In this document: in pieces, positions 1-60,573 of the stretch | Layout of the letters: each line of letters starts with the position of its first letter | How positions within the stretch are numbered: the stretch's first letter is position 1 | Virus record (IMG/VR): IMGVR_UViG_3300042889_001694 | Coordinates: 1 to 60,573 of that record | Direction: 5' to 3' (one strand) | Length of the DNA: 60,573 bases | DNA from: a virus | Lineage: Duplodnaviria; Caudoviricetes | Notes under the pieces: model-generated | What the model saw: only the letters and a program-made list of their open reading frames with translations | Database searches by the model: none | What the model was told of the DNA's origin: nothing | Translations under genes and position numbers: made by a program

Positions 1-1
1 A

Positions 2-439
2 CAAGGCCGCAAATTAATTAAGATTTTTAACGAATCGGCTGCCATTGGGTTCTTGCCGCCCTTGAGAGATGCCATGTACTATGTCAAGCGACTGCACGAA
101 GAACACGGATATGTATTTCACTGTATTACCAGTCTAAGTCTTGATCCCAATGCACAAAAACTTCGCAGTATGAATCTTGACAAACTGTTTGGCAGCACTG
201 TGTTTGAAAAAATTGTGTGCTTGGATACCGGAGCTGACAAAGATCAGGCACTGGAACCCTACAAGGACAGTGGATGTTTCTGGGTTGAAGACAAGCCTGA
301 AAACGCTGAAACTGGATTCCGTCTGGGATTGCGTAGCATACTCGTGGAGCATGGGCATAATATGACTCATGCCCATGCTGGAATTCCAATTGTTAAAAAT
401 TGGAAAGAGATCTACGATATAGTTGTATCAGCTGGTTAA
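2..439 (+). CDS. HAD-superfamily 5'(3')-deoxyribonucleotidase-like protein, 5'-truncated by the window
   Basis: Frame is open from the window start. C-terminal HAD-type 'WVEDKPEN' motif and 'HGHN...NWKEIY' ending typical of phage nucleotidase-like proteins. Confidence 0.6.
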   Translation, partial: QGRKLIKIFNESAAIGFLPPLRDAMYYVKRLHEEHGYVFHCITSLSLDPNAQKLRSMNLDKLFGSTVFEKIVCLDTGADKDQALEPYKDSGCFWVEDKPENAETGFRLGLRSILVEHGHNMTHAHAGIPIVKNWKEIYDIVVSAG

Positions 440-1179
440 CTCCCGTATAGTTTTAGTACTGATGCAATAATGGGGTGACGTTGAACATCGCGGGCACCTA
501 ATTCACATACTTGTAGGCCGGGATACCCATGTGCATTCAATCTTGCACAGAGATCCAGCAAGCCGTTGTTGACTGATGTTCGATCCGTTTGCTCAACGTC
601 ACCCGTTACTACTATCTTGCTGCCAACGCCAATGCGTGTCAGCAACATCTTGAGTTGGTTTGGTGTGGCATTTTGCATTTCGTCAGCTACAATAAAAGCA
701 TTTTTAAATGTACGACCTCGCATGAATGCCAATGGGGAAATTTCAATGACTTCGTCTTCAATTAATCTAACTACGTCACGTGGATTATAAAACTCCTTGA
801 TAATATCTAATAACGGACGAGTCCAAGGTTCCATCTTTTGATTGAGTGTGCCTGGTAAGAATCCATGCTTCTCATCTTCCACACCCACTGCTGGGCGAGT
901 AAGAATAATCTTTTGACACTTGTTGGCTCGTAATGCTTGTAATGCTGCCAGTGTTGCCAGATAGCTTTTACCAGTACCTGCTGGTCCCACTGCAACTGTG
1001 ATACAAGTGGCAGGGTCTAGTAGGCTTAGTATTAGCTTTTCCTGTGCTAGGCTCTTGGGTCTAAGTTCAATTTGTCGGGTATGTTGTTTTGATGCTTTCC
1101 TAAAATCAATTGTGTTTTCAATTTCGACTTCTTGATGTAGTCGTCTATTTTGCGCTTTAGTACCACGTGCTCGACTCAA
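436..1179 (-). CDS. phoH: PhoH-like ATPase
   Basis: Walker A GPAGTGKS plus PhoH motifs 'GFLPG', 'MRGRTF', 'DEMQN', 'GDVEQTD'. TTG start chosen because AGGAGA lies 7 nt upstream. Confidence 0.93.
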   Translation of the reverse strand: MSRARGTKAQNRRLHQEVEIENTIDFRKASKQHTRQIELRPKSLAQEKLILSLLDPATCITVAVGPAGTGKSYLATLAALQALRANKCQKIILTRPAVGVEDEKHGFLPGTLNQKMEPWTRPLLDIIKEFYNPRDVVRLIEDEVIEISPLAFMRGRTFKNAFIVADEMQNATPNQLKMLLTRIGVGSKIVVTGDVEQTDRTSVNNGLLDLCARLNAHGYPGLQVCELGARDVQRHPIIASVLKLYGS

Positions 1180-1333
1180 ATTAGATTCTCCTATAAAGGG
1201 GTTGTTCGCTACCCACAGATATTTAAACCCAAACACCAGAGCAATTAAACATACTGTATTTCGGAAAAATTCGGTATAAGTATTAGGCTCCAAGGGCAAC
1301 AACTACAATAAACTGTTTGATCTCCCATCAACA

Positions 1334-1339
1334 TAAATA
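1334..1339 (+). promoter_or_regulatory. Putative late promoter TAA(A/G/T)TA, representative copy
   Basis: Also at 12083, 15570, 19409, 20402, 22491, 28513, 29437, 29649, 57321, 60464 and at 12023-12028 on the minus strand; resembles the T4 late TATAAATA. Confidence 0.65.
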
Positions 1340-1344
1340 ACAAC

Positions 1345-1908
1345 ATGGACAAAGACATATTCCGCAATCACGAAGACTACTGGTTAGTTGCCGAACAAAT
1401 CCGCGATCTATATCTCAGCGAAGGCAGTATCCTTAGTTTGCTGGATTTTGAACGTGTGCTTGACGAACTAGATTTATACGCATTTAAAAACTGGCAACTG
1501 GGCGAACTAGTTTCAGGACCCAAAATTGGACGCTACAAGATTGCTTGTATATTCATGTGGCCTGAAAAACTCATGCCTGATCCGCGTGGCGCCAAACGTT
1601 TGTTGCCGTTTGATTGCGAAGTTAGATACAAGAAAACCACAATCAAGATACCAGTAAAAATTGAAGAGCCTGACGATTATATCCCTGGCACACACAAAGC
1701 TCGTTTGATCAAGAAGCCAGTGTGGCTGGTGGAAATTGTCATTCCCAAGAGTCTGATTTCAGATATACGCACAGGCAGTGTGGAGTTGGAAGATGAAAGA
1801 ATTGATCTTGAGGATCTTGATTCAGCGTATGAGGAAGATCTAGATCAACAAGAATTTAGAAATGATAGCGAGCAACCAAATGAACAACCATCAGCCCCAG
1901 CTGCTTAA
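1345..1908 (+). CDS. Hypothetical phage protein
   Basis: 187-aa ORF with acidic tail; TAAATA element 5 nt upstream of the ATG. Confidence 0.8.
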   Translation: MDKDIFRNHEDYWLVAEQIRDLYLSEGSILSLLDFERVLDELDLYAFKNWQLGELVSGPKIGRYKIACIFMWPEKLMPDPRGAKRLLPFDCEVRYKKTTIKIPVKIEEPDDYIPGTHKARLIKKPVWLVEIVIPKSLISDIRTGSVELEDERIDLEDLDSAYEEDLDQQEFRNDSEQPNEQPSAPAA

Positions 1909-2428
1909 TGAAGCACTAGAATACCAGGACCTTGTGGGCATGATGAAACCACGTGTGCATGTGGACGAATTTGCCAGCAAGATGGGCGATGATGATGACA
2001 TCATTGTTATCAGTTTCTTTGTACGTAGCAAAGAAGCCGCACGTGATCTAGTGAACTGGTTTGAAAAAGGCTACGATTTTGTAATGGATGCTGACCAAAG
2101 CCCAGGCGAAATCCGTCCAGGACGATATCTAGTGTATGTGGAACTGCGCAGACGTAGTTCAGCAGGTACCTGGGTGGCTGACATGATTGACGATCTTGGC
2201 ACACTGACTGAATACGAGCCCAAGGACTGGACTCTAAGTTACGAGCGCAAGGACTATCCGTTTAGCAAAGAAGAATTTGATCGATTGGTACCATTGAGTC
2301 CAAAAGACTATCGCAAGGTAAAAGAAACAGGACTAAACGAAATGCGTATTGCGTCGGGTCTTGAGCCTGTGCAAATCTACAAGCCCACAAAAGACCTACG
2401 TCAACTACAGGCCGCAGCCGGCATCTAA
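1880..2428 (+). CDS. Hypothetical phage protein
   Basis: Overlaps the preceding gene end in the same operon; repeated 'MRIASGL / LQAAAGI' helix at the C-terminus. Confidence 0.75.
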   Translation: MNNHQPQLLNEALEYQDLVGMMKPRVHVDEFASKMGDDDDIIVISFFVRSKEAARDLVNWFEKGYDFVMDADQSPGEIRPGRYLVYVELRRRSSAGTWVADMIDDLGTLTEYEPKDWTLSYERKDYPFSKEEFDRLVPLSPKDYRKVKETGLNEMRIASGLEPVQIYKPTKDLRQLQAAAGI

Positions 2429-3082
2429 TGCCAGTCGTGCGCGGGGCAGTATAACGTCAACTGCTGCCTGGTGCGCTGCATCTAACGGGTGAGATCCTGC
2501 ACCAATCTCAAATCCATGATATCTAGCCCAGTCTAAAAAGGTCCGCCCTTCAAAGTCGCACAAGTACGGTTGTACTAGTTGTTGAAGAAATCTAACACTG
2601 TGTGGGGCATGCCAGGTGGTATTCATCATGAGTGAATCCATGTAGGTCATGACAAATGGTTGTTTGTGTTGGGTAAGAATATCCACCGCAGATTTAACAC
2701 ACATCAAACTGGTGAATTTATCATGCAGATCTGACTGCACATGCTGGTAGTAGGCCCGGGCTGTTGTGCTTGAGTCACTTGGTACAATTGTGCCCCATTC
2801 GTCAGCCATGCAGGTGGGAGTGGGATTTCCATAGTCAAACCGATCAATCCAGGTCCACCCAATCACGTACAGTGTGGGTATGCCCAGACTCAGTTCTGAT
2901 ATCACACGTTCAAGTATGCGCAGATTGCCCGCTCCACCTTGACCGCGTCCATGATGTTCCAAGCCCAGTTGTTGCGACAACAATGCTGGCCAGGTCAGTT
3001 CACTGGGTTTGCCACCGGGTCCGGCATCATCAGAAAGTTCTGTTCCAAATATAAAACTGCAACCAAAACTCTTGAGTATCAT
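2405..3082 (-). CDS. SGNH/GDSL-like hypothetical protein
   Basis: N-terminal 'SFGCSFIFG', central 'GAGN', C-terminal 'SHP...AH' pattern. Confidence 0.6.
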   Translation of the reverse strand: MILKSFGCSFIFGTELSDDAGPGGKPSELTWPALLSQQLGLEHHGRGQGGAGNLRILERVISELSLGIPTLYVIGWTWIDRFDYGNPTPTCMADEWGTIVPSDSSTTARAYYQHVQSDLHDKFTSLMCVKSAVDILTQHKQPFVMTYMDSLMMNTTWHAPHSVRFLQQLVQPYLCDFEGRTFLDWARYHGFEIGAGSHPLDAAHQAAVDVILPRARLALDAGCGL

Positions 3083-3810
3083 TTGATATTTTTTGTGTAC
3101 ACAAAATACAACCGATCATTGGCATCACGCTTGAATGTGTTAAGCACAAGATTGTATTTTTCAGCAAACTCTTTGACCACTTCAAATGTCCAAGGAAAAA
3201 TATCCACATAAGGACCTGTTTTGTGTGTGATACCAGGGTTGGCCCGCAGATAGAATTTGCCACCAGGAGTCAACAGATCCACGCACTTGGCAAAACGACC
3301 TTCAATCTCGTCCCGGCTGTTGAAATTGATACTGCCCAACGCAATGATCACATCATGATTGCCCACATAGTCCAAGACATCAACCATGTAATCGGCACAG
3401 TTGTTGTAGGGATCAATGCCCACTAAGTTATCAATTCGTCCCTTGAAGGGGTGATAACCACAGCCCACATCCAACACGCTCTTGGGATTCAGTGCATTGA
3501 TCTCATCAACCAGTTGCCAGCCAGTGTAGTCGTAGTCGCCGGTGCGTGGTTTCCAAATTTCGCCAAAAAAGCGATTGATATAACGCTCACTCAAGTCACT
3601 GGTGATTTCTTGCAACGTACCGCGATATTCGCAGGGCAAGCTCAGTTCAACTTCTACTGCGTCTTTGAATTTGCGATAACGAACCGGCGTCCAAGGCAGT
3701 TGATCAACCACTGTGGTGGCTGTTAAGTTCTCTCGAACATGTTGATATTTGGGCAGGGCAAAAGCCTGATTTAAATTTTTCAACAATAGGTTAAAAATTT
3801 TGGTATTCAT
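3079..3810 (-). CDS. Class I SAM-dependent methyltransferase with N-terminal extension
   Basis: Motif I 'VLDVGCG', 'GIDP', 'LTPGG'. Confidence 0.8.
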   Translation of the reverse strand: MNTKIFNLLLKNLNQAFALPKYQHVRENLTATTVVDQLPWTPVRYRKFKDAVEVELSLPCEYRGTLQEITSDLSERYINRFFGEIWKPRTGDYDYTGWQLVDEINALNPKSVLDVGCGYHPFKGRIDNLVGIDPYNNCADYMVDVLDYVGNHDVIIALGSINFNSRDEIEGRFAKCVDLLTPGGKFYLRANPGITHKTGPYVDIFPWTFEVVKEFAEKYNLVLNTFKRDANDRLYFVYTKNIK

Positions 3811-3923
3811 AAAGTTTTTTCTTTGGGATAAATAAAAATACAAGCACATTAGATTTTTTATCAACTCTGACAGAAAATTTTATCGGTGTCTTGTTTTAAG
3901 TTAAGTATATTTAAGGAGAAAGC

Positions 3924-4622
3924 ATGCTTACGTCAAAAAAATTCGTCGCCAAACTCATTGCCGACAACCAAGCTCTGTTTCAAGCCAGCCAGCACAATGT
4001 CAAGGCCTACTTTGATTCAAAGCCAGCACAACAAGAGTTAGTTGACCACTTTATTGGTCGCATGGTTAACGAGCGCATGAACATGGTTGAAATCAGCCGT
4101 GCCATTGCTGAAATGCCAGCCGACGCAGATCCAGTTGAACTGCAACTGTTGGCTCAACAAGCACATGATGAAGCTGTGCACTTCCGTTTGGTCAAGGAAG
4201 TTATTGAGCACATTCAAGGTGCCCCAGTTGATGTTGAAGCTGCCATTGCTGCCGAAGCTGCCAAGCCCACTGCCAAAGGTGCTGGTTTGTTGGCCAAGTA
4301 TGGCGCTGAAACAGATCCTGCTGCTCTGGCAGCATATCAATTGGTTGCTGAAGGCCGTGCTGAAGCTGTGTGGAATACCATGGCTGACTGCATTGAGGAT
4401 GCCTTTATTTCCGGCGCTTATCGCAAGATTGCCCGAGACGAAGGCTTCCACAGCAACATCGGTGCTCGTGCACTGGAGAAGTTTGTGGGCACAGCACAAG
4501 AGCAAGCTCGTATTGAGACTCTTGTGACAGCCATGCGTAAAGACTTGTATGAAATTTCATGTCGCAACACAGTTGCAGCTGAATCGGGTCGTGAACTTGT
4601 GGCCAACGCTTACGGGTGGTAA
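3924..4622 (+). CDS. Ferritin-like diiron-carboxylate protein
   Basis: Two E...EXXH halves ('NERMN...DEAVH', 'AEGRA...DEGFH'), helical; SD AAGGAG upstream. Confidence 0.75.
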   Translation: MLTSKKFVAKLIADNQALFQASQHNVKAYFDSKPAQQELVDHFIGRMVNERMNMVEISRAIAEMPADADPVELQLLAQQAHDEAVHFRLVKEVIEHIQGAPVDVEAAIAAEAAKPTAKGAGLLAKYGAETDPAALAAYQLVAEGRAEAVWNTMADCIEDAFISGAYRKIARDEGFHSNIGARALEKFVGTAQEQARIETLVTAMRKDLYEISCRNTVAAESGRELVANAYGW

Positions 4623-4625
4623 TTT

Positions 4626-5189
4626 ATGATTATAGGACTCAGTCAACGAATCCTATTCCATAAAGGAAGAGCGTATGATTCTATCGAGCACGGGTGGTAT
4701 CAGTTCTTGGCAGGGCATACGCTCTTTTATCTTCCCAACACGTTGAGTCTAGATTTTGATTCAATTGCGGATCACCTGGATTCATTTGTGATAACCGGCG
4801 GTGATGACAGCGCACTGCGTAGAACTGTTGAAACCAAGTTGGCCTCGGCCATGATGCAACGCAATAAACCTGTAGTGGGCATTTGTCATGGGGCATTTTT
4901 GCTTTCAGACTTATTGGGTGGCACCATTGAGGATGTGGATGCACACAGCGACACTGAACACCCGGTGTTTTACTTTGGTGAAATCAAAGGCGTCAACAGC
5001 TTTCATAATTTGGGCATTGCAAAATTGCACAGTACAGGTACTGTGTTGTGCACAGACGAACTGGGACATGTGGAAGCCTGGATCGATGGCAAGCTGGCTG
5101 GAGTAGTCTGGCATCCTGAACGCATGGACAATCCCTGGTTACCAGACGAAATACACAATTTATTATTTGAAGGAAAAAATGAAAGATAA
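4626..5189 (+). CDS. Class I glutamine amidotransferase / peptidase C26 (PuuD-like)
   Basis: 'ITGGD', nucleophile elbow 'GICHG', 'NSFH', catalytic 'WHPE'. Confidence 0.88.
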   Translation: MIIGLSQRILFHKGRAYDSIEHGWYQFLAGHTLFYLPNTLSLDFDSIADHLDSFVITGGDDSALRRTVETKLASAMMQRNKPVVGICHGAFLLSDLLGGTIEDVDAHSDTEHPVFYFGEIKGVNSFHNLGIAKLHSTGTVLCTDELGHVEAWIDGKLAGVVWHPERMDNPWLPDEIHNLLFEGKNER

Positions 5190-5841
5190 ACATCTATTGA
5201 TCATTACAGGACCACAAGGTTCGGGTAATCATTTCTTTAGTCGTATTCTAAGCCAGCACCCCGAAGTAGAGGGCTGGGAAGATCTCAAAAAAGAATACTG
5301 GATTCCCAGCGATCAGGAACCATTTGCAGAGTACTGGGCCAATCCAGAATTGTTGACTGCTGACAAGTTTGCCAATAGTGACTACTTCTTGGCCAATGTC
5401 AGTTGTCCAGTTTATATTAACGGTGTACGACAGTTCAGCAAGATCCGTGAAGTAGCTGATCGTGCAGCCGAACTTGGAGTGCGTGTGACAATTGGCATTA
5501 TTGTAAGAGACAAAAACATCAACATGGTGCAACATCAGCGACTGATGAACGGATACACATCCTTGCCCGAAGCACAAGAGTACTATTACAACAACATATT
5601 GACCAGCGATCATGCTGTGCATTTTGTTGATCACGAGGCATTTTTTTTGCACGGCAAACATTATCTAAAATGGTTGAGCCGGATACTGGACTTTCCCATT
5701 GCCTGGGACAGCGACAGCATATATGATTTTATTGAAAAAGATGCCAATCACAAATATGTGTCGCCAATTGAATCACACTGGCTAGATGAACACATTCGCG
5801 CAGGGCGCAAACCATTCAAAGAAAGAGGAATTGAAAAATGA
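5179..5841 (+). CDS. P-loop / sulfotransferase-like protein
   Basis: N-terminal 'IITGPQGSGNHFFSRILSQHP' and 'IIVRD' resemble the sulfotransferase 5'-PSB and 3'-PB loops. Confidence 0.55.
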   Translation: MKDKHLLIITGPQGSGNHFFSRILSQHPEVEGWEDLKKEYWIPSDQEPFAEYWANPELLTADKFANSDYFLANVSCPVYINGVRQFSKIREVADRAAELGVRVTIGIIVRDKNINMVQHQRLMNGYTSLPEAQEYYYNNILTSDHAVHFVDHEAFFLHGKHYLKWLSRILDFPIAWDSDSIYDFIEKDANHKYVSPIESHWLDEHIRAGRKPFKERGIEK

Positions 5842-6818
5842 AAAAATTATTAGCAACACTATTGATATTAGCCAGCATGGCTGCTCATGCCTGGGAACCC
5901 ACAAAGCCTGTTACAGTTGTTGTGGGCAACACACCCGGTGCTGGAAATGAAATTGCCTTTAGAAAACTGGCAGAAATTGTGCAAAGGTCCAACCCTAAAT
6001 TCACCTATGTTGTACAGAATATTCCCGGTGCCGACTCAGTCATTGCCAACAACCGAGTGTTGGAAGCACCCAATGATGGCTACACCATCAACTTGCCCAG
6101 TCACATGAGTTCGTATGTTACCAACGACATCTGGCAAAAAGACATTAAAAAATACAACTATGACTCATTTGTTGATGTGTTGACCATGGGCAAGAGTCCA
6201 CTGGTGTTGGTGGCACACCCTAGCAGTGCAGTCAATACTCCGCAGGATTTTGTCAAGCTAATCTCCACAACTACTAAACCTATTAATGTGGGCACAGGCG
6301 GTGGCGCACATCGGACTGCTTATGAATTTTTAATGGAAAAAGGTCGTGGTAATCGTGACTTGGTTAAACCTGTCAGATTCAATGGTCCACTACCAACTGT
6401 CACAAGTGTGGCTTCATTTCAGCCGGGACAAGCTGGAACTGAGTTTGGTATCATGCCCATTGCGGTGGCCAAACCCCTGGTGGATGCTGGCAAAGTCAAG
6501 CCCATTGGATTCACGGGCACACAACGCATGCCGCAGTTTCCCAATGTTCCGTTGCTGCGTGATGTGGCCCCAGGCATCAATGTGTATGCTGCCTGGAGTA
6601 TTCAGTTGCCACCCAATACCAATCGAGAAATTGTGGCATGGTATCAACGGAACTTTAGTGCCGCAGTGCGCAGTCGAGAATATGCAGAATGGCGGGAAAG
6701 CCAAGTGGTATTTTATGTAGAAGATGAATTAAATCCAGCAGGACTAAAGCGTCACATGGATGAATTACGTGCCACATTTATTCCTGTGTTGAGTAAAATT
6801 GATTTAAATAAAGAATGA
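5838..6818 (+). CDS. Bug/TctC-family tripartite tricarboxylate transporter substrate-binding protein
   Basis: Signal peptide ending AHA; 'WEPTKPVTVVVGNTPGAG', 'NIPGA', 'PNDGYT', 'PQFPNVP'. Confidence 0.88.
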   Translation: MKKLLATLLILASMAAHAWEPTKPVTVVVGNTPGAGNEIAFRKLAEIVQRSNPKFTYVVQNIPGADSVIANNRVLEAPNDGYTINLPSHMSSYVTNDIWQKDIKKYNYDSFVDVLTMGKSPLVLVAHPSSAVNTPQDFVKLISTTTKPINVGTGGGAHRTAYEFLMEKGRGNRDLVKPVRFNGPLPTVTSVASFQPGQAGTEFGIMPIAVAKPLVDAGKVKPIGFTGTQRMPQFPNVPLLRDVAPGINVYAAWSIQLPPNTNREIVAWYQRNFSAAVRSREYAEWRESQVVFYVEDELNPAGLKRHMDELRATFIPVLSKIDLNKE

Positions 6819-7450
6819 AATATATCTTTGTAGCCGGCGCACCGGGCTCAAAATGGAGCAGTGTGGTCAAGAATATCTATCACAGTGCCAGCATTGATCG
6901 TAGTGATTATCGCGACGAGTGGACTTACTATCATGATGCTGGCGGTGACATGGACCTGATGCACATGGGTGCGTACTTTGATCCTGGCATGACATGTGCT
7001 CTGCCAGAGTATTTTAATTCAATGACGAAATTTCAAGCAGAGCGTATTTTTGACCAGCCATTTGATTCAGCAGCCACTGGTGTGCGAATTATCAAAAGTC
7101 ATGTGTTTAGCTACAAAGAAAACATTGAGTTTCTCAAACGCAATTGGCCTGAGTGCCCTATTGTGTTGGTGTACAGGTCCGACGATGCTTGTCTAGGATG
7201 GTGGGTCAAATGCGGACATTTTGATATCACTTATCCCAGCTATCATATCTATTATAAAGATTTAAAAACCATGGCCAGCATCATCAAGCGGCAAAATCAA
7301 GGTATTCAAGACACCATATGGGACCACAAATCCACAAGGAAACAGCCTGTAACCAATCTTGAATTGTGTGATGCACTTGGTATACAATGGCCACACGGGG
7401 ATTATCAGCAGAACTACAGCAAAAACGACATAGAGGTAACAGTGATATGA
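6815..7450 (+). CDS. Sulfotransferase-like / P-loop hypothetical protein
   Basis: 'IFVAGAPGSKWS', 'IIKSH', 'IVLVYR' follow the sulfotransferase-fold motif order. Confidence 0.5.
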   Translation: MKYIFVAGAPGSKWSSVVKNIYHSASIDRSDYRDEWTYYHDAGGDMDLMHMGAYFDPGMTCALPEYFNSMTKFQAERIFDQPFDSAATGVRIIKSHVFSYKENIEFLKRNWPECPIVLVYRSDDACLGWWVKCGHFDITYPSYHIYYKDLKTMASIIKRQNQGIQDTIWDHKSTRKQPVTNLELCDALGIQWPHGDYQQNYSKNDIEVTVI

Positions 7451-8109
7451 ACGAAACGAGACACAGCAGTTGGGACAAATTAAAAGAAAAAAGCACATAT
7501 CATTTTGATTCTACTAGGATAGATACCAAAAAAGATGTGATCATCTCACTGGGGCATATCAAGCCAGACTGGGATGATGAGTTGCAACAGATACTGGCAG
7601 AGTCAAAACCTGCCAACTGGGAAACACGTGGCTTCAAAGGCGAGGGTGTGTTTGTGCCCAAACCCGAACTTGAAGACGAAGAATATGATCTAGAGCGTGT
7701 GGGCATTGATCCCAAGGTGATCATTACAGATCTTGCCTGGCGACTGGGCCCCAAGTTACAAGCCATTAGTGATGCGTTTGCACTGGAAGATTGCATGGAA
7801 CGTATTCATGTGCAACGACCCGGACAGTTGTGGCACCGGCACATTGACAAATTGTACAAGTGGTTTCCCGAAGACCCTTCACGTGTGATGCGTGTGTTTA
7901 TTCAGCTCACAGCATGGCAACCAGGGCAGTTCTGGGAATACGGCAACCATCACTGGAATCAGTGGCAAGCTGGATCTGTCACAACATTTGACTGGCAGAA
8001 CTTGCCACACTCAACTGCCAACGCCGGACATCATGCCAGAGTGACTCTACAACTGACCGGCATTGTGACTGCTCAAACACAAGAATTCTTGGCCCACTTG
8101 CCTAGATGA
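7447..8109 (+). CDS. Cupin / 2OG-Fe(II) oxygenase-like protein
   Basis: HxD 'HRHID', distal H 'PHSTANAG', 'RVTLQLTG'; paralog of 54340..54867. Confidence 0.6.
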   Translation: MNETRHSSWDKLKEKSTYHFDSTRIDTKKDVIISLGHIKPDWDDELQQILAESKPANWETRGFKGEGVFVPKPELEDEEYDLERVGIDPKVIITDLAWRLGPKLQAISDAFALEDCMERIHVQRPGQLWHRHIDKLYKWFPEDPSRVMRVFIQLTAWQPGQFWEYGNHHWNQWQAGSVTTFDWQNLPHSTANAGHHARVTLQLTGIVTAQTQEFLAHLPR

Positions 8110-8184
8110 ACAAACGTCAATTACAACACCAAGCGGCTGTGATTGCCACAGCAAAAGATCAATTTTAAATTAAATGGAGTCATT

Positions 8185-8979
8185 ATGCCTAAACGTATAT
8201 TAATCATGGGCCTGCCCGGAGCAGGAAAAACTTATCTAGCACAACACATTCTAGAACATTTAGAAAATGAAAAGAAACGTGTGCGTTGGCTCAATGCTGA
8301 TGATGTTCGTAAAAAATACAATGACTGGGATTTCAGTCATGAAGGACGCATACGTCAAAGCCTGCGTATGCGTGAACTAGCAGACTCATTAACTGATGTT
8401 GATTATGTCATCTGCGACTTTGTTGCACCGCTGGTGGAAATGCGCAACAATTTCAAAGCAGATTGGACTGTGTGGGTTGATACAATTGACAAAGGTCGTT
8501 ACGAAGATACTAACAAAGCATTTGTTCCACCTGACCATTATGATTTTAGAATAACTGAACAAAATGCAGAAAAATGGGGCGAGTTTGTGGCTGCACACAT
8601 ATTAGATAACAGGCGTAGACCTATCTTTGCCTGGCAAAAAGAAACTGTACAAATGCTAGGTCGGTGGCAGCCATGGCATGCAGGACATCGTGCATTGTTT
8701 GAACGTGCCATTGCCAAAACAGGACAGGTAGTTATCCAGATTAGAGATTGTCAGGGCTGGCAAGGCAGCAATCCATTTGCCATTGATCAAGTCAAGAACT
8801 TTATCAAGCGCGATTTGGACATGCTGTATCAAGGTCAGTACGAAATTCAAATTGTTCCAAATATTGTGAACATCACATATGGACGGGATGTGGGGTACAA
8901 AATTGAACAAGAAGTATTTGACGATTCTGTTCACTCTATTAGTGCAACAAAGATTCGCAAAGAACTAGGGCTTAAATGA
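8185..8979 (+). CDS. Adenylylsulfate-kinase-like domain fused to a cytidylyltransferase-like domain
   Basis: P-loop 'MGLPGAGKT', 'NADDVRK', 'DFSHEGR'; C-terminal HxGH 'GRWQPWHAGH' and 'SATKIR'. Confidence 0.75.
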   Translation: MPKRILIMGLPGAGKTYLAQHILEHLENEKKRVRWLNADDVRKKYNDWDFSHEGRIRQSLRMRELADSLTDVDYVICDFVAPLVEMRNNFKADWTVWVDTIDKGRYEDTNKAFVPPDHYDFRITEQNAEKWGEFVAAHILDNRRRPIFAWQKETVQMLGRWQPWHAGHRALFERAIAKTGQVVIQIRDCQGWQGSNPFAIDQVKNFIKRDLDMLYQGQYEIQIVPNIVNITYGRDVGYKIEQEVFDDSVHSISATKIRKELGLK

Positions 8980-9185
8980 TTGAATCAACCCGACGTAGCG
9001 TCTTCAAGACTGTTAGTTGGAGAATAACTGGTAGCAGTGCAACATTTGCTATTAGCTATGCTGTGCTGGGTGATTTTTCAATAAGCGGCACCATAGCCAT
9101 AATACAGCTGACTTTCAATACTCTATTGTATTATGTGCATGAGCGACTGTGGAACTTGATCAAATGGGGCCGTGATGCTGGATGA
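8976..9185 (+). CDS. Small membrane protein (DUF2061-like)
   Basis: 'RSVFKTVSWR' ... 'YYVHERLW' signature with two hydrophobic segments. Confidence 0.75.
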   Translation: MIESTRRSVFKTVSWRITGSSATFAISYAVLGDFSISGTIAIIQLTFNTLLYYVHERLWNLIKWGRDAG

Positions 9186-10041
9186 TCTTGTGTTGAGCAC
9201 TAGAGCCAATCAACATTGGCTGTACAATGCAATAGATTCCCCGGATCGCTGTCGTGATCGCGGGGCATTTTTCAAATATTCATGGCCAGTTAGCTACAAC
9301 TACAACAGTCGTGGGTTTAGAGACACAGAATGGCCCACAAGCCTGAATGAATTAAAACAGGCCATATGGTGTGTGGGCGACAGTTTCACCACAGGGCTGG
9401 GCAGTGCTTTGGACCGTACCTGGGTGCACATGTTGCAACAAGCCACAGGACGCAGATGTATCAACATCAGCCTAGAGGGTGCCAGCAACGGATGGATTGC
9501 TCGCAGAGCCAGACAAATCTTGCAAGAAATACAGCCACAACACATGGTTATTCTTTGGAGTTACATGCACCGTAGAGAATCGCCCAATGCTGAATTGTCT
9601 GATGAACAACGTCGAATACCGGCGTATATTCTAGATGAAGCAGTGGATCATGTAAATTACTTTGAGCAGTGTTTGCGTGTACTGGGCACAGCACACTCCA
9701 CAACAGTGATATCTGCTGTTATACCCAATGACTTTGCTGATGATCTAGAACCTGCTGACCAGCTGTGGCAAGTGCTGGCCGATGCCAGCTGGGGCTCATG
9801 TCCCACCACAGCAGCTGAATTTGATGCATTGCCGCAGAGCATTCACAGTGACTTGAAAAAGCACAAGGCACATGATTATTTAAGACTGTGCATACGCATG
9901 ACAGAACTGCATGATAATTTACAACCATTTATTGGCACAATTCCGCAACAGGATCAGTCGCGTGATGGTTACCATTTTGATAAACTAACCAGTGAGTGGT
10001 TTGTTGATAAACTCATACCTTGCTTAAATGATACTAAATGA
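9172..10041 (+). CDS. SGNH-like hypothetical protein
   Basis: 'YNYNSRGFRD', 'CVGDSFTTG', 'GASN', 'RDGYH'. Confidence 0.65.
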   Translation: MMLDDLVLSTRANQHWLYNAIDSPDRCRDRGAFFKYSWPVSYNYNSRGFRDTEWPTSLNELKQAIWCVGDSFTTGLGSALDRTWVHMLQQATGRRCINISLEGASNGWIARRARQILQEIQPQHMVILWSYMHRRESPNAELSDEQRRIPAYILDEAVDHVNYFEQCLRVLGTAHSTTVISAVIPNDFADDLEPADQLWQVLADASWGSCPTTAAEFDALPQSIHSDLKKHKAHDYLRLCIRMTELHDNLQPFIGTIPQQDQSRDGYHFDKLTSEWFVDKLIPCLNDTK

Positions 10042-10170
10042 TTTTGTAATTACTGGACGAGCATCACAGTGTTTTGACCAAGCAGGCGGATTAGACTCAC
10101 GTGAACAATGTCATGATCGTGTGCACTGGGATAATTATCCCTGGTCAGTCAGCTACAACTACAACAGTCG
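9292..10170 (+). repeat. 20-nt direct repeat AGCTACAACTACAACAGTCG shared by tandem paralogs
   Basis: Identical copies at 9292-9311 and 10151-10170. Confidence 0.85.
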
Positions 10171-10885
10171 CGGATTCAGGGACGCAGAATGGCCGGAAAA
10201 TCTTAAAGATGCTGTGTGGTGCATCGGCGACAGTCAAACTGTGGGTTTTGCCGGGCCATTAGAACATTCTTGGCCCTGGCTATTACAGCAACAGTTGGGA
10301 CGTAGATGTATCAATGTTGCCATGGATGGCGGCAGTAACAACTGGATTGCCCGGCGCACCGTGGATATATTACGCGAAGTTGCGCCAGGGCACATTGTGA
10401 TACACTGGAGTTATTGTCATCGTCGTGAGTCCAGCATAGATCTTGCGCGAGACCAGGCCTGGAAACTGTTTTATAAAAATGTACGTTTACAAACCTGGCC
10501 CGAGTGTGACTGCTATGCGGACTTTGACAGTTTGCCACCGAGTGTTCAACTGGAAGTGTTGCAGCTTCATGGATGGGAACGTTATTGCAATCAGTTGGAT
10601 GAATATCGAAAGATCTATAATATTCGATGCACCGTGGCAGAAGATGATGAGAATTTCCGTCAGTGTGTGAATCTAGTGCAGTCACATGCTGGCAACACTC
10701 GCATCATACACAGTGTGATTCCAGGCTTTGCACCCAGTGACAGCACAGCATCCGCAGTACTAGCACAATGTCAATTTGCAGTGCCCGAATTACCACAACT
10801 GGACTGGGCACGTGACTCGTCGCATTATGATATCAAAACTGCACAGTCCCTGGTCAATCGTTTGCTGCCGTTAATAGCGGAGTAA
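10028..10885 (+). CDS. SGNH-like hypothetical protein, tandem paralog of the previous gene
   Basis: Same motifs: 'YNYNSRGFRD', 'CIGDSQTVG', 'GGSN', 'RDSSH'. Confidence 0.65.
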   Translation: MILNDFVITGRASQCFDQAGGLDSREQCHDRVHWDNYPWSVSYNYNSRGFRDAEWPENLKDAVWCIGDSQTVGFAGPLEHSWPWLLQQQLGRRCINVAMDGGSNNWIARRTVDILREVAPGHIVIHWSYCHRRESSIDLARDQAWKLFYKNVRLQTWPECDCYADFDSLPPSVQLEVLQLHGWERYCNQLDEYRKIYNIRCTVAEDDENFRQCVNLVQSHAGNTRIIHSVIPGFAPSDSTASAVLAQCQFAVPELPQLDWARDSSHYDIKTAQSLVNRLLPLIAE

Positions 10886-12017
10886 CTGTTGCGGAGTTAT
10901 CCAGGGCCAAATTAGCAGTCCAAACTGCTTTTTCAGCTTGTGTTTGCTCGTCCATTGTGCTATCGGTGTATGGTTGACCCAGGTCAGGATTGTCCACAAT
11001 CCAAGTATTGTACACCTGGACCAGTTGATCAAAATTCTTTACAATATATTTCTTTTCGGCAAAAGTCTGCTTTTTGATAGGCAACCCTCCCACCAGAATG
11101 TTTAGCTTGTGCATTAACGCCAGGCTTTGATTGGTTTTGACAAAGTTCTTGACATGGTGCACAAGGAACTCACGCTGTGCTTCTGGCAGAAAGTTCACAA
11201 TTTGCTTGGTATGATATTGCACCACTGCACTGGATGTGTCAGATCTAAGTTCTCGAGTCAACTGCAAGAAATTTTCTTTATGATCCAGGGCCAAGCTGCC
11301 AATGTCACTAGTGAGTCTATGACAGCGATTCCAGTCTGCAAATTCAATGTTGTATGTGTCCTTCCAGGTCACACGCTTCGCTTGATTGGAAAATATTGGC
11401 AAATTAAGAATATATTGTTCAATATTGGGCAAGTGTTGTTCGTATTCAAAATAACTTGATACCCTAAAATGGCTATCAGCCCAGCTGATGTATTGCTTGT
11501 AAGCATTTAAATGAAACAAAATAGCGTTGGGATCCAGCTCCACAGGGTTCTTGTAAAAATCAAAATAACTGTTGATTTTTTCCTGTGCTGAGTACACGTT
11601 GAGTCGTCGTGCCAGAGTGTTTAGTCCATGACTAATGGCATTTTCAAATATGTTCTTTCTACGGCAGCTGATGATAAAAAAATTGTCATTTAGATATTGA
11701 TAAAATGGTACTTGTTGATCAATTGAATCATTTCGCAGCCGTATGTGTGACATGGCCAAGCGTGATGTTTTGTAATGATCCACACTGCTTAGTAGGTTAA
11801 CAATCTCTTCAAGACTTTGATAATAGCCCCATTTGTCATTCTTTTTGCCCAGCAACTCTCTGTTGAATTCGGGACTGTAGTATTTTACAATGCCATTGGT
11901 TAACTCATGCAGATTGATCACAGGCTGATCAAACTTGTGAAACTGCATGTAAATTGTGATTAATCGTTGTAATAATGTGCTGCCTACAGCATCGGGCGTG
12001 AGTAAAAGTACATTCAT
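10854..12017 (-). CDS. Sulfotransferase-like hypothetical protein
   Basis: 'LLLTPDAVGSTLLQRLI', 'LHE', 'RRKNIFENAIS', 'YE' follow the sulfotransferase-fold order. Confidence 0.55.
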   Translation of the reverse strand: MNVLLLTPDAVGSTLLQRLITIYMQFHKFDQPVINLHELTNGIVKYYSPEFNRELLGKKNDKWGYYQSLEEIVNLLSSVDHYKTSRLAMSHIRLRNDSIDQQVPFYQYLNDNFFIISCRRKNIFENAISHGLNTLARRLNVYSAQEKINSYFDFYKNPVELDPNAILFHLNAYKQYISWADSHFRVSSYFEYEQHLPNIEQYILNLPIFSNQAKRVTWKDTYNIEFADWNRCHRLTSDIGSLALDHKENFLQLTRELRSDTSSAVVQYHTKQIVNFLPEAQREFLVHHVKNFVKTNQSLALMHKLNILVGGLPIKKQTFAEKKYIVKNFDQLVQVYNTWIVDNPDLGQPYTDSTMDEQTQAEKAVWTANLALDNSATVTPLLTAAND

Positions 12018-12108
12018 AACAGTACTTATTGTGCGACCCGTTGCAGGGCAAATATCAACTGCTGTTTGAGACCATGTGTTGCTAAATACTCATACACAAG
12101 GATACTGT

Positions 12109-12738
12109 ATGAGCGTGAACTTTACACAACAACAATTATCACAAATAGTCCAGGGCAATCCACATATTGATCACTGGTACGAAGCCCTGTCAGAAATTCT
12201 GCCAGAATATGAAATTAATACCACACCACGTGTTGCCATGTTCTTGGCCCAGTGTGCACACGAAAGTGGCAATTTTCGAGCCATCAAAGAAAACTTGAAT
12301 TATCGTGCGCCCAGTTTGAGAAAACTGTTTCCCAAGTATTTCCCCGATGATGCCTTGGCTGCTCGTTATGCCAGCTTGCCTAACAAACAAGAAGCCATTG
12401 CCAACAGAATCTATGCTAATAGAATGGGCAACGGTGACGAAGCGTCTGGCGACGGATATCGCTATTGTGGACGCGGCCTAATTCAACTCACTGGCAAAAA
12501 CAACTACACCTTGTTTGCTGGTAGCCTGGGCATACCTGTGGAAGAGTGTGCTGACTATTTGTCCACATTTGAGGGAGCTGTGCAAAGCGCCTGCTGGTTC
12601 TGGGAAACAAACAACCTAAACAAGTGGGCCGACGCTGGAGATGTGCTCACTGCAACCAAACGTATCAATGGTGGCACCATTGGTCTTGAAGATCGCATCA
12701 AGCATTACAATCATGCATTGCATGTACTAGGAGAATAA
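12109..12738 (+). CDS. Glycoside hydrolase family 19 endolysin
   Basis: 'FLAQCAHESG', 'ENLNY', 'GRGLIQLTGKNNY', 'TKRINGG'. Confidence 0.93.
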   Translation: MSVNFTQQQLSQIVQGNPHIDHWYEALSEILPEYEINTTPRVAMFLAQCAHESGNFRAIKENLNYRAPSLRKLFPKYFPDDALAARYASLPNKQEAIANRIYANRMGNGDEASGDGYRYCGRGLIQLTGKNNYTLFAGSLGIPVEECADYLSTFEGAVQSACWFWETNNLNKWADAGDVLTATKRINGGTIGLEDRIKHYNHALHVLGE

Positions 12739-12741
12739 ACT

Positions 12742-12861
12742 ATGTTGGAAACACTATTTTGGTTGGCCCTGGGCGCATTTGTTGGATGGAATTTTCCTCA
12801 ACCTGAATTTGCCAAACGCATACAAACTCGAGTCATGACCCTGTTCAAAAAGGATCAGTAA
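12742..12861 (+). CDS. 39-aa membrane peptide (not in ORF track)
   Basis: MLETLFWLALGAFVGWNFPQPEFAKRIQTRVMTLFKKDQ; SD AGGAG upstream; one hydrophobic segment. Confidence 0.7.
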   Translation: MLETLFWLALGAFVGWNFPQPEFAKRIQTRVMTLFKKDQ

Positions 12862-12893
12862 TGCGCAATTTTAAACGGCTGTTGTTTTAATCT

Positions 12894-13370
12894 ATGTGGA
12901 TACTGCACTTTTTACCTGACGGATTGCTAGAGTTTGTGATCAACAGCCTGCTGTTTGTTGGGCTCACGATGACAATTCTCACAGTATTTGTCATCAATAG
13001 ATTGCTGCTTTGGTTTCCGGCAATTGCCAGTTACTATCGTGTGATTCAAGTGCTCAGCGTGGCTGTGTTCTTGCTGGCTGTGTATCTCAAAGGCGGATAC
13101 ACTACAGAGATGGCCTGGCGCGAGCGTGTGTCTGAAGTTGAAGCCAAACTCAAAAAGGCCGAACAAGAGTCGGCTAGTGAAAATGTTCGTATAGACACCA
13201 AGATAGTCACACGTACTCAGGTGGTTCGCGAAAAGGGACAAGAAGTTATTCGTTATGTTGACAGAGAAATTGTCAAATACGATATAAAATTTGCACCAGG
13301 TGGCCAATGTGAAATTCCTGAAGAATTTATCAAGGCACATAATGATGCAGCGGAGGCGCCACGAAAATGA
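12894..13370 (+). CDS. Probable i-spanin (Rz-like)
   Basis: N-terminal TM segments, coiled-coil, single C-terminal Cys; lies after the endolysin and overlaps a lipoprotein gene. Confidence 0.7.
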   Translation: MWILHFLPDGLLEFVINSLLFVGLTMTILTVFVINRLLLWFPAIASYYRVIQVLSVAVFLLAVYLKGGYTTEMAWRERVSEVEAKLKKAEQESASENVRIDTKIVTRTQVVREKGQEVIRYVDREIVKYDIKFAPGGQCEIPEEFIKAHNDAAEAPRK

Positions 13371-13636
13371 AATATCCACTGTTGTTGACTGTTGTTTTGC
13401 TGGGTGGTTGTGCTACATCTGTGCCCATAACAGCAAAGTTTCCCGACCCACCTGGAAAAATGGCAACGGAACGATGCCCCAATTTAAAAAAATTAAATGA
13501 AAAACCTGTGCTGAGTGATATTGCTCGCACTGTGACAGAAAATTACACATCATATTATGAATGCGCTGTCAAAGCTGACGCTTGGCAAGAATGGTATGAA
13601 GTACAAAAAAGAATTTTTGAAGGAACTACAAAATGA
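13367..13636 (+). CDS. Probable o-spanin lipoprotein (Rz1-like)
   Basis: Lipobox 'LLGGC', Pro-rich linker, two further Cys. Confidence 0.75.
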   Translation: MKYPLLLTVVLLGGCATSVPITAKFPDPPGKMATERCPNLKKLNEKPVLSDIARTVTENYTSYYECAVKADAWQEWYEVQKRIFEGTTK

Positions 13637-13821
13637 CAACCCCTACCACTACCCGTGTTGATTTTAATACCAATGCCGCTGACATAATACAAAAATTTGA
13701 AAGCGGTGTAACCAATGAAGAGTTATTGGAACAACAACGGCAAGCCAGTGTGCCATTTCCGGGTACAGTGACATTTATACTTGCTGATCGTTTGCCTGGT
13801 CAGCAAGTGACCAAACCGTGA
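13633..13821 (+). CDS. Small hypothetical protein
   Basis: ATGA overlap with the previous gene; SD AAGGA. Confidence 0.55.
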   Translation: MTTPTTTRVDFNTNAADIIQKFESGVTNEELLEQQRQASVPFPGTVTFILADRLPGQQVTKP

Positions 13822-13842
13822 TCCAATGTTTAAGGAGCTAGC

Positions 13843-14409
13843 ATGAGCGAAAAAGAATATACTAAACTAAGTGACAGCGAAAAGAAAAAAGAAGACTGGA
13901 TGAACTCAAAATGGCGTCCCATGATGGGATGGACCTACATGCTGACTTGTGTGGCTGACTTTGTGCTGTTTCCCATATTGTGGAGCCTGTTGCAAGCTGT
14001 GAGCAAGGGGCAAGTTAACATACAGTGGCAACCCATAACCTTGCAAGGTGCAGGCCTGTTTCACATTGCCATGGGCGCTGTGCTAGGTATTGCGGCTTAT
14101 GGGCGCACACAAGAAAAACTAGGAGGAGCAAACAATGGCGGAATTAACTTACCATCAAATGTCGGCACAACATATACGCCGCCTAGCGCAATCCAACAGC
14201 CCGGAGCCGGTGGCTTTGGTACAACAAGTTCAGGATACGGAGCAGTCCCGACGACAGCAGGCTTTGGCGGAAATACAGGCTTTGGAGCGGCAACGTCTGG
14301 GTCTATCGGTGCCGGACCAGGATGGGGAACACCCCCAACAACAGTAACAGTGACCACTGGCTGGGGCGGCAAGAAGGTTGTGCCCCAACAAGATGATCCA
14401 TTGATTTAA
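13843..14409 (+). CDS. Probable holin with low-complexity Gly/Thr-rich tail
   Basis: 'WRPMMGW' + TM segments + 'LGIAAYGRTQEK', typical of phage holin-like membrane proteins; lysis context; SD AAGGAG. Confidence 0.65.
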   Translation: MSEKEYTKLSDSEKKKEDWMNSKWRPMMGWTYMLTCVADFVLFPILWSLLQAVSKGQVNIQWQPITLQGAGLFHIAMGAVLGIAAYGRTQEKLGGANNGGINLPSNVGTTYTPPSAIQQPGAGGFGTTSSGYGAVPTTAGFGGNTGFGAATSGSIGAGPGWGTPPTTVTVTTGWGGKKVVPQQDDPLI

Positions 14410-14421
14410 AGGAAAAATAAC

Positions 14422-14640
14422 ATGAAACATATTATATTCGTAGCAGGTTTGTGTTTGACTCTGGCACAGCCAGTGGCAGCACAAGAGCCCAAAAAAGAAA
14501 CTGTAACAGTCTGCATTGATGTGCAGGGCAAGGATGGTAAACCAGTGATTGATCCAAAAACTGGCAAACCCAAACAGGACTGCAAAGTAATGAAAAAGCA
14601 CAAAAAGCACGAAGGCACAGCTATTCCAGAAAAGAAATAA
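14422..14640 (+). CDS. Small secreted protein
   Basis: Signal peptide, Cys pair, Lys-rich; SD AAGGA. Confidence 0.7.
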   Translation: MKHIIFVAGLCLTLAQPVAAQEPKKETVTVCIDVQGKDGKPVIDPKTGKPKQDCKVMKKHKKHEGTAIPEKK

Positions 14641-14645
14641 TTTGC

Positions 14646-14674
14646 TTGACACATAATAAAAGACCTTGTATAAT
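14646..14674 (+). promoter_or_regulatory. Consensus sigma70-type (early) promoter
   Basis: TTGACA (14646-51), 17-nt spacer, TATAAT (14669-74). Confidence 0.85.
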
Positions 14675-14692
14675 ACTGTACAAGGTCTTTTT
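14658..14692. terminator. Perfect 13-bp inverted repeat; likely bidirectional intrinsic terminator
   Basis: AAAAGACCTTGTA-taatactg-TACAAGGTCTTTT directly after the lysis cassette. Confidence 0.7.
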
Positions 14693-14708
14693 CACTAACG
14701 GATTACAA

Positions 14709-14945
14709 ATGACTGCTGTTGCACTAGCGTTATCAATCACTCAACGAGATCAAGTGCTGTATTACGAAACTGGGTTCGAACAGTTGCACCCAATCCCACC
14801 AATTCATGACTGGATGACACAATTGGGACACGAATACTATCGTGACTGGCGTTGCAAAAGGCAGTTGAGTAACGACCATGATCAATATGTAATTGAATTC
14901 CCCAACAGTCATGTCATGAACATGTTTATGCTGAAATGGCTGTGA
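14709..14945 (+). CDS. Small hypothetical protein with C-terminal FxLxW motif
   Basis: ATG downstream of the promoter; ends 'MFMLKWL'. Confidence 0.65.
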   Translation: MTAVALALSITQRDQVLYYETGFEQLHPIPPIHDWMTQLGHEYYRDWRCKRQLSNDHDQYVIEFPNSHVMNMFMLKWL

Positions 14946-14948
14946 GAC

Positions 14949-15173
14949 ATGACTGATATATTGCAACACTGGAAAGAAAATCGGTTTGTTATTGCAGGCA
15001 GAGACTTGACAGATGATGAATGCCTGGTTATATTGACAGACATATCGTACTGGTCTGAACACATGGATACATTAACTGCTTGGTGCCATGATCGTGACGC
15101 TGTGACCGCAGGTATGACCGTGACTTTTGGTAGTGAACGTACTCTGACAGAGTTTTTGTTGAGGTGGTCGTGA
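14949..15173 (+). CDS. Small hypothetical protein with C-terminal FxLxW motif
   Basis: Ends 'EFLLRWS'; tightly packed operon. Confidence 0.7.
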   Translation: MTDILQHWKENRFVIAGRDLTDDECLVILTDISYWSEHMDTLTAWCHDRDAVTAGMTVTFGSERTLTEFLLRWS

Positions 15174-15538
15174 AAAGCTGTTTTGTTCTCAATGATCTGC
15201 CCAATGGTGAGTGGTCAGTGTGTTGGCCCGGCTATGAACGCAATGTGGTAAACGACCCCGGTAAAGCTCTTGCTCTGTTGGAAATCATGTTTGAACATGT
15301 GGGTGTGGATGAAGCCATGATTGGAGTGCAACAATCTGGGCGTGACAATGACTGGCAGACCTGGCATATTTCCGGCATCCTGTGGCTGGAGGAACACAGT
15401 CGTCGACACTTGGCTGAACGACTGGCTGGATACACAATCCCAGGAGTGAAGTTTCGAGATCAGTACGAAGCTGAAAAATTCAAAACTCACATGGAACAAC
15501 GACTGGCCTGGAAGCAACTGGGAGGTGTTTGGGAGTGA
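15170..15538 (+). CDS. Hypothetical protein
   Basis: GTGA overlap with the previous gene. Confidence 0.65.
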   Translation: MKSCFVLNDLPNGEWSVCWPGYERNVVNDPGKALALLEIMFEHVGVDEAMIGVQQSGRDNDWQTWHISGILWLEEHSRRHLAERLAGYTIPGVKFRDQYEAEKFKTHMEQRLAWKQLGGVWE

Positions 15539-15580
15539 CAGATATATCCAGTTGTCTACTGTTAGATAATAATTACTAGC

Positions 15581-16378
15581 ATGAGAGATCTTTACACAGT
15601 GCTGGGAGTTGCAAAAGCCGCAACAGGCGACGAAATCAAGCGAGCATATCGCCGCTTGGCCAGTCAGCATCATCCAGACAAGGGTGGCGACACTGGCAAG
15701 TTTCAGGAAATAGAAGAAGCATATCGTATACTAAGCGATCCTGCACAACGCCAGCAGTATGATAACCCTAGCCCGTTTGGGCACAACCCTGCTGGCGGGT
15801 GGCAACAAGCTGGAAACCCATTTGATTTCAACAATATATTTGAAATGTTTGGAACCAAGTTTCAGGACCCAACACAACGATCAGCATCTGCTAGACTGAC
15901 ATTATGGGTCACTCTAGAGGATGTTGCCACTGGTGGCGAGCGTGTGATATCGGTTAGCACTCGGCAGGGATCAGCTAACGTGGCAATCAATATTGTTCAG
16001 GGCCTCGATGATGGGGACACTGTGCGTTATGCAGGTGCCGGACCGGGCGGTGTTGACCTTGTGATTACCTTTAGAATTCATCCACATGCGCGGTGGCAAC
16101 GAGATCATGATGTGCTGGTGTGTGATATTGTGTGCAATGTCTGGGATCTAATTCTGGGAGCAGACATCACTGTCAGTACCATTACTGGTGACTCCTTGAG
16201 CGTGGTATTACCTCCCAATTCACAACCAGGCACCATGATGCGAGTACGAGGGCATGGCATGCCAAGAAAAAATCAACCCGGGCAACGCAGTGACATGATG
16301 TTGCGGATCCAAGCACAGATACCCAGAGCTATATCCCCTGATCTGCTAGATCGTATACGGCAAGAGCGCGGCAAATAA
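15581..16378 (+). CDS. dnaJ: DnaJ/CbpA-type co-chaperone (no Zn finger)
   Basis: J-domain with HPD ('HHPDKGG'), G/F region, C-terminal substrate domain; no CxxCxGxG repeats. Confidence 0.9.
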   Translation: MRDLYTVLGVAKAATGDEIKRAYRRLASQHHPDKGGDTGKFQEIEEAYRILSDPAQRQQYDNPSPFGHNPAGGWQQAGNPFDFNNIFEMFGTKFQDPTQRSASARLTLWVTLEDVATGGERVISVSTRQGSANVAINIVQGLDDGDTVRYAGAGPGGVDLVITFRIHPHARWQRDHDVLVCDIVCNVWDLILGADITVSTITGDSLSVVLPPNSQPGTMMRVRGHGMPRKNQPGQRSDMMLRIQAQIPRAISPDLLDRIRQERGK

Positions 16379-16393
16379 ATATCAGTGCAACCA

Positions 16394-16422
16394 TTGCGAT
16401 ACCACAGTGTGTAGTGTATAAT
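16394..16422 (+). promoter_or_regulatory. sigma70-type promoter for clpA
   Basis: TTGCGA-N17-TATAAT. Confidence 0.65.
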
Positions 16423-16447
16423 AACAATATGTCTTTCAAGGAAACAA

Positions 16448-18718
16448 ATGCAGAACAACCCCGAAATTGAGCAGATCATTGACAACGCAGTTCGGATTGC
16501 TAAAGATAAACATCACAAATATGTGTTAACTGAACACCTATTGGCCAGTATGTTAACATACGACCCTTTTAAAAATGTACTGGTTAAATTTGGCGCAGAC
16601 ATTGATACCCTCTCCAAGGAATTGGATGCGTATCTGGCCAGCCTAACAGGACTAGAACTGCACGATGAAGATCTACAACCTCGCAAGACCAACGCACTTG
16701 AGCGAGTGTTCAATCGTGCACTAACACAGGTGCTGTTCACTGGTCGACGCACAGTTACCACAGCTGATTTGTATCTGTCAATCATGGGCGAAACAAATAG
16801 CCATGCACATTATTTCATGCTCAAGTATGGCATCAACAAGATTGAGTTTGTCAAGTTCTGGGAACAGAACTACAATCATCGTGATGTAAAAATTACTGAT
16901 CAACAGGCTACTGAAATCCTACAAGAGTTTTGTACCAATGTAACTGAGTTGGCTCAGCAAGACAGCCTGGAACCAGTGATTGGTCGAGATCACGACATCA
17001 GCGAAATGATTGCTGTGTTGGCTCGTCGATTCAAGGCCAACGTATTGTTGGTAGGCGATCCAGGTGTGGGAAAAACTGCTTTGATCGAGGGCTTGGCCAC
17101 TCGTATTGCTCGCAACGATGTGCCAGAATTCCTCAAAGGCAACGAAGTGTGGAGCTTGGAAATTGGATCATTGCTGGCTGGCAGCAAGTATCGTGGGGAG
17201 TTTGAGGACAAGCTCAAACAGATCATTGCTGCCTTGGAGGCCAAGAAAAACTGTGTGTTGTTCATTGATGAGGCACACACCATGCGTGGTGCAGGATCAT
17301 CGGGACAGAGCAGCTTGGACTTTGCCAACATGATCAAACCTGCCATTACCAAGGGTGTGCTCAAGGTTGTGGCCAGTACCACCTGGGAAGAGTATTACGA
17401 AAGCTTTGAGAAGGATCGTGCACTGATGCGCAGATTCCATAGACTCACAGTTGACGAGCCCAACAATGAAGTTACTGAACAAATCCTTATTGGCTTGAGT
17501 CCAAGACTTGAGAAGTTTCACAATGTCATGATCGACACTGATGCTATCATAGCCGCAGTTGAACTCAGTGCTCGTTACATTCATGACAAAAAGAATCCGG
17601 ATAAATCAATTGATCTAATAGATTCAGCATCAGCACGTGAACGTGTGCGCGATTCAGCACAGCCAATCACTATTACTCGTGCGTTGATTCTAGCACAAGT
17701 CAGTAGGGCCACTGGTGTTCCCATGGATCATCTTGAGAATGCCAAGGAAAATACTCGCATTGTTGAGCTTGAAAGCAATATCAAACAACGACTGCACGGA
17801 CAAGACCAAGTGGTTGACACTGTGCTGGATCGTGTGTATGTGAGCTTTGCCGGCATTGGTAATGGCAAGAAACCCATGAGCAGTTTCTTGTTCCTGGGAC
17901 CAACTGGTACAGGCAAGACTGAACTGGCTCGGTTATTGAGTGAACACCTGGATATGAAATTGCTCAAATATGACATGAGTGAGTATCAGGAAAAACACAC
18001 TGTGTCGGGCTTGATTGGTGCTCCCCCGGGCTATGTGGGGTTTGAAGACGGTAACCTAAGTGGTGGCCGATTGATTTCAGACCTTAGCAAGAATCCCTTC
18101 AGCATTGTGTTGTTTGACGAGATTGAAAAAGCACACCCAGATGTCAGTAACATCTTGTTGCAGATGCTGGACGAAGGCCGTATTACAGGCTCAAATGGCA
18201 AAACAGTTGACTGCAAGAATACCATTGTTATCATGACCAGTAACCTGGGCGCACGTGATAATGAAAGCAACAACATTGGTTTTGGACAAAGCCTAGAACG
18301 GCAGGGCAGTGAGGACAAAGCAGTTAAAGATTTCTTCAAGCCCGAACTGCGCAACCGTATTGATGTGATTTGCAAGTTTGGTAAATTGGATACACTGGCC
18401 ATTAAAAAGATTGTGGTCAAGTTTATCGAAGAGGTCAAGGTCAGTCTAACAGCCAAGAACATTCGTTTGAATCTAACCGAATCTGCAATTGAATTCCTGG
18501 CAGCTCAAGGATATGATAGCAAAATGGGGGCTAGACCCCTGGCTCGTAAAATTGATGAATTGATCCGTGTGCCACTGAGCAAGCGTATTTTGTTTGAGAA
18601 ACTACAGGACATCACAGTCACATGTGATCTAGTGGGCGATGCATTGCAGTTTCATCTGTCCTCCCCAGTTGAAGTTATCCCCAAGGTAGATGCCAATGGC
18701 TTCATTGTTGTTGAGTAA
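16448..18718 (+). CDS. clpA: ClpA-like ATP-dependent Clp protease ATPase subunit
   Basis: Clp N-domain; two AAA+ modules (GDPGVGKT, GPTGTGKT); 'GSKYRGEFE', 'GAPPGYVGF'; IGF loop 'NNIGFG'; no ClpB-length middle domain. Confidence 0.9.
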   Translation: MQNNPEIEQIIDNAVRIAKDKHHKYVLTEHLLASMLTYDPFKNVLVKFGADIDTLSKELDAYLASLTGLELHDEDLQPRKTNALERVFNRALTQVLFTGRRTVTTADLYLSIMGETNSHAHYFMLKYGINKIEFVKFWEQNYNHRDVKITDQQATEILQEFCTNVTELAQQDSLEPVIGRDHDISEMIAVLARRFKANVLLVGDPGVGKTALIEGLATRIARNDVPEFLKGNEVWSLEIGSLLAGSKYRGEFEDKLKQIIAALEAKKNCVLFIDEAHTMRGAGSSGQSSLDFANMIKPAITKGVLKVVASTTWEEYYESFEKDRALMRRFHRLTVDEPNNEVTEQILIGLSPRLEKFHNVMIDTDAIIAAVELSARYIHDKKNPDKSIDLIDSASARERVRDSAQPITITRALILAQVSRATGVPMDHLENAKENTRIVELESNIKQRLHGQDQVVDTVLDRVYVSFAGIGNGKKPMSSFLFLGPTGTGKTELARLLSEHLDMKLLKYDMSEYQEKHTVSGLIGAPPGYVGFEDGNLSGGRLISDLSKNPFSIVLFDEIEKAHPDVSNILLQMLDEGRITGSNGKTVDCKNTIVIMTSNLGARDNESNNIGFGQSLERQGSEDKAVKDFFKPELRNRIDVICKFGKLDTLAIKKIVVKFIEEVKVSLTAKNIRLNLTESAIEFLAAQGYDSKMGARPLARKIDELIRVPLSKRILFEKLQDITVTCDLVGDALQFHLSSPVEVIPKVDANGFIVVE

Positions 18719-19415
18719 CAAAATCTCAGTTGAACCTAGAACTGGCGACAAACTGTTCTATGATCAGTACAGATACTCGCTGTCATTCCGACTGGAACGA
18801 TGTAGTACACTGAGGGATCTGCCAGACAATATTGAAACTGCATATCAAACCATCAAGGATCGACTGGCCTGGCGGCAACGAGTATACAATCCCGGGGGCA
18901 ACTGGAATTCCACCAGGCAGACCGAGGCAGAAAATCAAATAGCTCTTGATCGATTGATAGAGTTTGTGAATTGTATTCACCCGGCTCGCGCACAATTGCA
19001 TTTGGTAGTGTCTGTTGACTGGGGATATGTGTACACAAACGATCTTGACATTCTAAACAAGATTGCATCGTTACCGTGTATCATGTCACCTCAGGCCAAA
19101 GAAGCTGTTATTGATCGACCGCGCAACTCCTTGGTATTGCGTGAATCTGCACATGCCAATCGTAGCTATTTCAAAGAGCGTTGGATTTCAACTGATACCA
19201 GGATTGCACTGCGAAATTTTTTGTCTGTACAGGAAGATATCAAGCTGGGCCCTAGTTTTAAAACCATGTTAAATGATGCCGGGCGCCCAACTAGATTACG
19301 TTCACTCTTGGCAAGACATCACTTTTTTGACCACAACGGAGGCAAGATTCCTTTTATGTTGGAACTGGTCGCCCCTGGGTTAATTCGCTGTACAGTTTCG
19401 GTATTAACTAAATAA
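18690..19415 (+). CDS. Hypothetical protein
   Basis: 241-aa ORF overlapping the clpA end. Confidence 0.7.
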   Translation: MPMASLLLSNKISVEPRTGDKLFYDQYRYSLSFRLERCSTLRDLPDNIETAYQTIKDRLAWRQRVYNPGGNWNSTRQTEAENQIALDRLIEFVNCIHPARAQLHLVVSVDWGYVYTNDLDILNKIASLPCIMSPQAKEAVIDRPRNSLVLRESAHANRSYFKERWISTDTRIALRNFLSVQEDIKLGPSFKTMLNDAGRPTRLRSLLARHHFFDHNGGKIPFMLELVAPGLIRCTVSVLTK

Positions 19416-19421
19416 TACACT

Positions 19422-19586
19422 ATGGCAAAAATACACGAAGAAGTAGTTGTGATCAAACTCTCAAAACTGATCAAAGATAACGACACTGTTGGCGTTCTTG
19501 CTGACTCTGATGTCGTGACAGCATTACAATCTGTAGCTGAAGAGTTACTGGGCGCTGGTATAGTTGTAGAAGTGGACAAGGCGTAA
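19422..19586 (+). CDS. 54-aa hypothetical protein (not in ORF track)
   Basis: MAKIHEEVVVIKLSKLIKD...GIVVEVDKA; TAAATA 7 nt upstream; TAATG overlap with the next gene. Confidence 0.75.
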   Translation: MAKIHEEVVVIKLSKLIKDNDTVGVLADSDVVTALQSVAEELLGAGIVVEVDKA

Positions 19587-19954
19587 TGAAAACTACTACC
19601 TTACAGTTATTACCCACTACCACTCATGGTACACCTTCGGGTAACTACGATGGTAGTAGCTTGGATTTTGCCGGCACCAGACAACAAGCAGCCAACTACT
19701 ACGGTGGCTTTGGCGGTTTGCAAACTGTGGCGTTTTTCTTGAATGCTTTTCAAGGTCGTATCAGAATTCAAGCTACGTTAGAAAGCTCCCCTGCTACTGA
19801 CGAAGACTGGTTTCAAATATCTGATTTTAACAGTACTAGTCAAGCAACCACAGATAATTTCAGCAGAAACATCACTGGTAATTTCACCTGGATTCGAGCC
19901 TTTGTACAAGACTTTGAAGCCGGCACAATTACAAAATTAACACTGAGTTACTGA
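19586..19954 (+). CDS. Hypothetical beta-rich protein, possibly virion-associated
   Basis: Thr/Gly/Asn-rich, 'GNFTWIRA'; late-type operon. Confidence 0.65.
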   Translation: MKTTTLQLLPTTTHGTPSGNYDGSSLDFAGTRQQAANYYGGFGGLQTVAFFLNAFQGRIRIQATLESSPATDEDWFQISDFNSTSQATTDNFSRNITGNFTWIRAFVQDFEAGTITKLTLSY

Positions 19955-20397
19955 TGACCAAACACAAGGATATGTGCTCCTTGGCGTTTTGTGCTCAAAG
20001 CACCGGGCAAGGTCTGCGCCTGCAAGTTAGATTTGATGGTCTGGTCATACATGATTCTCTACTTGTTTCGGGTCCAGTTGAAATACAGCACGAATTTGAA
20101 GAATTTGACGGTCAAGCACATGTGCTTGAACTTGAAATGTCGGGCAAGTCAGTTGATCACACTGTGATTGATGCTGATGGCAATATTGTTGCCGACCAAG
20201 TGATTGAAATAACCAATATGTCATTGTTGGGCAACAAACTAGGACACTTGTTTGTAGAACACTCAACTTACACTCATGACTTCAACGGGTCAGGTGATAC
20301 AACACAGCAAGAATTTTATACCACTATGGGTTGCAACGGTGTGGTAAAGTTTAAATTTACTAGCCCGGTCTATCTATGGTTACTAGAAAACATGTAA
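19954..20397 (+). CDS. Hypothetical protein
   Basis: TGATG overlap; 147 aa. Confidence 0.7.
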   Translation: MTKHKDMCSLAFCAQSTGQGLRLQVRFDGLVIHDSLLVSGPVEIQHEFEEFDGQAHVLELEMSGKSVDHTVIDADGNIVADQVIEITNMSLLGNKLGHLFVEHSTYTHDFNGSGDTTQQEFYTTMGCNGVVKFKFTSPVYLWLLENM

Positions 20398-20412
20398 CCG
20401 ATAAATACTAGT

Positions 20413-21408
20413 ATGAAAAAACTAGTGATCATGCCGGGCGGCTTCCACCCTTTCCATGCTGGGCACAAGGCCCTGTATGATTCTGCTCGAGCAGCATTTC
20501 CCAGTGCCGATATCTACGTGGCAGCCACAGCTGATACCAGCTCGCGTCCTTTCTCCTTTGCAATCAAAGAAAAACTTGCACGCCTAGCAGGTATCCCGGC
20601 TCACAGATTTATTCAAGTCAAGAGCCCATTCCGCGCTGAAGAAATCACTCAGCATTATGATCCAACCCAAACACAATTGATTTTTGTACGTAGCGAAAAA
20701 GATCGCAATGAACAACCCAAACCTGGTGGCGTTAAAAAAGATGGATCCTTGGCTTATCTGCAGCCTTACAAACGTAATGGCCTAGAAACAATGAACCAGC
20801 ATGGTTACATGGCCTACTTGCCAGTTGTGCAGTTTGGTAATGGCATGACCAGTGCTACAGAAATTCGTGCCAAGTGGCCACAAATGAATCCTGAACAAAA
20901 AGTTGCCTTGGTAAATTCGCTGTATCCTGCCACAGTTGGCAATGATAAGTTGGCTGACGTAACAATCAAATTGCTTGATGCAGGCATGGGATCACAAGTG
21001 GGCGAAGCTCTTGAGGGTGCACCACTAGGTGGAGCACTCAGCACGGCAAACGTTCCCATGCCAAATGGTCCAGATTCAATGCCGCCCGACAGCGGAGTTG
21101 ATGAAGGTGCTGTGCTGGTAAACAACCCCGATGCTGGCATTGAAATCAGACCCCAGGGCGGGCTTGGCACCTGGACCGAGGAAAGTCTCAAGAGTAGCTT
21201 GGCAAAGCAATTTATGGAAATTGTAGAATTGCTCAAGGCTGGTAATTACCAAGGTATTGAGCATGTGCTGTATAAAAATGGTGCAATGCAGTCAAAAGTG
21301 CAGGCTCTAGCACGACTTGAGGACTTCACACAAAAGCAGGGGCGCCGACCCATTGCCAAGGGCCGAGAGATTGACATAGGCGAAACGTCGGACTATGTCG
21401 ACGAATAA
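20413..21408 (+). CDS. Cytidylyltransferase-like (HxGH) nucleotidyltransferase with C-terminal extension
   Basis: 'PGGFHPFHAGH' and 'SATEIR'; TAAATA 5 nt upstream. Confidence 0.75.
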   Translation: MKKLVIMPGGFHPFHAGHKALYDSARAAFPSADIYVAATADTSSRPFSFAIKEKLARLAGIPAHRFIQVKSPFRAEEITQHYDPTQTQLIFVRSEKDRNEQPKPGGVKKDGSLAYLQPYKRNGLETMNQHGYMAYLPVVQFGNGMTSATEIRAKWPQMNPEQKVALVNSLYPATVGNDKLADVTIKLLDAGMGSQVGEALEGAPLGGALSTANVPMPNGPDSMPPDSGVDEGAVLVNNPDAGIEIRPQGGLGTWTEESLKSSLAKQFMEIVELLKAGNYQGIEHVLYKNGAMQSKVQALARLEDFTQKQGRRPIAKGREIDIGETSDYVDE

Positions 21409-21532
21409 GGCAATACAAAATAACAAACCAGTGCCCGTGCCCACACAGCACAGCAGCCCAATTGTTAACATGCAGCCTCGACCGAGAAAACCCAGTATGC
21501 CTCTGGGCATAAGTCTCAAAATCCCGACATAA
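21395..21532 (+). CDS. Possible 45-aa Pro-rich peptide
   Basis: MSTNKAIQNNKPVPVPTQ...LKIPT fills an otherwise empty gap; no clear SD. Confidence 0.3.
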   Translation: MSTNKAIQNNKPVPVPTQHSSPIVNMQPRPRKPSMPLGISLKIPT

Positions 21533-21590
21533 AAAAATATCCGTCACATTGCACCTCGTTAAATATACACACATATTTTAAGAGGAACAT

Positions 21591-22484
21591 ATGGCCGAAC
21601 AACAAATTCAAGTCAACATCGATTACCTGCGCACCACTCGGGTACATATTTGCATGCCCTGTTATGGTGGGCAGTTAACAGAGTCAACATTTATGAGCTA
21701 CATCAAGTGGTCAAACACATGCCGCCAATTGGGGCTGGACTGGACCATTGAAACAATGACTAATGAAAGTTTGATCAGTCGTGCACGTAACACACTAACT
21801 GCCAAGTTCCTTAACAATCCTGATTCAACACACTTGATGTTTGTTGATGCTGACATTGGCTGGGAGCCATGGCATCTGCTGGTCATGTTGAATCGTGACG
21901 TTGATGTCATTGGTGGTCTTTATCCCATGAAGACTCTGCCAGTTAAATGGGTTGTCAACGGGTTTGACGGTGCTGAAGAAGGTCCTGATGGTCTTCAAGA
22001 AGTTTCCAAAACAGGCACTGGATTCTTGTTGATCAAGCGTCACGTTTTTGAGAAGCTAAATGCACACCCTGCAGTCAAACCATTCAACAATGACATTGGT
22101 TTGCCAAGAGAACTGGATCAGCATCTGCGCACATATTTTGATACTGCTGTGCGTGAAAATCGCTACTATAGCGAAGACTGGACCTTCTGCGAAAACTGGC
22201 GTGACCTAGGTGGTAAAATCTGGGTTGACAAACGTGTGTTACTCAAGCACACCGGCAGTTATGTATTTGACTTTGCTGCTCAAGAACCCTTGTACAAGGC
22301 ATTCCAAGCCATGGATGCAAGTCTAACACCGGCAGCAGTTGCCCCGGCAGCAACTGTGACACCAGCATTGGCACCATTGCCAGTAACGTCACTTCCACCA
22401 GCAGTGGCACCGGAAGAACCTAAAGTTTTGGCCACTAGCGCCAGCACCAAGGGCAAAAAGAAACCTGCTGCCAGTAAAAAATAA
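21591..22484 (+). CDS. GT-A fold glycosyltransferase-like protein with Pro/Ala/Lys tail
   Basis: 'CMPCYGG', 'SLISRARN', DxD 'FVDADI', 'GTGFLLI', 'SEDWTFC'; SD GAGGA. Confidence 0.75.
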   Translation: MAEQQIQVNIDYLRTTRVHICMPCYGGQLTESTFMSYIKWSNTCRQLGLDWTIETMTNESLISRARNTLTAKFLNNPDSTHLMFVDADIGWEPWHLLVMLNRDVDVIGGLYPMKTLPVKWVVNGFDGAEEGPDGLQEVSKTGTGFLLIKRHVFEKLNAHPAVKPFNNDIGLPRELDQHLRTYFDTAVRENRYYSEDWTFCENWRDLGGKIWVDKRVLLKHTGSYVFDFAAQEPLYKAFQAMDASLTPAAVAPAATVTPALAPLPVTSLPPAVAPEEPKVLATSASTKGKKKPAASKK

Positions 22485-22504
22485 TATAGCTAAATATAGT
22501 TCGT

Positions 22505-24121
22505 ATGAACATCAACGAACTAGAAACCTATCGATTAAGCGATGCAGTCAAGTTTAACAACACGTTAAACCCTAAACTGTGGCAAAACGAACAGCTACGG
22601 CCCGAAGTTAAACAAAAACTTTTGGCCATAGCTGACGATTTTCGCGAATTTCTTGGTATTGACGATCTTGAAATTCAAGATATCACTATCTCGGGAAGCA
22701 ATGCCGCTTACACATATACCCCATATAGTGACATAGATTTGCATCTAGTTGTTGACCTTGACAACGTTTGCAGTAGTGATGTAATGCGTGAGTTGTTTGA
22801 CGCTAAAAAGTATCAATACAATGATCAACACGATTACAAAATTGGCGGTTACGATGTTGAATTATATGTGCAAGATTCAGCCCAAGCACATCACAGTCAA
22901 GGCATCTACAGTTTATTAAACAACGACTGGGTTCGCGTTCCAAGTAGACGTTTGCCCAAGGTTGATGACATCAGTGTTAAGAACAAGTACGAAGATATTG
23001 CCGCACGTATTGATGATGCCATTGCTTCGGGTGATCTAGAACGCATGGACGCTATGCGTAACAAAATACGCACCATGCGTCAGGCAGGCCTAGATAAAAC
23101 TGGAGAGTTTGGGGCTGAGAATCTTGCGTTCAAGGTCTTGCGGGGCAACGGCAGCCTACAACGTTTGAGTGATGCTAGAGCCGCTGCCAAAGATAAGTTA
23201 ATGAGTTTGTCTGAGCGCAAGAAAAAGAGTCGTAAACGATCTGGTTACGGAAATTACTTTTTTCCCGGCTATTCATTTTATGGTAACGACTCCGCAGAAG
23301 GTGATGGCGGTGGCGGTGGTGAGAGTGTGAATGAAAACAAAGACATTAAAGAAGTTTTAAAACCGTTTATCAGTAGCTGTATCAAATACCTTGGTATTGA
23401 AAATCCCCCACGTATTTTTATCAAACGGGATCCTGAATGGACACGCAGGAATGGTACATTTGGCAAATTTGATCCAGCCGAGCATGCAATCACACTGGCA
23501 GTGGCAGGACGACACACACTAGATATCTTGCGCACACTGGCACATGAACTTACTCATGCCCGCCAATCTGAACAAGCAACCATGCCAGCTGATGCTGGAG
23601 AAACTGGGTCGCCTTATGAAGACGAGGCAAATGCCATGGCTGGACGTATCATGCGTCATTGGGTAGACCAGTATCCTGAGTTTTTTAAAGACATGCCCCT
23701 GGAAGAATCAATCAAGGATCGGTTGGCTGCTGTGGCCGCAGCCGCATGCATAGCCGGTACTCCAGGTTGTGCTACTACACAAGGCATGACAGCCGCTGAC
23801 GCTATCCGTGGTGTGCAAGCCGCAGGCACTGCGGCTCAAACCGTCAAGCGCATGGGTCGAGCCGGAGCCGAAGAAGAGATGATGCAACGACTCAAGAATG
23901 AATTGCGTCGACGACAGGGACAGGTGGTTCCCGAAGAAGTTCATGAACAATGCCCCGCGTGCGGTGGACCCATGTTCAATGAATTGCTGATCAACGAAAA
24001 ACAAGATGCCTGTTACTACAAAGTCAAGAGTCGTTACAAAGTATGGCCCAGTGCTTATGCCAGTGGTGCACTGGTACAGTGTCGCAAAAAAGGTGCTGCC
24101 AATTGGGGAAACAAAAAATGA
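22505..24121 (+). CDS. Modular protein: Pol-beta-type nucleotidyltransferase + HExxH metallopeptidase-like domain + small modules
   Basis: 'GSNA...SDIDLH...DVELYVQ'; 'AHELTH...EDEAN'; 'CPACGG'; C-terminal 'KVWPSAYASG'. Confidence 0.75.
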   Translation: MNINELETYRLSDAVKFNNTLNPKLWQNEQLRPEVKQKLLAIADDFREFLGIDDLEIQDITISGSNAAYTYTPYSDIDLHLVVDLDNVCSSDVMRELFDAKKYQYNDQHDYKIGGYDVELYVQDSAQAHHSQGIYSLLNNDWVRVPSRRLPKVDDISVKNKYEDIAARIDDAIASGDLERMDAMRNKIRTMRQAGLDKTGEFGAENLAFKVLRGNGSLQRLSDARAAAKDKLMSLSERKKKSRKRSGYGNYFFPGYSFYGNDSAEGDGGGGGESVNENKDIKEVLKPFISSCIKYLGIENPPRIFIKRDPEWTRRNGTFGKFDPAEHAITLAVAGRHTLDILRTLAHELTHARQSEQATMPADAGETGSPYEDEANAMAGRIMRHWVDQYPEFFKDMPLEESIKDRLAAVAAAACIAGTPGCATTQGMTAADAIRGVQAAGTAAQTVKRMGRAGAEEEMMQRLKNELRRRQGQVVPEEVHEQCPACGGPMFNELLINEKQDACYYKVKSRYKVWPSAYASGALVQCRKKGAANWGNKK

Positions 24122-24768
24122 GATATCGCGAAATACTAGAAGCCTGCTGGAAAGGCTACCACAAAGAAGGCATGAAAACCATGTTTGGCAAACGATATCC
24201 CAACTGCGTGAAAAATACCAACGAAGAGCTAGAAGAAGATCTGCGCAAGTGGTTTAAAGAGAAGTGGGTACGATTTGGCCCCGATGGCAAGATTCGCGGT
24301 GACTGTGCTAGAGGTGATGACAGTGAAGGCAAGCCCAAGTGTTTGCCACAAAGTAAAGCACAAAATCTAGGTAAAAAAGGTCGTGCAAGTGCGGCAGCAC
24401 GTAAGCGTAGACAAGATCCCAATCCAGAGCGCAGTGGCAAAGCCATTAATGTCAACACTAAAAAGAAAACCGACGAAGCGGTGTTAGACGAAAAATGGAG
24501 CCAAAAGTACAAGAGTTCAATAAACTGCGCCAGCCCCAAGGGCTTTAGCCAACGAGCACATTGCGCAGGCAAGAAAAAAAATGAAAGTGTAACCGAGGCC
24601 ACTGGCTACATTCCTGTTAATGATAAAGAAGCACGTGATCCAAGATACAGCATGGCCATAACACAAGACATCAAGCCCGGCGAAGTACAACGTCAGGCCG
24701 CCAAAATGGGATTTAAGACTGATGCAGCTGGTATTCCGCCCAAGTTAAACTCGTCTGGGAAGATATAA
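24118..24768 (+). CDS. Basic modular protein, probable internal head protein
   Basis: Starts MRYREILE (ATGA overlap); Lys/Arg-rich Cys-pair modules separated by xxE linkers. Confidence 0.7.
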   Translation: MRYREILEACWKGYHKEGMKTMFGKRYPNCVKNTNEELEEDLRKWFKEKWVRFGPDGKIRGDCARGDDSEGKPKCLPQSKAQNLGKKGRASAAARKRRQDPNPERSGKAINVNTKKKTDEAVLDEKWSQKYKSSINCASPKGFSQRAHCAGKKKNESVTEATGYIPVNDKEARDPRYSMAITQDIKPGEVQRQAAKMGFKTDAAGIPPKLNSSGKI

Positions 24769-24794
24769 TAAATAAACAAAACGGGTATTGATAT

Positions 24795-26813
24795 ATGCGA
24801 ATACATGAACTGACTAAATTAAATGAAACAACACTGGGAGGATTCCCGGTCAAGGTCTTGAACATTCAAGATCAAGGTGTTGAAGAAGCTGGAAATGCCA
24901 ACAGTGGTCGTCGTGGACCAAATTCTCCTCCTGACAATTCTCCAGTTGTACCTGGACGAGTAGAAAAAACTGCCACAGGTATACGGCATCATGCCGACCC
25001 AAGTCGGTACGGCGGCCACAGTCCCAAACCTGAAGATGATCGTTTGTTAGGTCCACAGCACAGATGGCGATTAGATCGTGCTGTGCGTGGTGTGGCAGAA
25101 GATCAAGTAAACGAATTGTTTGAGCCAACTCTAAATTACTATAAACTAAGCAACGGCAAAACAGTTCAAGCAAGTTATAGACCCACTCCCAATCAATCCC
25201 CGGTTCCGTTTACTGATGTCAAAGTATCCTATGTGAACCCTGCACTCAAACCGCAAGGCAGTAGTTTCGACAGCACCGGTGTTGCTGAACCCTGGACTAA
25301 TGCTCCAGATGGTGTGAAACAAGCAATTCAAAAATTTGTAATCCAACCACAGCAAAACGTGGCGGAAGGCTCAGACCAACAGTACGCCGTTACCATTGAC
25401 GCAATTGATCACGGTGTATTGGCACCTGTAACAGTTGTTGCTGGCAGTCAAGAAGAAGCAAAACAAAAAGCCATTGCTGGTGTTAAAGCATCAATGATCA
25501 AGCGTGGATATGAATTGATGGTGCGTAGTGTATCAGCCAAGCCCAGACAAGGTATGGCAGAAACGTCTATTTCTTCAGAAGTTAGCTTGCCTAAGTGGCA
25601 GATGGGATTGCCTGTGTTTGTCAAGCACCTTGGACAAAAAGGTGAGATCGCTTCGTTAGGTAACGATTTTGCAATTGTTGATGTTGGCATGCGGCAATAC
25701 CGAGTACCACTGAGTGGACTAAAGAGATATCCAAATAAAGGTGTGGCGGAAGCAATCAAGCTCAATGCACCACAACGCACAATACCACGTGACGAATTGC
25801 AGGGCTATGCTGACCGTATCAAGACTGGCACTAAAACAAAACGTGACAAGTTTGCCCCTATCATTCATGGCAGTAACATCAAGGCCATCACCAAAGACGA
25901 TGCCAATACCGAGTGGGACTTGGATGATTTAGCCAGTCAAATTACCACACGCCCACGTGCTATTCTTGGTACCAATGCTAAAATGGAAAAGTCAAAAACT
26001 GAAGGCGAAATCATTTATGACTTAACATTGCCTGCATTAAGTGGTATTGTTGTGGACGAAGACACTGGCGACTTTGTAGAGATTACCACTTGCCCAGGTG
26101 CAGGTGCTTGTCAGTTATTCTGCTATGCACGTAAAGGTGGATATGTGATGTTCCCCGCAAGCTCGATGTCAGCCGCACAAGCACTAAACTTCTTGGTGAA
26201 CGATCCCGAAGGATACACTGCTAGAGTCAACCAAGAAATCAAAACAATCAAGGCAAAAACTGACAAGGCCGGAGTACAACTGGTAGTTCGCTGGCATGAC
26301 GCTGGAGACTTCTTCAGCAAAGAATATTTGGATCTAGCTTATGGTGTGGCCAAATCCAATCCTGATGTGCAGTTTTATGCCTACACCAAAATGGGCGATG
26401 TTGCTACGGGTACTGCACCAGCAAACTTCACAATGAACTTCAGTTCTGGCAGCAAGCGCGGTGAAGAAAAGAAAGTTGAATTTTACAAACAACAAAATCC
26501 TGGTGCCACAGTCAAACAAGGTGTTACTGTGCCCAAGGACATGTTCTTTGACCTAATTGCACGCAAAGGCAACAGCTTGATCAAAGATGCCAAGGGGCGC
26601 ACACAGTTTGCCAGCTCTGAAGCTCTTGACACATTCAAACAACGTATTGCACAGCGATATCAAGTTAATCCCAAATCAATTATCACTTATGATCAGATGT
26701 TGGCAACGCCAGTGGGCACCAAACCCCAGTGGAATGTTATTGTGCAGCCGGGTGCTGGAGATCGTGCAGCCAACCGCAAAGATGTAGTTGATAGTTACTT
26801 AATGTTTCACTAA
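24795..26813 (+). CDS. Modular polyprotein with C-terminal Gp88-like Cys-cluster domain
   Basis: Five GVAE-like linkers; C-terminal 'CPGAGACQLFCYA', 'VRWHDAGDFF', 'FYAYTK'. Confidence 0.75.
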   Translation: MRIHELTKLNETTLGGFPVKVLNIQDQGVEEAGNANSGRRGPNSPPDNSPVVPGRVEKTATGIRHHADPSRYGGHSPKPEDDRLLGPQHRWRLDRAVRGVAEDQVNELFEPTLNYYKLSNGKTVQASYRPTPNQSPVPFTDVKVSYVNPALKPQGSSFDSTGVAEPWTNAPDGVKQAIQKFVIQPQQNVAEGSDQQYAVTIDAIDHGVLAPVTVVAGSQEEAKQKAIAGVKASMIKRGYELMVRSVSAKPRQGMAETSISSEVSLPKWQMGLPVFVKHLGQKGEIASLGNDFAIVDVGMRQYRVPLSGLKRYPNKGVAEAIKLNAPQRTIPRDELQGYADRIKTGTKTKRDKFAPIIHGSNIKAITKDDANTEWDLDDLASQITTRPRAILGTNAKMEKSKTEGEIIYDLTLPALSGIVVDEDTGDFVEITTCPGAGACQLFCYARKGGYVMFPASSMSAAQALNFLVNDPEGYTARVNQEIKTIKAKTDKAGVQLVVRWHDAGDFFSKEYLDLAYGVAKSNPDVQFYAYTKMGDVATGTAPANFTMNFSSGSKRGEEKKVEFYKQQNPGATVKQGVTVPKDMFFDLIARKGNSLIKDAKGRTQFASSEALDTFKQRIAQRYQVNPKSIITYDQMLATPVGTKPQWNVIVQPGAGDRAANRKDVVDSYLMFH

Positions 26814-26822
26814 GAGGTTTAT

Positions 26823-27650
26823 ATGAGAGTACAAGAATTTACCGACAACCTGCACACAGAAAATCATGTGAGCACAAAGAAAAAAACAGATGTGACAGAG
26901 AGCACAAAACAGACTCCCGAAAAAGAACTTGAGCGTTTGGGTCTACGTCAAAATGCACAGAAAAAAGCACCACTGCGAGACCAAGCCGCAACACAAGCTC
27001 GCATCCGTGAACTTGAAAAACAAATTGCCGACAAAAAGAAAAGTATGGCGGAAAACTACAACCCCGAGTACGATGACGAAGCAGGCATGGCTGAAAACAA
27101 TCTTGAAACGCTGGAACGTGCGGTTCGAGGCATCGATGACCTAATTCAATCAGGTGATAACTTGCCTGAATGGTGTCAAGAAAAGATTGCTGTGGCCAAA
27201 TCAATGTTGGTAAGTGTGTGGGACTATATGTATAGTGAAGAATCTTCTGACGAGGTAGATCCTGAAATTGACGCCATGTTTGAAGCCATGGACCAGTTGG
27301 CTGAAGAAGTGGCTCAGCGAGATGGTGTTGATGTTGATCAAGTGTGGGAAAGTTTTGAAGCCTTGCCAGACCATGTGCTGTACGAAACAGCGGCCTGGCG
27401 CAGAAAAGAAGGCAAGAGCAAAAAAGGCGGCCTGAATGCCAAGGGTGTGGCCAGTTATCGCAGAGAGAATCCTGGTAGCAAACTGCAAATGGCCGTGACC
27501 ACAAAGCCAAGTAAACTAAAGCCCGGTAGCAAAGCAGCCAAGCGCCGCAAATCATTCTGTGCTAGAATGGGCGGAGTAAAAGGCCCCATGAAGAAACCCA
27601 ACGGTGACCCTACTAGAAAAGCATTGGCATTGCGCAAATGGAATTGCTAG
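26823..27650 (+). CDS. Modular protein with acidic middle and basic C-terminal module
   Basis: Starts MRVQEF; 'LPEWCQEKI' module; 'GGLNAKG...RRKSFCARM...ALRKWNC' module. Confidence 0.75.
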   Translation: MRVQEFTDNLHTENHVSTKKKTDVTESTKQTPEKELERLGLRQNAQKKAPLRDQAATQARIRELEKQIADKKKSMAENYNPEYDDEAGMAENNLETLERAVRGIDDLIQSGDNLPEWCQEKIAVAKSMLVSVWDYMYSEESSDEVDPEIDAMFEAMDQLAEEVAQRDGVDVDQVWESFEALPDHVLYETAAWRRKEGKSKKGGLNAKGVASYRRENPGSKLQMAVTTKPSKLKPGSKAAKRRKSFCARMGGVKGPMKKPNGDPTRKALALRKWNC

Positions 27651-27651
27651 T

Positions 27652-28029
27652 ATGCGAGCACAAGAATTTGTAACAGAAGGTGCTGTTGAGGATTTGATAA
27701 AAGATTTAAAAAATCCTCATAGCTATGATGCAATAGATCATATGATGCAGACCATTGCAGACAAGTCAAATATCACTGCCAAGAGACTGCATGATCTTTT
27801 TGTAAAAAAATATAACATGACCCCAGACGAGTGGGTCAAAGACAGCATAGCAGAAAACTTTGCAGACGGCAAGGTAAAAGGCAAAAGCCGACCAGGTCGT
27901 GTAAAACGTGCTGGTGCCAGCTGCAATGGTTCAGTTACTGACCTAAGACAACGAGCAAAGAATGCATCGGGCGAACGTGCCAAAATGTATCACTGGTGCG
28001 CCAATATGAAATCAGGACGAAACAAATGA
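27652..28029 (+). CDS. Two-module small protein
   Basis: Starts MRAQEFVTE; 'SIAE|NFADGK...' basic module. Confidence 0.72.
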   Translation: MRAQEFVTEGAVEDLIKDLKNPHSYDAIDHMMQTIADKSNITAKRLHDLFVKKYNMTPDEWVKDSIAENFADGKVKGKSRPGRVKRAGASCNGSVTDLRQRAKNASGERAKMYHWCANMKSGRNK

Positions 28030-28499
28030 GAGCATGTGAATTCATAATAGAAGGCACACTGAATGTAGATGTGCCCAATGAAGAGTGGCTGAATAATGCC
28101 ATTGAGTATGCCAAGGAACATAGCCCTGATCGTCGCGGATTACCTTACATGGGCAAGACCACTGCTACTGTTAGGCAAGTAGAAGTTCCTGTAACCAAGC
28201 TGGCCAGAATACCCGGCATGCGTAATGAACAACAAAATGTACGTCAAGCAGACTTAGCAGCCATTATGAAAATAATGAAGGACACTGGCAAGCTACCACT
28301 ACATGGCCACACTGGCGAAGAATACAAGCCTTTTATCAATGTGGCCTATGATGGCAGCGCATGGGTCAACGAAGGCAATCATCGTATCATGGCTGCATAT
28401 AGATTGGGTTGGGATTCCTTGCCCGTGGAAATCAGCTATTTTGATGGTGGCGAAAGAGTCGAGTCTGGACCAATGTACCCTGCAAAAATTGGACTATAG
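28026..28499 (+). CDS. ParB/Sulfiredoxin-like domain protein
   Basis: Starts MRACEFIIE; 'PFINV...VNEGNHRIMAAYRLGW..LPV' ParB-N signature. Confidence 0.7.
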   Translation: MRACEFIIEGTLNVDVPNEEWLNNAIEYAKEHSPDRRGLPYMGKTTATVRQVEVPVTKLARIPGMRNEQQNVRQADLAAIMKIMKDTGKLPLHGHTGEEYKPFINVAYDGSAWVNEGNHRIMAAYRLGWDSLPVEISYFDGGERVESGPMYPAKIGL

Positions 28500-28524
28500 C
28501 ACGCCCATGTGATAATTACAAGTG

Positions 28525-29439
28525 ATGAAAGACACACTTGTAATAGCGTTTGCTGGAGGTACATACGGATCTTACCTGGAATGGGTATTGACCACACTGG
28601 CCACAGATGTTGAGATAATTCCGCCATTTGAAGTAACGGGCCCAATGCAAGGTAATAGTCACAACACTGAGCTGACATGGCATCTAGTGAACATGGACGG
28701 ATTTGTTCAATACATGTCTGCTGCAGATACTCGATTGACAGCAAGGATTCATCCCAAAACAAAATCTACAGAAAGCCTAATAGGTAATATTGAGCACATG
28801 CTTGATCACTGCACTCGGGCCATACTGTTATACCCTAGCAAGTCAACAGAATTGCTGTGCATAAACAATTATTTTCAAAAAATAGACAAAGATTGGTGGG
28901 CAGCCCAATTTCTTGAAGGGCATATTGATCCAGCAAAAGTTTATGATAATTGGCCCACAATGGCCGGTATTCCTATAGAACAGACACCGGCTTGGATACG
29001 TCGAGAGTTTCTAAGTCACTATTTGCTTCCGGCTTGGCACGATCAAATTGAATGGGGGCTTGACAACACCTGGCATCATGATCAATGCTTGATAGTGTAT
29101 GTTGATGAGTTGTTGTTTGACTTCCCCAACACCATTGATCGTATACAGAAATTTTGGAACAAGCCCTGGGTTAAGTCAGTTGATCAACTGATACCATATC
29201 ATGAGCAAATGATTGGCTTGCAGCTCAACATTGGCCAGGATCAACTCTGTAAAGATATTATCAATTCAGTATGTGACACAGCTTTTGACATCACCTGGGA
29301 GCCATTGCCAATGGCCAGTCAAGTATGGATACAAGCAACGTTGCGAGAATTGGGGTTTGATATTCACTGTGATGGTCTTGATGAATTCCCTAGCTCCAGT
29401 GATCAGTTGCGCGGACTGTTGTACAGCAATAAATCATAA
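28525..29439 (+). CDS. Sulfotransferase-like hypothetical protein
   Basis: N-terminal 'IAFAGGTYGSYLEWVL' loop; TAATTA upstream. Confidence 0.55.
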   Translation: MKDTLVIAFAGGTYGSYLEWVLTTLATDVEIIPPFEVTGPMQGNSHNTELTWHLVNMDGFVQYMSAADTRLTARIHPKTKSTESLIGNIEHMLDHCTRAILLYPSKSTELLCINNYFQKIDKDWWAAQFLEGHIDPAKVYDNWPTMAGIPIEQTPAWIRREFLSHYLLPAWHDQIEWGLDNTWHHDQCLIVYVDELLFDFPNTIDRIQKFWNKPWVKSVDQLIPYHEQMIGLQLNIGQDQLCKDIINSVCDTAFDITWEPLPMASQVWIQATLRELGFDIHCDGLDEFPSSSDQLRGLLYSNKS

Positions 29440-29447
29440 ATATTCAC

Positions 29448-29651
29448 ATGCGAGCACAAGATTTTATCAAGACTGTACAAGGACTAAAAACATACATTGT
29501 CAAGGTCAAATTGAAGCAGCCTGGCTATACCAACATTATTGATACCACGGTGCAGGCTCGTACTCATGAAATGGCACGCAAGATTATCCGTGCACAATAC
29601 AACAATTCTCAGGTCATTGTGGGACAGCCCAAAGAGATAAAATCTCGCTAA
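29448..29651 (+). CDS. Small hypothetical protein
   Basis: Starts MRAQDFI; TAAATA 5 nt upstream. Confidence 0.75.
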   Translation: MRAQDFIKTVQGLKTYIVKVKLKQPGYTNIIDTTVQARTHEMARKIIRAQYNNSQVIVGQPKEIKSR

Positions 29652-29658
29652 ATATCGG

Positions 29659-29955
29659 GTGAAAACTCAATTTGTACTGGCCACCTTTAACATACGCTGT
29701 CAATGGGCAGAAAAACCACCTGTGTTTCGTGTTTATGTAAACGATGAAATGTTTACTGAACGTGAATGGGCCTGGGACAATTCTATTCATTTGAATCAAA
29801 TGCTACAAATACAAGCACCGCCTGGCGAATACAAAATTGAAGTTTGTCCTGTGGGCAAAACCACTGCTGAGTTCATAACCGATGGGTACACCATTGAGCA
29901 TGGCACCGGACGTTGGATTGACAATAGATTGGTGATTGAACATGAGAGCACGTGA
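29659..29955 (+). CDS. Hypothetical protein
   Basis: GTG start 4 nt after TAAATA. Confidence 0.65.
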   Translation: MKTQFVLATFNIRCQWAEKPPVFRVYVNDEMFTEREWAWDNSIHLNQMLQIQAPPGEYKIEVCPVGKTTAEFITDGYTIEHGTGRWIDNRLVIEHEST

Positions 29956-30121
29956 ATTTATTAACGAAGACTCTGGGGCCACCTGCTCGGGTAATATAGC
30001 CACAATGGCAGTACCCATGGGTGAAGTAATATCTAGACAGTTTGACAATTTCAAAACTAAATATGCAAATGCCTATAAAAAACCCTGGGTACAAAGGAAA
30101 TTAAAAAATGCTCGCAAATGA
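29942..30121 (+). CDS. Small hypothetical protein
   Basis: Starts MRAREFINE. Confidence 0.7.
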   Translation: MRAREFINEDSGATCSGNIATMAVPMGEVISRQFDNFKTKYANAYKKPWVQRKLKNARK

Positions 30122-30548
30122 TTTAAAAACGCTACTGGCCTCACAATATGCATTGAGTGTCAAGGCTCAAAACTTTCACTGGAATGTAGAAGGTCCCGAC
30201 TTTGCTCAATACCATGACTTCTTTGCCAACTTTTATGAAGAAGTATACAGTGCAGTTGATAAAATTGCTGAGTATGTGAGAACTCTGCAGGAATATAGCC
30301 CAGGATCATTTGAACGATTTCAGGAACTCAGCGTAATTCCTGGACAGACTAAAATTCCCAGAGCTCGGCTCATGATTGAAGAATTACTCGAAAATAACAA
30401 CACCATGATTGATTTATTGAATCAATGTTTTGCATCTGCTGAACAAGAAAACAATCAAGGTATTGCCAACTTTATAGCCGAACGTCTTGATGCGCATGGC
30501 AAGAACGGCTGGATGTTGCGCAGTTTTCTAAAGGATGATCGAGCATGA
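30108..30548 (+). CDS. dps: Dps family ferritin-like DNA-protection protein
   Basis: 'HWNVEGPDF..YHDFF', 'DKIAE', 'H.K..WML'. Confidence 0.9.
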   Translation: MLANDLKTLLASQYALSVKAQNFHWNVEGPDFAQYHDFFANFYEEVYSAVDKIAEYVRTLQEYSPGSFERFQELSVIPGQTKIPRARLMIEELLENNNTMIDLLNQCFASAEQENNQGIANFIAERLDAHGKNGWMLRSFLKDDRA

Positions 30549-31162
30549 GCAACGACATTAGAGATATTTTAAATCGCTTCAAGCAAGTGGAAGAGGGGCT
30601 CGACGCCAATCAAACCAGTGTCAAGCAACTGCCGGCATTGTTCAAACCCAAAGATATCAGTCCAGTACTTGGCAGCAAAACTGATCCCAAAAATCCAATG
30701 AAGGGTTATTTTGTAGGCGGTGAAAGCATTGACGACGATGTGGAAGAAGACACAAGTTCGTTTGGGCATGAGCTTGATCTTGACGCCAAGCAACTGGAGT
30801 TGGATCCTGTGCACCCAGTAGCCGAAGATGTAATCAGTGCAGTAAAGAAAAAGCTAGGTGATTATCTCAAGACTATTGAGGATGAGATACGAACAGACCC
30901 TGACCTCAAAGACAAGGTCAACACCAACATTGATCACGTGGGCCCAGTTGTCAAAACATTGACCACAGATGATGGTCACGAAATTAAAATTCATGGCAAT
31001 GAAGATGACGGATTCAGGATCACTATCAAGAACAAGCCATCAAAATCAAAATTTGAAAATCTAGATCATGCAGTAATAGCATGCGAAATGTTTTGCAATC
31101 GCCGACGTCAACAACCAGTTGAAACCCAAGACTACGTAGAAGAAAAAAATGATTATCAATAA
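30545..31162 (+). CDS. Hypothetical acidic modular protein
   Basis: ATGA overlap; internal 'VEE', 'VAE' sites. Confidence 0.72.
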   Translation: MSNDIRDILNRFKQVEEGLDANQTSVKQLPALFKPKDISPVLGSKTDPKNPMKGYFVGGESIDDDVEEDTSSFGHELDLDAKQLELDPVHPVAEDVISAVKKKLGDYLKTIEDEIRTDPDLKDKVNTNIDHVGPVVKTLTTDDGHEIKIHGNEDDGFRITIKNKPSKSKFENLDHAVIACEMFCNRRRQQPVETQDYVEEKNDYQ

Positions 31163-33293
31163 CCTATTCCAAGAGAGTGCAGACTCTCGTCCAGATCGTA
31201 CCAAACACATTGTCATGGTAACCGTGACTGATCCGCAAGGCACAGTAGTGACTCAACGCAAAGAGCCAATTCAACGCCGTGCTGTGGTGTCAGCTGTGGA
31301 TCGCAACAGTGCAATTGATTCAGCTATTAACTTTTACAAAAAGCAAGGATATCGGGTTCAAGACCATCACTATGTTGGGCCCAAAGACGTTGATGAGGGC
31401 ATTGTTGGAGATCTAGCATACAAAGCTGGATATGGTATGGGCAAAGTTGCTGGTCGTGGCGTTGCTGGTTACAATGCTGGCAAAGCATCAAACCAACCTG
31501 CACAAGCACAACAAACACCAGCAGTTGCTACTTCTGCTAGCACTCAATCGTTGCCTGCCCGCAAGGCTCCAGATGCATTTGCAGCTCGCCGTGCTGCCGC
31601 AGCCAAGGCAGCACAAGACAGTATGACACCTGTACCAACTGTGTCTCCCAACACGTTGCCAGCAAGCCCAGAAGAAATTCGCAAAGCCAAACAAGCTTCT
31701 GCCACTGCGGCAGCAAACATTGACATGGGTCGCAGTCGCGAACTTACTCCCAAACAAGTGTTTGACCGATTAAAACAGCGCCGAATGGCCAAGCAAGGTG
31801 TTGCAGAAGGCGCAGAGTTTGGCGCCTACTACAGCGAGCAAGTGGCACAACAAATCTTTGACAAGCGTCAAGATATCAGTTCTGAAGAAGAAGTGTTGAA
31901 TCAAGCATACCACATTGTGGCAAATGATCAAGGCCAAAAATCTGCTCGTTATATGTTCAACTATGATGAAGACTTTTCCGGCGACGTTGTGTCTAATTAC
32001 TTCAGTTTGCAAAAGCAAGGTGTGGCGGAAGGCTCACAACAAGTTGATTCACTGGTCACTGACGCATTAAAAATAATGCAAGGCCCAAAATTAAATGATG
32101 CTGTACAAGCATTAAAGACTGTGCTGGGAGATAGAGAATACAATAGCCGTCGTGGCTTTTATAATTTCTATGTTAAACAAATCATCGACATGTATGGTCA
32201 ACAAGGCGTAAATGAAGGCGTAGGAGACAGTCCAGTGGCCGGTGCTATTACTCGCAGAATATTAATGCAACGCACCGACTTATTATCTAAGTACGGTCCA
32301 GAAAAAGTAACAGCCGCAATTGACGAAGTTGCTGACTTTGTAGGTGATGTAGAAGAAATTGGCAGTAGTGATGTAAGTGGTTGGGTTCGCCATGTAGAGC
32401 AAATGTTGGGCAACATGCAGGAAGGTGTGGCGGAAGGCGAGCAAGGCATGAGCCGTGCTGCCAAGGGCTATGAGAAGTATGGCAAAGCAGGCATGCAGGC
32501 CCTGGCCAAGGCAGGTCGTGAAGGCGCTAGTGAAAAGACTTTAGATGCCATTCGCGACCGGCATGACAACTACAATGAAAGCTTGGATGAAATGCGTGAT
32601 CGTAGAGATGCTTATCAAAGAGATTACGATAGTAGTGTGGCAGGTATGGGCAAACGTCAATCATATGCTTATCAACAAGATGGCGGCGGCAACGATGAAC
32701 GTCACGACCTAGATCCAACAGAATGGTACATTGTTAAGGATGGTAAAATGTTCAAAGTAACAGTGTATCCTAACCAAGTACAGTCAGCAATGTCACAGGG
32801 ATTCAGTCCCAGCAGAGAAGAAGCCAAAGCAAAAGCAGGACTAGCAGAAGGCCTAGGCTCCAAGTTGGCAGGACTAAGTCTTGCCGGGGCCATGGCACTT
32901 GGTTCAGCAGGCGCCAATGCTAGAGTTACTCCTGACGGTCAAGGTGGCTATACCGGTGGGTTAAAGCCAACTGCAACAATGACCGCCCCATCAGACAACA
33001 AACCAGCAGCAGAAGCACCAAAAGGTTTTAGCAAAGAATATCTACAAAAAGCCGCAGATCCAAATCGTTTTGGTAGATACATGATCAGTGTTGAAAAAGC
33101 ACAAGAACTGTTAAAAAACATGCAAGAAGGTGTTGCAGAAGGCCGTACAACACCCAGCGATTTAAATTTGTGGAATCGTGCCAAAATTGTTGCAGAAAGC
33201 AAGTTTAACGTGTATCCTAGCAAGCAAGCAAACATTTATGCCAATAAATGGTATCAACAACACGGCGGCACTTGGATCAATGGGAAATCTTAA
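31149..33293 (+). CDS. 714-aa modular polyprotein, probable internal head protein
   Basis: At least six (Q/E/A)G(V/L)(A/N)EG linkers separating unrelated modules. Confidence 0.8.
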   Translation: MIINNLFQESADSRPDRTKHIVMVTVTDPQGTVVTQRKEPIQRRAVVSAVDRNSAIDSAINFYKKQGYRVQDHHYVGPKDVDEGIVGDLAYKAGYGMGKVAGRGVAGYNAGKASNQPAQAQQTPAVATSASTQSLPARKAPDAFAARRAAAAKAAQDSMTPVPTVSPNTLPASPEEIRKAKQASATAAANIDMGRSRELTPKQVFDRLKQRRMAKQGVAEGAEFGAYYSEQVAQQIFDKRQDISSEEEVLNQAYHIVANDQGQKSARYMFNYDEDFSGDVVSNYFSLQKQGVAEGSQQVDSLVTDALKIMQGPKLNDAVQALKTVLGDREYNSRRGFYNFYVKQIIDMYGQQGVNEGVGDSPVAGAITRRILMQRTDLLSKYGPEKVTAAIDEVADFVGDVEEIGSSDVSGWVRHVEQMLGNMQEGVAEGEQGMSRAAKGYEKYGKAGMQALAKAGREGASEKTLDAIRDRHDNYNESLDEMRDRRDAYQRDYDSSVAGMGKRQSYAYQQDGGGNDERHDLDPTEWYIVKDGKMFKVTVYPNQVQSAMSQGFSPSREEAKAKAGLAEGLGSKLAGLSLAGAMALGSAGANARVTPDGQGGYTGGLKPTATMTAPSDNKPAAEAPKGFSKEYLQKAADPNRFGRYMISVEKAQELLKNMQEGVAEGRTTPSDLNLWNRAKIVAESKFNVYPSKQANIYANKWYQQHGGTWINGKS

Positions 33294-33531
33294 ATCTGGC
33301 GCAACTTACATTTACGAAAGTCCTGATGGCGGCGACACAGTGTACGCTAGAGAAGCTGGCAGTACTGAGCGTGTGATGATTGGACAAAATACCCGAGCCA
33401 AGAGTCTCATGGATCAGATACAGGAAGACAAACTCTGGGGCAATATTCGTCGAATGTCGGAAAACGATGCTGGCATGGCCGAACTGCTGGAACGTGTTAA
33501 AATTTACTATCATCTAAAGAAACAATCCTAG
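33280..33531 (+). CDS. Hypothetical phage protein
   Basis: 'YIYESPDGGDTVYARE' motif; overlaps the previous gene end. Confidence 0.75.
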   Translation: MGNLKSGATYIYESPDGGDTVYAREAGSTERVMIGQNTRAKSLMDQIQEDKLWGNIRRMSENDAGMAELLERVKIYYHLKKQS

Positions 33532-33605
33532 GTCCACTAGGGATGTAAGGGCGGCTGCTGCCTAACAGAATCGGTTTCGCTACCTGGATATCTGTAAAGT
33601 GAGCA
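33526..33605 (+). ncRNA. Candidate structured RNA (three stems plus possible pseudoknot)
   Basis: UCCUAG/CUAGGG; GGGC/GCCU with loop GGCUGCU; ACAGA/UCUGU enclosing AUC/GAU and GGU/ACC; loop UGCU complementary to 3' AGCA. Confidence 0.45.
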
Positions 33606-33613
33606 AATACTTC

Positions 33614-33642
33614 TTGTATTTTCACATCAATCACTATATAAT
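33614..33642 (+). promoter_or_regulatory. sigma70-type promoter giving a leaderless ahcY mRNA
   Basis: TTGTAT-N17-TATAAT, then 6 nt to the ATG; no SD. Confidence 0.7.
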
Positions 33643-33648
33643 ACAATC

Positions 33649-34950
33649 ATGACTACACCTTTAAACGACTATAAAATCGCCGACATTTCTCTGGCTCCCT
33701 GGGGACACAAAGAAATTGCAATTGCCGAGCACGAAATGCCTGGCTTACACGCTGTATTAGAACAATACAAAAACAAACAACCACTAAAGGGTGCACGTAT
33801 TGTGGGCAGTTTGCACATGACAATTCAAACTGCTGTACTGATCAAGGTGCTGGTGGCCTTGGGTGCAAGTGTACGCTGGAGCTCGTGTAATATCTTTAGC
33901 ACACAAGATCAGGCTGCCGCTGCCATTGCCGATCTGGGTATTCCTGTATTTGCCTGGAAGGGCGAGACGGAAGAGGAATACTGGTGGTGCATTGAACAAA
34001 CTGTGCGTGGACCAGACGGTTGGACACCCAACATGATACTTGATGATGGGCACGACTTAACTGGCTACATTCACGACAAACACCCTGACCTGATTCCCGG
34101 TATCAAGGGTGTTACAGAAGAAACCACAACAGGTATCCACAAATTATTGGAACGCATTGCCGCTGGTACACTGCGGTTGCCTGCTATCAACGTAAACGAC
34201 TCGGTGACCAAGACCAAGTTTGACAACTTGTATGGTTGCCGTGAAAGCCTAGTTGATGCTATCAAACGTGCCACTGATGTTATGATTGCCGGCAAAGTTG
34301 CTGTGGTGGCCGGTTACGGCGATGTGGGCAAAGGTTCGGCACAGGCCTTGCGAGCACTCAGCGCACAAGTTTGGGTTACAGAAGTTGATCCTATTTGTGC
34401 ACTGCAAGCTGCCATGGAAGGTTACCGAGTGGTCACAATGGATTATGCCAAGGACAAAGCTGATATTTTTGTTACCGCCACAGGCAACATTGGTGTTATC
34501 ACACGTGAGCACATGTTGTGCATGAAGGAAAATGCCATTGTTTGCAACATTGGCCACTTTGACAGCGAAATTGATATTGCTGGTATTCAGGATGCCAAGT
34601 GGGACGAAATCAAACCCTTGGTAGATCATGTTACACTTGTTAACGGTCGCAAGATTGTTGTACTAGCCAAAGGACGCTTGGTGAACTTGGGTTGTGGCAC
34701 AGGTCACCCCAGCTTTGTTATGAGCAACAGCTTTACCAATCAGGTGTTGGCTCAGATCGAGATGTTCAACAACACCGATCAATATGAAACTGGAAAAATT
34801 TATTTGTTGCCCAAGCATCTTGATGAGCAAGTGGCACGACTTCACTTGGAAAAGGTTGGTGCAATGTTGACCACATTGGACCAGCGCCAAGCAGACTATA
34901 TTGGAGTAGATGTTGCCGGACCGTTCAAACCCGACACTTATCGCTATTGA
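33649..34950 (+). CDS. ahcY: S-adenosyl-L-homocysteine hydrolase
   Basis: '[10 protein letters not shown]', 'SCNIFSTQD', 'EETTTG', '[11 protein letters not shown]', 'GYGDVGKG', 'GHPSFVMS', 'YRY' end. Confidence 0.97.
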
Positions 34951-34975
34951 CATCTGTCACTTGGTGTGTTATAAT
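34947..34975 (+). promoter_or_regulatory. Consensus sigma70 promoter with extended -10 upstream of the replication genes
   Basis: TTGACA-N17-TATAAT with TGn; the -35 overlaps the ahcY stop codon. Confidence 0.85.
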
Positions 34976-34997
34976 AATTTACTAACTAGGAAAACTC

Positions 34998-35258
34998 ATG
35001 GAAACTAAAACCTTTAACGGCGAACAAAAAATTAAATTGACTCAAATCATCAACGAAGGCATGCAGGTCATGCACGAAGTTGACACATTGCAAGGTGGTC
35101 TTGCTGACACTATCAAGGCAGTGGCTGAAGAATTGGAAATCAAACCTGCTGTGTTAAAAAAAGCTATCAGCATGGCACATAAAGCCAGCTTTGGGCAAGC
35201 AAAGCAAGACCATGAATTGCTAGAAACTATTTTGGAAACTGTTGGCAAAACTTTGTAA
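34998..35258 (+). CDS. Small dsDNA-binding protein (T4 DsbA/GapR-like)
   Basis: 86-aa helical protein 'DTIKAVAEELEIKPAVLKKAI..AHK' upstream of the polymerase. Confidence 0.55.
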   Translation: METKTFNGEQKIKLTQIINEGMQVMHEVDTLQGGLADTIKAVAEELEIKPAVLKKAISMAHKASFGQAKQDHELLETILETVGKTL

Positions 35259-35291
35259 ATGCATGTGGTATCATAACCCACAAAGGAACTA

Positions 35292-37961
35292 ATGAGTTAT
35301 ATTGATGCATTATTTGATCGATCAAAAGATCGTATCCATGTTGTTGAACGACGAGATGGCGCCAGAGAATACCGCGAGTATCCTGCTAACTATGTGCTGT
35401 ATTATGATGATCCAAAAGGAAAGTTTCGTAGCATATACGGCAATCCAGTAAGCAGATTTACCAGCCGCAGTAATAAAGAGTTTCGAAAAGAAGTTAGCTC
35501 ACATTCTAGCAAACAAATTTACGAGTCAGACATCAATCCCATCTTTAGATGTCTTGAGGACAACTACAAAGGACAAGATGGGCCCAAGCTTCACACAGCA
35601 TTCTTTGACATTGAAGTTGACTTTGATCCTGAACGAGGATTCAGTCGCCCTGACGATCCGTTCAATCCCATAACTGCTATTTCGATATACCTAGACTGGA
35701 TTGATAAACTAGTGACTCTAGTGATTCCTCCCAAGGGTATGAGTATGGAAACAGCCAAGGAAATCAGCGCAGTTTTTCCCGATTGTTTTGTGTTTGAGTC
35801 TGAAGCTGATTTGTTGAATACATTTCTAAATGTAATTGAAGATGCTGATGTGCTCAGTGGCTGGAATTCAGAAGGATATGATATTCCGTACACTGTTAAT
35901 CGTGTGACTCGAGTGTTGAGTAAAGATGATACTCGCAGATTCTGTCTCTGGGGACAGTTGCCCAAGATGCGTATGTTTGAGAGATTTGGCGCTGAAAATC
36001 AAACATACGATTTAATTGGTCGTGTTCACATGGACTATATGCAGTTGTATCGCAAATACACATACGAAGAACGCCACAGCTACAGTTTGGATGCCATTGG
36101 TGAATATGAAGAACTGGGATCAAAGACAGCATTTGAAGGCACACTAGATCAGTTGTATAATCAAAACTTCAAAACATTTATTGAATACAATCGACAGGAC
36201 ACAGTGTTATTGGCCAAGATTGACAAGAAACTTCGGTTCCTTGATCTAGCCAATACACTGGCGCATGAAAATACTGTGTTGTTGCCCACCACAATGGGCG
36301 CAGTAGCAGTTACTGAGCAAGCAATCATTAATGAAGCCCACGAACGTGGGATGGTAGTTCCTAACCGTAAAGAAAGATTCACAGATGAAGACACTCAAGC
36401 CGCAGGTGCCTACGTTGCTACGCCCAAAAAAGGAATCCACGAATACATTGGTAGTATCGACATCAACTCGCTCTATCCCTCGGCTATTCGTGCGCTCAAT
36501 ATGGGACCGGAAACAATTATTGGTCAACTCCGACCAGTAATGACTGACCACTACATCAAAGAAAAGATGCAGGGTGGATCAAGTTTTGCTGGTGCATGGG
36601 AAGGATTGTTTGGATCATTAGAATACGAATCAGTACTGGAGCGTCAACGAGGAACTGAAATCACCATTGACTGGAAAGATGGATCATCAACTGTGCACAG
36701 TGCAGCCGAAGTCTGGCCAATGATATTTGACAGCAACCAACCCTGGATGCTGAGTGCCAACGGTACAATTTTCACCTATGAGAAAGAAGGAGTGATTCCT
36801 GGCTTGCTCAAACGTTGGTATGCAGAACGCAAAGAGATGCAGGCCAAGCTCAAAGAGTGTATCAACTCTGGGGACAAGGTTGCTGAAGAGTACTGGGACA
36901 AGCGTCAGTTGGTCAAGAAGATTAACTTGAACAGTTTGTATGGTGCTATTCTTAACCCACATTGTCGCTTCTATGACAAACGTATTGGACAGTCAACTAC
37001 ACTAACAGGCCGAGCTATTGCCAAACACATGGATGCACACGTAAACGAATGCATTACTGGCAAATATGACCATACTGGCGAAAGTATCATTTATGGCGAC
37101 ACAGACTCTTGCTACTTCAGTGCATGGCCTGTACTCAAAGCCGAAGTTGAAGCTGGACGCATGGAATGGAGCAATGAAACTTGTATTGCATTGTATGATT
37201 CAATTGCTGACCAGGTCAACAACAGTTTTCCAGGGTTCATGGAGCAGGCGTTTCACTGCCCAAGAGAAATGGGCAGTGTGATCAAGGGTGGTCGTGAGGT
37301 GGTTGCCAGTAAAGGATTGTTTATTACCAAGAAGCGTTATGCGGTAATGATCATAGACAAAGAAGGCAAGCGCACTGATGTCAATGGCAAACCAGGCAAG
37401 GTCAAGGCCATGGGCTTGGACTTGAAGCGTAGTGATACTCCAAAAGTCATTCAAGAATTTCTAAGTGAGATTCTGAATGAAGTGTTGACTGGTGCCACAA
37501 GAAAAAGTATTATTGAAAAAATTCGAGATTTCAAATATATCTTTATGGAACGGCCGGCCTGGGAAAAAGGTTCTCCCAAGAGGGTTAACAACTTGACCAA
37601 GTACAGTGCCGCCGAGTCTGCTCAGGGCAAGACCAACATGCCCGGGCATGTTCGCGCAGGCATGAACTGGAACACACTTCGACGTATGAATTCTGACAAT
37701 TACTCTATGTCAGTAGTTGATGGCATGAAAGTCATTGTGTGCAAGCTCAAGAGCAATCCCCTGGGCTGGTCGTCAATTGGATATCCCACTGACGAGATGC
37801 ACTTGCCACAATGGTTTAAGGAATTGCCGTTTGATGATCTAGCCATGGAGGCAACTGTTGTGGACCAAAAGGTGGACAACTTGTTGGGTGTGCTGGACTG
37901 GGATCTAGCATCATCTACCAACACAGAAAACACATTTACATCATTGTTTAGTTTTAAATGA
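35292..37961 (+). CDS. Family B DNA polymerase
   Basis: ExoI 'FDIEVD', ExoII 'GWNSEGYDIPY', ExoIII 'YNRQD'; polymerase motifs 'DINSLYPS', 'KINLNSLYG', 'YGDTDS', 'KKRY'. Confidence 0.97.
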   Translation: MSYIDALFDRSKDRIHVVERRDGAREYREYPANYVLYYDDPKGKFRSIYGNPVSRFTSRSNKEFRKEVSSHSSKQIYESDINPIFRCLEDNYKGQDGPKLHTAFFDIEVDFDPERGFSRPDDPFNPITAISIYLDWIDKLVTLVIPPKGMSMETAKEISAVFPDCFVFESEADLLNTFLNVIEDADVLSGWNSEGYDIPYTVNRVTRVLSKDDTRRFCLWGQLPKMRMFERFGAENQTYDLIGRVHMDYMQLYRKYTYEERHSYSLDAIGEYEELGSKTAFEGTLDQLYNQNFKTFIEYNRQDTVLLAKIDKKLRFLDLANTLAHENTVLLPTTMGAVAVTEQAIINEAHERGMVVPNRKERFTDEDTQAAGAYVATPKKGIHEYIGSIDINSLYPSAIRALNMGPETIIGQLRPVMTDHYIKEKMQGGSSFAGAWEGLFGSLEYESVLERQRGTEITIDWKDGSSTVHSAAEVWPMIFDSNQPWMLSANGTIFTYEKEGVIPGLLKRWYAERKEMQAKLKECINSGDKVAEEYWDKRQLVKKINLNSLYGAILNPHCRFYDKRIGQSTTLTGRAIAKHMDAHVNECITGKYDHTGESIIYGDTDSCYFSAWPVLKAEVEAGRMEWSNETCIALYDSIADQVNNSFPGFMEQAFHCPREMGSVIKGGREVVASKGLFITKKRYAVMIIDKEGKRTDVNGKPGKVKAMGLDLKRSDTPKVIQEFLSEILNEVLTGATRKSIIEKIRDFKYIFMERPAWEKGSPKRVNNLTKYSAAESAQGKTNMPGHVRAGMNWNTLRRMNSDNYSMSVVDGMKVIVCKLKSNPLGWSSIGYPTDEMHLPQWFKELPFDDLAMEATVVDQKVDNLLGVLDWDLASSTNTENTFTSLFSFK

Positions 37962-38902
37962 AACTCAGTCAGTTGGTATCCTATGTGAATCATCTTGACT
38001 CGTGGGATTCCGAGTCAGCAACAATCGCTCAAACTCAGCAACTTGCGCCAATAATGCATAGTGTGAACTCACATGAATTGCAATTTCCTGAGTTGACAAA
38101 TCAGTTGAGTAGAAATTTTGCTAGTGTGCTAAACGAGATTGATTGTTTCAAATCCACAGTTGAATCAGTACGGTCTGCTGTTCAAGCACGTATTGACCTA
38201 CAGGAAGGGGACTACTATACAAATAGTACGTTTTTGCACGACAGGGAAATGCGCAATGACAGTGTGGAATGGATTTTGAATCGACGACTTGTGCTGACTC
38301 AAGAAGCAACTGATTTCATATTGGCAAGGATTTTCAAGTATACTGATTGGCGTTACCCTGGCTTGATCATCAGGCCTGGCCTAGACGACTGGATAACACA
38401 CTTGGTTGCACTGGATCCATTGTACCTAGTGGATCAAAATTTTGATCTAATGGCGCCAGCAACTTCAAGATTTGTAAACGAATACACTAGACGGCTAAGA
38501 CGATATCTAGTGGACGAGTATAACGAACGAGAAAGCATGTTGCATGAGTTGCCTGATAACCAAATTGGGTTTATGCTGGTATATAACTATTTTAATTTCA
38601 AGCCCATTGAATTGATAGCGCAATACCTGTCCACATTGTTTACCAAGTTGCGGCCCGGTGGCTGCCTGGCAATGACCTTCAACAACTGTGACCGGGCAGC
38701 CGGGGTAGATCTAGCCGAGCGAAGTTTTGCTTGTTATACCCCCGAGTCTCGTGTTATGAACATAATTAATACTCTGGGATTTGTAGTTGCCCACAGATAC
38801 GATATTGATGCGGCAGTTACCTGGATTGAATTACACAAGCCAGGTCAATTAACCAGCATCAAAGGTGGTCAAGCTCTAGCCAAAATCGTTGCTAGTAATT
38901 GA
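37958..38902 (+). CDS. Coiled-coil plus degenerate SAM-methyltransferase-like protein
   Basis: 'LYLVD', 'NYFNF', 'LRPGG..AMTF'; motif I degenerate ('IIRPG'). Confidence 0.55.
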   Translation: MKLSQLVSYVNHLDSWDSESATIAQTQQLAPIMHSVNSHELQFPELTNQLSRNFASVLNEIDCFKSTVESVRSAVQARIDLQEGDYYTNSTFLHDREMRNDSVEWILNRRLVLTQEATDFILARIFKYTDWRYPGLIIRPGLDDWITHLVALDPLYLVDQNFDLMAPATSRFVNEYTRRLRRYLVDEYNERESMLHELPDNQIGFMLVYNYFNFKPIELIAQYLSTLFTKLRPGGCLAMTFNNCDRAAGVDLAERSFACYTPESRVMNIINTLGFVVAHRYDIDAAVTWIELHKPGQLTSIKGGQALAKIVASN

Positions 38903-38917
38903 AATTGCCTATATACT
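38889..38917 (+). promoter_or_regulatory. sigma70-type promoter
   Basis: TTGCTA-N17-TATACT upstream of SD AGGAG. Confidence 0.55.
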
Positions 38918-38939
38918 ATACTCATTACAGGAGAAAAAT

Positions 38940-39671
38940 ATGAGAGATCATTTGTTAGATTTAGTAGGTCACACACACGACCTGGGTTGCATTGGACTTA
39001 TCAAAGTCACTGGCACAGCCGATACTACCGAAGTAGATGGCATGGCCGAAGACCGGTCAGTTGTGCTTCAGGCCAAGTACCATGTGCCAGTTGGTGACTT
39101 TGTTGGTATGTTTGGTATGCCAAACTTGGATAAATTAAAAATTCTTTTGAACATTCAAGAGTATCGAGAGAATGCCAACATCAGTGTTACTCGCCAGAGC
39201 CGTAACGGAGTTGATGTTCCGGTGGGATTGCAATTTGAGAACAAGGTTGGTGACTTTAAAAACGATTTCCGATTCATGACATCGGAAGTGGTTGCAGAGA
39301 AACTCAAAACTGCTGTGATGCGAGGTGTTAATTGGAACATTGAATTTGAGCCGACCAATGCCAGTATTCAGCGACTCAAGATGCAGGCGCAGGCCAATGC
39401 CGAAGAACCCAATTTCAAAGTTCGAGTGGAATCTGGCAATCTAAAGTTTAACTTTGGAGACCACAGCACACACGCTGGGGAGTTTGTGTTTCACCCAGGC
39501 GTTTCTGGCACGCTCAAGCATGTGTGGGCTTGGCCAGTTAAGCAAGTAATCAGCATACTTGATCTAGTTGGCGACAAGGTTATGCGCATTGCCGAAGATG
39601 GTGCTATGCAAATCACAGTGGATTCAGGACTAGCCGAATACACATACACTTTACCTGCACAAAGCAAGTGA
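38940..39671 (+). CDS. Probable DNA polymerase sliding clamp
   Basis: ~243 aa alpha/beta protein near polB; ends 'GAMQITVDSGLAEYTYTLPA', like the terminal strands of PCNA/gp45. Confidence 0.6.
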   Translation: MRDHLLDLVGHTHDLGCIGLIKVTGTADTTEVDGMAEDRSVVLQAKYHVPVGDFVGMFGMPNLDKLKILLNIQEYRENANISVTRQSRNGVDVPVGLQFENKVGDFKNDFRFMTSEVVAEKLKTAVMRGVNWNIEFEPTNASIQRLKMQAQANAEEPNFKVRVESGNLKFNFGDHSTHAGEFVFHPGVSGTLKHVWAWPVKQVISILDLVGDKVMRIAEDGAMQITVDSGLAEYTYTLPAQSK

Positions 39672-41194
39672 TTGAACAACACGATCTAACCGCAGCTCAA
39701 AAAGACTACGCAGTGTTTTTACCTGCGGTGTCGAGCTTTTATTCCACATATATAGGCAAACAAAGATTTGACCCATATATTCCTCCAACCAGGATGCCAC
39801 AAGGCATTCCCGACATGGAACAACTGAATTGGCTTAATCCACAAAAAGGGCTGTTTCCTTACAAGTGGAGTTTGTACAGTGCAGGACATGCCAACTTAGA
39901 TCTTACAAAACATAATCCCAAAGAGGACATGATTCGCAATCGTGACCCCAACAGTTTTATGATTGCCGATTCGGGTGGGTTCCAAATTGCCAAAGGTGTC
40001 TGGCCCGGCCGTTGGGCTGACCCCACTGACAAAGAAGCTGAGAAAAAGCGCAGAGCAGTGTTGGAGTGGCAGTGTGGTATTGCCACATATGGAATGACCA
40101 TGGATATACCCACATGGACATGTACCAATCCAGAATGGGCGGCTGCGGCAGGTATCTACAGTTATGATGATGCAGTCAAGGCAACCAAATACAATAATGA
40201 ATACTGGATGGCAAACCGTCATGGCAATGTTAAGATTCTAAATGTATTGCAAGGAGCCAATCATGCCGATGCCGACAACTGGTACGAGGTTATGAAAGAC
40301 TATTGCAACGCTGACAAACATCAGCGACCATTTGACGGTTGGGGCATGGGTGGTCAGAACATGTGCGATGTTCATCTTGTGCTTCGTCGGCTGGTGTCAT
40401 TGATACACGATGGCTTGTTGGAAAAAGGTCAACATGACTGGATGCACTTTTTGGGAACTAGTAAATTGGAATGGGCGGTGTTGCTAACTGACATCCAACG
40501 TGCTGTTAGACATTATCATAATCCCAATTTTACCATCAGCTTTGATTGTGCTAGTCCTTTCCTGGCCACTGCCAATGGACAATTGTATCACAGTATTGTG
40601 ACCGAGAATCGTGACAAGTGGAGTTATCGCATGAGTTCCACTGTGGATGACAAAAAGTACTCGCTGGATAATCGATTGTTCGGTGATGCAGTAAGACAAG
40701 ACAAGATACATAATAATTTTGAAGACAGTCCCATTTCCAGTCGGTTGAAAGTTTCAGATATCTGTGTCTACAAACCAGGTGACTTGAACAAGATTGGCAA
40801 AGAAGGCAAAACCAGTTGGGATAGTTTCAGTTATGCATTGCTTATGGGTCACAACGTGTGGACTCACATTGAAGCTGTGCAACGTGCCAATCGAGTGTAC
40901 GATTCAGGTCAGGGTCCTGGCATGTTGATGCATCCACATGACAAATGGTATGACTTTAGAAGTGTGATTGAACGTGTGTTTGCTGCTCGCGACAGACAAA
41001 AGAGTCTGCAGATTATTGATGATCATGCCAGCATTTGGGAACGAGTGATTGGCACACGTGGGTACACTGGCAAACGAGCATTTAACTCACTCAGTATGTT
41101 TAACAACTTGTTTGACACTGGATCCACTGCCGAGGTTGACGCAGAAGAATCACTTGATGAAGGATTGCTTGATCAACTGGAAGGCAGTGTTTGA
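39668..41194 (+). CDS. tRNA-guanine-transglycosylase-like protein (DpdA-like base-exchange enzyme)
   Basis: TGT motifs 'ADSGGFQ', 'MTMDIP', 'NVLQG', 'GWGMGG', 'HFLG', 'SFDCASP', 'HN'. Confidence 0.8.
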   Translation: MIEQHDLTAAQKDYAVFLPAVSSFYSTYIGKQRFDPYIPPTRMPQGIPDMEQLNWLNPQKGLFPYKWSLYSAGHANLDLTKHNPKEDMIRNRDPNSFMIADSGGFQIAKGVWPGRWADPTDKEAEKKRRAVLEWQCGIATYGMTMDIPTWTCTNPEWAAAAGIYSYDDAVKATKYNNEYWMANRHGNVKILNVLQGANHADADNWYEVMKDYCNADKHQRPFDGWGMGGQNMCDVHLVLRRLVSLIHDGLLEKGQHDWMHFLGTSKLEWAVLLTDIQRAVRHYHNPNFTISFDCASPFLATANGQLYHSIVTENRDKWSYRMSSTVDDKKYSLDNRLFGDAVRQDKIHNNFEDSPISSRLKVSDICVYKPGDLNKIGKEGKTSWDSFSYALLMGHNVWTHIEAVQRANRVYDSGQGPGMLMHPHDKWYDFRSVIERVFAARDRQKSLQIIDDHASIWERVIGTRGYTGKRAFNSLSMFNNLFDTGSTAEVDAEESLDEGLLDQLEGSV

Positions 41195-41195
41195 C

Positions 41196-41852
41196 GTGAA
41201 TCTTGTGTGCTATCCACACTATGCTGCCGGCGGGCTGGTTTGTAATATACTCAACAATCAGCCCAACACCAACATAACATCCGCAACGTTGTTGGGTCAT
41301 GGCGAGCACGAACTATTCATTGGTGACAGCGATGATGTGTTTGATGAATACTCTGTGGAGGCGTTCAATAAAAAATACCAAGCATTGCTTGGCCGAGATA
41401 GTTTGCTGCCCTGGCAAGGCACGCACTGCCATCCCAAGTTATTGGATCAAGCCATGTTTGAGTCAATATTATCTATCACAACTGCTTCTATAAAAAGCAA
41501 ACTCTATAGATGGATTCGTGTGTACAATTTATATTTTGCACAGAGATGGGCGCAATTGTCTCGGGCACAGCATGATGACAAAATGAGATCCACAGCAAAA
41601 AGTTATCTATTGCCATTTTACCAGTGCAATTATTCTAATGCTTTCAATCTAGAGTTTAGCGACATTGTGGAAAAAACTCCCAGGTTCACAAGACTATGCC
41701 GTCATCTAGCCGGCAACTGTGATTTGACCAAAGTTGACCAGTGGCTAGAACACAATAGTTTTTTAACCAATTTTACCAGCACCAAAGAATACGAATTCTT
41801 TATGCAGGCCGAGTACGAGATCAGCACCCAGCAGGCATATGAGTTCCAGTAA
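41196..41852 (+). CDS. Sulfotransferase-like hypothetical protein
   Basis: N-terminal 'VCYPHYAAGGLVCNIL'; start codon uncertain. Confidence 0.5.
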   Translation: MNLVCYPHYAAGGLVCNILNNQPNTNITSATLLGHGEHELFIGDSDDVFDEYSVEAFNKKYQALLGRDSLLPWQGTHCHPKLLDQAMFESILSITTASIKSKLYRWIRVYNLYFAQRWAQLSRAQHDDKMRSTAKSYLLPFYQCNYSNAFNLEFSDIVEKTPRFTRLCRHLAGNCDLTKVDQWLEHNSFLTNFTSTKEYEFFMQAEYEISTQQAYEFQ

Positions 41853-42588
41853 TACAATTTACACTTTTGGTGATGGGTTTGCCCATGGGCATATCTGGCC
41901 TGAATGGCCGCAAATACTAGCGGCTCTGTTGCCCGATTATCAAATTGTAAATTGTTCTGGCATTGGTGCTGGTAATGAATTTATATTCAGTAATTTAGTA
42001 AATAAATTAATTCAAAACCCAACCGCCATTTATGTTGCACAATGGGCCGGCACAACCAGATTTGATAAACTTATTCAAGACTCTTCCTGGGATCCAGTTA
42101 TTCAACAGGACCCAGCATATTCCAAGAATTTTCAAACCACAGATGGTAACACCTGGTGGTTATCAAGTGCAAGTCAACTGCCGCAAATACAAAAATATCA
42201 CGCAGAGTACGTGCAAGTTGAGCAGGCTCAGTTAAGAACGTTTAACTACATTTGGACTGCAAATCAATTGCTCAAGCACACACAAAATTACATGTTTAGC
42301 AGTTATAGATTTCGGTTTCTCACTGATTCGCAACAGGCTCTCTGTCAACTGCACCCCGACATGACTTCGTTCTCCCAGTCACCGGAATTGGCCAAATTCC
42401 TTACCAAAGAAGTGCAGCCGCATCCAATTGTTCACTTGGAATGGATAAAGCAAATGCTTTTGCCCACCTTGCAAATCAACGTTGATCCAGAATGGCTTGA
42501 CGTATTAACAAAAAGAATGTATAATCAAAACTGGATACCATATGACATTGATCGATCTAGCATATGGGCAAAAATTATTAACCCGTAA
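41839..42588 (+). CDS. SGNH-like hypothetical protein
   Basis: 'TFGDGFAHG', 'WPQIL', 'GAGNE', 'QW...RFD', 'QPHPIVH'. Confidence 0.6.
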   Translation: MSSSNTIYTFGDGFAHGHIWPEWPQILAALLPDYQIVNCSGIGAGNEFIFSNLVNKLIQNPTAIYVAQWAGTTRFDKLIQDSSWDPVIQQDPAYSKNFQTTDGNTWWLSSASQLPQIQKYHAEYVQVEQAQLRTFNYIWTANQLLKHTQNYMFSSYRFRFLTDSQQALCQLHPDMTSFSQSPELAKFLTKEVQPHPIVHLEWIKQMLLPTLQINVDPEWLDVLTKRMYNQNWIPYDIDRSSIWAKIINP

Positions 42589-42596
42589 GGACCAGA

Positions 42597-43133
42597 ATGA
42601 TTAGAGAAAACCATGACGGTGTGAGATTTTTTACTGGGATCGAAATTGAGAAAACTCCAGCATTTAACAAACAGACTTTGTTTGTGGTAGGAGTTCAGCC
42701 TGTTGAAGAAATACAAGATTGGCTTGACGACTTTGCTTCATATGAAGACAAATCCAAACACGTTGAACACATTTATTTTGGTGCCAACATGAGTTTTCCC
42801 AAATACGACACCAATGCTCGTGGTTGGCTAGACTGGGAGAACATGATCAAGTCATTCTTGGATAAAGGTTATGTATGCACATTGGATATTGATTCTAGTT
42901 GTGTAGAGGGATTGTTAGAATCTGGATTGTGCGAGAACAACAACTTCATTCCCATGATTTCGGTCAAATTGCCCTATATACAACAGCTAGGATATAATGC
43001 TACAATCAAGCTAGACGACAAAGACTTTGATGCTACCAACCCTGGTGTCTGGTGTCACAGCGTACACGCACTAATGCGTCGATCAGTGTTTACTAAGTGG
43101 AATGAATATACCAAGGACGACCCACTTGCATAA
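42597..43133 (+). CDS. Hypothetical protein
   Basis: SD AAGGA; 'GIEIEKTP', 'HIYFGAN', 'TNPGVW'. Confidence 0.78.
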   Translation: MIRENHDGVRFFTGIEIEKTPAFNKQTLFVVGVQPVEEIQDWLDDFASYEDKSKHVEHIYFGANMSFPKYDTNARGWLDWENMIKSFLDKGYVCTLDIDSSCVEGLLESGLCENNNFIPMISVKLPYIQQLGYNATIKLDDKDFDATNPGVWCHSVHALMRRSVFTKWNEYTKDDPLA

Positions 43134-43173
43134 TAAGTATCATGTATTTACAAATTTTTAATACCTATCAAAT

Positions 43174-43617
43174 ATGAACCAAGCACTCAGAGAACAAGCA
43201 GAACGTATCAAACTCAAGGCCGAACGTAAAATTTGGGTTACCTTTCGAAAAGAAGGGATTCACAAATATCCGGCTGCATTAACTGACCCTACCCTTGCCA
43301 CTGGAGATGAGTATGATGTAAGTTTTCTTGGATACCCACATAGACATATCTTTCACTTCCAAGTCTGGATTGATGTTTTACACAACGATCGAGATATCGA
43401 GTTCATCCAGTTCAAACGCTGGTTGGAAAATCTTTACAAAGATGCTGTGCTCACTCTAGACTTTAAAAGTTGCGAGATGATGGCAGATGACCTATATATA
43501 CATATAGCAAGTCGATATCCCGACCGTGCCATATGGATTGAAGTTTCCGAAGACGGTGAGAACGGAGCTTTAATCAAGTATGAAACCCAACAAGCCAACC
43601 TCTCAGTTAAAATTTAA
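43174..43617 (+). CDS. QueD/PTPS-like T-fold protein
   Basis: 'EGIH', HxH 'PHRHIFH', 'IEF', 'SCEMMA', 'VSEDGEN' parallel QueD metal and substrate motifs. Confidence 0.65.
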   Translation: MNQALREQAERIKLKAERKIWVTFRKEGIHKYPAALTDPTLATGDEYDVSFLGYPHRHIFHFQVWIDVLHNDRDIEFIQFKRWLENLYKDAVLTLDFKSCEMMADDLYIHIASRYPDRAIWIEVSEDGENGALIKYETQQANLSVKI

Positions 43618-43630
43618 TAAGGCAAATCAA

Positions 43631-43837
43631 ATGGCCAAGATGACATTTACCCCCAATCCAAAAGTACACACTATTTTTGAGGATCTCGAACGTTACTGCG
43701 AGTTCTGTCAAGATTTTGGATATCGGTTTAACGAAAGCGATTTGTACAACTGGAAAAGCTATGCTTACCAGCAGTACAGCAAATTCGCACAAGGCAAATT
43801 TGCCAAAGACATGTGGATCGTAGATAGACGTCGTTGA
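43631..43837 (+). CDS. Small hypothetical protein
   Basis: 68-aa ORF in an operon; aromatic-rich. Confidence 0.7.
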   Translation: MAKMTFTPNPKVHTIFEDLERYCEFCQDFGYRFNESDLYNWKSYAYQQYSKFAQGKFAKDMWIVDRRR

Positions 43838-43838
43838 A

Positions 43839-44561
43839 ATGACACAACCAACGTTGCTAATTGTAGGCGACAGTTGGGGTTGCGGTGAATGGGACCACAA
43901 CGGCGACCACCAACTGGTGCTCAATCATCCTGGCATGGAAGAGTACCTTGGCAAACATTTCAAGGTTGTGAATCTAAGCAGGGGGTATAGCAGTCACTGG
44001 CAGACTTGCTATGCTCTTTGGAACTACTTGGACACACGAGTAGATGATTCTGAACTTAAAATATTAGTCTTGCAGACCGACGCATTTCGTCCGTTACTGC
44101 ATGAACGATACGATATTGATCTAGACAGCGTTTACTCGCAGTCAACAAGTTTGTTTCATTTGTACGAACAACTGATTGAACTGTTTTACATCAAGCTTGA
44201 TGGTATTGCACAGCAGTTTGACACAGACATTTGGTTGTCGGGCGGTGTTACTGATTTACATACTGGAATTTTGCCAAGTTTTACCAAACTAGTTCCAGTT
44301 TGCACAAGTTGGATACAGTTGTTAGACCAACGACACGTGCCCAGCATCATTCCCTTGAGAATTGATCCAAACTTTTTCTCCACTGCCAAACAACACAACC
44401 GTTATGATCTTTGCAGACAAATTTCTGACTACAGCGATCAACATTTTCTGGGATTGCAAGAAATGCTAGAGACCAATCTGTTTGGACCCGCACACGGTGA
44501 TTTTCACCCCAGTAGATTAGGACATCAAGTGTTTGCTAATCACATACTCAATCGTGTATAA
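43839..44561 (+). CDS. SGNH-like hypothetical protein
   Basis: 'IVGDSWGCG', 'NLSRGYSS', 'DFHPSRLGH'. Confidence 0.65.
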   Translation: MTQPTLLIVGDSWGCGEWDHNGDHQLVLNHPGMEEYLGKHFKVVNLSRGYSSHWQTCYALWNYLDTRVDDSELKILVLQTDAFRPLLHERYDIDLDSVYSQSTSLFHLYEQLIELFYIKLDGIAQQFDTDIWLSGGVTDLHTGILPSFTKLVPVCTSWIQLLDQRHVPSIIPLRIDPNFFSTAKQHNRYDLCRQISDYSDQHFLGLQEMLETNLFGPAHGDFHPSRLGHQVFANHILNRV

Positions 44562-44562
44562 T
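44533..44562 (+). promoter_or_regulatory. sigma70-type promoter
   Basis: TTGCTA-N18-TATAAT upstream of the glycosyltransferase. Confidence 0.5.
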
Positions 44563-44589
44563 ACACAAATAAACTACCAAGGTACAACA

Positions 44590-45828
44590 ATGAGAAAACT
44601 ATATTACATGGGGCTTGAAAGTTACGAAGCCCGGTACACACTACAACTAACTGAATGGAATCGCCGAGTATTTGATCAGCGCGGCCTTGATGTGGTATAT
44701 GTACCAGGCACTACACTAGACAATACAAAAGCAATCAGTGTGGGGCAAGTGCTGGACGCACATGGCCGCAGTTATTTTGGCATGAGTCAAATTATGAACT
44801 TGGTTCAATTGATGAAGAATGGAGAAGTTACAAATGAAGATGTTATCTACTTTGAAGACATGTTTCAACCCGGCATTGAATCCCTTCCTTACATATTTGA
44901 TCAGATCCCTGCTAGTCAGCGTCCCCGTGTTTTTGTTAGGTGTCTTGCTCAGTCCATTGATCCTGATGACTTCGTACATGTATGGGGTATGGCAAAATGG
45001 ATGGGACTTTACGAACAAATGGTTAATGAGTTCGTGGATGGGGTTCTCGCAACAAACGAAGAGATGGTTGCTCATATGCGCATTGCTGGATGGCGTGCTC
45101 CTATATATAATATTAGTGGCCTAGCATTTGGCAAGGAAGAAGTGTTAGAGCGTGTTGGTGGTGCAGGAAACATCCGACCATTTGATCAACGAACAATGCG
45201 TGTGGGATTTGCCGCAAGATTTGATCAAGAGAAACAACCTGATTTTTACATGGACTTGATTGAGATGTACCTTGCCCAAGGGTATCAGACACAAATAGAG
45301 TTTGCTATCTTCCAGGGCGGACCACTACGTAGTAATAATCCCAAGTATGTCAAACGTGCTAGGCAGTTAGAAGCTCAGGGCAAACTCAAAATCTACGAAA
45401 ACCTAAAGAAAAATGATTACTATAATCTGCTTAATGATACTCGTGTGCTGTTTAATTGTGCCCTTCAAGATTGGGTTAGTAACACAGTTAGTGAAGCGGA
45501 TACATTAGGATGTAATGTACTGTATCCTGCATATCGTAGTTTCCCCGAGACTTTTGCAAACGATCCCAACCGACTCTACATTCCTTGGAGCATAGATGAT
45601 GCATGCACCAAACTTGACAACTTGCTAGCAGATCCTCATCACAATATGGGTCTTATTAGTGACTGGAACAACGGCACAATTGACCGTACAATCGACATAA
45701 TGGAAACTGCTGGCACCATAGCCGAAGCTGGGCCTGGATGCAAGGCTACTAAATGGTATCGTGGTGGAAATAGATATCGCGACAGCGTTAGTGAAGCTAA
45801 GTATCATGTGAAAAGGATTGAAACTTGA
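44590..45828 (+). CDS. GT-B fold glycosyltransferase
   Basis: 'FAARFDQEKQP', 'QDWVSNTVSEADTLGC', 'SFPE', resembling the GT4 E-x7-E region. Confidence 0.75.
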   Translation: MRKLYYMGLESYEARYTLQLTEWNRRVFDQRGLDVVYVPGTTLDNTKAISVGQVLDAHGRSYFGMSQIMNLVQLMKNGEVTNEDVIYFEDMFQPGIESLPYIFDQIPASQRPRVFVRCLAQSIDPDDFVHVWGMAKWMGLYEQMVNEFVDGVLATNEEMVAHMRIAGWRAPIYNISGLAFGKEEVLERVGGAGNIRPFDQRTMRVGFAARFDQEKQPDFYMDLIEMYLAQGYQTQIEFAIFQGGPLRSNNPKYVKRARQLEAQGKLKIYENLKKNDYYNLLNDTRVLFNCALQDWVSNTVSEADTLGCNVLYPAYRSFPETFANDPNRLYIPWSIDDACTKLDNLLADPHHNMGLISDWNNGTIDRTIDIMETAGTIAEAGPGCKATKWYRGGNRYRDSVSEAKYHVKRIET

Positions 45829-46772
45829 AAATAGTTTATGTTACTGGATGTTTGGGATTTATTGGTGGTCACGTGACAAGGCAATGTCTTGAACGTGGCT
45901 GGCGTGTTATGGGCGTGGACAAAAAAACTTATGCTAGTAATTCAGATCTATTAGATGAGTTTGGTGCAAATCCAAACTTTAAATTTTTACAACAAGACAT
46001 CAATGATCTTGAATTACTTTATGATTGCGATTATGTGATTAACACAGCTGCCGAATCTCATGTGGACAACAGCATCATGAGTAGCGATGTGTTTTTGAGA
46101 AGCAATATCAATGGGGTGCATCATCTACTTGAGTTGATTCGAGCAATGCCGCCTGTGCGCAGACCAATTTTTTTGCATTTTAGCACAGACGAAGTTTATG
46201 GAGATATTGTTGACGGTAGTCATACCGAGCAGGATATCTTAACACCAAGCAATCCGTACAGTGCCAGCAAGGCCGCAGCCGACATGTTGGTTTTGGCCTG
46301 GGCACGTACTCACAACATTCGCTATGTAATTGTTAGACCCACAAACAATTATGGTATTGGGCAATATGTGGAAAAACTAATTCCAAAATCAATTAAATTT
46401 TTGTCGTTGAATCGCAAAATTGATTTGCATGATAATGGAAACCCAAGTCGAGTATGGTTGCATGCCGGCGACACTGCCCGTGCTGTAATACACATCATTG
46501 ACCAAGGTGTCACTGGTGAGATCTACAACATAAGCGGCAATGCTGAAATGCCAAATCGAGAAGTGATAAAAAAAATATTGTCTTACTATTTTGATGTCGA
46601 TCATGACCATGACTGGGAATCTTTTGTTACTCCTAGTTCTAGACAAGGTCAGGACGTAAGATATGCCATCAATGATAGCAAATTAAAACAATTGGGTTGG
46701 ACTGCAACTGCTGACTTTGATCAAGAATTAGCCCAAGTAGTTAAACACTACAGGAATAATTTTGTATGGTAA
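45825..46772 (+). CDS. rfbB: dTDP-glucose 4,6-dehydratase
   Basis: 'GCLGFIG', 'AAESHVD', 'STDEVYG', 'PYSASKA', 'NNYG', 'D.RYA'. Confidence 0.88.
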   Translation: MKIVYVTGCLGFIGGHVTRQCLERGWRVMGVDKKTYASNSDLLDEFGANPNFKFLQQDINDLELLYDCDYVINTAAESHVDNSIMSSDVFLRSNINGVHHLLELIRAMPPVRRPIFLHFSTDEVYGDIVDGSHTEQDILTPSNPYSASKAAADMLVLAWARTHNIRYVIVRPTNNYGIGQYVEKLIPKSIKFLSLNRKIDLHDNGNPSRVWLHAGDTARAVIHIIDQGVTGEIYNISGNAEMPNREVIKKILSYYFDVDHDHDWESFVTPSSRQGQDVRYAINDSKLKQLGWTATADFDQELAQVVKHYRNNFVW

Positions 46773-47491
46773 AAAATTATTTGGTATGTTCAGTGCGTCC
46801 TATATCAGAAAATTGGATGGGCAATGATAGTTCACAATTATATTTAGACTATCAAGAAATGTATCGTTTAAGACTAGCCAGTTTTCAACATTTTGTAAAA
46901 GAACCATTTGAAACAATACTGTGGACGGATCCTGCCACCAACGGCGATACTTGTGCATATCAAAATTGGTTAGATATTAAAGATTTGTGGCACCGAGAAC
47001 CCTGCAATATATTTTGGGCAGGTGCCGACACACTTATGATACGGCCTACAGAATTGTTTTCTGACAGATTCCCCGAATACCGATTGTTTAATTATACTGA
47101 TCCAAAAAGTCATAATGAGTGTATACACCATTTCAACGATGATATACAATATTATCCACATACCATGTTGGATCATGTATGGAAACTTGGAGAAGACTGG
47201 TTGGAACAAAGAGAAACTCACCCAGACCGTAATTGGGGATTTGATCAGTTAAGGCATAATGCTATGTTTTGGAACCAAGACATTGATGAGTCTGATCGAT
47301 TACATCCAGAGATGGCCTATCAAGCAATGCGTTTAAGATCCTTGGATCAAAATGCAATAACCTGGCACAATGAATGGAACCGTATATCCATAAATCAGGC
47401 ACACATATTGCATTTTCACGGCAGTCGCGGTAGTCAGGAAGTAATAAACATTATGAGAAAAATTTCTAATCAACTTGGGATTAAATTATGA
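46766..47491 (+). CDS. Possible nucleotide-sugar transferase-like protein
   Basis: 'FWAGADTL', 'FDQ', 'ILHFHGSR' resemble GT-A fold motifs. Confidence 0.45.
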   Translation: MVKNYLVCSVRPISENWMGNDSSQLYLDYQEMYRLRLASFQHFVKEPFETILWTDPATNGDTCAYQNWLDIKDLWHREPCNIFWAGADTLMIRPTELFSDRFPEYRLFNYTDPKSHNECIHHFNDDIQYYPHTMLDHVWKLGEDWLEQRETHPDRNWGFDQLRHNAMFWNQDIDESDRLHPEMAYQAMRLRSLDQNAITWHNEWNRISINQAHILHFHGSRGSQEVINIMRKISNQLGIKL

Positions 47492-48807
47492 AACAAATAT
47501 TAGAAGATATTAAAAAATACATTGATGCTAAACACGCTGCCAAGACTTGGGTAGCCGGCAAGGACTTTGTAAACTATGCAGGTCCGCATTTTGACTCAGA
47601 TGAATATGTAGCAGCCGCGGAAGCATTGTTAAACGGTTGGCTGGTAATGGGCAATAAAAGTCTACGATTTGAACAAAAATTTCCAAAAGAATTTGGTAAA
47701 ACTCGTGGAGTGTTGACCAATTCGGGCAGTAGTGCTAACTTGCTTATGATGACAGCTATGAAGTCCAAGCGTGGACACAACTTTCCACCCGGCACCAAGG
47801 TATTGATGCCTATTGCTGGATTCCCAACAACACTTAATCCTACTATTCAAAACGGCTTCACGCCTGTGTTTTGTGATATTGAAATTGATACACTAAACAT
47901 CGATCTAGATCACGCAGAACGTTTGCTCGCGGCAGATCCAGAAATTAAAATTATTACGTTTGCTCATGTACTAGGCAATCCGCCTAACATGGATCGAGTA
48001 ATGGAACTGGTAAACCAGTACAATCTAATCTTATTGGAAGATTGTTGTGATGGACTTGGCACAACTTATGATGGCAAGCCGTTGGGTAGCTTTGGAGAAA
48101 TGGCCAGCTGTAGTTTTTATCCAGCACACCACATGACCATGGGCGAAGGCGGTTTTGTTGCCATGAACGATCCACAGCAAGAGATTATTGTACGCAGTTT
48201 GCGTGAATGGGGACGTGGTTGCTATTGTGTAGGACCCGAGGCCAACAAGTTAAAATGTGGCACTTGTGGCAAGCGATTCAATGAATGGATTCCAGAAATG
48301 CCTGATCAGATTTTTGATCACAAGTATGTATACGACGAAATTGGTTACAATCTAAAGCCAATTGAACTACAAGCGGCAATGGGACTAGAGCAACTTAAAA
48401 AATTGCCAGAGATACATTCCTTGCGTCAACGCAACTACGATCTACTGTTTGCTATCTATAAAAAGTATGAAGAATTTTTTCACTTGCCACGTGCTAGAGA
48501 TAAAGCCGATGTTAGTTGGTTTGCGTTTCCATTAACTATCCGTGAAGGTGCCCCGTTTACCCGCATGGACATTGTTGATTATTTGGAAGAAAATTTAATT
48601 CAAACACGTCCCTACTTTGCTGGTAATATCATGTTGCAACCTGCATACAGTCATTTAATGAATCCTGCAGATGCACGTGACAACTATCCTGTGGCCACAT
48701 TTACTATGAAAAATACCTACTTCCATGGATGCAGTCCAGTTATCACTCCAGAGCAGATTGCCTACATTGGAGAAAAGGTTGACGGCTTTATGAGTTTGTA
48801 CCTATGA
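47488..48807 (+). CDS. rfbH: CDP-4-keto-6-deoxyglucose 3-dehydratase (RfbH/DdhC E1)
   Basis: 'NSGSSANL', 'EDCCD', His in place of the PLP Lys 'SFYPAHHMTMGEGG', Fe-S Cys 'GRGCYC...CG.CG', 'DHKY'. Confidence 0.9.
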   Translation: MKQILEDIKKYIDAKHAAKTWVAGKDFVNYAGPHFDSDEYVAAAEALLNGWLVMGNKSLRFEQKFPKEFGKTRGVLTNSGSSANLLMMTAMKSKRGHNFPPGTKVLMPIAGFPTTLNPTIQNGFTPVFCDIEIDTLNIDLDHAERLLAADPEIKIITFAHVLGNPPNMDRVMELVNQYNLILLEDCCDGLGTTYDGKPLGSFGEMASCSFYPAHHMTMGEGGFVAMNDPQQEIIVRSLREWGRGCYCVGPEANKLKCGTCGKRFNEWIPEMPDQIFDHKYVYDEIGYNLKPIELQAAMGLEQLKKLPEIHSLRQRNYDLLFAIYKKYEEFFHLPRARDKADVSWFAFPLTIREGAPFTRMDIVDYLEENLIQTRPYFAGNIMLQPAYSHLMNPADARDNYPVATFTMKNTYFHGCSPVITPEQIAYIGEKVDGFMSLYL

Positions 48808-49970
48808 AAAGTCTAAGCCAGGTAACGTCTAAGATTGATGGACAGCCAATGTTCAAATATCTAGACATGGCCAAGGTTTTAGAAGCCAAAGGCCGACATC
48901 TTATACACATGGAGATAGGTGAGCCAGACTTTGACACACCTAAGAATGTTACTTGGGCTGCTGTTCAATCTTTATCCAACGGGGAAACACACTACGGTAG
49001 TAGTTTTGGGTTACAAGAATTTAGAGAGGCTGTGCAGTTTGCCACAGAACGTAGCAGAGGATTTCGTCCTGATCTAGATCAAGTGTTGATTACTCCGGGT
49101 GCCAACATTGCCATCTACTATGCGGTATTCTGTTTGGTTGATCCTGGATGCGAAGTTATTGTGCCAGACCCCGGCTTCAGCACATATTACAGCAACATCA
49201 AAATGTGTGGTGCTGTTCCTGTACGGGTGCCACTTAAAGAAGAAAACGAATTCCGTATGAGTCCGGACGACATTGAAGCGGCTATCACAGACAAGACACG
49301 ACTAATTATTATCAACAGTCCGCAAAATCCCACAGGCAGTGTGCTTACCACCGATGAAGTCAAACGCATTTATGAAATTGCCAAGAAGCATGATATCTAC
49401 ATTTACAGTGATGAGATTTATGCACGTATGAACTACGAACCAATTGGCTTTGCAAGTCCTAGCATTTACGATCATTGCAAGGAACATGTTATCCTTAGCA
49501 ATGGTTTTAGTAAAGCATTTGCCATGACTGGTTGGAGATTGGGCACACTGATTGGACCTGCCAATATTATTGAACGCATAGCAGCCCTGCTACAAACCAC
49601 TGCAAGTTGTGTCAGTACATTTGTTCAACGTGCTGGCATTGAAGCCATTCGCGGCAGTCAAGAAACAGTCACAAACATGATGGCAGAATATCGGGCACGT
49701 AGAGATCTGCTAGTTGACGGGCTCAATCGTGTTAAAGGATTCAAGTGCCTTAAGCCGGGCGGTGCATTTTATGTATTTCCTAACATCACGGCAACAGGAT
49801 TATCAAGTGACCAAGTTGTTGAAAAGTTAATGGATGCTGGAGTAGTGACTTTGCCTGGGCATTGCTTTGGAGAACACGGCGAAGGCTATATTAGATTGTG
49901 TTATGCAACCAGTCGTGAAAACATTCAAGAAGGCCTGAATAGAATTTACAAAGCGTTAGGAACAAAATGA
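48804..49970 (+). CDS. PLP-dependent class I/II aminotransferase
   Basis: 'GEPDF', 'NSPQNPTG', 'SDEIY', 'GFSKAFAMTGWRLG'. Confidence 0.92.
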   Translation: MKSLSQVTSKIDGQPMFKYLDMAKVLEAKGRHLIHMEIGEPDFDTPKNVTWAAVQSLSNGETHYGSSFGLQEFREAVQFATERSRGFRPDLDQVLITPGANIAIYYAVFCLVDPGCEVIVPDPGFSTYYSNIKMCGAVPVRVPLKEENEFRMSPDDIEAAITDKTRLIIINSPQNPTGSVLTTDEVKRIYEIAKKHDIYIYSDEIYARMNYEPIGFASPSIYDHCKEHVILSNGFSKAFAMTGWRLGTLIGPANIIERIAALLQTTASCVSTFVQRAGIEAIRGSQETVTNMMAEYRARRDLLVDGLNRVKGFKCLKPGGAFYVFPNITATGLSSDQVVEKLMDAGVVTLPGHCFGEHGEGYIRLCYATSRENIQEGLNRIYKALGTK

Positions 49971-50974
49971 GAGTATGTGACTGGATAGCCGATTACTTAA
50001 AATCAATTGGCGTTGAACGTGTACACGGAATTATGGGTGGGGGAGCCAGCGGTCTTAATGACGGATTTATTAAGCAAGGTATGTCCTATATCTGCTATCA
50101 TAACGAACAGGGCGCAGGGCATTCTGCAATTGGCGAAAGTAAATTTACAGGTAAACTTGCAGTGGTCAATCCTACAACAGGTTGCGCAGGTACCAACTGT
50201 GCAACATCGGTTTTAAATGCATGGCAAGACAGTGTACCTGTTTTGTTTCTGTCAGGCAATGTTAGATTGGCAACCTGTAGCGGATACATTAACAAAAAGA
50301 ACAACATCAATGTTCGTAAGTATGGCATTCAAGAACACCATGTTGTTGACACCTACAAGACCATGACCAAATTGAGTTGCTTTGTTGACAATGTACAAGA
50401 CGTAGCATACACAATACAATATGCAGTACACTTGGCAACAACAGGACGTCCCGGTCCTGTATGGATTGATATTCCAGGTGACATTCAAACAGCGCAGATG
50501 CCTGAGAATTACAGAGAATATGTTGCCACCGACTTGGCCGATACACTGTCAGACTACAACGGTGTAAAACAAGCCATTGCCCGGGCTGAACGACCCGTTG
50601 TGTTGGCAGGATACGGTATTCGTCAAAGCAATACTGTTGACCAGTTTGTTAAATTTATCGAACAATATCAAATTCCATATGTTAGCACCTATGGTGCAAG
50701 AGATTATACTACTGCCAACCATCCTCTAAGTATTGGAGCAGTTGGCATCAAAGGAAGTCGCGCCGGAAACTTTGCCATGCAAAATGCCGATTTACTTATT
50801 GTGTTGGGCAGTAGTTTAGGCGCTAGTGTTATTGGTTATGACCCTAAACAGTTTAGTCCAGACAGTTATAAGATTGTTGTCGACTTTGATATCAACGAGT
50901 TAAAGAAAGACATTGTTGAAGTTGATGAAAAATACAATGTTGATTTAGAAAAGTTTTTTAGGAGTTTGGCATGA
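49967..50974 (+). CDS. TPP-dependent acetolactate-synthase-like enzyme, N-terminal and central domains
   Basis: 'HNEQGAG', 'AWQDSVPVLFLSG', 'GRPGPVWIDIP.D', 'ADLLIVLG'. Confidence 0.88.
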   Translation: MRVCDWIADYLKSIGVERVHGIMGGGASGLNDGFIKQGMSYICYHNEQGAGHSAIGESKFTGKLAVVNPTTGCAGTNCATSVLNAWQDSVPVLFLSGNVRLATCSGYINKKNNINVRKYGIQEHHVVDTYKTMTKLSCFVDNVQDVAYTIQYAVHLATTGRPGPVWIDIPGDIQTAQMPENYREYVATDLADTLSDYNGVKQAIARAERPVVLAGYGIRQSNTVDQFVKFIEQYQIPYVSTYGARDYTTANHPLSIGAVGIKGSRAGNFAMQNADLLIVLGSSLGASVIGYDPKQFSPDSYKIVVDFDINELKKDIVEVDEKYNVDLEKFFRSLA

Positions 50975-51714
50975 CAAGACAAGAATGGATTGAAAAATGC
51001 AATCACTGGAGGTCCAAATGGCCGGTAATGCAAGAAGAATATCGTCCAGCTGAAAATGATTTTCAGTTAAACATCTATGCCATACTTGATGCGATCAATC
51101 AGCATAGTTTAGCCGATGACATTTTAATGGGCGATGCTGGCAGCATTAGCTATGCAGGTCCTGTTGCATTAAATGCCAAACACGGACAAAGATTTATTTT
51201 TAGTCCTGCACAAGCAGATATGGGGTGGGCGTTACCTGCAGCCATTGGTGTAAGTATGGCTAGCAATCAACAGGTTATCAGTATCATCGGCGATGGTAGT
51301 TTTATGAGTAACATTCAAGAATTAGCAACAGTTAAACAACACGAGTTGAATATCAAGTTTGTTATTCTCAATAACAACGGTTACCTAAGTATTAAAAATA
51401 CACAGACAAAATACTTTGAAGGAAGGGTGCATGGAACCAGTGCTGAAAGTGGCCTGTGGTTTCCTAGCTTTAAAAATATTGCGGTAGCATTTGGCATGCC
51501 TTGTGTGGATATCAGAACAAAAGAAGATCTGCGTCTTCATTTTCCCAATGCCCTTAAGGAAAAAGGCCCAGTCATTATAGACTGCCAATGTCTTGGCCAG
51601 CAAGAAATATTACCAGCCCAAGCATTAAAAAATGGAAAGCAAGCAGGCTTACACGATCTAACACCATTCCTGCCAGATGAAGTACTAGCACAGGAAATGA
51701 TTGTTAGAATATAA
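50971..51714 (+). CDS. TPP-dependent enzyme, C-terminal TPP-binding domain
   Basis: 'MGWALPAAIG', TPP motif 'GDGSFMSN...LNNNG'. Confidence 0.88.
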   Translation: MTRQEWIEKCNHWRSKWPVMQEEYRPAENDFQLNIYAILDAINQHSLADDILMGDAGSISYAGPVALNAKHGQRFIFSPAQADMGWALPAAIGVSMASNQQVISIIGDGSFMSNIQELATVKQHELNIKFVILNNNGYLSIKNTQTKYFEGRVHGTSAESGLWFPSFKNIAVAFGMPCVDIRTKEDLRLHFPNALKEKGPVIIDCQCLGQQEILPAQALKNGKQAGLHDLTPFLPDEVLAQEMIVRI

Positions 51715-51720
51715 AATATC

Positions 51721-52404
51721 ATGCCAAATTCCTTATACCAAAAGATTCCAGGGCTAGAAAACTCAATTGAATTCAGAGACAATTCGCCCTACGACGAATT
51801 AAAAAATCTGTGGTGGCCTCGGTACGATCAAGGCATGTGGAATTACATGCATCAGTTTCGAATACTCCCAGAATTTTTTGATCAACTAATGACACATGTC
51901 ACTGGCAATGCTATTGTAGTGCAAGCCGGCGGCAACTGTGGACAGTATGTAAGACAGTTCAGTCAACGATTTGATACTGTGTACACATTTGAGCCAGATC
52001 CAATAAATTTTTTATGTTTGACTTTGAATTGCGGTGCCAATGTAATAAAAACACAGGCCTGTGTAGGCAATGAAAGAAAATTTGTAAATCTAGACAGAAG
52101 GCATGATTCTGGCGCTATTCATGTAAGCGGTACGGGTAATATACCCACAGTGATCATTGATGACCTAAATTTGCCAGCCTGTGATTTGATACAATTAGAC
52201 ATTGAAGGCTATGAACTTTTTGCGTTGCAAGGCGCACAACGTACTATTGAAAAATATTATCCTCTACTTATGATAGAATGGTACGAGCCCTGGGCTCAAA
52301 GATACGGCACAAATAAAACCATGCTTGACAATTTTTTAAACAATGTAGGATACAGTAAAATTTTAAGTCACAAATCTGATATCGTTTACAAATATCAACC
52401 ATGA
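51721..52404 (+). CDS. FkbM-family methyltransferase
   Basis: 'QAGGNCG', 'FEP', 'LDIEGYE'. Confidence 0.82.
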   Translation: MPNSLYQKIPGLENSIEFRDNSPYDELKNLWWPRYDQGMWNYMHQFRILPEFFDQLMTHVTGNAIVVQAGGNCGQYVRQFSQRFDTVYTFEPDPINFLCLTLNCGANVIKTQACVGNERKFVNLDRRHDSGAIHVSGTGNIPTVIIDDLNLPACDLIQLDIEGYELFALQGAQRTIEKYYPLLMIEWYEPWAQRYGTNKTMLDNFLNNVGYSKILSHKSDIVYKYQP

Positions 52405-53333
52405 AAACAGCACTGATTACCGGAGCCAATGGATTCATTGGTCACTACTTAGTAGAAGAATTTTTAAAAGATCACCGTGTGATCTGTGTGGTACGACCTG
52501 GTTCAACCAATATGGAACGTATCAATCACATGCTTGATCGTGTCACGGTAATCGAGCACGACATTAAAAATCCTTGTAAACACTTGCCAGCGGCAGATAT
52601 TATATTACACGCTGGCGCTAATCCCAGTTCAGCCGACAGCTTGAGTGACCCCACTGCATCTGTCATGGACAATGTGTTGGGCACACTGAACTTGTTGGAA
52701 CATGCCCGCCACACCGGAGTTGAAAGATTTGTGTATTACAGCAGTGCCGAAGTATTTGGACCTATACCCATTGGTCAAGACAGTCAGCCCAACGATGCCT
52801 ACAACAGTAATAGTCCCTATGCGGCTGGCAAAGCAGCCGGTGAAGAACTGTGCATGGCCTATGCCAATTCATTCAATGTTCCTGCAAGTATCATACACAT
52901 CAACAATACCTTTGGTCCACGTTGCCAGAGTAATCGGTTACCCGTGATCATTATACGCAAATTACTCAACAACGAAACTTTAGATATACATGTGGGCCCT
53001 GGCAAATTAGTTGGTGGTAGGCGTTGGTTCTATGCTGGAGATGTAGCCAGCCATACAAGATTTATTTTGAACACACAGACTGCTCGGTGTGAAAAATGGA
53101 ACAGTGCCGGCCGGAAGTTTATAAACAATCTAGACTTTGCACAGTTGATTGCACAAGCCATGGGCAAAGAGTTGAAGTATCGCCTGGTGCCGATTGACCG
53201 ACCTGGTCATGATTTATGTTTTTCTGTAGATCCCAGTAAACTGTATGATCTAGGTTGGACAGAGACAATGTCGTTTGAGCAACGATTGTTGCAGACTGTC
53301 AACTGGTATTTAGAAAACCCCAATTGGGTTTGA
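52401..53333 (+). CDS. NAD-dependent epimerase/dehydratase
   Basis: 'GANGFIG', 'SSAEVFG', 'PYAAGK', 'RPGHD'. Confidence 0.88.
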   Translation: MKTALITGANGFIGHYLVEEFLKDHRVICVVRPGSTNMERINHMLDRVTVIEHDIKNPCKHLPAADIILHAGANPSSADSLSDPTASVMDNVLGTLNLLEHARHTGVERFVYYSSAEVFGPIPIGQDSQPNDAYNSNSPYAAGKAAGEELCMAYANSFNVPASIIHINNTFGPRCQSNRLPVIIIRKLLNNETLDIHVGPGKLVGGRRWFYAGDVASHTRFILNTQTARCEKWNSAGRKFINNLDFAQLIAQAMGKELKYRLVPIDRPGHDLCFSVDPSKLYDLGWTETMSFEQRLLQTVNWYLENPNWV

Positions 53334-53358
53334 CTTTTTTAAAATTATATTGTATAAT
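53330..53358 (+). promoter_or_regulatory. sigma70-type promoter
   Basis: TTGACT-N17-TATAAT upstream of galE. Confidence 0.75.
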
Positions 53359-53383
53359 TTAAAAATACACATCTAAGGAAATT

Positions 53384-54343
53384 ATGACAAAAACAATTAT
53401 TGTAACCGGGGCTTCTGGATTTATTGGTGGACAGACTGCATTGCAGTTGAAATCTGCAGGATATCATGTGGTGGGTATTGACCTTCAACCAGCCACGCCA
53501 GAACTAGCATCTGCATTTGATGAATTTTATCAAGGTAATTTTTCAAGCGATGTTGCATTGAATGTAATTTCCAATTATGACACCAGTGCAATAATTCATT
53601 GTGCCGGCACTAGCTTGGTTGGTCCCAGCATGCGTGACCCTGAACTGTATTATCAAAACAACTTTGTTAGAACAAAAATCTTGCTTGATTATATTATAGC
53701 AAACAAATTACAAAACAAAATTCGAGTGATATTTAGTAGTTCTGCGTCAGTGTATGGCGAGCCAATCATGACTCCCTGCCAAGAAGAAGATCCTCCCATG
53801 CCACTTAGCCCTTACGGTGACAGTAAACTCATGGTTGAGATGATGTTGAAGAGCTATCATCAAGCATATGGTCTAGATTTTGTAACTTTTAGATATTTTA
53901 ATGCATGCGGCGCAGACCGCCTAGGCAGACATGGACAGAGGCCAAATGCCACACATATCATTGCAAGGGTGCTAGAAAGTGCTCGCAACAATGAACCCTT
54001 TGTGCTGTATGGCACATCATATCCCACACCCGATGGCACTTGTATAAGGGACTATGTGCACGTTGAAGATATTGCTAGAGCACACATCTTGGCAATTGAT
54101 CGATCCATTCCAATTGATGCCTATAACCTTGGTAGCAACAATGGATCAAGCAACAGAGATATCATTGCACTGGCACGTGAGATTACCAACAAGGACATAC
54201 AGGTAATTGAAGATCAGCCAAGGTCAGGAGATCCAGCTGAGCTTACTGCAAGTGCAGCCAAATTTAGTTTATTGGCCCAGGACTGGCGTCAACACAGTTT
54301 GCGTGACATGATTACGCATGCCTGGGCTTGGTATAATAAATGA
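53384..54343 (+). CDS. galE: UDP-glucose 4-epimerase-like protein
   Basis: 'GASGFIG', 'FSSSASVYG', 'PYGDSK', 'FRYFNACGA', 'DGTCIRDYVHVED'. Confidence 0.88.
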   Translation: MTKTIIVTGASGFIGGQTALQLKSAGYHVVGIDLQPATPELASAFDEFYQGNFSSDVALNVISNYDTSAIIHCAGTSLVGPSMRDPELYYQNNFVRTKILLDYIIANKLQNKIRVIFSSSASVYGEPIMTPCQEEDPPMPLSPYGDSKLMVEMMLKSYHQAYGLDFVTFRYFNACGADRLGRHGQRPNATHIIARVLESARNNEPFVLYGTSYPTPDGTCIRDYVHVEDIARAHILAIDRSIPIDAYNLGSNNGSSNRDIIALAREITNKDIQVIEDQPRSGDPAELTASAAKFSLLAQDWRQHSLRDMITHAWAWYNK

Positions 54344-54867
54344 CTCAGCTGTACACCGGGCATATAGATCCAATCTGGGATCTTGAAGAAATATCCAAAT
54401 TAGATTATTATTTTGACGGGTCTGGTGAATTTCAAGATCCTGTTGTGGTTGAAGATTGGCGAAATACTTTTGGTCGTGAATTTAAAGTTGGCATGAAAGT
54501 TGACCACAAACGCCGGCAACCAGATTGTCAATCGCAGATACTCGATGTATTACGTCAGCAGGGGTACAGCATACAACACGAAGGTTGTGCCTGGTTTAGA
54601 ATGTTGCCCGGTGACATCATTCCCGAGCACTCAGACTCATACACACAATACTGCAAATTTCACGGGCTAGAGCAACAGGACGTTTCTCGTATCATTGTTT
54701 TTTTACAAGATTGGCAGCCAGGATTCTTGTTTGAAGCCGGCGGCAAAAGCTTTAGTCATTACCAAGCTGGAACATTTGTTTGTTGGCGTGCTGGTACATT
54801 GCACATGGCTGGTAATTTAAGTCGTGTGCCAAGATACACATTGCAAATCACAGGAATTATATCATGA
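54340..54867 (+). CDS. Cupin / 2OG-Fe(II) oxygenase-like protein
   Basis: 'PEHSD', 'LHMAGN', 'RYTLQITG'. Confidence 0.6.
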   Translation: MTQLYTGHIDPIWDLEEISKLDYYFDGSGEFQDPVVVEDWRNTFGREFKVGMKVDHKRRQPDCQSQILDVLRQQGYSIQHEGCAWFRMLPGDIIPEHSDSYTQYCKFHGLEQQDVSRIIVFLQDWQPGFLFEAGGKSFSHYQAGTFVCWRAGTLHMAGNLSRVPRYTLQITGIIS

Positions 54868-55775
54868 AGGCAACATTGCCAAATTTAAAAACTCTACCCT
54901 ATGGTGGTGCCAGTGCAGTTGAAGATCCTGCAATGTTGATTGACGTTGCAACCATGTTAAAAACTGCACCAGTTGACACTTGGTTAACTGATGTTGATAT
55001 TCACAATAGGTTTGTTGATCAATATCGTTCCTGGATAACCAGCAGTAAGTTAAACAACTTGAAAGGTCTTGATTTGTTTCCAGTCATGGCTGCAAGTTTG
55101 GGCACCACAGAATCGTTTGACAAATTTTATCTAAAGAATCGCACACGTCGATTTAGATGTTTTCGCGGAGAGTACATGTACCATGCAGCAAGCTGGAGAA
55201 ACTACTTTCCAGATTGGCGCTGGATTGAGGATGAGCCAATTGCTGAAAACGATGCTGTAGTAATCAGTGTGCCGTTTAGCGACACTGGCGATATTCACTC
55301 TCGCATGACAGAAGTGCTAATCGAATGCACACGTCTTGGTGTGCCGGTTCTTGCAGATGCTGCATTTTACGGCACATGCGGGGGTGTGACATTTGATTTT
55401 GATCATGATTGCATAACTGACATCACTTTCAGTCTGAGCAAAACATTCCCAGTTAGCCATGTGCGTGTGGGCATGCGGCTGACTCGAGAAGACGATGACG
55501 ATAGTTTGCTTGTGCATCACAAAACCAAGTATATAAATCGACTTGGGTGCGGATTAGGTCTAGAATTGATTCGGCGCTGGGGACCTGATCATAACTACAA
55601 AACATGGCGCAAAACACAAGAGTTGTTGTGCACACAGTTGGGCATTACGCCCAGCCCCAGTGTGTTATTTGGCATAGACACAACTGGAAAATACTCCCAA
55701 TACAATCGAGGGGGCACCACAAGTCGGTTGTGCTTGGCTAGATATTTGGCTAATGGAACTTTACCAAATGATTGA
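54864..55775 (+). CDS. Truncated fold-type I PLP-dependent enzyme-like protein
   Basis: 'VLADAAF', 'FSLSKTF', 'RVG'. Confidence 0.6.
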   Translation: MKATLPNLKTLPYGGASAVEDPAMLIDVATMLKTAPVDTWLTDVDIHNRFVDQYRSWITSSKLNNLKGLDLFPVMAASLGTTESFDKFYLKNRTRRFRCFRGEYMYHAASWRNYFPDWRWIEDEPIAENDAVVISVPFSDTGDIHSRMTEVLIECTRLGVPVLADAAFYGTCGGVTFDFDHDCITDITFSLSKTFPVSHVRVGMRLTREDDDDSLLVHHKTKYINRLGCGLGLELIRRWGPDHNYKTWRKTQELLCTQLGITPSPSVLFGIDTTGKYSQYNRGGTTSRLCLARYLANGTLPND

Positions 55776-56493
55776 CATTGACTTAATTACCAACAAGTAC
55801 GATCCCAAAGACTACGCCATTGATTACAGTCATGGTGTGCCAGTGCCCTGGCTGTACTTTGATGACTTCTTGCCCAGGGAACTGCTGGAAGCTGTGCAAC
55901 AAGACATAGAAAATATTCCCAAACATCTTTGGAGCAATTTTACTAGAAACGGCAGCAACATGAAGGAGTGTAACAACATGCGTTATTCTCCATTGATCCG
56001 AGATCTAGTGCTGAATCTAAATAGTGGAGAATTCCTGGGGTGGCTTGAAAACATCACTGGCATTAAAAAATTGATACCTGATCCTTTGCTGATTGGCGCT
56101 GGACTAATGCGATGCTACAACGGCGATAGCTTGAAACTGCACACCGACTTTAACTGGAATGAACAGTTGCACCTAAATCGTTCATTGAGTGCGATTCTGT
56201 ACCTTGGCAAAGACTGGGATCCAACCTGGGGAGGTAATCTTGAATTTTGGGATTTTGATCGTACAAAATGCCTGCACCGCATTGAGCCGCGCCCCAATCG
56301 ATTGTTGCTGTGGAACTATGACGAACGACTGGTCCATGGACATCCTAATCCAATCACATGCCCACCTGATGCTAGCCGTGACGGATTAAGACTGTTTTAC
56401 TTTACTAGCAACGCCTCACCACTGAGCCCACCACATCGAAGCCTGTACTGGTTCGACGATGCTGGACCGCACGATCAAAAAGAAAACAAATAA
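55768..56493 (+). CDS. 2OG-Fe(II) oxygenase (prolyl-hydroxylase-like)
   Basis: 'LHTDFN', 'GGNLEFWD', 'HGHP', 'R..LRLFY'. Confidence 0.85.
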   Translation: MIDIDLITNKYDPKDYAIDYSHGVPVPWLYFDDFLPRELLEAVQQDIENIPKHLWSNFTRNGSNMKECNNMRYSPLIRDLVLNLNSGEFLGWLENITGIKKLIPDPLLIGAGLMRCYNGDSLKLHTDFNWNEQLHLNRSLSAILYLGKDWDPTWGGNLEFWDFDRTKCLHRIEPRPNRLLLWNYDERLVHGHPNPITCPPDASRDGLRLFYFTSNASPLSPPHRSLYWFDDAGPHDQKENK

Positions 56494-57323
56494 TGGAAAA
56501 TTATAATACCAGTCAATTTTTACAAGTTCGGTATCCAAACGGCGCAGGTGGAAAATTTTTAATCACTAGTTTATTTCAGTTTGATCAAGTTGCACACTGG
56601 TGTCCAGATGTTCAAAACAAAAAACAAACACGGGATGATTGGTTTTTTAACCATGCATGGCCCATTGACATTAGACAGTGGGCATCTGAAGAGCCCAATC
56701 ATCCCTGGGGCATAGGATTTTACAGTCGTCGCATGATGCGAAACAATGACCTGCCGGTTGATGAATTTAATTTGAGAACCAAACTTGAAGGCAGCGAATA
56801 CTTTCATCAGTGCTGGAATCAAGGCCTGTTGATTGCAGATCACTGGCACAAACGATTTGTTCCAGCATTTTTTAGCAATGCCAAGTGGATAGAAATCTTG
56901 TTAGACAAACCAAGTCTGGAACCATACAAGCACTGTGTTAAGAGCAAATTGTATTTGCATAATCCAGAAAACAATGCTATAATATCAACATTGGATCACC
57001 CTGTGTATGCATGGGATACAAGAACACAAAACAATGCATTGAAATTTAATAATCAGTATGAGTTCAACGAGTTTAAAGACTATGATGATTTTTTCTACAA
57101 CTATTTTCTAAAACAACATTGGGTGGCACCGTTTTTAAATGTTGAACCAGATCCAAGTTGTATACTAAGCATCACGTTTGCTGATCTTGTCAAGACTGAT
57201 TCCTATGTGGCTGGTATGGAAAAATTAAGCAATTACTTTGGACAGCCAATTGACAAGGATCTGCTGAGAAAAATGCACAGTTTCTGGATAGCCAAAAGCA
57301 ATCTAGGTGATCTAGTAGCATAA
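56493..57323 (+). CDS. Sulfotransferase-like hypothetical protein
   Basis: N-terminal 'VRYPNGAGGKFL'. Confidence 0.5.
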   Translation: MENYNTSQFLQVRYPNGAGGKFLITSLFQFDQVAHWCPDVQNKKQTRDDWFFNHAWPIDIRQWASEEPNHPWGIGFYSRRMMRNNDLPVDEFNLRTKLEGSEYFHQCWNQGLLIADHWHKRFVPAFFSNAKWIEILLDKPSLEPYKHCVKSKLYLHNPENNAIISTLDHPVYAWDTRTQNNALKFNNQYEFNEFKDYDDFFYNYFLKQHWVAPFLNVEPDPSCILSITFADLVKTDSYVAGMEKLSNYFGQPIDKDLLRKMHSFWIAKSNLGDLVA

Positions 57324-57389
57324 ATACATTTGTCACACAAAGGTGACAACTTTTCAAAACTAACATCCGCTTAAGGAAGGATATCAAAA

Positions 57390-58067
57390 ATGTCATACAA
57401 CAAAACAAAATGCGACCCTGATTTGGGTCAACGTGTACACGAACACTTGGTCAAGTGTGGTGTTGAAACTCCAACATTTCAGCACAGTGTTGATCGCAAA
57501 GACAAGATCGACTTGATTGAAAAAGACTTCAAGCACATCATGGAAGTCTTGGGATTGGACTTGAACGACGATAGTCTAATGGATACACCCAAGCGTGTGG
57601 CCAAGATGTATGTGAATGAAATCTTCTGGGGACTTGACTACGAAGCGTTTCCCAAATGCACCACGGTAGACAACAAAATGAAGTACGACGAAATGGTAGT
57701 TGAACGCAATGTCAACGTGCAAAGCAATTGCGAACACCACTTTGTTGTGATCGACGGCTTGGCAACTGTGGGGTATATTCCCAAACAAAAAGTTCTTGGA
57801 CTAAGCAAAATCAATCGCATAGTTGAATATTTCAGCAAGCGTCCACAAATTCAGGAACGCTTGACCGAGCAAGTGTATCATGCCTTGCAATACATTCTTG
57901 AGACAGACAATATCGGCGTTGTGATTGATGCACAACACTATTGTGTAAAATCGCGTGGTGTAGAAGACACAGGCTCAAGCACAGTCACAAGCAAATTAGG
58001 CGGCGTATTCAAAACTGATCACAGTGTTCGTAGCGAATTCATGAACATTGTCAATAGCTGCCGCTAA
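57390..58067 (+). CDS. folE: GTP cyclohydrolase I
   Basis: 'DTPKRVAKM', 'SNCEHH', 'GLSKINRIV', 'RPQIQERLT', 'HYCVKSRGV'. Confidence 0.96.
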   Translation: MSYNKTKCDPDLGQRVHEHLVKCGVETPTFQHSVDRKDKIDLIEKDFKHIMEVLGLDLNDDSLMDTPKRVAKMYVNEIFWGLDYEAFPKCTTVDNKMKYDEMVVERNVNVQSNCEHHFVVIDGLATVGYIPKQKVLGLSKINRIVEYFSKRPQIQERLTEQVYHALQYILETDNIGVVIDAQHYCVKSRGVEDTGSSTVTSKLGGVFKTDHSVRSEFMNIVNSCR

Positions 58068-58076
58068 GGAGTAAGC

Positions 58077-58451
58077 ATGACTGATCTAGAACAGGCGCAA
58101 GCAAACAAGATTGCACCATGGGATGATTATGTTGTTGAGCATAGTGACTTTCATGTGGCTGTGTTTCGTGATCGTTATCCTGTAACATCTGGGCACTTGT
58201 TGTTCGTTCCAAGATACAACACACCCAGCGTTGTGCTTGATGCATTTGATTCTGCTTATCGCCATGGTTGCACAATGGTAGCCAACAACGAATGTGACGC
58301 ATTCAACATTGGATTTAACTGTGGTGTTGAAGCTGGACAAACAGTTATGTATCCGCACATACACCTGATGCCTAGACGCAAAGGCGATGTTGAAGATCCT
58401 GTGGGCGGCGTTCGGAATACCATACCGGGCAAGGGCAATTATAAAAAATGA
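58077..58451 (+). CDS. HIT-family nucleotide hydrolase
   Basis: 'DRYPVTSGHLLFVP', 'GQTVMYPHIHLMPRR.GD'; the first His of the triad is replaced by Tyr. Confidence 0.88.
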   Translation: MTDLEQAQANKIAPWDDYVVEHSDFHVAVFRDRYPVTSGHLLFVPRYNTPSVVLDAFDSAYRHGCTMVANNECDAFNIGFNCGVEAGQTVMYPHIHLMPRRKGDVEDPVGGVRNTIPGKGNYKK

Positions 58452-60463
58452 ACTTTTACTTGGTCACCAAGGATTCTTTGAAGAACAGAATGATGCCGGT
58501 ACTTTGGTGCTCGGCTAAAACTTACTACGAAGAACACGGCAAACGGGTCAACGAGTGGACTTGGTCGGATCCTTGGTTGGCTAACGATTGCACTGTTGAT
58601 GAAATTCTAGAAGTCTGCGCAGATGCACCACCCGACATATTGGGCTGTAGTGTGTATGTGTGGAACGTTGACTTCATGGAAGAACTTGCTCAACGAGTCA
58701 AACAACAATACCCCAATTGTCTGGTGGTGTTTGGTGGTCCACAAGTTGATATCAAGTACTCAGATGATTACTTTGTTAACAATCCCTGGGTTGATGTTGT
58801 TTGCCCCAGTGATGGGTACGGTGAAATCATTATCACAGCACTACTGGACCAACATCCAGTGGAGAACTTTAATAATATCCCGTATGTGTATTACACCAAC
58901 CAACAACGCGAAAAGTTGTTCAGCACAACCGAAATTGAAAAACGATCATTTGTCTGGCCTAACAATATATTTAAAGCACAAGAATCCACACTTGAGCAAC
59001 ACCCAATAGATGTTGCCATCTACGAGACCACTCGTGGGTGCCCTTACAAATGTATCTACTGTGACTGGGGTGGTGGAACATACAGTAAAATTTCCAAGAA
59101 GCCTTTTACCACTGTGCTAGACGAGTGGGAGTGGATGGCTTCTCACAAGATCAAGAATATCAGTATAGCCGATGCCAATTTTGGAATTATGGAGATTGAC
59201 TTGGCAATCACCGACCACATTGTGGACATGAAGCGCAAGTACGGTTATCCGGAAGGTGTTACCACAGAGTCTGCCAAGAATCATCTAGACCGTACAGTGA
59301 AAATTTATGAGAAATTTTTAGAAAACAAACTTGCATATTTTTATAAAATTGCAGTGCAAGCAGTTGATGAAAATATCAAGAACAACATTGAACGCATTGA
59401 CATCCCGTTTGATGAGCAAATCAAGTCCTTGAATTATCTAAGAAACAAGTATAAAGATATTTCGGTCAAGATTGAAACCATCATAGGCATGCCGGGCGAT
59501 AGTTACCAGCTGACTCTTGATCAGATTGATCGACATGCAGACAACAATATTCCTGTGTGCAAATCTGAAGTGTGGGCATTGCTACCAGAAGCTCCGGCGT
59601 ACAGTCCTGAGATGCGAGAGAAATTTCAGCTAAAAACTGTTAAAAAATTGTTTTTGTCTACGCCGCTAATTTTGAAAAACAATGCATTGCCGGATCCCGG
59701 AGTCAATTACTTCCAAGAAACCAACAGCAATCGAGTTGAGTATGTGGTTGGCACTTACAGCTACAGCGTTGATGATTTTGTTGACATGTTCATTGTTAAT
59801 GCACTGGCCAGTGCTGGTACTGCAACTGGTCTTGATCAACTGTGGAGTTATTTTTCACGTGAGCACAACATCAAAGCATCTGTGTTGGTTGACTTTATCT
59901 ACAAGCGGTTTGTTCTCAATTATGAGAATTTCAAAACCAAAGATCTTGCTGCCAACTTTGGCAATGCAGTTACCACACTGAAAAGATTTGTGCACGAGCC
60001 CAATTTCCAACAAAGTGCAATTGATTACCATCCAGACTTTCCACTCTTGATGCCACCGCACACGTACATACCTTTTGTGATTGGACTAAATGCGCAGGAA
60101 TTTTATCAAGAAATTTGCACAGCCATTGCAGATCAGTTTGGTGATGATCGTGTGATTGATTTAGGACACTACATTAGTCATCGATTGATGGATGTGGCGT
60201 ATAATTTTGATCATGGTCGTGTGTTCAAAACCAAATATAATTGGCATGACTACTTTGTCAATGCCTCCAAATTAACAGCTGGAGACTACACGTATCAAAC
60301 AAGCGATACTACCTTGATCATCAACCCACATAAAAATACCAGTGAGCTACCAAATTGGCACACTTACCCAAAAGATTCATTACAACAGAAAAAGCAATAC
60401 TATTACCAGTCGGTCACACGAATGTATGTGAGCAGACTTAGTGAGCGTATAAACTTGCTCTAA
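58448..60463 (+). CDS. B12-binding radical SAM enzyme
   Basis: 'SVYVWN', 'GGPQ' cobalamin-binding region; CxxxCxxC 'RGCPYKCIYCDW'; 'DANFG'; 'IIGMPGD'. Confidence 0.88.
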   Translation: MNFYLVTKDSLKNRMMPVLWCSAKTYYEEHGKRVNEWTWSDPWLANDCTVDEILEVCADAPPDILGCSVYVWNVDFMEELAQRVKQQYPNCLVVFGGPQVDIKYSDDYFVNNPWVDVVCPSDGYGEIIITALLDQHPVENFNNIPYVYYTNQQREKLFSTTEIEKRSFVWPNNIFKAQESTLEQHPIDVAIYETTRGCPYKCIYCDWGGGTYSKISKKPFTTVLDEWEWMASHKIKNISIADANFGIMEIDLAITDHIVDMKRKYGYPEGVTTESAKNHLDRTVKIYEKFLENKLAYFYKIAVQAVDENIKNNIERIDIPFDEQIKSLNYLRNKYKDISVKIETIIGMPGDSYQLTLDQIDRHADNNIPVCKSEVWALLPEAPAYSPEMREKFQLKTVKKLFLSTPLILKNNALPDPGVNYFQETNSNRVEYVVGTYSYSVDDFVDMFIVNALASAGTATGLDQLWSYFSREHNIKASVLVDFIYKRFVLNYENFKTKDLAANFGNAVTTLKRFVHEPNFQQSAIDYHPDFPLLMPPHTYIPFVIGLNAQEFYQEICTAIADQFGDDRVIDLGHYISHRLMDVAYNFDHGRVFKTKYNWHDYFVNASKLTAGDYTYQTSDTTLIINPHKNTSELPNWHTYPKDSLQQKKQYYYQSVTRMYVSRLSERINLL

Positions 60464-60479
60464 TAAATAATGATCCTAC

Positions 60480-60522
60480 AGCGGTCTTTCTGGCATTCAT
60501 CCCGCTTTACAAACTCTGCAAG
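60480..60522 (+). ncRNA. Candidate H-type pseudoknot leader
   Basis: AGCGG/CCGCU stem; loop CUGGCA pairs 5 of 6 with downstream UGCAAG; follows TAAATA at 60464. Confidence 0.35.
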
Positions 60523-60553
60523 CCTATGCTATAATTAACATAGGAGAAAAAGC

Positions 60554-60573
60554 ATGTCAACATTAAATCCCGT
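60554..60573 (+). CDS. Start of next gene (MSTLNP...), truncated by the window
   Basis: SD AGGAG; TGcTATAAT at 60527-60535 upstream. Confidence 0.6.

Follow-up and report, generated by a model that had tools for sequence, protein, structure and literature searches.

A candidate internal-protein locus of a giant T4-related lake phage whose protein modules are linked, and exchanged, at a DNA-conserved joint

We analysed a window of 60,573 nucleotides from an uncultured giant T4-related phage of lake water (IMG/VR record IMGVR_UViG_3300042889_001694). Its part between about 22.5 and 33.3 kb is probably a hypervariable internal-protein (head cargo) locus, with T4-like leaders and with joints that a gp21-type protease would cut. 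Comparison of its polyproteins with those of related phages shows recombination between relatives at the joint DNA. We found no published description of joint-linked, shuffled head-cargo polyproteins.

We propose that the 8-11 residues with which most cluster genes begin form a leader, related to the capsid-targeting sequence of T4, that would load each protein onto the prohead's scaffold core. ORFs A and B would be polyproteins, in which a single leader brings in a chain of six to seven small unrelated modules. The T4 gp21-type prohead protease, acting after Glu in hydrophobic-x-Glu, would cut the joint [K/Q/E]-Q-G-V-A-E/G between modules (here and below, a slash follows the Glu of a predicted cut), yielding separate proteins of 6-16 kDa and, from A, a 39 kDa GP88-family domain; the freed proteins would leave the head together with the DNA. 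The near-fixed 18 nucleotides of the joint are also the crossover point for in-frame gain, loss, duplication and reordering of modules among relatives. We infer from sequence that the cluster proteins would be cleaved, packaged and injected, and that they may have some anti-defence role.

Results

The cluster spans positions 22505 to 33293 approximately and is thus wider than first described; all of its genes listed here are on the plus strand. It starts with a 538-aa multi-domain gene (22505..24121) that begins with MNINELE and combines an N-terminal match to phrog_36119, a metallopeptidase-like stretch with the motif HELTH (HExxH) and a C-terminal DUF5872-like module; Pfam gave weak matches for it that do not reach the cut-off (DUF6782, E 0.0024; NTP_transf_2, E 0.0085). 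This gene is longer in relatives, with 862 aa in G001 and 1772 aa in L255, the latter including an 18-mer joint. The 216-aa gene that follows (24118..24768) overlaps the upstream stop with its start (ATGA) and has the leader MRYREILE/A; in L177 the start of its module is preceded by an internal ...KVGE/ACWKGY. Between ORF A and ORF B lie genes of 275 aa (26823..27650; leader MRVQEF..., DUF6321 module at the C-terminus), 125 aa (27652..28029; leader MRAQEFVTE/G), 157 aa (28026..28499; leader MRACEFIIE/G, weak ParB-like PHROG match, E 0.0025), 67 aa (29448..29651; leader-like start MRAQDF), 59 aa (29942..30121; leader MRAREFINE/D) and 205 aa (30545..31162). By blastn, the 205-aa gene is kept directly 5' of a variable polyprotein in L037, L043, L044, L045 and L072, and it thus marks the orthologous position in these relatives.

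The N-terminal leader is a second motif common to the cluster genes, one that was absent from the list of the preliminary description. Six ATG starts of the form MR..[ED][FL] occur between 24795 and 29942, and the only two others in the 60 kb each lie within a longer ORF. Leaders such as MRAQEFVTE/G resemble the T4 capsid-targeting sequence (MKTYQEFIAE/A), those of A (MRIHELTKLNE) and B (MIINNLFQE) being more divergent variants; the T4 starts, translated from NC_000866, are MKTYQEFIAE for IPII and IPIII, MELITELFDE for Alt and MAKINELLRE for gp24. The region syntenic to the window in the Agrobacterium phage Atu_ph07 has neither leaders nor joints. Head genes were not found in the 60-kb window, and the T4 late-promoter consensus, TATAAATA, does not occur anywhere in it.

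ORF A (672 aa, 24795..26813) starts with the leader MRIHELTKLNE/T and contains five joints: the variant GVEEA (A1, 24876..24890, in QGVEEA, aa 28), GVAED (A2, 25089..25103, in RGVAED, aa 99), NVAEG (A3, 25356..25370, in QNVAEG, aa 188), GMAET (A4, 25551..25565, in QGMAET, aa 253) and GVAEA (A5, 25740..25754, in KGVAEA, aa 316). They delimit pieces of 31, 71, 89, 65 and 63 aa. Immediately 3' of A5 begins a 353-aa GP88-family domain (Pfam); at the position matching this joint, DKGVAEA is found in the G001 orthologue. Among relatives of ORF A the C-terminal GP88 domain is conserved and the N-terminal modules are variable. ORF B (714 aa, 31149..33293; leader MIINNLFQE/S) matched no Pfam family and is made of seven pieces of 220, 74, 62, 73, 138, 97 and 50 aa. 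Its six joints are GVAEG (B1, 31797..31811, in QGVAEG, aa 217; DNA GGTGTTGCAGAAGGC), QGVAEG with the canonical 18-mer CAAGGTGTGGCGGAAGGC as its DNA (B2, 32016..32033, aa 291), GVNEG (B3, 32205..32219, in QGVNEG, aa 353), GVAEG (B4, 32424..32438, in EGVAEG, aa 426), GLAEG (B5, 32838..32852, in AGLAEG, aa 564) and GVAEG (B6, 33129..33143, in EGVAEG, aa 661).

Both ORFs and every motif instance listed in the preliminary description were recovered, as were the repeats that it had reported in their DNA: AAGGTGTGGCGGAAG occurs three times (25738, 32017 and 32422), AAGGTGTTGCAGAAGGC twice (31795 and 33127), and GTGGCGGAAGGCTCA, common to joints A3 and B2, at both 25359 and 32022. The modules of about 60-140 aa that it had proposed correspond to the pieces between joints (62-138 aa), but two pieces are larger, the one that opens B (220 aa) and the one that closes A (353 aa).

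In 119 unique contexts from 40 non-identical ORFs, the joint has the consensus [K/Q/E]-Q-G-V-A-E-G, with Q at -1 in 81, V in 99, A in 95 and G after the Glu in 74. The joint is typical of a whole clade of T4-related lake phages of about 285-355 kb. When the six frames of the window were searched for G[VLMI][AENS]E[GADT], four matches fell in A, six in B and one elsewhere (39039). Chance, low complexity or an assembly artefact as the origin of a motif concentrated in two window ORFs was ruled out: G[VLI]AEG, sought in 1.9 Mb from 122 sources, occurs 128 times in coding-strand ORFs and never in ORFs on the other strand, the exact 18-mer is found in at least 120 separately assembled IMG/VR contigs, and the ORF B region in 24 lake-water runs.

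We then compared the order of modules between relatives. The blastn blocks of ORF B are bounded by joints, and their order differs in L003, where it runs fifth, fourth, third, and in L037, where module 6 lies immediately 5' of module 3. Internal homology ends fall within 8 aa of a joint in 41.5% of 610 cases (null 11%, maximum 14.4%), and 47 of 61 recent breakpoints, taken from blocks of at least 95% nucleotide identity, lie within 9 nt of one (null mean 7.4%, maximum 16.4%). Likewise, the divergence of lake-metagenome contigs from the window falls at joints: at 31809 for B1, at 32014, 32034 and 32037 for B2, at 32206 and 32229 for B3, and at 32421 and 32422 for B4; blastn blocks start or end at B5, and at B6 a lake contig has a joint at 33130. 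With module order differing among relatives and homology ends clustering at the joint, the gain, loss and exchange of modules postulated in the preliminary description, with breakpoints at the joint, held up on comparison.

Conservation of the joint is seen in its DNA and not only in its protein sequence. Indeed, 27 of 43 unique-context QGVAEG sites, drawn from loci retrieved by protein similarity and not by the 18-mer, are the identical 18-mer, although site counts are not counts of independent events, since there is relatedness among many of the loci or among the samples that yielded them. The codons used depart from expectation for Ala (GCG 36, expected 3.1), Val (GTG 34, expected 10.2), the first Gly (GGT 40, expected 18.7) and the last Gly (GGC 36, expected 15.3). 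GCG had been noted as uncommon: of the 1147 Ala codons in 46 long window genes, only 63 (5%) are GCG, compared with 4 of 9 in the A and B joints. Identity at four-fold sites is 0.74 over all joint pairs and 0.41-0.45 in modules of 40-70% amino acid identity. As a control, we used 93 leaders of the form MRA.[ED]F[IVL].E, for which this value is 0.46 and the Ala codons are GCA (59), GCT (17), GCC (15) and GCG (2). The suspected conservation of synonymous sites is thus real and specific to the joint. Since conservation over six residues, or 18 nt, far exceeds what hydrophobic-x-Glu needs, a protease alone cannot account for it.

These data raise the question of whether the 18-mer is chiefly a nucleic-acid signal, such as a nuclease or recombinase target, a hot spot or a translational pause, the coding of QGVAEG being secondary. 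Such a signal would agree with the strong fixation of synonymous sites, rare codon included, with its lack in leaders, presumed to be protease sites too, and with breakpoints inside the 18-mer. We nevertheless consider it quite unlikely: in 150 of 151 occurrences the 18-mer is read in the single frame QGVAEG within an ORF of at least 100 aa, it is absent from the opposite strand of the window, as are AAGGTGTGGCGGAAG, AAGGTGTTGCAGAAGGC and GTGGCGGAAGGCTCA, and protein variants with other codons retain G-hydrophobic-x-E. A signal of this type is in any case compatible with the cargo locus that we propose.

A leader-like start was found in 46 of 109 joint-bearing ORFs and in 17 of 433 other G001 ORFs (odds ratio 17.9, p 9e-23), the pattern being loose and starts being taken as the first ATG, so that some may be wrong. 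The same modules begin at the residue after Glu, whether this is the leader Glu of a stand-alone gene or the joint Glu of a polyprotein, as expected if both set the mature N-terminus. Among 24 leader contexts with an internal homologue beside a joint, the register was exact in 13, as in MRAQEFIIE/GKLSVDVPNEEWLQ and KQGVAE/GKLSVDVPNEEWLQ (92% identity). The mature part of the 157-aa gene (28026..28499) is likewise an internal polyprotein module in relatives, as ...PGLTE/STLSVDVPNEQWLQ in L196 (75% identity) and behind KQGVAE/ in L206. The joint has Val at P3, where the T4 rule has Leu or Ile, and Val is found at this position in at least 16 of 93 clade leaders as well.

According to PMC9026906, gp21 cleaves after the Glu of L/I-X-E, head targeting needs no more of IPIII than its first 10 residues, and Alt is a packaged protein with a cut at either end. 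T-even internal proteins are described as diverse, with the leader as their only common part and with plastic loci (PMC3012670, PMC12373910, PMC2839356). Peptidase_S77, the T4 gp21-type protease, was found in five of five large relatives of the phage studied here, and in G001 Portal_T4, S77 and Gp23 are arranged in the T4 gene order; this protease is known only from the relatives, whose nucleotide identity to the window is 67-88%. The T4-like leaders, the S77 protease of the relatives and the equal register of leaders and joints together suggest that the joint is a protease site.

An alternative is that the proteins stay uncut as multi-domain ("polyvalent") proteins, the joint being a flexible hinge and recombination DNA without VAE/G proteolysis. 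Recombination is the sole function shown for the joint, a protease site needs no DNA-level conservation, which the leaders lack, and whole multi-domain virion proteins are known, for example the N4 virion RNA polymerase (PMC5512222). We judge this alternative unlikely, given that Q-G-V-A-E-[G/A/D/S] ends in the same hydrophobic-x-Glu plus small residue that is seen in these phages' leaders, and that modules begin right after Glu behind both. Leader and joint are even fused in some proteins (MRATEFIIEGVAEG, MRINEILVEQGVAEG), and several polyproteins stop 12-21 aa past the last joint, a segment that looks like a removable tail.

If the joints are cut, another protease might do so, in the cytoplasm or after injection: either a host enzyme or the HExxH domain of the gene at 22505..24121. 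The first cluster gene does have the HELTH motif and weak matches to metallopeptidase families of Pfam, and self-processing through such domains has been proposed for polyvalent phage proteins (PMC5512222). It is nonetheless very unlikely that the cut would be of this origin, as these matches are under the curated cut-offs, it is T4 gp21 that by rule cuts after the Glu of hydrophobic-x-Glu, all five large relatives encode a protease of this type, and the leaders look like known gp21 substrates. Altogether, the reading first given to this stretch is supported: to the recombination seen at the joint DNA we would add, by inference, a protease site at the joint and injected cargo in the modules.

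Discussion

The cluster is similar in several respects to T4 with its IPI, IPII, IPIII and Alt proteins. The leader core is alike (MKTYQEFIAE/A and MELITELFDE/D in T4; MRAQEFVTE/G, MRAREFINE/D and MIINNLFQE/S here), relatives of this phage combine a gp21-type S77 protease with a T4-type portal/capsid module, the cargo is made of unrelated proteins with the leader as only common part, and its genes occupy a variable locus apart from the head genes. The sizes are also of the same order, with pieces of 6-16 kDa predicted here and internal proteins of about 8, 10 and 20 kDa in T4. In contrast to T4, where each cargo gene gives one protein, up to seven modules follow one leader here, with a fixed six-residue joint between them, whose DNA is itself conserved and serves as the crossover point for module exchange. 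The leader is also one residue shorter than that of T4, and the present phage is known from sequence alone.

Shuffling at T-even internal-protein loci and of T4-type PeSL cassettes was described by Arbiol (2010) and reportedly also by Repoila (1994) and Comeau (2014). As PMC2839356 presents them, such plastic loci and cassettes rely on short conserved border DNA that shuffles variable genes, internal-protein genes included, in fixed loci. PeSL-type elements are there intergenic promoter/stem-loop cassettes that move whole genes, whereas the joint is an in-frame coding 18-mer that moves protein modules.

The polyvalent proteins of Iyer et al. 2017 (PMC5512222) are, like the polyproteins studied here, long and rich in unrelated domains whose combinations change fast, and it has been proposed that they are packaged, enter with the DNA and undergo proteolytic processing; the HExxH domain and the weakly ParB-like module of the cluster add to this likeness. 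That paper defines them by a set of known enzyme domains together with peptidase domains for self-processing, whereas the modules described here are small, lack a Pfam family and would be processed by the prohead protease. The word "linker" is absent from the text of PMC5512222.

In phiKZ, 201phi2-1 and SPN3US, a diverged gp21 homologue cuts many head-internal proteins after Glu at a short motif, and some inner-body or ejection proteins are cut at several sites (PMC9026906). As described there, these cuts trim proteins or remove propeptides, and exchangeable module arrays with a DNA-conserved joint do not figure in that description. The three phages also belong to a lineage that differs from that of the phage studied here.

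RNA viruses and retroviruses make polyproteins as single translation products that a viral protease cuts at short sites, and integrons exchange gene cassettes at a short conserved site, the non-coding attC, by means of a dedicated integrase. The likeness of the cluster to both would be a functional analogy, without homology, in which the joint is a site that is itself coding.

An in-frame linker recurs in ORFs A and B

The preliminary description had identified two polyproteins, ORF A (24795-26813, plus strand, 672 aa) and ORF B (31149-33293, plus strand, 714 aa), and both are present. All of the motif instances listed for them were also found, at aa 28, 99, 188, 253 and 316 of A and at aa 217, 291, 353, 426, 564 and 661 of B, and the repeated DNA strings occurred with the counts and positions claimed and not once on the opposite strand. 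We call the linker, whose consensus is [K/Q/E]-Q-G-V-A-E-G, the joint, and the pieces between joints modules, numbered from the N-terminus; in the sequences below a slash marks the presumed cut after Glu. When six-frame ORFs of at least 100 aa were searched for G[VLMI][AENS]E[GADT], A contained 4 matches, B 6 and the remaining 56 kb or so only 1. A repeat finder also recovered the joint independently, as family D1 (6 copies of 24 nt). As had been suspected, GCG is uncommon here, with 63 of the 1147 Ala codons (5%) of 46 long window genes; it accounts for 4 of the 9 Ala codons in the joints of A and B. An internal translation start at the joint was considered and rejected: the sole in-frame GTG lies 1 nt past AAGG, and no conserved start follows it.

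A clade-wide joint

In IMG/VR, scans with protein patterns yielded 36 loci for B and 471 confirmed relatives for A, 80 of the latter being kept; the largest contigs among the relatives' loci reach 355 kb. Over 122 sources including the window (1.9 Mb), G[VLI]AEG was found 128 times in plus-strand ORFs and 0 times in minus-strand ORFs, and 40 non-identical ORFs contained at least two joints. The joint and leader motifs were defined by our own regular expressions, and the counts of sites and breakpoints given here and below are not counts of independent events, many contigs being related or coming from related samples. In 119 unique contexts the consensus residues Q, V and A were present 81, 99 and 95 times, respectively, and the residue after the joint Glu was G in 74, A in 25, D in 12, S in 6 and T in 2. 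Pieces flanked by joints on both sides had a median length of 80 aa (interquartile range 64-131).

The window is collinear with positions 56-108 kb of a 342-kb relative, G001, at 67-88% nucleotide identity, and this synteny is patchy exactly at 24.5-33.3 kb. In the whole genome of G001 the canonical joint occurs only in three genes at 82-89 kb, which are the orthologues of the window cluster, and in one gene at 270.6 kb. The joint is a feature of an entire clade of T4-related lake phages.

The window, which is the entire record (a contig of 60,573 nt), is devoid of head genes; the T4-type head module was observed in relatives, and Peptidase_S77, the family of the T4 prohead protease gp21, was found in all five large relatives tested (285-355 kb, two of them with terminal repeats). 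In G001 the head genes follow the order Portal_T4, two small acidic or short genes, S77, a 362-aa coiled-coil gene and Gp23, which is the T4 order 20-67-68-21-22-23. Judged by DNA polymerase, Sinorhizobium phage Phosso (49.5%) is the nearest cultured phage, ahead of Agrobacterium phage Atu_ph07 (46.5%) and then Rak2-like phages. Neither leaders nor joints occur in the part of Atu_ph07 that is syntenic to the window (DnaJ, Clp, then DNA polymerase), and the matches of B among cultured phages were confined to two cyanophages and to 9% of its length.

Other features of this genome are worth recording. A DnaJ gene adjoins a two-ring Clp/ClpB-like AAA+ protein at 15581-18718, and Atu_ph07 has the same pair upstream of its own DNA polymerase gene. 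A full-length S-adenosyl-L-homocysteine hydrolase (33649-34950; Pfam AdoHcyase, E 1.9e-129) separates the putative cargo cluster from the DNA polymerase gene, and a B12-binding radical SAM protein (58448-60463) ends an extended block of genes for sugars and nucleotide sugars. The T4 late promoter has the consensus TATAAATA, for which the window contained 0 matches.

The joint is fixed as DNA

We then compared the synonymous sites of the joint with codon usage, and the result bore out the suspicion that the joint is fixed as DNA; the leaders remain at background. For the site and codon counts, loci fetched through protein similarity only were used. The identical 18-mer CAAGGTGTGGCGGAAGGC encoded 27 of the 43 unique-context QGVAEG sites. 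Compared with the usage of the same ORFs, the joint codons were strongly biased: GCG was observed 36 times versus 3.1 expected, GTG 34 versus 10.2, GGT for the first Gly 40 versus 18.7 and GGC for the last Gly 36 versus 15.3. Four-fold-site identity, taken over all joint pairs whatever their flanks, was 0.74, compared with 0.41-0.45 in modules of 40-70% amino acid identity. The exact 18-mer was present in at least 120 IMG/VR contigs; among the matches listed, it was read as QGVAEG in an ORF of at least 100 aa in 150 of 151 occurrences (118 new loci), and the ORFs holding it had a median length of 562 aa.

The leaders provided an internal control. In 93 unique leaders of the form MRA.[ED]F[IVL].E, Ala was encoded by GCA (59), GCT (17), GCC (15) and GCG (2), and four-fold identity was 0.46, equal to background, meaning that a presumed protease site does not by itself fix the DNA. 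Synonymous fixation is thus specific to the joint, and the contrast between a leader conserved as protein only and a joint conserved as DNA offers a clear example of synonymous sites being shaped by selection or homogenisation. Joints that retain the common 18-mer remain in the exchange pool, which by itself could be enough to preserve this sequence; a dedicated enzyme may also take part.

The joint as the site of module exchange

The preliminary description had proposed that modules are gained, lost and exchanged at the linker, and comparison of orthologous loci agreed with it: module order and content vary among relatives, with breakpoints at the joint. The blastn blocks of the B gene were bounded by joints (31793/4-32032/4, 32014/7-32206/19, 32200/22-32426/38, a block ending at 32836/46, and 32847-33122/43), and the closest relatives of separate blocks lay on different contigs and in different orders. 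In one relative (L037) module 6 of B directly precedes module 3, and in another (L003) the order is module 5, 4, 3. The gene upstream of B (30545-31162) is kept in five relatives (L037, L043, L044, L045 and L072), in each of which the polyprotein downstream of its orthologue has a different module composition.

The ends of protein homology also fell near the joint: 41.5% of 610 unique internal ends were within 8 aa of it, compared with 11% on average and at most 14.4% for random positions (200 trials), left ends clustering at the motif start and right ends at the motif end. Recent breakpoints, defined as the ends of blocks of at least 95% nucleotide identity between different polyprotein genes, were within 9 nt of the joint in 47 of 61 unique contexts (null mean 7.4%, maximum 16.4%, 500 trials); this set includes loci picked for the 18-mer, and the null was computed with the joint density found in the respective ORF. 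Several of the other recent breakpoints were at variant joints such as KAVAEG and KDVAED. Since any recombination between two joints keeps the frame, module gain, loss, duplication and reordering all give intact proteins. In one relative (L191), two polyprotein genes (2192-4078 and 4421-5389) have in common a joint-terminated module of 167 nt with 99.4% identity, which is a duplication or an exchange inside one genome.

The B region was present in 24 lake-water metagenome runs, and there was no RNA run among these 24. In four lake runs, loose ends of contigs were located at 31809, 32014, 32034/37, 32206, 32229 and 32421/22. One lake contig joins 32033 to 32418, thereby skipping 384 nt, that is modules 3 and 4, in frame, and another goes from 33130 back to 32447; these joins, whose short sides are 20 and 36 nt, probably come from other lake phages with the same modules elsewhere. 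The summed contig depth of module 3 (32031-32216) was several times that of its flanks in the four runs, which indicates that this module is common to several co-occurring phages. A 3-nt deletion at 32440, right after joint B4 (32424-32438), was seen in contigs of three of the four runs and is an in-frame length change at a module border.

Families and structures of the modules

None of the ten single modules submitted to Pfam (all those of B and modules 3-5 of A) gave a match at cut-off, and matches in PHROGs were to families of unknown function only. Some of these (727, 3477 and 10346) are long multi-module families, and the part of them that is matched differs from one window gene to another. 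The C-terminal domain of A (25752-26810) belongs to Pfam GP88 (E 7.5e-32) and is kept in about 80 relatives, the preceding modules being variable. Its model was of good quality (pLDDT 87.4, pTM 0.86); in a comparison with PDB folds none passed E 0.001, the best having E 0.023. The domain contains three invariant cysteines, Cys114, Cys120 and Cys124 (CX5CX3C), together with an invariant WHDAGDFF stretch, and these residues point to a possible enzyme that binds a metal or a cluster.

The most widespread module is the end of module 5 of B, with an invariant DE.H.LDP..W...KDGKM core. An AlphaFold2 model of aa 470-567 of B, a part of this module, had a mean pLDDT of 62; residues 1-47 were below 50, and the last 45 residues or so (pLDDT about 80-85) formed, with moderate confidence, a hairpin and two helices. 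The ESM Atlas model of the whole of B (pTM 0.19, mean pLDDT 0.53) gave no usable feature match, and an alignment-based model of B was dropped after two MAFFT alignments misplaced most of the homologous fragments. The Prochlorococcus phage P-SSM4 encodes a very basic 461-aa multi-module protein, PSSM4_160 (L260, 1742-3127), which has a DUF6321 module in common with the window gene at 26823-27650; as annotated, PSSM4_160 contains no joints and no leader.

Leaders of the putative cargo genes and their register with the joint

The repeat finder also returned gene starts, as family D5. On both strands of the 60 kb, eight ATGs open the pattern MR..[ED][FL]; six are real gene starts within 24795-29942 and the remaining two are inside longer ORFs. 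The window leaders include MRAQEFVTE/G, MRACEFIIE/G, MRAREFINE/D, MRVQEFTDNLHTE/N and MRYREILE/A, as well as MRIHELTKLNE/T for A, MIINNLFQE/S for B and MNINELE/T for the first gene of the cluster; one gene starts with MRVQEF. G001 has MRAREFIAE, MRAREFITE and MRATEFIVE. In T4 (translated from NC_000866), IPII and IPIII start with MKTYQEFIAE/A, IPI with MKTFKEFTS and Alt with MELITELFDE/D, and gp24, gp22 and gp21 with MAKINELLRE/S, MLKEQLIAE/A and MNEPQLLIE/T, respectively. The window starts resemble the T4 capsid-targeting sequence, being MKTYQEFIAE-like leaders of about 10 residues that end in hydrophobic-x-Glu; the leaders of A and B are of the Alt/gp24 type, a looser likeness than that of the other window leaders.

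Taking the first ATG as gene start, a leader-like start was found in 46 of 109 joint-bearing ORFs with distinct N-termini versus 17 of 433 joint-free ORFs of G001 (loose leader pattern; odds ratio 17.9, p 9e-23); among the latter 17 are the capsid protein, one head-core gene and four further cargo-like genes. Leader and joint were even found fused in one protein, as in MRATEFIIEGVAEG (L202) and MRINEILVEQGVAEG (L219).

For 24 distinct leader contexts, the sequence after the leader Glu has a joint-adjacent homologue inside a polyprotein; 13 of these homologues begin right after the joint Glu, and 4 more follow another Glu at a presumed cut. Stand-alone MRAQEFIIE/GKLSVDVPNEEWLQ corresponds to KQGVAE/GKLSVDVPNEEWLQ in a polyprotein (92%), MKINEIISE/DWNKVNKQDKTDGL to KQGVAE/DWQKVNRHDKTDGL (85%) and MKAREFITE/AVEDRTSYQVAKIL to EQGVAE/APEDRTSYQVAKIL (65%), and the window gene at 28026-28499, MRACEFIIE/GTLNVDVPNEEWLN, corresponds to PGLTE/STLSVDVPNEQWLQ of L196 (75%). 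Such an equal register is expected if leader and joint define the same mature N-terminus, and it is the strongest evidence, of an indirect kind, for cleavage at the joint.

Some observations concern the arrangement of these genes. The starts at 24118 and 28026 overlap the preceding stop as ATGA, which suggests that the putative cargo genes are closely packed so that their translation is coupled. A ferritin/Dps-like gene without a leader (30108-30548; Pfam Ferritin, E 1.6e-23) sits midway in the cluster, flanked by the small leader gene at 29942 and by the gene that precedes B. Far from its main cluster, G001 has two tandem genes (265935-266695) starting with MRAREFIAE and MRAREFITE, a second, small cargo-like site.

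A proposed model for loading, cutting and exchange

The joint, its fixation as DNA, the exchange at it, the leaders and their equal register emerge from the comparison of sequences; the steps that they suggest in the virion are as follows. A single leader would load the whole chain of modules onto the prohead core, the S77 protease would cut each VAE/G to give pieces of 6-16 kDa, plus one of 24 kDa from B and one of 39 kDa from A, and the freed pieces would be injected. We put forward only tentatively, with more doubt than belief, that the 18-nt joint is a selected dual-use element, serving both as an in-frame DNA "splice site" for a population-wide trade in effector modules, maybe aided by a sequence-specific nuclease or a recombination hot-spot activity, and as the code for a protease site that frees the modules in the head.

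If true, this dual-use joint would be the equivalent of the integron at the level of protein modules, and it would provide a natural blueprint by which a single tag brings several proteins into a capsid. As the module border is fixed as DNA, any recombination between two borders preserves the reading frame, and such borders would explain how giant phages rapidly renew a large injected arsenal. The dozens of small orphan proteins are candidates for host takeover in the first minute or for anti-defence, and the leader with its predicted cleavable joints may offer a ready design for multi-protein packing in T4-type heads.

Comparison with known systems

In the limited literature collection searched, the joint was not described: full-text matches to QGVAEG or GVAEG included none on phages, and, within the same collection, a search for such a polyprotein in connection with jumbo-phage prohead proteases and ejection proteins led to papers on SPN3US, in which the word polyprotein did not occur.

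Shuffling at short conserved DNA has its nearest precedent in the T-even IP loci and PeSL cassettes, whose elements are intergenic (PMC2839356). In PeSLs, the shuffled genes are bordered by an intergenic promoter and a stem-loop terminator, whereas the joint lies within the ORF and in frame (150 of 151 occurrences, among the matches listed). For packaged proteins of many domains, the closest precedent is the polyvalent proteins, as far as the part of that source available describes them (Iyer et al. 2017, PMC5512222). Like these, which combine 2-15 distinct domains variably, A and B are made of 6-7 pieces, and architectures differ among 40 relatives. From the conflict repertoire of polyvalent proteins (MuF, ART, ArdC-N, DdrB-ParB, MPTase and others) nothing reached its Pfam cut-off in B or in modules 3-5 of A, GP88 in A being the only family assigned; weak HExxH and ParB-like signals were seen in neighbouring genes, not in A or B.

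The T4 internal proteins and Alt, together with their leader and with gp21, form the closest system. According to excerpts of the sources, T4 leaders load proteins on the prohead core and gp21 removes them after Glu; the internal proteins, each encoded by its own gene, exit together with the DNA and inhibit the restriction enzymes of the host (PMC3012670, PMC9026906, PMC12373910), and their loci are known to vary (PMC3012670, PMC12373910). One of these excerpts further states that gp21 cuts after Glu in L/I-X-E, that Asp in place of this Glu prevents processing in T4, that the first 10 residues of IPIII are enough for head targeting, that leader residues 4 and 7 act in targeting and 8 and 10 in processing, that Alt is packaged and cut at both ends, and that leader fusion already packages foreign proteins such as GFP (PMC9026906). 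The neighbouring leader genes of the window likewise have only the leader in common, their bodies being unrelated, and lie in a hypervariable locus. What would be new is that, judging from the sequences, the loading-and-cutting logic of T4 appears to have been scaled up to chains of swappable modules.
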